DNA from: Candidatus Altiarchaeota archaeon
Lineage (GTDB): Archaea > Altiarchaeota > Altiarchaeia > IMC4 > QMZM01
Assembly: GCA_016931955.1 (NCBI GenBank)
Contig: JAFGDV010000032.1
Coordinates: 1-19,829 of the forward strand
Direction of reading: 5' to 3'
DNA length: 19,829 bases
A program made the translations under genes and the position numbers. Of the stretch, positions 1-19,829 are shown in pieces. The notes under the pieces were generated by a model. That model did no database searches and had not been told where the DNA came from. It saw only the letters and a list, made by a program, of their open reading frames with translations. The stretch's first letter is position 1. Each line of letters begins with the position of its first letter.

Positions 1-94
1 AACCAAACACCAAAGAGATGAGCAAAACAAAAGAGAACAGCAAAGCTAAGACAAACCACCTACCACCAACCATGGACTTACACCCAATATTCAT
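1..94 (-). CDS. 5' end of a gene running off the left edge; N-terminal signal peptide or membrane anchor (MNIGCKSMVGGRWFVLALLFSFVLLISLVFG...)
   Basis: Manual translation of the minus strand from ATG at 94 (alternative in-frame ATG at 73), open to the window edge. Basic residue followed by a hydrophobic run. The ATG overlaps the TGA of the upstream small ORF (ATGA). Confidence 0.6.
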   Translation of the reverse strand, partial: MNIGCKSMVGGRWFVLALLFSFVLLISLVFG

Positions 95-243
95 TTAACC
101 AATGCCCCCAAGAATCGCATCCAGTATTTGGAAGCGGTTGGGTGGTTGACATTCATGGCAGAGGAAATCTCTTCTATGGTCAGGCCGTAGTTTTTCTCGG
201 ACAATAGGTCAAGAATGTGTTCCTTTAATCCGTTATTACGCAT
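91..243 (-). CDS. Small (50 aa) helix-turn-helix protein, possibly a truncated winged-HTH regulator
   Basis: Not in the ORF track. Manual translation MRNNGLKEHILDLLSEKNYGLTIEEISSAMNVNHPTASKYWMRFLGALVK*. ILDLL...GLTIEEIS..M.V...TASKY is a typical HTH pattern. G-rich SD-like tract upstream on the minus strand. Confidence 0.6.
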   Translation of the reverse strand: MRNNGLKEHILDLLSEKNYGLTIEEISSAMNVNHPTASKYWMRFLGALVK

Positions 244-287
244 ACCAACCCCCCAACGTTAATCGCCCCCAACGGCGAACATCAATG

Positions 288-329
288 ATTATTATATAGA
301 CATATTTATATATAAATATATTTTTATAG
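288..329. promoter_or_regulatory. AT-rich divergent promoter region with perfect 18-bp palindrome ATATTTATATATAAATAT (302-319)
   Basis: Contains a TTTATATA TATA-box match on both strands, between divergent genes starting at 243(-) and 378(+). Confidence 0.5.
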
Positions 330-377
330 TAGATGGATAAACAGATAAATAGGCGAACAAACATTTAACTAACAGAC

Positions 378-1256
378 ATGGTCCTCGAATCCGTCATAAT
401 ACCGTCAAGCATGGAGAAGACTCCAAAAAGCATGCTCTACGTGGGCTTCACATACGCCACCATCGGTCTGCTCCTGGCTTACTGGATCTTCGGAAGCTAC
501 AGCAGCCTATCAGGCGTCTTCATAACCTCCATGCCATTGGTGGTGATAATATACAACGTCCTAAAGCTGGAGGAGAGAAAAGACGAAGAATTCTGCATAT
601 ACGAGAGATACGGCAGACCGCTGAAGAGGACATTCCTGATAAAACAGCACGGTTACGCACTATCGATGTTCATGTTCCTCTTCATCGGGATGGTGATGGC
701 CTATTCACTATGGAGCACCATCCTGCCAGAAAATATGATAGACCGGCTATTCGGCTCACAGATAGAGACAATCAGGATCATAAACCCAAGCATACCGACC
801 GCAGACTTCGTGGACCCAAACAACCCGCTATTGAACATACTATACAACAACTTCAAGGTGTTGATGTTCTGCATCCTCTTCTCGTTCCTCTACGGCTCAG
901 GGGCCATATTCATCCTCACATGGAACGCATCCGTCCTAGGGGTCGCAGTAGGAAGCATCATAAGAAACTCACTGGTGAATTACACCCACTTGAGCAGGTC
1001 CAGCTTCCTATACAACTATCTGGGGTCGTTCTCCATAAGCTTCAGCTTCGCAATACACGGAATACCGGAGATAGCAGCATACTTCCTGGGTTCTTTAGGG
1101 GGCGGCATCATCTCCGTCGCGGTGGTAAACCATAAGCTTGGGTCACAGGAATTCAGGAGCATAGTAATAGATTCGATCGACTTAATACTGCTGTCGGCTG
1201 CGATCCTACTGCTCGCAGGGATAATAGAGATCTATATAACCCCCGCCCTGATATGA
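378..1256 (+). CDS. SpoIIM-family (stage II sporulation protein M-like) integral membrane protein
   Basis: Multiple TM segments. Family motifs ILYNNFKV, WNASVLG, HGIPEIAAY and AGIIEIYITP. Confidence 0.8.
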   Translation: MVLESVIIPSSMEKTPKSMLYVGFTYATIGLLLAYWIFGSYSSLSGVFITSMPLVVIIYNVLKLEERKDEEFCIYERYGRPLKRTFLIKQHGYALSMFMFLFIGMVMAYSLWSTILPENMIDRLFGSQIETIRIINPSIPTADFVDPNNPLLNILYNNFKVLMFCILFSFLYGSGAIFILTWNASVLGVAVGSIIRNSLVNYTHLSRSSFLYNYLGSFSISFSFAIHGIPEIAAYFLGSLGGGIISVAVVNHKLGSQEFRSIVIDSIDLILLSAAILLLAGIIEIYITPALI

Positions 1257-1535
1257 TCACCTGATGAAGACTACCGGTACATCAACTTCTTCCTCTGGAA
1301 TCTCCTTGTTCAACCTAACCGCAAGCCTGTAGGCATCGAAAGCGGCAATCAAACTCGCAACAAGACTCAACACAAAGCCTAAATCCCTGTTGTAGTGGAT
1401 ATACAGCGCACCTGTTAAGACCTCCAAGGAAAGGAATACAGCAGCCCTAAGATACTTACCCACGTATAGCTGACCAGTTCCAGCGATCAGGAAAGACAGG
1501 ATTGCTGCATGAACGGGGTTTCTTTTTTCAGCCAC
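1257..1535 (-). CDS. Small membrane protein, TM2-like N-terminus
   Basis: KRNPVHAAILSFLIAGTGQLYVGK matches the common K.P..A.ILS.L.PG.GQ.Y.G pattern. Two to three hydrophobic segments. Confidence 0.7.
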   Translation of the reverse strand: MAEKRNPVHAAILSFLIAGTGQLYVGKYLRAAVFLSLEVLTGALYIHYNRDLGFVLSLVASLIAAFDAYRLAVRLNKEIPEEEVDVPVVFIR

Positions 1536-1568
1536 TTTATTACTTATTCATCGTCTGCGATAAAATAA

Positions 1569-2399
1569 ATGGAGACGATGGAATTCAAGATAGACACGAG
1601 GAAGAGCATACCAGAGAACGCAGAACACTACTACCAGGAGGCGAAGAAGGCGCAGAAGAAGGTGGAAGGCGCCAGAAAAGCACTACAGGATACGCTAAAG
1701 AAAAAAGAGAGACTTGAGGGGGAGAGAAAAAACATCAAGGAAACCAATATCCCAGAAAAAAAAGAAAAAAAGGAGAGGAAATGGTATGACTCATTCAGGT
1801 GGTTCACTTCAAGCGACGGATTCCTCGTAATCGGAGGAAAAGATGCTGCAACCAATGAAATCCTAATCAAGAAACACCTGGAGAAAGGGGATCTTGTATT
1901 CCATGCCGACGTGCAGGGTGCGCCATTCTTTGTGGTGAAGAATCCAGAGAACAAAGAGATACCCACCTCTACGTTAGATGAGGCGGCGGAGATGGCAGCA
2001 TCCTATTCAAAGGCCTGGCAGGCAGGTTGGGGAAGCTGCGACGTCTACTACGTGAATCCAGAACAGGTATCCAAGACGACGAAGGCTGGAGAATACCTCA
2101 CAAAGGGTGCGTTCATGATCTACGGGAAAAAAAACTGGTTCAAGCGGACAGAGCTTAAAATAGGCATAGGATCCAAGGGAGAGGAAATCATCGGCGGCCC
2201 GGTCTCCATGATAGAGAAGGGGGCAAAATACTCTGTTAAGATAGGCCCCGGAGAGAAGAAATCAAAACAGCTAGCAGAGGATATAAGGAAGAAGCTGCTC
2301 GAGAAAGCGGGGAAAGAAGAAAGGGAAAAGATCAAAGCAACCGGCCTTGAGGAAATCCAGAAATGGATTCCGGCAGGAAAGGGGAGGGTTAAAGAATGA
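1569..2399 (+). CDS. NFACT RNA-binding (DUF814) domain protein; N-terminally reduced Rqc2/NEMF homolog
   Basis: Motifs SIPENAEHYYQEAKK, WYDSFRWF.SSDGFLVIGGKDAATNE, FHADVQGAP, AASYSKAW, QVSKT...GEYLTKGAFMIYGKKN. Start may be 1578. Confidence 0.85.
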   Translation: METMEFKIDTRKSIPENAEHYYQEAKKAQKKVEGARKALQDTLKKKERLEGERKNIKETNIPEKKEKKERKWYDSFRWFTSSDGFLVIGGKDAATNEILIKKHLEKGDLVFHADVQGAPFFVVKNPENKEIPTSTLDEAAEMAASYSKAWQAGWGSCDVYYVNPEQVSKTTKAGEYLTKGAFMIYGKKNWFKRTELKIGIGSKGEEIIGGPVSMIEKGAKYSVKIGPGEKKSKQLAEDIRKKLLEKAGKEEREKIKATGLEEIQKWIPAGKGRVKE

Positions 2400-2887
2400 A
2401 GAAAAAGATTGATGAAGTGGTGGACTTTTTCGTGAAAGAGGTCAAGGATCTCCCGAAGATAGAGGGGGAAGTCAACGTATTACTTGATGTATTGGATAAA
2501 CCGCTTAATCTATCAGGTGATTGGAGGAGAGACTACCAGAGTATATCGGATCTTGAAATCAACGCAAAAAAGGCCCTGGAGGTCCTCACACCATTGGCGG
2601 AGGTTCCAGTAGGATTGGGGGACAGCTTCATCTCCCTCAGAACGGCATGCGAAAAAGTAAAAGGGGATTTAATGGAGAAAAAAATGGCAGATGAAGAACA
2701 GATAAAGACCATCGAATTAAACAGGAGAAACCTAGTGTTCAGGCTAAGGAACTTCATCAAGGACATCGAACCCAGGGAGAGGAAAGCATTGAAGAGGATA
2801 CTCGCCATGTTAGAAGAAAACAAGAAGCTGAAGAAGAGGGTTCAGAGGCTGGAAGCCGAAAACAAGAAGCTGAAGAAATCGATGTAG
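2396..2887 (+). CDS. Hypothetical helical protein with C-terminal coiled coil
   Basis: ATGA overlap with the upstream gene, charged helical composition, heptad tail LEENKKLKKRVQRLEAENKKLKK. Confidence 0.7.
   Translation: MKKKIDEVVDFFVKEVKDLPKIEGEVNVLLDVLDKPLNLSGDWRRDYQSISDLEINAKKALEVLTPLAEVPVGLGDSFISLRTACEKVKGDLMEKKMADEEQIKTIELNRRNLVFRLRNFIKDIEPRERKALKRILAMLEENKKLKKRVQRLEAENKKLKKSM
2816..2877 (+). repeat. Perfect 20-bp direct repeat GAAAACAAGAAGCTGAAGAA (2816-2835 and 2858-2877), 42-nt period
   Basis: Read directly from the sequence; encodes ENKKLKK twice. Confidence 0.85.
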
Positions 2888-2959
2888 GAGAGTGCACAAA
2901 AAGAGGGTAGCCAATACTATGGGCATCAAAGAAGTTCATTACCCCTATAAAAAATCCTC

Positions 2960-3280
2960 TCAGACCTCTTCGAGAAGGGTAAGCGTGTAGTCCAATATCT
3001 TAACTAGCTGCTTTCTGGTCTCCTCTGGGTGTTTCTCGTTAAGCCTAACCTTCGCGAACTCCATGCTCAAGGCCTTACAGCCGACTACGTCATTAATCCA
3101 GGCTGCAAAGTCGTTTCTCCCATCCATGTGGAATATCAGAGAAGTGTCTGGTACTCCCTCTATCGCCGTCTTCAGAGCAGTCAGTGTCAGTATCTCAACT
3201 ATGACATCGTCGTGGTCGTTCTTCAGTTTGAAGGACGCTTCAAGATCAACTGGTCTAAGATAGGGATGCTGCTGTTCCAT
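2960..3280 (-). CDS. DUF5752-like small protein (106 aa)
   Basis: True start likely MEQQHPYL at 3280, since the longer ORF overlaps the upstream gene. Motif SLIFH...RNDFAAWINDVVG...L is characteristic of the family. Confidence 0.7.
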   Translation of the reverse strand: MEQQHPYLRPVDLEASFKLKNDHDDVIVEILTLTALKTAIEGVPDTSLIFHMDGRNDFAAWINDVVGCKALSMEFAKVRLNEKHPEETRKQLVKILDYTLTLLEEV

Positions 3281-3315
3281 GTGATAAATAATATAAAGAT
3301 TCGGGTATATATACT

Positions 3316-4293
3316 TTATCCTTGTTTGATGAACAACCAAGAATACCTTATACTGAACAAGACTAGTAGAAAGGCTGCGAGAACTAAAAACGGATTCCTG
3401 GTCACAAAGTAGATTAGTGCTGAGACGATCAAGACGGCAAGTTTGCTTCTTATGGACAAGAGCGCGAAATTCGCCCCAACATAGATCAAAGGAATAGAAG
3501 ACAGCAGCAGGGAAATCGAAACCAATAAGATGAACAGAATCCACCTGAACGCGAGAACCACGTAATGGGCTGTTAGAGGATACTCTGACAGATAGAACAC
3601 TGCCGCCAGAAAAAGAAGCAGAACTATAGTTCCAAGAGGGCGCCTTAGCAGTGAGGAAAACACGCCCTTAAAGTCCACGCTGCTCGGAGCCGACCCTAAG
3701 CCAAAGCAGACCTGCAGATACAGGAGTAGAAACACAATAGGTTTAGAGGCGACGTAGGAAAACTGCTGATAGAATGCCTTGACTATGGAATACATGGAGT
3801 CTAGGATGGGGGAAAGGTTGTTGGCTTCAACAAGCGCGGGTGTGATAAATCCCCCAGAATGGTATTCCAGGGTAAAGTTCATCAAGGCTACGAGGACGAT
3901 GCCGCAGCCGAAGAATGGGGCGAATCCGACGACGAAGCACCTTATCACTGAAAGGCTGTCTCTGGGCTGCTCATACTCAACAGAGCCAAGGTTTCCGTCA
4001 TGGGACCTGAAGCGGAATAATGACAGGGAGGTGATCTGGCAGCCGGTAAGCTTCGCAGCCACGGCATGGGAGACCTCATGCAGTATCGTTCCTGGAGCGA
4101 TTAACAGCCTGAACCAGACCGCCTTAAGTTTAGCGTAGAGGTAGACCTCGATGAAGTCGTTCAACAGTATCTGGATAGCAAATAATAAGGGAATCAAGGC
4201 GACATAGTTCCTAAGAACGAAGCCATCTAAAAAGTGCCAGGCTACAATAGATAATAAGACAAACACTGATACTATAAGAGCCCTGTATTCCAT
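3316..4293 (-). CDS. Membrane-embedded zinc metalloprotease, M50-like
   Basis: PGTILHEVSHA (HExxH), GFAPFFG, PSSVD as candidate third ligand, multiple TMs. Confidence 0.75.
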   Translation of the reverse strand: MEYRALIVSVFVLLSIVAWHFLDGFVLRNYVALIPLLFAIQILLNDFIEVYLYAKLKAVWFRLLIAPGTILHEVSHAVAAKLTGCQITSLSLFRFRSHDGNLGSVEYEQPRDSLSVIRCFVVGFAPFFGCGIVLVALMNFTLEYHSGGFITPALVEANNLSPILDSMYSIVKAFYQQFSYVASKPIVFLLLYLQVCFGLGSAPSSVDFKGVFSSLLRRPLGTIVLLLFLAAVFYLSEYPLTAHYVVLAFRWILFILLVSISLLLSSIPLIYVGANFALLSIRSKLAVLIVSALIYFVTRNPFLVLAAFLLVLFSIRYSWLFIKQG

Positions 4294-4335
4294 GGTATTT
4301 ATCTATTCTCATATAACGCAAAAAGTATTAATGAA

Positions 4336-5433
4336 ATGGCTTCACTGGAGGAAAAAATCAGAGAGATCGAAGAAGAAATACAGAAGACTCCATACAATAA
4401 GGCGACACAGCACCACATAGGCAAACTGAAGGCTAAAATAGCCAGGCTCCGGGAGAGCGCGGAGAAGAGGGGCGGCAAAGGGAAAGGGGCTGGGTTCGCA
4501 GTCAAGAAGAGCGGAGACGCTACCATAGCATTGGTTGGATTCCCTTCAGTAGGCAAGTCCACCCTCCTCAACAAGCTGACGGATGCTAGATCAAGGGTAG
4601 GAGACTACGATTTCACGACAGTAGACGTCATACCCGGCGTCATGTTCCACCAGGGGGCGAAGATCCAGGTACTGGACATACCGGGGGTTATCACCGGCGC
4701 GTCCTCTGGTAGGGGGCGGGGCAGGGAAATCCTCTCGATAATAAGGAACGTCGAACTCATCCTAATACTTGTAGATGTGCTGCACCCAGAACACCTCAAG
4801 GTCATAGAGAAGGAATTATACGACGTCGGAATAAGATTGAGTCAGAACCCGCCGAAGGTGGGCATAAAGAGGATCTTCAAGGGCGGCCTGAAGGTGGTGT
4901 CAAGCATCCCCCTCAAGAGGATTAACGTGGAAACGATCAGAGAGATACTGAACGTTAACGGCATACATTCAGCAGAGGTTACCCTTCATGAGGACCTAGA
5001 CGAGGAACGATTCATCGATGCCGTCATGAAGAACCGCGTCTATCTGCCCTGCATCATAGCACTAAACAAGATGGACACAGTAGATGAACACCTGATTATG
5101 GAACTGACGGAAAGAATTGGGAAAAAAGCCATACCCATCTCGGCTGAATCGGGGAAAAACCTCGACATCCTGCGAGAAGAGATATTCAGTAAACTGGGGA
5201 TCATGAGGTTGTACATGAAGCCCCAAGGCGGCGAACCAGACTACAAGGAACCCTTGATCATGAGAAAGAATTCCTCAGTCGGCGAAGTATGCGATTTACT
5301 CCACAAAGACATGAGAAAGAAATTCAAATATGCGATAGTCAACGGAAGATCCGCAAGATTCAAGGACCAGATTGTCGGCTTAGAGCATATATTAGATGAC
5401 GAGGATATCTTAACAATAGTCAAGAAGAGATAA
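4336..5433 (+). CDS. drg: DRG-family (Obg superfamily) ribosome-interacting GTPase with C-terminal TGS domain
   Basis: TPYNKATQHHIGKLKAK, GFPSVGKST, YDFTT, DIPG, NKMD, ISA, C-terminal VGLEHILDDEDILTI. Confidence 0.95.
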   Translation: MASLEEKIREIEEEIQKTPYNKATQHHIGKLKAKIARLRESAEKRGGKGKGAGFAVKKSGDATIALVGFPSVGKSTLLNKLTDARSRVGDYDFTTVDVIPGVMFHQGAKIQVLDIPGVITGASSGRGRGREILSIIRNVELILILVDVLHPEHLKVIEKELYDVGIRLSQNPPKVGIKRIFKGGLKVVSSIPLKRINVETIREILNVNGIHSAEVTLHEDLDEERFIDAVMKNRVYLPCIIALNKMDTVDEHLIMELTERIGKKAIPISAESGKNLDILREEIFSKLGIMRLYMKPQGGEPDYKEPLIMRKNSSVGEVCDLLHKDMRKKFKYAIVNGRSARFKDQIVGLEHILDDEDILTIVKKR

Positions 5434-5434
5434 A

Positions 5435-6337
5435 ATGGGGTTCATGAAGAATGCCTTCATCGTATTTCTCGCTTTCACGCTAGTATTCGACATCCTGCTG
5501 ATTGCAGCAATCAATATGATAAACTCCACACTACTGAATCCCGACTTCATAGTGAGGGAGCTTGACAGATTAGGTTTCTATTCCATGATACAGGACCACT
5601 TTGCAGAGTCCGCCGGCAGCCCTGAGTTCGCTGACGTTATCAGGAAGTCCATACCCGAATCCTGGATCCGAGAAAACTTTAAGCGGGTTTTATGTAACAC
5701 ATTCAACTACTTGAACTCTGAAACCGCTTCACTGAATGCGACAATTTCACTGATCGAGGTCAAAGAGAAACTGTTGGCTGAATTACCTGCTTCCTCAATA
5801 AATTTGGGCCCTGTCAAGATCGAATTAGATGAGCAGATCCCGGACAGCATCGACTTATCAGAGGGAATCAACTCATCAGGCCTGCTTACGCAGCTTAAGG
5901 CTTTCATAGGATACCTCAGGCTCTTCTACAGTATCCTAATACTGGCTGCTTTTGTTATTGTCTCACTGATCGTGGTGATTTCCAAGGATCTGAGGAAGAT
6001 AAGCCTCACACTCTCATCTGCGTTGTTAGCTTCTGGATTGCTGGCCTATTGTGCTCCCATGATAGCATCCATCCTCTTATTCAACCGAATAAAGGGGATG
6101 GATTTACCTGCCTTCCTTCCGGCTGATTCTCTCATAACGATGCTCGATGAGGGGATGCAGCCCATGAGAGACCAAGGAGTGCTTCTTTTCTCAGCGGGAA
6201 TAATCCTATTCGCCTCATTCATCCTGTTGAAGACCCACGAAGCCAGAAGAGAAATCAAAAAAGAAGAAGAAACAGAACAACTCTTGCTGGAGGAGGTCTG
6301 CGGAGAAACCGGAGAAGACGACTTTGATGAAATGTAG
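5435..6337 (+). CDS. Hypothetical membrane protein (N-terminal TM, soluble domain, three C-terminal TMs, acidic tail)
   Basis: 300-aa ORF starting 1 nt after the drg stop; hydropathy pattern read by eye. Confidence 0.7.
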   Translation: MGFMKNAFIVFLAFTLVFDILLIAAINMINSTLLNPDFIVRELDRLGFYSMIQDHFAESAGSPEFADVIRKSIPESWIRENFKRVLCNTFNYLNSETASLNATISLIEVKEKLLAELPASSINLGPVKIELDEQIPDSIDLSEGINSSGLLTQLKAFIGYLRLFYSILILAAFVIVSLIVVISKDLRKISLTLSSALLASGLLAYCAPMIASILLFNRIKGMDLPAFLPADSLITMLDEGMQPMRDQGVLLFSAGIILFASFILLKTHEARREIKKEEETEQLLLEEVCGETGEDDFDEM

Positions 6338-6340
6338 TGC

Positions 6341-6865
6341 CTAACCCTCGATCTTTCCGACCAGTTCCTGAACCAATTGGTTTCTGTTCTGGAAGCTTAC
6401 TTCTATTATTTCCGTGTCCTGTCTCTTCCTTATCCCCTCAGTGAAGCCGTCACGGGAAAGCTTAATTGTTCCGAAGACCCTGCCGGTGTCTAATGCCTTC
6501 AGAACGGCATCTTTGAATCTTTCAGAAAACAACTCCATCTTGCCGATCTCGTCTACTACGATCAAGTCCTTACCCAGGGAATCAAGGACGCTCTTGACTC
6601 CAATATTCTCTAAGTCGCTAATATTGACTCCGTATCTGCCGACCCTGAATCCGCTGACAAGGTCTACGTGGGATAAAACGCCCTGTTTTCCGTCCAAGGA
6701 CACGATCCGGAATCCAACCCTAAGCCCTCTTTCACGGATCTCTTCAGTATAGAAGCCGCCTACATTCACGATCTTGAGTTCCTCCAAGACCCTCATGATC
6801 AAGGAGGTCTTCCCAACCCTGGGAGGACCCGCCAACAAGATATTCGCCCTTATTTTCTGTGTCAT
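6341..6865 (-). CDS. Nucleoside-triphosphatase, THEP1/NTPase_1 family
   Basis: GPPRVGKT Walker A, GGFYTEEIRE.G.RVGF, RVGRYGV, VVDEIGKMEL. Confidence 0.92.
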   Translation of the reverse strand: MTQKIRANILLAGPPRVGKTSLIMRVLEELKIVNVGGFYTEEIRERGLRVGFRIVSLDGKQGVLSHVDLVSGFRVGRYGVNISDLENIGVKSVLDSLGKDLIVVDEIGKMELFSERFKDAVLKALDTGRVFGTIKLSRDGFTEGIRKRQDTEIIEVSFQNRNQLVQELVGKIEG

Positions 6866-6881
6866 CCTATAATACTAACGT

Positions 6882-8039
6882 ATGCTGAATGAGGTAATAA
6901 AGCTCGGGGTTGATGGAAGAGAGATCTTCCTAATTGGGACAGCGCACGTCTCAAAAGAGAGCGTCGACTTGGTGAAAAAGGTCATCGAAGAAGAAGATCC
7001 TGACGTTGTTGCGGTCGAACTCGACGAGCAGAGATACGAGTCACTGATGAACAAAAAAAAGTGGGATGAGACAGAGATTCATAAAGTCATAAAAGAGAAA
7101 AAGACACACCTCTTTCTTCTACAACTGCTGCTGACAAACTTCCAACGAAAGATAGGGGACGAGCTCGGAATAAAACCAGGGTCAGAGATGCTTAAGGCAG
7201 CTGAGACCGCCAGAGAAAAAAACATCAGGATAGCGTTAGTGGACAGGGATATTAGGATTACATTGAAGAGGGCATTCAACAGGATGGGCCTCAAAGAAAA
7301 ATTCTCAATATTCTACAGCCTCTTCTCGGGAGTATTTGAACGAGAAGAGATCACCGAAGATTTACTGGATAGATTGAAGGACAAGGATGTGATGACTGAG
7401 ATGATGCAAGAACTCGCAAAAGAAATACCCTCAATAAAGGAGGTCCTACTGGATGAGAGAGACAAATACATAGCGCAGAAGATACGCGAATTAGAGGGAA
7501 GAAAGATCGTCGCCGTGGTGGGAGCAGGACACGTTGGAGGGATAAAAGAGATCATAGAATCAGGGAAGAAAGAGGATGTAAGCGAACTGAAGAGCATACC
7601 AGAGAAGAAAAGCTTGTGGAGGTATGCAGGCTACCTGATACCTTTAATCTTCTTCTCATTGGTTGTGTGGGGGTTCCATACCAATGGAGCAGATCTTACA
7701 TTGGAGATGCTGGAGAAGTGGTTCCTGATAAATGGAGTACTGTCTGCTTTGGGGGCCGCGTTAGCCCTAGGCCATCCCCTGTCTGTGCTCACGGCTTTCC
7801 TTGCCGCACCATTCACCTCACTTAATCCGACGGTTGCAGCCGGCTGGTTTGCCGGCTTAACGGAAGCCTGGTTGAGAAAACCGAAGGTCAAAGACTTCGA
7901 CAACCTATTCAAGCTGGACAGCATAAGAGACTACTGGAGTAATGGGGTGACGAGAATCCTCTTAGTGATAATATTCGCAAACCTGGGAAGCTCAATCGGC
8001 ACATTCATCGCATTACCTTATCTTGCAACCTTGATCTAA
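6882..8039 (+). CDS. traB: TraB/PrgY (TraB/GumN) family protein with C-terminal TM domain
   Basis: GTAHVS, VAVELD, PGSEM, ERD, VVGAGH, APFTSLNP, NLGSSIGT. Confidence 0.92.
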   Translation: MLNEVIKLGVDGREIFLIGTAHVSKESVDLVKKVIEEEDPDVVAVELDEQRYESLMNKKKWDETEIHKVIKEKKTHLFLLQLLLTNFQRKIGDELGIKPGSEMLKAAETAREKNIRIALVDRDIRITLKRAFNRMGLKEKFSIFYSLFSGVFEREEITEDLLDRLKDKDVMTEMMQELAKEIPSIKEVLLDERDKYIAQKIRELEGRKIVAVVGAGHVGGIKEIIESGKKEDVSELKSIPEKKSLWRYAGYLIPLIFFSLVVWGFHTNGADLTLEMLEKWFLINGVLSALGAALALGHPLSVLTAFLAAPFTSLNPTVAAGWFAGLTEAWLRKPKVKDFDNLFKLDSIRDYWSNGVTRILLVIIFANLGSSIGTFIALPYLATLI

Positions 8040-8040
8040 G

Positions 8041-8886
8041 ATGGAAGAGAAAACCAGACTCTTTGGAGTTATTGGTCACCCGATAAAGCATTCCCTGTCG
8101 CCGATAATGCACAACGCAGCATTCAAGAAGCTCGGATTAAGGTGCAGCTACTCCGCCTTTGACGTGGCTCCGGAAGACCTCGAAGCCTTTGTTGAAAGAT
8201 GCAGAGAAAACAACTTCTCCGGCTTTAACGTGACCGTTCCCTATAAGGAAAAGATCATGGAATACCTGGATTCAGTGGACGAAAACTCTAAGCTGATTAA
8301 CGCAGTGAACACGGTAAAGCTCGAAGGCAGGCTTTTAGTGGGATATAACACAGACGGCTTAGGTTGCGTAAAGGCCTTAGGGGAAGCTGGGGAAAAAATC
8401 AAGGGAAAACGCGTGCTCTTATTGGGTGCTGGAGGTGCTGCCCGCGCTATTTCATTCCAGTGCGTCTTGGAGGGCGCAGAACTTATGATCTCGAACAGGA
8501 CCATGATGAAAGCGATGGACCTCTCAAAGGAGATAAAAGAAAAACTAGGTAGAAGGGTCTTGGTCGTGAACTACTCGGAAAAATCGCTGAAAGACATAAT
8601 GCCCTGCGTGGATGTTCTAGTAAATACAACAACGGTGGGAATGCACCCCAAGATACATAGTAGCCCAATATCCATGGAGGCCTTAAGGAAGGAGGTCACC
8701 GTAATGGATATAATATATAATCCACTGGAAACACAGCTACTGAGGAACGCTAAGAAGAAAGGCTGCAAGACAATCAACGGAGTGGGGATGCTAGTCCACC
8801 AAGGAGCTGAGTCATTGAGGATATGGCTCAACACAAAACCGCCAACAGAAGAGATGAGGAAAGCGGTGATGGAAAAACTCGGATGA
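8041..8886 (+). CDS. aroE: Shikimate dehydrogenase
   Basis: GHPIKHSLSP.MHN, NVTVPYKE, AVNT, NTDG, GAGGAAR, DIIYNP, MLVHQG. Confidence 0.96.
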   Translation: MEEKTRLFGVIGHPIKHSLSPIMHNAAFKKLGLRCSYSAFDVAPEDLEAFVERCRENNFSGFNVTVPYKEKIMEYLDSVDENSKLINAVNTVKLEGRLLVGYNTDGLGCVKALGEAGEKIKGKRVLLLGAGGAARAISFQCVLEGAELMISNRTMMKAMDLSKEIKEKLGRRVLVVNYSEKSLKDIMPCVDVLVNTTTVGMHPKIHSSPISMEALRKEVTVMDIIYNPLETQLLRNAKKKGCKTINGVGMLVHQGAESLRIWLNTKPPTEEMRKAVMEKLG

Positions 8887-8889
8887 TTG

Positions 8890-8931
8890 ATGTTTACATT
8901 TATATACATAAAAAGCTAACATGTTAACATG
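8890..8931 (+). promoter_or_regulatory. Probable vapBC promoter (TTTATATA 8899-8906) flanked by ATGTT(T/A)ACAT candidate operator sites
   Basis: TATA box ends 22 nt before the ATG at 8929, consistent with a leaderless mRNA. ATGTTTACAT at 8890-8899 and ATGTTAACAT at 8921-8930. Confidence 0.55.
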
Positions 8932-9183
8932 AGCTACATTACCGTTAGAGTAGACAAAAAACTAAAGGAGGAAATAGAAAAATTCCAAGACATCAATTGG
9001 TCTGAGGTGGTCAGGCAGTCTATAAAGGAGAGAATAGAGCACGAAAAAACCAGGCAAAGAAAGAGAACCCTAGACGTTAAGAGAATCAAAAAGGCTGTTA
9101 AAGCCCAAGACGAGTTAAGCGATAAAACCTCCGGCAGATGGTCCGGCACAGAAGAGATAAGAAAGTGGAGGAACCTGCTTTAA
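8929..9183 (+). CDS. vapB: Antitoxin, ribbon-helix-helix VapB type
   Basis: ITVRVDKKLKEEI...INWSEVVRQSI RHH pattern; C-terminal GTEEIRKWR; directly upstream of a PIN toxin. Confidence 0.82.
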   Translation: MSYITVRVDKKLKEEIEKFQDINWSEVVRQSIKERIEHEKTRQRKRTLDVKRIKKAVKAQDELSDKTSGRWSGTEEIRKWRNLL

Positions 9184-9608
9184 TGCAAGATATGAGACTA
9201 ATCTGCATCGACGCCTCAGTAGGGGTAAAATGGTATAACCAGAAAGAACAACACTCTGAATACGCTCTGAAGATCAGAGACTCTTACGCAAGAAGGGAGA
9301 TAGAGATCATTGTTCCGGATTTATTCTTCTACGAAATCATAAACGCCCTCAGATACAATCCAGAATTCGGTCAGAGGGATGTGAAAAAAGCCGCACATGA
9401 GCTGCTAGAGATGCAGCTAATAGTCGGTAAAGACTACGGATTCCTTGAATCGGCTGCGGATATTGCCTTCTCCTACGGACTAACAATATATGATTCAAGC
9501 TATATCGCCTTAGCGCAGGAAAAAGAATGCGAACTCTACACATCAGACCAGAAAACACTATCCAAAGTAGACCTAGGATTCGTAAAACACGTCAAAGAAT
9601 TCATCTAA
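9183..9608 (+). CDS. vapC: PIN-domain toxin VapC (141 aa)
   Basis: IDASVGVKW, YEIINAL, TIYDSSYIALA, LYTSD. Start at the TAATG overlap (9183) or at 9192 rather than 9138. Confidence 0.9.
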   Translation: MQDMRLICIDASVGVKWYNQKEQHSEYALKIRDSYARREIEIIVPDLFFYEIINALRYNPEFGQRDVKKAAHELLEMQLIVGKDYGFLESAADIAFSYGLTIYDSSYIALAQEKECELYTSDQKTLSKVDLGFVKHVKEFI

Positions 9609-9631
9609 CACAAACCATACAATGCCCTAGC

Positions 9632-10057
9632 TCAGAGCTGCTCTTCCACCATCCTGAGTAAGTCTCTTAGAGGTATCCTGTATTTCTTAGCGATCCGTTG
9701 GAGGTCGCTGTATTCCGCCTTAGAGCCAAATTCGGATTTTTTTACATGGATTTTTTCCTTTCTGCCCTGAATCTCCACTTCGACTTCCTCTGTTTTGCGG
9801 TCAGCCTCGAAGCGCTCCACTTCCAGAAAACGGACTCCGAGGGTGCCGGTCTCCTCCATCAGTATTCTAGAAAATTTTTCAGGCTCATTGGTTAAGACAC
9901 GGATCAGATAGCCCAGACGACCCTTCTTCATCAGAACCTGAAGGACGTGAATGTCTAATGCACCCTCGTCCATGACATGCTCCATCAGATAAGACAATAC
10001 TTCCGGCGAACAATCATCCACGTTGGTCTCCAACAGATAGATCTTCTTAGACTTCAT
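9632..10057 (-). CDS. larC: Nickel-insertion protein LarC, C-terminal (LarC2-like) domain only
   Basis: LLETNVDD.SPE, GALD, MKKGR.G, ETGTLGVR, KAEYSD. Only 141 aa, with no His-rich N-terminal part. Confidence 0.85.
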   Translation of the reverse strand: MKSKKIYLLETNVDDCSPEVLSYLMEHVMDEGALDIHVLQVLMKKGRLGYLIRVLTNEPEKFSRILMEETGTLGVRFLEVERFEADRKTEEVEVEIQGRKEKIHVKKSEFGSKAEYSDLQRIAKKYRIPLRDLLRMVEEQL

Positions 10058-10712
10058 TTTTTGAAGATAAAATTTTATAGGCTAAGACTGCGGCTCCATA
10101 GCCGTTGTCTATGTTCACCACAGCCAAGGGAGAACAGGAATTCAACATCGTATAGAGCGCGGCCTTGCCGCCTTCACCGACGCCGTAGCCGATGGATGAT
10201 GGAACGGCTATAACTGGGGCATGGACCAAGCCAGCGACAACTGAGGGAAGAGCCCCCTCCATGCCCGCCACCACGATGAATACTGAAACATTCTTCAGAT
10301 TCTCTAAGGCAGAGAAGACACGATATATCCCTGATATTCCGACATCGTATTCTCGGACGACTACACAGCCCAGTTCCTCTGCTATAGCAGCCGCCTCCTC
10401 AGCTACTGGAATATCGGAGGTCCCGGCAGTTAACAATCCTACTCTGCCAACAGGCTCTACCGCGAAGTTTTTCTTCTTCACCACCAAGACGTTGCCTGTT
10501 TTGTTGTGGATTATATCGAATTTTTTCTCATCTATTGAAGAGATCACCTTCTCAGCCTTCTCTGGCGACACGCGAGTCAAAACAGCCCTCCCCAAGTCCG
10601 TCAGGAATTCATCCACTATGGAGGTTAATTCCTCGGCGGATTTACCTTCCCCGAAGACAACTTCCGGAACACCGCAGCGTTCCATGCGGGATCTATCATG
10701 CTTTACGTTCAT
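10047..10712 (-). CDS. larB: Nickel-pincer cofactor biosynthesis protein LarB (PurE-like)
   Basis: PEVVFGEGK, AGTSDIPVAEEA, DVGISGIYR, VAGMEGALPSVV, VPSSIGYG, MLNSC, VVNIDNGYGAA. Confidence 0.93.
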   Translation of the reverse strand: MNVKHDRSRMERCGVPEVVFGEGKSAEELTSIVDEFLTDLGRAVLTRVSPEKAEKVISSIDEKKFDIIHNKTGNVLVVKKKNFAVEPVGRVGLLTAGTSDIPVAEEAAAIAEELGCVVVREYDVGISGIYRVFSALENLKNVSVFIVVAGMEGALPSVVAGLVHAPVIAVPSSIGYGVGEGGKAALYTMLNSCSPLAVVNIDNGYGAAVLAYKILSSKNEV

Positions 10713-11382
10713 TTTCCAAAACTCCTAAAATCCAATTTAGTTCATCAAAGGTAAGCTGACCTGGAGCAGAAGCTTTTCCTTTATCAACTGAAGCGTATGT
10801 GAGGTATGAGCCGAGTAATGGGGCAAGGATGCGAGATATTCTACCAAAATGACCCATAGAGACAACTATCACAGGAATTAGAAATGAGGGATCTTCTTTC
10901 ACATCTGTGAGTACCTCCATCAACGTCAGCACTTCTCTGTAGTTTTTTGCTGTGAATGCCACCTTTGCTATATCCGCTTCAGCCGCAACCTCTTTGTTCA
11001 ATGTTTTGATTATTTCCTTCCTCGGCGGCGTGGCTTTGAAGTCGTGATATGCCACAATTACTCCCACATCCCTTTTCTTGGCCGCCTCTACAAGAGAATC
11101 CCTCAGCTTAGGATCTGTATTCAATTCCACTGTGACAAAATCCGCGAAATCAAGTGATTTAGAGAGGATGCTGACCCTCTCATCTTCAGGTCCTGTGAAC
11201 TCACCGCCCTCCCAGGAGGGCATACAGGATATAATCTTTCTCTTCCCTATTTTACTCAATGCTTCGAGGTCGGAGAAATCACTCAAATAGTCAAGCCTCA
11301 ACTCGATAATCTCTGACGGTGCTAGGTTGGCTTTTTCGACCATGGAATCTACTGAGGATTCAATCAAAGAGACACAGATCAT
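10696..11382 (-). CDS. aroD: Type I 3-dehydroquinate dehydratase
   Basis: MICVSL, IELRLDYL, EGG, YHDF..TP (catalytic His), DIAKVA (Schiff-base Lys), SMG...SR, SAPGQ. Start at 11382 (alternative 11397); the longer ORF overlaps minD. Confidence 0.93.
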   Translation of the reverse strand: MICVSLIESSVDSMVEKANLAPSEIIELRLDYLSDFSDLEALSKIGKRKIISCMPSWEGGEFTGPEDERVSILSKSLDFADFVTVELNTDPKLRDSLVEAAKKRDVGVIVAYHDFKATPPRKEIIKTLNKEVAAEADIAKVAFTAKNYREVLTLMEVLTDVKEDPSFLIPVIVVSMGHFGRISRILAPLLGSYLTYASVDKGKASAPGQLTFDELNWILGVLENERKA

Positions 11383-11431
11383 CTCATGAAAAACCATAGC
11401 ATTTATATTTATAAATAGTGATTTATTACAT

Positions 11432-12187
11432 ATGACAAGAATAATTGGCATACTATCCGGGAAAGGCGGCGTGGGAAAGACTACACTGGTTTCTAATCTT
11501 GGTGTTACACTGGCGCAAGCTGGAAGGAAGGTGGGGATAATAGATGCGAACCTCTCTGGAGCCAACCTCGGGCTACACTTTGGACTGATATCCTACCCAA
11601 CATCAGTGCATGATGTCATGAGAGGGAACACGGCGTTAACAGATGCTATGTACAAGCATCCTTCCGGGGTTGACATAGTGCCCGCTTCTTTGTCCATTGA
11701 AGACCTCGACGTAGAGCCGACGAACATAAGACAACAGATCCTGGAACACATGAGCGACAAAGACTATGTGCTCATAGACTGCGCTACTGGATTGGACAGG
11801 GAAACAATGAAGGCCATGGAAATGGTAGACGACGTAATCCTCGTAACGCACCCAGAGCTTCCTACAATATCCGACGCACTGAGGACGAAGACTATAGCGA
11901 AAAAATACGACAAAAACATTCTCGGAATAGTCCTGAACCGGGTGAACAGAAGCGACGAACTTAAGAAGGAGAACATTTCAGCCTTCTTCGATCTGCCAGT
12001 GATAGGGGTGATCCCAGAAGACCACTTTATAAGGAAGTCAATAGAAGCGAAGAATCCGATAACCTTGGAATACCCTAAACACAAGATAAGCCATGAAATC
12101 AAGAGCATATCGCATTACCTGATGGGTAAGGAATACAGACACCAGCAGAGCCTCGTCGACAAGATCAAGTCATTCTTCAGGAAATAG
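11432..12187 (+). CDS. minD: MinD-family ATPase
   Basis: SGKGGVGKTT deviant Walker A, IDAN...NLG, LIDC..G, C-terminal amphipathic LVDKIKSFFRK. Confidence 0.9.
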   Translation: MTRIIGILSGKGGVGKTTLVSNLGVTLAQAGRKVGIIDANLSGANLGLHFGLISYPTSVHDVMRGNTALTDAMYKHPSGVDIVPASLSIEDLDVEPTNIRQQILEHMSDKDYVLIDCATGLDRETMKAMEMVDDVILVTHPELPTISDALRTKTIAKKYDKNILGIVLNRVNRSDELKKENISAFFDLPVIGVIPEDHFIRKSIEAKNPITLEYPKHKISHEIKSISHYLMGKEYRHQQSLVDKIKSFFRK

Positions 12188-12189
12188 GT

Positions 12190-12579
12190 ATGCGTTTACT
12201 GAATAAGGCAAAAAAAGAAGTTATCGGCGAAAACGCTGAGACTGCTTGTTCTTTCTTATCTCGGACTAGAGGATTGATGCTCTCCAAGCCCAGAGACTTG
12301 GTTCTAGTATCCCCAAGAGAGGATATTGCATCATCGACCATACACATGCTCTTCATGCTCTATCCGATAGATGTAATCTGGTTGGACTCCGAGAAAAAGG
12401 TGGTTGACTTACAGAGGAATGTGAAACCCTTCAATCCATTGAAGCCGAAAACCTGGAGAACCTATAAGCCAAAGAAGCCGGCAAAATACGTAATCGAATT
12501 GGGAGCAGGCGTGATGGGAGAAACAGAGGTCGGTGATGAAATAAGTCTATATACCGACTCCCCCGAAGCGCTTCATTAA
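12190..12579 (+). CDS. DUF192 (UPF0127) family protein
   Basis: RTRGLM, IHMLFMLYPIDVIWLD, AKYVIEL.AG. Confidence 0.88.
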   Translation: MRLLNKAKKEVIGENAETACSFLSRTRGLMLSKPRDLVLVSPREDIASSTIHMLFMLYPIDVIWLDSEKKVVDLQRNVKPFNPLKPKTWRTYKPKKPAKYVIELGAGVMGETEVGDEISLYTDSPEALH

Positions 12580-13863
12580 CTTCTTCAGCTTTCTTTCGTC
12601 TCCAAAGGACTTCATCATCTTCTTCATCTTCTTGTAGTGATTCAGAAGCTCTCGGACCTCCTCCGTTTTCTTACCTGAACCATGAGCTATCCTCTCCACC
12701 CTCGACCTCTTAATTAATTCAGGATTCTGCATCTCCTCCTCGGTCATGGAATCCATTATAATCCTGAAGGTCTGCAGCTTCTCCTCCTGCAAATCCATCA
12801 TGTCCCTGGGAATCTTGGAGCCGAACGGGAGCATCTCCATCAGCTTCGATAGAGAACCCATCTTCTTCATCTGCTCAATCTGCTGGTATAGGTCTTCCAG
12901 TGTGAACTTTCCGGAAACAAGCCTCTCCGCTGATTCCTCGTCGAATTCAACCTCCTTAGCCTTCTCCAACAAACCCTGAAGGTCTCCGAAACCGATAAGC
13001 CGGGAAACAAAGCGTTCCGGATCGAACTCCTCAAAATCGTCCGCGTGCTCCCCCACACCCATAAAGTAGACCGGTGCACCGGTCGTGGCACAGGCGGATA
13101 ACGCACCTCCGCCCTTGGCGGAACCATCCAATTTAGTGAGGATGACTCCGTCGACGTTGCATGCCTTCTTGAAAGCGGCTGCTTGCTCCCCAGCGCGTTG
13201 ACCAATCGTCGAATCCAGGACAAGGAGGGTTTTCTCCGGCTTTACTTCAGTATAGATCCGGTTTATGTCCCTCATCAGCTCATCATCCAAGCTGTGTCTC
13301 CCCTCAGAGTCTATTATCGTAAGACCCTTCCCCCTGAACTTCTCGAAGCCTTCTCCTATAATCTTCAAAGCGTCCTTCTCGCCAGGGCTACCATAGAAGG
13401 GTATGTGTATTTCATCGGAAAGCTGCTTCAGCTGCTCGTAGGCTGCGGGTCGGAAGGTGTCGGCGCATATTAGTCTTGAGTTGAAACCCTTCTTCTTCAA
13501 GTAGTTCGCAAGCTTAGCAGCAGTCGTGGTCTTACCAGAACCCTGGGTTCCCACCAAGAGGATCCGCTCGCCTTCCTGAATAGGCAGCTTCTCTCCCCTG
13601 CCCAGAAGTCCCACCAACTCCTCATACGTTATCTTTATGAGGTTTTCGCTCTTATCCAGAACCCCTGGAGGCTTCTCCAAGAAACCCCTCTCCTCGATAT
13701 TCTTCGACAACTTGAAAACCAGCTCCACGTTAACGTCGGCTGATAGAAGGGTCTTCTGTATCTCCTTAATGTATTCCCTGACGGTTTTTTTGTCGACTAC
13801 GACCGCCTTTCTAAGGGTTGTTATCGCAGCCTGTAAGCCATCTTTAAGCTTATCGAAGACCAT
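12547..13863 (-). CDS. srp54: Signal recognition particle protein SRP54
   Basis: Start MVFDKLK at 13863. LLSADVN, G.QGSGKTTT, DTFRPAA, TKLDGSAKGGGALS, M domain IMDSMT.EE and SRVERIAHGSG with Met-rich tail. Confidence 0.96.
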   Translation of the reverse strand: MVFDKLKDGLQAAITTLRKAVVVDKKTVREYIKEIQKTLLSADVNVELVFKLSKNIEERGFLEKPPGVLDKSENLIKITYEELVGLLGRGEKLPIQEGERILLVGTQGSGKTTTAAKLANYLKKKGFNSRLICADTFRPAAYEQLKQLSDEIHIPFYGSPGEKDALKIIGEGFEKFRGKGLTIIDSEGRHSLDDELMRDINRIYTEVKPEKTLLVLDSTIGQRAGEQAAAFKKACNVDGVILTKLDGSAKGGGALSACATTGAPVYFMGVGEHADDFEEFDPERFVSRLIGFGDLQGLLEKAKEVEFDEESAERLVSGKFTLEDLYQQIEQMKKMGSLSKLMEMLPFGSKIPRDMMDLQEEKLQTFRIIMDSMTEEEMQNPELIKRSRVERIAHGSGKKTEEVRELLNHYKKMKKMMKSFGDERKLKKLMKRFGGVGI

Positions 13864-13921
13864 TTTCTGAGAGAAGGGTACACAGATATATTGTAGACAT
13901 ACTAATAAATAATTCAGGAAA

Positions 13922-15184
13922 ATGAATCCCATACACATAACACTCGTTTACCTGCTATGGATCATCATAACGTTCTTTTTCATGGTGATCTTCCTCACAC
14001 TGTTAAAGAACAGGAAAAGCATATACGAGGAGCCCAAGCCCTCAAATGAACAGCCTACTGTGAGCGTGGTCGTCCCAGCATACAATGAAGAGGGAACGAT
14101 CAGGGAGGCGATCGAATCCCTGACAGCAGTAGACTACCCAAAGGACCTGTATGAGATCATCGTCGTGAACGACGGCTCAACCGACAGGACGGCTGAAATA
14201 GTAAGCGAATACGAAAAAAAACACAACATAGTCTTCATAAACAACAAAGAAAATAGTGGAAAGGCAAGGGCGCTGAACATGGGCATAGGAAAAGCCAAAG
14301 GCGAACTGGTTGCTTGCCTGGATGCTGACACAACAATAAAGCCCGACACGATAAGGAAGGCAATAAAGCACTTTAACGGCGACCGAATCGGGGCAGTGAT
14401 CATTCGAGTGAGCGTCAAGGAGCCGAAAAACTGGCTTGAGAAGATAATAGCCGTAGAATACAACATGGGTTTAGGCTTCTATCTGAAGATATACTCGTTC
14501 CTAAACTGCCTCTATCTGACGCCTGGACAATGCAGCGTGTACAGGAGAAACATGCTGCTAGAGATCGGGGGATTCGACGAGAAAAGCATCGTAGAAGACA
14601 TGGAAATAGCCTACAGGATACAGAAAGCCCACTACAAGATCAAATGCTGCCTGTCCGCGGAAGCCCACACAAAGGTCCCAGACAATGTAAGATCCCTCTA
14701 CCATCAGAGGAAGAGGTGGTATTCTGGCTCCATAATGACGATCATACAACACAGGGACGTGTTCTTCGACCGCGACCTGGGTAATTTCGGGTTATTTTAT
14801 GTGCCAGTAAACTACGCCGGCATAATCATAGGCTTGCTGTTGTTCCTGTCAACGATCCATCTAATGGCCTCACTGATACTGCAAAACATCACCTGCCTAT
14901 CCTTGGTAGACTACGACATCTATGGCGTAGTTCAAGGATCCATCGAGAACCTTCGTATCGATCCACTATCGATAAACATCTTCTATATCTTATGCTCGAC
15001 TCCATTCATAATGAACTCCCTCATGAACTACGCGGGTTTTAAGGTTCTCGGGAAAAGGGTAAGGGAAAACCTGTTCGGGTTCGTTTGCTTCCTGTTCTTC
15101 TTCCTACCCTACCACATATTCTGGCTTATGTGCTTCTACTTCGTCATCTTCAAGAAGGAGGTAAAATGGAGAGAGTCGATGTGA
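13922..15184 (+). CDS. Processive-type membrane GT2 glycosyltransferase (PgaC/IcaA/NodC/HAS-like), paralog A
   Basis: N-terminal TM; VPAYNEE, NDGSTD, GKARALN, DADT, LTPG, VED, QRKRW; C-terminal TMs ending EVKW. Confidence 0.92.
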   Translation: MNPIHITLVYLLWIIITFFFMVIFLTLLKNRKSIYEEPKPSNEQPTVSVVVPAYNEEGTIREAIESLTAVDYPKDLYEIIVVNDGSTDRTAEIVSEYEKKHNIVFINNKENSGKARALNMGIGKAKGELVACLDADTTIKPDTIRKAIKHFNGDRIGAVIIRVSVKEPKNWLEKIIAVEYNMGLGFYLKIYSFLNCLYLTPGQCSVYRRNMLLEIGGFDEKSIVEDMEIAYRIQKAHYKIKCCLSAEAHTKVPDNVRSLYHQRKRWYSGSIMTIIQHRDVFFDRDLGNFGLFYVPVNYAGIIIGLLLFLSTIHLMASLILQNITCLSLVDYDIYGVVQGSIENLRIDPLSINIFYILCSTPFIMNSLMNYAGFKVLGKRVRENLFGFVCFLFFFLPYHIFWLMCFYFVIFKKEVKWRESM

Positions 15185-15852
15185 AAACAATGCTGCTGGC
15201 AGCGCTATTCACCGTAATCCTGTTCCTGGGAGTCTACGGCCTAAGCACATTCATAGGGGAGAGAAGAGAACAAGTAGTGACTGAGAAGATGAACGAGATC
15301 ATCGAAGACTTTGAGGAAATAGAGACAACGGTTCGCCTGATAGAATTACTGAGCGAAAAAAACAACACATGCAATATCCTGACGCAGGAGCTGGAATACC
15401 TGGAATCAAAGCTATGGAAATTAGACGGCAGGATAACAGAATACAGGGAGATAACAAAGGACTTCGCAAGCGACGAATTCTATATAAGAGAAAAAAAGAG
15501 GTTGAATAGGAGGGAGATAATATACATGGCGATGCTCGAAAAAGTGAAGAAGATGTGCGACTACGAGCAGATGCTGATACTCTACTTCTACGGGGAATGC
15601 GAGAAAAACAGGGAATGCGATGAACAAGGCTTCGTCTTAAGTTACATAAACCAGAGGGCGGACCCGGAGATAGCAATACTGAGCTTTGATGCAGACCGCA
15701 ATGTCCAGTCGGTTAACTCCCTCATCAGTCTATACAACATAACCGAGTACCCCTGCGTTGTCGTGGACGAGCACACACACTGCGGCCTACACGACAAAGG
15801 GGATATGGAGGAAATACTATGCATGTACAGTAATCTGTCAATATGCACATAA
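15166..15852 (+). CDS. Membrane-anchored Cys-rich protein: TM, helical region and thioredoxin-like C-terminal domain (accessory paralog 1, 228 aa)
   Basis: SD AAGGAGGT precedes ATG 15166. N-terminal TM; LYFYGECEKNREC, YNITEYPCVVVD; 8 Cys; sequons NNT, NIT, NLS. Confidence 0.8.
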   Translation: MERVDVKTMLLAALFTVILFLGVYGLSTFIGERREQVVTEKMNEIIEDFEEIETTVRLIELLSEKNNTCNILTQELEYLESKLWKLDGRITEYREITKDFASDEFYIREKKRLNRREIIYMAMLEKVKKMCDYEQMLILYFYGECEKNRECDEQGFVLSYINQRADPEIAILSFDADRNVQSVNSLISLYNITEYPCVVVDEHTHCGLHDKGDMEEILCMYSNLSICT

Positions 15853-15853
15853 A

Positions 15854-17125
15854 ATGATAGAAACAATCCTGTTCGTGTTTTTCATGGTAATGTCGGTATT
15901 GTATGCATCTTGGATAGTGCTGCTCCTCCTCCCTAGAAAAGAGACTGAGACCACATATACACCAAGCATGTCCGTGATCATCCCAGCGCACAACGAAGGA
16001 GGAAACATAGAAAGCACAATACGCTCCGTTCTGGAAGCAGAATACCCGAATGAGAGGGAAATCATTGTAGTAAATGACGGCTCAACCGACAACACAGATA
16101 ATATTGTGAGAAAAACCTCTGAGATAGATGAGAGGGTAAGGCTCTATACAGTAGAGCACGGCGGAAAAGCGAACGCAATAAATCAGGGAGTGAAGAAGTC
16201 GAAGAACGAATTGGTGGTTGTCTTAGACGCTGACTCACGGCTGGGAGAGGGTGCTCTGACAGAGATAAGCAGGCTGTTTTCTGACAAAGGCGTTGGCGCC
16301 GTCTCTGGAATAATAAGGGCCGCCGAAAACAACAATCCATTGACGTGGTTCCAGGACTTCGAATACGCGCTGTCTTCCGCTTGGAGATACATATGCAACA
16401 AGGTCGGAGGAACATACATACTCCCGGGCTTTGCGGCATTCAGGAGAGACGCCCTATTGAAGATCGGGGGCTTCAGTAGAGACACGTTATCAGAGGACTT
16501 CGAAATCGGTTTAAGGCTGAAGAAGGCAGGTTACAGTCTGTTGATGTCGAAGGCTGTGATGTACACGAAAGTCCCGCAGACCATAAAGGCGCTAGGAAGG
16601 CAGAGGATTAGATGGGGGTGTGGGACAGTACAGGTCATGAAGAAGCACTTCGACATACCGTTCAATGTAAAATACGGCGCAGTCGGCGTATATGGAATAC
16701 CTACGCAGATCTACTGGTTCATCCACGGACTGATATGCATCCCAATAACCCTGTACCAGATATTCGAAGGCTACCTAAGGTATTTCATAGCATACGACAA
16801 CTTCATATCCATGGATGTAGCAAGATACTTCTTCGGATGGTTCTCCGCGTATGGGATGGTAGAATACACCTATAGAACAATAACTGGGGAATACATAATG
16901 AGCATACTGTTCTTCCTGATCGTAGGATCCTTCTGCTTAAACATGATCTACATCATAGCCGCCATTATGAAGATGGCAGAATTCAGGCTAAGATACCTGT
17001 TCGTGGTATTCTTCTTCTTCCCATACTCACTGTTCATCCTTTCACTGTACGTCTTCCCCGCACTACAGGAGCTCTGCTCCAAGAGAGAAAACGTAAACAT
17101 ATGGGAGAAGACCATAGACGGTTAG
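15854..17125 (+). CDS. Processive-type membrane GT2 glycosyltransferase, paralog B (423 aa)
   Basis: Start MIETILF at 15854, 1 nt after the upstream stop. IPAHNE, NDGSTD, GKANAIN, DADS, QDFEY, ILPG, SED, QRIRW; C-terminal TMs and NIW. Confidence 0.92.
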   Translation: MIETILFVFFMVMSVLYASWIVLLLLPRKETETTYTPSMSVIIPAHNEGGNIESTIRSVLEAEYPNEREIIVVNDGSTDNTDNIVRKTSEIDERVRLYTVEHGGKANAINQGVKKSKNELVVVLDADSRLGEGALTEISRLFSDKGVGAVSGIIRAAENNNPLTWFQDFEYALSSAWRYICNKVGGTYILPGFAAFRRDALLKIGGFSRDTLSEDFEIGLRLKKAGYSLLMSKAVMYTKVPQTIKALGRQRIRWGCGTVQVMKKHFDIPFNVKYGAVGVYGIPTQIYWFIHGLICIPITLYQIFEGYLRYFIAYDNFISMDVARYFFGWFSAYGMVEYTYRTITGEYIMSILFFLIVGSFCLNMIYIIAAIMKMAEFRLRYLFVVFFFFPYSLFILSLYVFPALQELCSKRENVNIWEKTIDG

Positions 17126-17772
17126 CATCGAACATATTCCCCCAAGTCTGTCTTGCTCTGCAGGCCCTCCAGTTTCACTCTCTCATCGATGAGTATCGTT
17201 GGGGTAACGGTTATGTTATACTGTTTCTTGATTATGTCGATTGTCGCAATATCCAGGTCAATAGGAAGTGGAATAAGCATCATACCGCGCCCGCACTTTT
17301 CCTTCAAATCCATGAGAACCGCACTATGCACGTTTTCCTCCATCGACGTATTATAGTGAGAATAAAAGTACACAACGTTGGAGTAGCTGGCATTACAGTT
17401 CCTCTTCAATTCGATGCAGTTAAACCAAAACTGCAGCTTCAACAGAACATAGCGCCTCTTGTCAATGATAAGGGAGGGCGCGAGCTTGTTTACCTTCTCA
17501 TATTCGTCGATGCGCAAGCCTTCAGCGTACACCTTCTCCGAGAACCTCAGATTTTCTTGAATGGCCGGCTCACAGAAGTTAGAAGAATTCCTGAATATCT
17601 GATAGTAGAGGCTCTGCATCCTCGCATCGTTGGAGCTTATCTCCATCCCCTTATATTCCTCCCTGACCTCTTCCACACGAGAGTTATCAATCCACATACC
17701 GATAAAAACACCAATCACGAATATGATCAACGTCAAGACAAAAGCCTTCCAGAAAACATCCTGAGCTACCAT
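17122..17772 (-). CDS. Membrane-anchored protein: TM, helical region and thioredoxin-like C-terminal domain (accessory paralog 2, 216 aa)
   Basis: Colinear similarity with 15166-15852 (SNFC/NNTC, RIDEY/RITEY, KRNC/KKMC, VYFY/LYFY, YNITVTP/YNITEYP). 5 Cys; sequons NSS, NAS, NTS, NIT. Confidence 0.8.
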   Translation of the reverse strand: MVAQDVFWKAFVLTLIIFVIGVFIGMWIDNSRVEEVREEYKGMEISSNDARMQSLYYQIFRNSSNFCEPAIQENLRFSEKVYAEGLRIDEYEKVNKLAPSLIIDKRRYVLLKLQFWFNCIELKRNCNASYSNVVYFYSHYNTSMEENVHSAVLMDLKEKCGRGMMLIPLPIDLDIATIDIIKKQYNITVTPTILIDERVKLEGLQSKTDLGEYVRC

Positions 17773-18983
17773 TTTTGTTTCCTATATACCAAAAGCCTCC
17801 AAAACGAATGGATTAATAATATAGGGAATAAGAAGAGATAGATTGATAAATAGATGAGCATCTCAAAGAAGTTGCTTAGACTGCGTATAGGCTTATCCAT
17901 CGCCTTCAAGCCCACGAAAAGATAAATCAAAGAAGTGAAGAATATGGTCAACCCAAAGACTGTGAACACGTTAGGCAACAGATTCAAAGAAAAATAGTTC
18001 ATTGGATTCACGCCAGCGATCTTGGCATAATACCAGAACTCCATAAAAGAGGAAAACCTCAGTATGAGAAGGTAGAGAAACAAGGCCAAGCCGACTAGGC
18101 TTAAGATTATTGAAACAGAAAAATACGGCACAATAAACAAACCAAAGACACCATATCGCTTACTTAAGAAGGCGTTCTTGTATGCGCTGGCTGTCTGTAT
18201 GCCGCCGATATCCCACCTCAGCCGCTGACGCCACCAGCTCCTGAAAGAGGACGGCGCCGTGGTGTAAACCTTCGCCGGAAGAGCCATCCGAATCCTATAA
18301 TGTGCTTTCTGCAGCCTCCAGGCAATCTCGATGTCCTCGGTCAGAACATTCTCATCAAAGCCACCTAATTTCTCCAAGACGCTCTTCCGGTATAAACTCA
18401 AAGGTCCAGGAGTAACGTAGACACTATTCAAGTAGTCTAAAAGCTTCCTATTCCATGCGATAAGCAGATACTCCATCTCCTGCAGCTTCTGCAGGAAGTT
18501 CCTCGCATCCCTAACAAGGATCGAAGAAGTCACCGCAGCCACCTTAGTATCACTAAAAAAGGTAATCATCTTCAGCAGAGCATCCTCGGCAGGATAAGAG
18601 TCAGCGTCAACGCAGCCAACGACCTCGCCCATCGCCTCAGAAATACCGCGATTAAGTGCGGCCGCCTTCCCCGCGTTATCCTGCCTGATAACCCTAACAC
18701 CCAACTCCTCAGCCCTCTCCGCCGTCTTATCAGTTGAGCCATCATCAACTACTATAACCTCAACACCCACAGGATAAGAGAGATTCTTAACCGCCTTAAT
18801 CGTTTCCCCTATATGTATCTCCTCATTGTATGCTGGAACAATCAAACTCAAGGAAGGAAACACCTCAGGCGAAGCCCCAGCAGACATCCTACCCCAGTTC
18901 TCCACGAAGAGGATCATAAAAAACACTATCAAGTAAAGAGAAATGAATGCAAAACCAAGGAACAAATAATCTATGAGGTACAT
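17766..18983 (-). CDS. Processive-type membrane GT2 glycosyltransferase, paralog C
   Basis: N-terminal TM; VPAYNEE, DDGSTD, GKAAALN, DADS, QEMEY, VTPGP, TED, QRLRW; ends KQKW. Confidence 0.92.
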   Translation of the reverse strand: MYLIDYLFLGFAFISLYLIVFFMILFVENWGRMSAGASPEVFPSLSLIVPAYNEEIHIGETIKAVKNLSYPVGVEVIVVDDGSTDKTAERAEELGVRVIRQDNAGKAAALNRGISEAMGEVVGCVDADSYPAEDALLKMITFFSDTKVAAVTSSILVRDARNFLQKLQEMEYLLIAWNRKLLDYLNSVYVTPGPLSLYRKSVLEKLGGFDENVLTEDIEIAWRLQKAHYRIRMALPAKVYTTAPSSFRSWWRQRLRWDIGGIQTASAYKNAFLSKRYGVFGLFIVPYFSVSIILSLVGLALFLYLLILRFSSFMEFWYYAKIAGVNPMNYFSLNLLPNVFTVFGLTIFFTSLIYLFVGLKAMDKPIRSLSNFFEMLIYLSIYLFLFPILLIHSFWRLLVYRKQKW

Positions 18984-19040
18984 TCTTTAGGATATATCCA
19001 CGAAATACATACTATTACTAAATACCAAGGCTGGATTAAA

Positions 19041-19643
19041 ATGCTCAAAGACCGGATCTTCGTCTTGGAGACAAAAAGACAGGCAGTGCATCTGTTTTTA
19101 GGACTCACCATCAGCGTAGCAGTATATCACCTAATGCCAATCGTAGGATACTACATCCTAGTCCCCCTCATGGTGGCGTTAATAGTGCTACTGCAGATGC
19201 AAAAACGATGCCCCAATCTACGGATAGCCAACCACCTAGTATGCCACTTCGAAAGAGACAACGACGCAATAAACTGCCCATTCAAGGGCTCAATCTTCTA
19301 CGGCTTCGGCATAATACCCCCAATCCTATTCCTGCCGCTAAACTACGCATGCGCAGTAATCGCAGTACTCAGCGTAGGAGACTCCACCTCCACCTGGATT
19401 GGAAAATTCTTCGGCAGAATAAGGATAGGACACAAAAGCCTTGAAGGAACCCTAACATTCTTCATATTCAGCAGCCTCGCCGTGTTATTATACGTACAAG
19501 ACTACCAAATAGCGCTAATCTTCGGCCTAGTCGGAGCAATACTAGAACTATTCACGCTCATAGACGACAACCTATTCATCCCCTTAGGATTAACAATACT
19601 ATACCACCTACTGAATATAATTACGCCAAATCTAATAGTTTAA
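19041..19643 (+). CDS. SEC59/DGK1/VTE5-family CTP-dependent polyprenol/dolichol/diacylglycerol kinase (200 aa)
   Basis: Start MLKDRIF at 19041. RQAVH, LSVGDSTSTWIGKFFG, KSLEGT, DDNLFIP; multiple TMs. Confidence 0.85.
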   Translation: MLKDRIFVLETKRQAVHLFLGLTISVAVYHLMPIVGYYILVPLMVALIVLLQMQKRCPNLRIANHLVCHFERDNDAINCPFKGSIFYGFGIIPPILFLPLNYACAVIAVLSVGDSTSTWIGKFFGRIRIGHKSLEGTLTFFIFSSLAVLLYVQDYQIALIFGLVGAILELFTLIDDNLFIPLGLTILYHLLNIITPNLIV

Positions 19644-19660
19644 CCAACCTTCTAGAGGTT

Positions 19661-19758
19661 GGGCCCGTAGCCTAGCCTGGATAGGGCACCGGACTTCTAA
19701 TCCCAACAAACAAAGAGAAGAAATCCGGTGGTCGCGGGTTCAAATCCCGCCGGGTCCG
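19661..19758 (+). tRNA. tRNA-Arg(TCT) with a 23-nt intron at position 37/38 (19700-19722); CCA not encoded
   Basis: Acceptor GGGCCCG/CGGGTCC, D arm GCCT/GGGC, anticodon stem CCGGA/TCCGG, anticodon TCT at 19696-19698, T arm GCGGG-TTCAAAT-CCCGC. BHB: CTTC/GAAG central helix with TAA and AAA bulges. Confidence 0.95.
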
Positions 19759-19761
19759 CTC

Positions 19762-19784
19762 ATAGCCCTTTCAAAAAGGGCTAT
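19762..19784. repeat. Inverted repeat ATAGCCCTTT-CAA-AAAGGGCTAT (10-bp stem)
   Basis: Perfect 10-bp stem read directly, 3 nt after the tRNA discriminator base. Confidence 0.75.
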
Positions 19785-19794
19785 CATCCCAAAG

Positions 19795-19824
19795 GAATTC
19801 CCTGCGGGAATTCTTCTTTCTTTT
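19795..19824 (+). terminator. Hairpin GAATTCCC-TGC-GGGAATTC followed by pyrimidine tract; candidate terminator
   Basis: 8-bp stem (19795-19813) then TTCTTTCTTTT, downstream of the tRNA. Confidence 0.5.
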
Positions 19825-19829
19825 CCGCC

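Follow-up and report, generated by a model that had tools for sequence, protein, structure and literature searches.

A glycosyltransferase and its membrane-anchored partner form a widespread gene pair of DPANN archaea: a candidate two-subunit surface glycan synthase

What does a cell make with three divergent membrane glycosyltransferases whose genes are packed against those of two membrane-anchored proteins of no familiar family? This question is raised by a window of 19,829 nucleotides from a Candidatus Altiarchaeota archaeon, in which the ORF lists reveal the tightly packed gene order GT-A > acc1 > GT-B >< acc2 < GT-C (Table 1). This five-gene order, first proposed in a reading of the sequence alone, was borne out, with an overlap or a 1-nt gap at every junction: GT-A and acc1 overlap by 19 nt, acc1 and GT-B are separated by 1 nt, GT-B and acc2 converge with an overlap of 4 nt, and GT-C and acc2 overlap by 7 nt. 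Since the same arrangement recurs in many other genomes, it is not due to chance. Two of the ORFs extend upstream of the starts that were adopted: in case of acc1 (ORF 15085-15852, +) the Met at 15166 was taken because homologues of 228-248 aa span 94-100% of the 228 residues and tblastn matches start at residue 1 (one further homologue is a 151-aa fragment with 64% coverage), whilst in case of GT-B (ORF 15758-17125, +) the ATG at 15854 was taken because homologue alignments start at residue 1. Within the genome, the three glycosyltransferases are the only full-length paralogues, at 670-693 bits against 143 bits for the next GT2, and acc1 and acc2 are the only acc genes. The reported absence of a PilZ domain, deacetylase and flippase was likewise confirmed for the window; CE4 genes occur elsewhere in the genome, not adjoining the module.

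Table 1. Features of the module and of its flanks.
Feature	Coordinates	Strand	Description
SRP54 (Ffh)	12547..13869	-	Pfam SRP54, SRP_SPB and SRP54_N matches; context gene
GT-A	13922..15184	+	420-aa membrane GT2; N-terminal helix, cytoplasmic GT-A-fold domain, C-terminal helices
acc1	15166..15852	+	228-aa partner; N-terminal membrane helix, helical stalk, Cys-rich thioredoxin-like C-terminal domain
GT-B	15854..17125	+	423-aa membrane GT2, third paralogue, placed after acc1
acc2	17122..17772	-	216-aa partner; membrane helix ~8-28, three-helix stalk, thioredoxin-fold domain without CxxC
GT-C	17766..18983	-	405-aa membrane GT2, catalytic gene directly upstream of acc2
TMx	19038..19643	+	201-aa polytopic membrane protein, no assigned family; conserved neighbour bounding the module in Altiarchaeota

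The glycosyltransferases and their relatives

All three enzymes match Pfam Glycos_transf_2 (E 6e-39 to 8e-31; GT-A matches PF00535 at E 5.9e-39), with GT-B and GT-C sharing 30% and 38% identity with GT-A. The full D, DxD, ED and QxxRW set ascribed to them in the sequence-only reading is present in the three-way alignment, where D84..D88, D134-A-D136, E225-D226 and Q262-R263-x-R265-W266 (GT-A numbering) are invariant, and the same motifs are invariant amongst GT-C orthologues. The membrane architecture ascribed to them also stands: each enzyme has one N-terminal and two to four C-terminal hydrophobic helices and a Trp 0-8 residues from its C-terminus, which as last or near-last residue is invariant in 25 of 25 GT-C orthologues; aromatic residues are also kept in the C-terminal helices of GT-C (Y304, F340, Y378 and Y382). 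The AlphaFold2 model of GT-C has a pLDDT of 91.5 and a pTM of 0.88. Each enzyme defines a well supported clade in the GT tree (SH-aLRT 99, 100 and 99 for the GT-A, GT-B and GT-C clades with 5, 8 and 39 rows).

Amongst named families, the best NCBIfam match for all three is the poly-beta-1,6-GlcNAc synthase model PgaC_IcaA (TIGR03937; 182, 153 and 183 bits for GT-A, GT-B and GT-C), in keeping with the earlier assignment to the small membrane GT2 synthases. GT-C residues 29-404 align to model positions 30-397 of 407, membrane part included, and the GT-B match likewise runs nearly end to end through the membrane part, whilst that of GT-A is limited to residues 10-311. The enzymes share with PgaC/IcaA a size of about 410 aa and the motif set, although all NCBIfam scores lie far below every equivalog cut-off (PgaC_IcaA, 150-183 against 422.3 bits; CelA, 61-88 against 699 bits; NodC, 77-108 against 550 bits), and they are hence not equivalogs of PgaC/IcaA. 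Furthermore, unlike in Pga/Ica systems, neither a deacetylase nor a porin gene adjoins the module and no c-di-GMP element is recognisable. A GT-C profile aligns with BcsA over the GT domain and the beginning of the membrane region (profile 24-358, E 1e-26 to 4e-28) and with hyaluronan synthase (8smm; profile 91-367, E 4e-23); the enzymes, however, lack a PilZ domain and are half as large as BcsA. NodC, with its N-terminus outside, a single N-terminal helix and three C-terminal ones, and the class I hyaluronan synthases carry the same motifs and are likewise small GT2 enzymes of the membrane, yet to our knowledge have no dedicated subunit on the extracytoplasmic side.

Enzymes other than polymer synthases share the QxxRW architecture: ceramide glucosyltransferase (E 1e-10 to the GT-C profile), PcManGT and the lipid-glycosylating CruG and HpnI (30-61 bits) also match, as does HpnB (NCBIfam). 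PcManGT of Pyrobaculum calidifontis, described as a mannosyltransferase of N-glycans that is non-processive and has a minimal cellulose-synthase-like fold, is an archaeal membrane GT2 for which we know of no acc-type partner. It is amongst the best PDB matches of GT-C (6yv7-6yv9; E 2e-31 to 6yv7), with an alignment that covers the GT domain (profile 23-248) and ends before QxxRW and the membrane part; PcManGT binds GDP-Man. The C-terminal membrane part, taken by itself, gave no sequence match in the PDB. As such lipid-glycosylating or short-product GT2/GT21 enzymes share architecture and motifs with those studied here, GT could be a non-processive enzyme that attaches one sugar, or a few, to a lipid. 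This lipid would be either a membrane lipid of archaeol type, so that a glycolipid results, or a precursor linked to dolichol phosphate that serves S-layer or protein glycosylation, and acc would be the extracytoplasmic partner that handles the flipped lipid-linked product or hands it to outer enzymes. We regard this reading as possible, at well below even odds: amongst named families PgaC/IcaA is far ahead (150-183 bits against 30-61 for CruG/HpnI), the profile alignments to BcsA and hyaluronan synthase extend into the membrane part, and a lipid glycosyltransferase facing the cytoplasm has no obvious need of a large outward-facing subunit.

The acc family and its fold

The acc1 and acc2 proteins are paralogous, with E 5e-11 and 22% identity in an alignment of 210 columns, and neither Pfam nor NCBIfam holds a model that matches the family above threshold, in agreement with their earlier description as an unfamiliar paralogue pair; the only hint was a sub-cut-off match of acc2 to Pfam Thioredoxin_3 (E 0.0015). 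A literature search found no published description of the acc partner. The family profile retrieves 1326 representatives; acc1 has 31 homologues, all named ones being from Altiarchaeota or Altiarchaeales, whilst acc2 has more than 154 and belongs to a DPANN-wide branch of the family.

In the AlphaFold2 model of acc2 (pLDDT 82, pTM 0.71) a C-terminal domain of about 90 aa takes up a thioredoxin fold with the cis-Pro kept, and a Foldseek search superposed the model on free-standing thioredoxins with target-normalised TM-scores of 0.62-0.74 (E ~1e-4, rmsd 2-3 Å). The catalytic subunits PgaC and IcaA work with a small dedicated membrane partner, PgaD or IcaD, both of which are small two-helix proteins; acc is unrelated to these, with a large thioredoxin-fold domain that is predicted to face outwards. 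BcsB is extracytoplasmic, held by a single-helix anchor, and sits over the synthase BcsA, where it guides the polymer; acc has its anchor at the N-terminus, followed by helical stalk and thioredoxin fold, lacks the BcsB domains and gave no match to BcsB in Pfam or the PDB. Thioredoxin-like subunits of a membrane glycosylation enzyme are found in the eukaryotic oligosaccharyltransferase (Ost3/Ost6; TUSC3/MagT1), and the acc2 domain resembles them in fold and cis-Pro and would resemble them in this type of role. The differences are a single N-terminal anchor with a three-helix stalk, a GT2 rather than an oligosaccharyltransferase as partner, and the lack of any sequence match at threshold.

A further difference lies in the cysteines. 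The acc2 branch lacks CxxC and any Cys where the active site would lie, and just two cysteines are invariant, C67 in the stalk and C126 at the start of strand 1; acc1 has eight invariant or nearly invariant cysteines, including a C-x5-C at the thioredoxin active-site position and a further Cys beside the cis-Pro. The predicted GT interface leaves out the most conserved residues of the acc2 ectodomain, amongst them the strand end that usually comes before CxxC, a LIPLP motif with D172, and the cis-Pro P191, which suggests that the ectodomain has a binding site of its own. Together with the thioredoxin fold and the acc1 cysteines, this site would suit a mainly redox or chaperone-like factor for secreted or surface proteins, with GT supplying a donor or primer for protein glycosylation. 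Such a role is improbable in view of the missing active-site Cys throughout the DPANN-wide branch, of a partner that in most loci is a QxxRW GT2 and not the oligosaccharyltransferase (see below) and of the lack of similarity to any named redox family at threshold.

Coupling of the pair and a model of its complex

The sequence-only reading took the acc proteins to be dedicated GT partners and set a gene-neighbourhood survey as the test beforehand; the result was positive. In 38 of 40 acc2-type loci a GT-C orthologue abuts upstream on the same strand, the two exceptions being a contig end (L011) and a GT 3 kb away (L028), and in a wider genome sample GT > acc abut in 117 of 139 places (gap -3 to 260 nt, median 34). 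The acc1 gene lies between GT-A and GT-B in 5/5 loci, GT-A > acc1 > GT-B synteny is seen in L001-L005, L013, L057 and L058, and GT > acc also occurs in the Altiarchaeota loci L053-L056. In some genomes "long" acc-like paralogues are found away from GT2 genes.

Could GT and acc be mere co-inherited syntenic neighbours, linked neither physically nor in function? The 22 of 139 places without direct abutment would allow for this, yet order, strand and near-zero spacing of this operon-like pair are kept across at least three archaeal phyla and one CPR lineage whilst all other neighbours vary, and the GT and acc trees mirror each other with the same sub-clades, as befits co-inheritance. Structure prediction also found the GT-acc interface that had been anticipated: GT-C with acc2 reached ipSAE values of 0.77, 0.78 and 0.76, whereas the three controls, including other partners of similar size, all gave 0.00. 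At least 96% of contacts are common to the runs, with a partner pLDDT of at least 79, and the score mark is reached by 58 of 80 solved complexes as against 2 of 110 mismatched pairs, a calibration that is only rough here owing to custom alignments. In the model, the acc2 membrane helix packs antiparallel on the first helix of GT-C (residues 12 to 24 of GT-C meet residues 18 to 9 of acc2), which would place the stalk and thioredoxin-fold domain outside the cell, where the ectodomain contacts the GT-C loop 312-346 and N-terminus. Such an extracytoplasmic domain fits with the invariant cysteine pairs, made up of two Cys in acc2 and of eight in acc1. Conservation is higher in the membrane-helix interface than in the remaining residues (entropy 1.04 against 1.72 in acc2, 1.48 against 1.97 in GT-C), and this interface coincides with the invariant face of the acc helix, whilst the predicted ectodomain contacts are poorly conserved (1.94 against 1.32 in the acc2 thioredoxin domain). 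As complex predictors can pair membrane helices, these poorly conserved contacts could speak for an interface that is an artefact of two helices lying side by side; given the controls, the mirrored trees and the invariant helix face, we consider this very improbable. Thus, adjacency, mirrored trees and the complex model strongly support the link between GT and its partner.

Only GT and acc are common to all loci (44/45 and 45/45), and the other neighbours are lineage-specific, which counts against the lipid-glycosylating alternative. In Aenigmatarchaeota an S-layer protein and an Alg9/PMT_2-like enzyme lie near it (15-17 loci), in Woesearchaeota polytopic PMT_2-like proteins and a small GT2, and a VTT/DedA protein is also amongst these neighbours; acc-like paralogues adjoin a 499-aa polytopic protein with a faint AglB_core-like match (E 0.034). 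The S-layer and AglB-like or PMT_2-like neighbours count in favour of both the lipid-glycosylating and the redox or chaperone alternative, and the small GT2 and VTT/DedA neighbours in favour of the former: the S-layer, Alg9/PMT_2-like (GT-C-fold), small GT2 and VTT/DedA neighbours fit a protein- or lipid-glycosylation pathway equally well.

Distribution and proposed function

In two DPANN phyla, 172/201 and 98/121 genomes contain the acc family, as do 41/61 Altiarchaeota genomes and 5/251 CPR bacteria; none of the 151 Thermoproteota genomes searched gave a match. The GT-C type is present in 194/201 genomes at E<=1e-50, and GT-C is thus the orthologue of a nearly universal single-copy DPANN gene; with acc2 it forms a widespread, nearly universal and uncharacterised pair of DPANN archaea. 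Such near-universality amongst genomes as small as 0.5-2 Mb is in keeping with a core step in the envelope, as a lipid glycosyltransferase would provide, and is equally compatible with a protein- or lipid-glycosylation pathway. Against the expectation that all three GT clades often occur together, most genomes have a single GT > acc pair; GT-A, acc1 and GT-B were found in Altiarchaeota loci only, so that the co-occurrence of the three clades is not general. The set GT-A > acc1 > GT-B is an expansion specific to Altiarchaeota and occupies the same slot of the chromosome, flanked by SRP54 and TMx. The sequence-only reading also took the three enzymes to be possibly hetero-oligomeric, like the three non-identical CESA subunits of plants. 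TMx adjoins the module in L001-L005, L008-L010, L013, L053, L055 and L057-L060, and no match to it amongst Pfam, NCBIfam and PDB sequences was significant (best E 0.0075, one member); SRP54, which lies outside the system, is the other conserved boundary of the slot in Altiarchaeota.

The reading that we prefer, with a probability of about 0.5, is that GT and acc are the two subunits of a surface glycan synthase, that the extracytoplasmic one is of a new kind, and that their role lies in the core envelope rather than in an accessory biofilm. The catalytic subunit would be a small PgaC/IcaA-like GT2 with an N-terminal helix predicted to run from outside to inside, a cytoplasmic GT-A-fold domain carrying D, DxD, TED and QxxRW, and three to four C-terminal helices; it would take a nucleotide sugar from the cytoplasm and build a beta-linked, most likely HexNAc-containing chain at the membrane, polymerising it processively and translocating it. 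The acc subunit would be anchored by one helix, antiparallel to the first GT helix via a conserved small-residue face (F7, T14, F18, G21 and G25), with its stalk and cysteine-less thioredoxin-fold domain placed above the outer loop of GT, where it may receive, guide or hold the emerging glycan, much as BcsB serves BcsA or IcaD/PgaD serve IcaA/PgaC, albeit with an unrelated fold. Because the pair is present in 81-86% of the 0.4-2 Mb genomes of two DPANN phyla, a core function in the cell envelope of these archaea fits better than an optional exopolysaccharide or biofilm system.

The GT2 enzymes and their genes

The sequence-only reading had described a compact module of five genes, taken there for a candidate exopolysaccharide synthase complex of three GT2 enzymes with two dedicated partners, and as an observation this module proved correct in every checkable particular: ORFs, junctions, motifs and paralogy all agree (coordinates in the table below). 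GT-A and acc1 overlap by 19 nt, acc1 and GT-B are separated by 1 nt, the convergent genes GT-B and acc2 overlap by 4 nt and GT-C and acc2 by 7 nt; acc1 and GT-B each form part of a longer frame opening with TTG, and their starts were set at the internal Met residues with which the homologues begin. An open frame antisense to acc2 was rejected as a shadow ORF that is no gene. A whole-genome search of the window's own genome (1.55 Mb, 92% complete) returned no further full-length GT or acc copy.

Coordinates of the features discussed (L, homologous locus in another genome; G and C, genome and contig, G000 being the window's own genome)
Feature	Location	Coordinates	Strand	Length	Remark
Five-gene module	window	13922-18983			tightly packed; ORF lists
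GT-A	window	13922-15184	+	420 aa	ORF list
acc1	window	15166-15852	+	228 aa	ORF list, internal start chosen
GT-B	window	15854-17125	+	423 aa	ORF list, internal start chosen
acc2	window	17122-17772	-	216 aa	ORF list
GT-C	window	17766-18983	-	405 aa	ORF list
C-terminal Trp of GT-C	window	17769-17771
Open frame antisense to acc2	window	17101-17841	+	246 aa	shadow ORF
TMx	window	19038-19643	+	201 aa	polytopic membrane protein
DUF6290 protein gene overlapping PIN-domain protein gene	window	8929-9183 and 9138-9608	+
LarC-type fragment gene	window	9632-10057	-	141 aa	C-terminal third of the family only
AIR-carboxylase-like (LarB-type) gene	window	10047-10712	-
MinD/ParA-type gene	window	11432-12187			weak BcsQ match
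Cluster of several shorter GT2 genes	G000, C23	about 44.8-66.5 kb
CE4 polysaccharide deacetylase	G000, C23	46006-46395			adjoins the next GT2
GT2	G000, C23	46586-47332
Extra divergent acc-like gene	L005	8269-8913	+		after GT-B
GT-C>acc2 region with S-layer-like protein and Alg9/PMT_2-like enzyme	L019	775-7045			convergent with acc2
Region of the long acc paralogue	L048 (G114:C1)	594-4887
CPR GT>acc	L141 (G388:C1)	8923-10975
CPR GT>acc	L142 (G389:C36)	592-2632

The remaining genes of the window are housekeeping genes by their Pfam/NCBIfam-type domain matches: SRP54, a MinD/ParA-type ATPase, DUF192, shikimate-pathway genes, LarB and LarC-like genes, a DRG-type GTPase and a PIN/DUF6290 pair. The MinD/ParA-type gene was read as a generic P-loop ATPase outside the system, and the overlapping DUF6290 and PIN genes are probably a toxin-antitoxin pair; the LarC-type protein, which matches the nickel-insertion family and adjoins the LarB-type gene, may be split or truncated. 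TMx, at the module edge opposite SRP54, is a conserved neighbour of the GT/acc genes in 15 loci of Altiarchaeota, and its alignment contains invariant acidic, His and Gly residues. Profile searches against Pfam, NCBIfam and the PDB sequences gave it no significant match, the best being E 0.0075 for one member; a supposed likeness to CTP-dependent polyprenol kinases was dropped. No deacetylase, PilZ domain, flippase or export gene was found within the window. Of the two CE4 deacetylase genes in the genome, neither is on the window's contig; one belongs to the separate GT2 cluster on contig C23, a glycan cluster of classical type with no relation to the module described here.

All three enzymes match the Pfam GT2 family PF00535 far beyond its gathering cut-off (134, 108 and 119 bits for GT-A, GT-B and GT-C vs 23.3 bits), and the D, DxD, (T)ED and QxxRW motifs are invariant in the three paralogues and in 25/25 GT-C orthologues, with flanking membrane helices present. 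The top NCBIfam model for each is PgaC_IcaA (TIGR03937) with 182.3, 152.9 and 183.0 bits, scores that stay below its equivalog cut-off of 422.3 bits; the match is nearly full length in GT-C and GT-B and covers residues 10-311 only in GT-A. The NodC, CelA, XrtG-associated, MftF and lipid-modifying GT2 models all score lower than PgaC_IcaA: NodC (TIGR04242) gave 108, 80 and 77 bits vs a 550-bit cut-off, and the BcsA models TIGR03030 and NF008558 gave 61-88 and 52-63 bits vs cut-offs of 699 and 992, with no Pfam match in the GTs to the PilZ domain that BcsA requires. Recent tandem duplication of the three GTs was ruled out, since GT-B and GT-C are only 30% and 38% identical to GT-A and the three fall into well-supported clades.

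Against the PDB, the GT-C profile matched K4CP chondroitin synthase (E 1e-32, GT domains only), PcManGT (E 2e-31, GT domain), BcsA (E 4e-28 to 1e-26, extending to profile position 358), hyaluronan synthase (E 4e-23, profile positions 91-367) and ceramide glucosyltransferase (E 1e-10); PcManGT is non-processive. The profile of the C-terminal membrane part alone matched no PDB sequence at E<=1. In the AlphaFold2 model of GT-C (pLDDT 91.5), a helix at residues 3-32 is followed by the GT domain (45-245), an interface helix carrying QRLRW and the C-terminal helices 279-322, 339-361, 369-382 and 385-399. A C-terminal Trp is invariant in 25/25 GT-C orthologues, usually as the final residue and preceded by basic residues. 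By motif set, database matches and modelled helices, GT-A, GT-B and GT-C thus belong among the small membrane "synthase-type" GT2s, and we infer processivity and translocation by these enzymes.

The acc family

With 22% identity (E 5e-11), the partners acc1 and acc2 are paralogues, though distant ones. Neither had a match above Pfam or NCBIfam thresholds, the only one in Pfam being a sub-threshold Thioredoxin_3 hit, and no PDB relative of either was found by sequence; PgaD and IcaD models were presumably present in the libraries searched. A profile of both branches found 1326 representatives at E<=1e-3 (1016 at <=1e-10) among 1.84 billion cluster representatives, the best 150 of the 1326 being mostly 205-245 aa long (range 123-297 aa). 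The source name was "hypothetical protein" in every case seen, including the ESM Atlas clusters for acc2, and the cluster members of 10 acc representatives yielded no informative name; all acc1 homologues bearing a source name are from Candidatus Altiarchaeales or Altiarchaeota.

The AlphaFold2 model of acc2 (20 homologues; pLDDT 82, pTM 0.71) exhibits a long N-terminal helix that comprises membrane span and stalk, then two helices and a beta-alpha-beta-alpha-beta-beta-alpha domain. Foldseek matched this last domain to thioredoxins with probability 1.00 and an rmsd of 2-3 A over ~90 residues, the target-normalised TM-score against free-standing thioredoxins being 0.62-0.74: as modelled, the domain is a thioredoxin fold with a cis-Pro loop. 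The alignment suggests the same fold for acc1, the model having been made for acc2 only. The cis-Pro residue P191 is invariant in the acc2 family, where C67 and C126 are the only invariant Cys residues and the CxxC of thioredoxin/DsbA-type oxidoreductases is missing, with Cys at the start of helix 1 in 0/20 sequences; in the acc1 family, 15/16 sequences carry C-x5-C at the site of the thioredoxin active centre, and eight Cys are conserved overall. A role of acc as a redox or chaperone factor is hence accommodated by the acc1 pattern but not by the acc2 branch, which is cysteine-less at the active site, and we consider such a role improbable for the family.

A search for longer acc2 homologues, in itself weak evidence, found no fused GT-acc proteins. 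Open frames of ~700 aa were ruled out as GT fusions: these "long" acc paralogues consist of an acc-like N-terminal 215 aa and a ~480-aa extension without family, and occur at locus L048 and at 14 places in the 201-genome sample treated below, some of them away from GT2 genes. At L048 the long paralogue comes after a 248-aa acc-like gene and a gene whose 499-aa polytopic product faintly resembles AglB_core (E 0.034).

Pairing of GT and acc and the predicted complex

A neighbourhood survey of acc homologues, which the sequence-only reading had proposed as a check, came out positive: a GT-C orthologue (36-68% identity) lies directly upstream on the same strand in 38/40 public acc2 loci, with GT stop and acc start overlapping or within ~30 nt. 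As for the two exceptions, L011 ends at a contig edge and L028 has its GT 3 kb away on the other strand. The order GT-A > acc1 > GT-B was found in 5/5 loci with acc1, all syntenic and from Altiarchaeota MAGs. In a 201-genome sample of the phylum to which a Woesearchaeota MAG belongs, 172 genomes matched the acc profile and 194 the GT-C profile (E<=1e-50); 139 acc places had coordinates among the matches listed for both, and at 117 of these the GT lies immediately upstream, at a median distance of 34 nt (range -3 to 260 nt). The other 22 comprise nine with a gap of 630-670 nt, one of 335 nt, two of ~1.3 kb, three in which acc precedes the GT by 4.6-4.8 kb, and seven at a distant site or on a different contig. 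The 14 long forms include this whole last group and seven of the nine with a 630-670-nt gap. The only families common to all loci are the GT (44/45) and acc (45/45), every other neighbour being lineage-specific, and the GT and acc trees show matching clades and sub-clades (quick LG+G4 searches with SH-aLRT support only).

Complex prediction was run with a 25-row GT-C alignment, a 20-row acc2 alignment and three controls. GT-C and acc2 gave ipSAE values of 0.77, 0.78 and 0.76 vs 0.00 for the best of the controls, with at least 96% of contacts common between runs and a partner pLDDT of at least 79. In calibration the mark was reached by 58/80 solved complexes and 2/110 mismatched pairs, counts that apply only roughly here because the alignments were self-supplied. 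We know of no like complex, so a pass from the predictor's memory seems unlikely. In the model, acc2 residues 3-29 run antiparallel along GT-C helix 1 (residues 1-28) with contact to residues 342-346, and the acc2 ectodomain (90-97, 144-155, 204-208) contacts the GT-C loop 312-346 and N-terminus. Because the GT domain, which comes after helix 1, has to be on the side of the nucleotide-sugar pool, the acc domain would lie on the outer side and is predicted to be extracytoplasmic, with which the invariant Cys pairs agree. On both membrane helices, interface positions are more conserved than non-interface positions, and the invariant acc2 residues F7, T14, F18, G21 and G25 all fall within the interface. 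The ectodomain contact residues are poorly conserved. Conservation in the ectodomain is highest away from the modelled interface, where Y108, F115, N118, Y130, Y135 and D172 make up a conserved patch, so that these residues may constitute a separate binding site.

The pair thus shows what is expected of the proposed two-subunit GT-acc complex: adjacent genes, shared inheritance and an interface in the prediction. We consider it highly probable that the two proteins function as one complex; a link by synteny alone appears very unlikely.

Distribution, function and significance

By profile, acc occurs in 41/61 Altiarchaeota genomes (10/13 of high quality, 0/8 in one family; acc2-only profile), in 172/201 genomes of the phylum of the Woesearchaeota MAG and in 98/121 of the phylum of an Aenigmatarchaeota MAG. 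The phylum of a Bathyarchaeia MAG (Thermoproteota) gave 0/151; related GT2s are present there (best 256 bits, variable length), with most alignments stopping before the C-terminal helices. A CPR phylum gave 5/251, and at two CPR loci GT>acc lies beside pheS/pheT and gyrB. Mis-binned archaeal contigs were ruled out as the source, because the same contigs carry RF-1/PCRF, VanY, bacterial-type PheST and GyrB; the two genomes encode Mur ligases but no ribosomal protein S4e. GT>acc in CPR probably reflects inter-domain transfer.

The GT-C and acc2 clades span the DPANN phyla, while those of GT-A, GT-B and acc1 occur only in Altiarchaeota loci, so that the expectation of the sequence-only reading that acc genes would often be accompanied by all three GT clades was not borne out. 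In Altiarchaeota the slot between SRP54 and TMx varies in content: a single GT>acc (L053, L055), GT-A>acc1>GT-B (L001-L005, L057, L058), GT-C>acc2 alone (L008-L010) or all five genes (the window and L013, with L012 rearranged). The window accordingly shows this variable module at its most complete, which is not its general form. At L005 an additional divergent acc-like gene follows GT-B, and each GT there therefore has an acc gene downstream. Next to GT-C>acc2 in 15-17 Aenigmatarchaeota-type loci are genes for an S-layer-like protein (S_layer_C) and for a ~190-aa protein without family, and at L019 the gene for an Alg9/PMT_2-like enzyme of GT-C fold is convergent with acc2.

Our main reading, to which we assign a probability of about one half, is that GT and acc form a two-subunit surface glycan synthase, in which the GT subunit would polymerise and export the glycan and acc would be a new type of extracytoplasmic subunit. 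This differs from a PgaC/IcaA system, which has PgaD or IcaD as partner and an adjacent PgaB/IcaB deacetylase, whereas the window has acc, without NCBIfam match, in place of the former and CE4 genes only elsewhere in the genome. The main rival, which we regard as possible rather than probable, is a non-processive lipid-directed GT2 that feeds S-layer or protein glycosylation or glycolipid synthesis. It draws on the near universality of the pair in very small genomes, on lineage-specific neighbours (S-layer protein, Alg9/PMT_2-like enzymes, small GT2, VTT/DedA) and on the AglB-like polytopic protein that adjoins long acc-like paralogues.

Römling 2022 (PMC10086821), in its available portions, describes PNAG/cellulose-synthase-like GT2 genes in DPANN, including Woesearchaeota with PgaC/BcsA-like GT2, and models one GT2 from a Woesearchaeota archaeon; these portions do not mention a partner of the GT2. 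The corresponding portions of Bird 2016 (PMC4975002) refer to generic glycosyltransferases only, and those of Krause 2022 (PMC8975820) hold nothing on the GT-acc pair. We found no description of the acc family or of the pair in a literature search that left aside subscription papers and supplementary gene tables, which could mention them. The catalytic subunit is familiar, and the partner acc is undescribed and the DPANN-wide distribution without earlier report as far as we found.

The genomes of DPANN archaea are tiny, and for most of these organisms a life attached to other cells is assumed; to our knowledge, very few of their lineage-wide surface components have been described. Roughly four fifths of the genomes in two DPANN phyla have the pair, as do two thirds of those in Altiarchaeota. 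Tentatively, and as a possibility of clearly lower standing than the two-subunit synthase itself, the pair may be a signature DPANN surface-glycan machine: ancient there, nearly universal, single-copy and passed sideways to a few CPR, it would make an undescribed polymer or glycoconjugate for the envelope or for host attachment, acc being a new subunit class in which a cysteine-less thioredoxin fold binds the nascent glycan, with an expansion in Altiarchaeota to three synthases and two partners and possibly a mixed or layered product. The question is testable, since only two genes have to be co-expressed and assayed. Should the product of the pair be a surface glycan, this would establish a conserved envelope polymer for DPANN organisms, extend synthase-dependent glycan secretion by a new kind of accessory subunit, and provide a concrete target for labelling, cultivation work and studies of symbiont-host contact.
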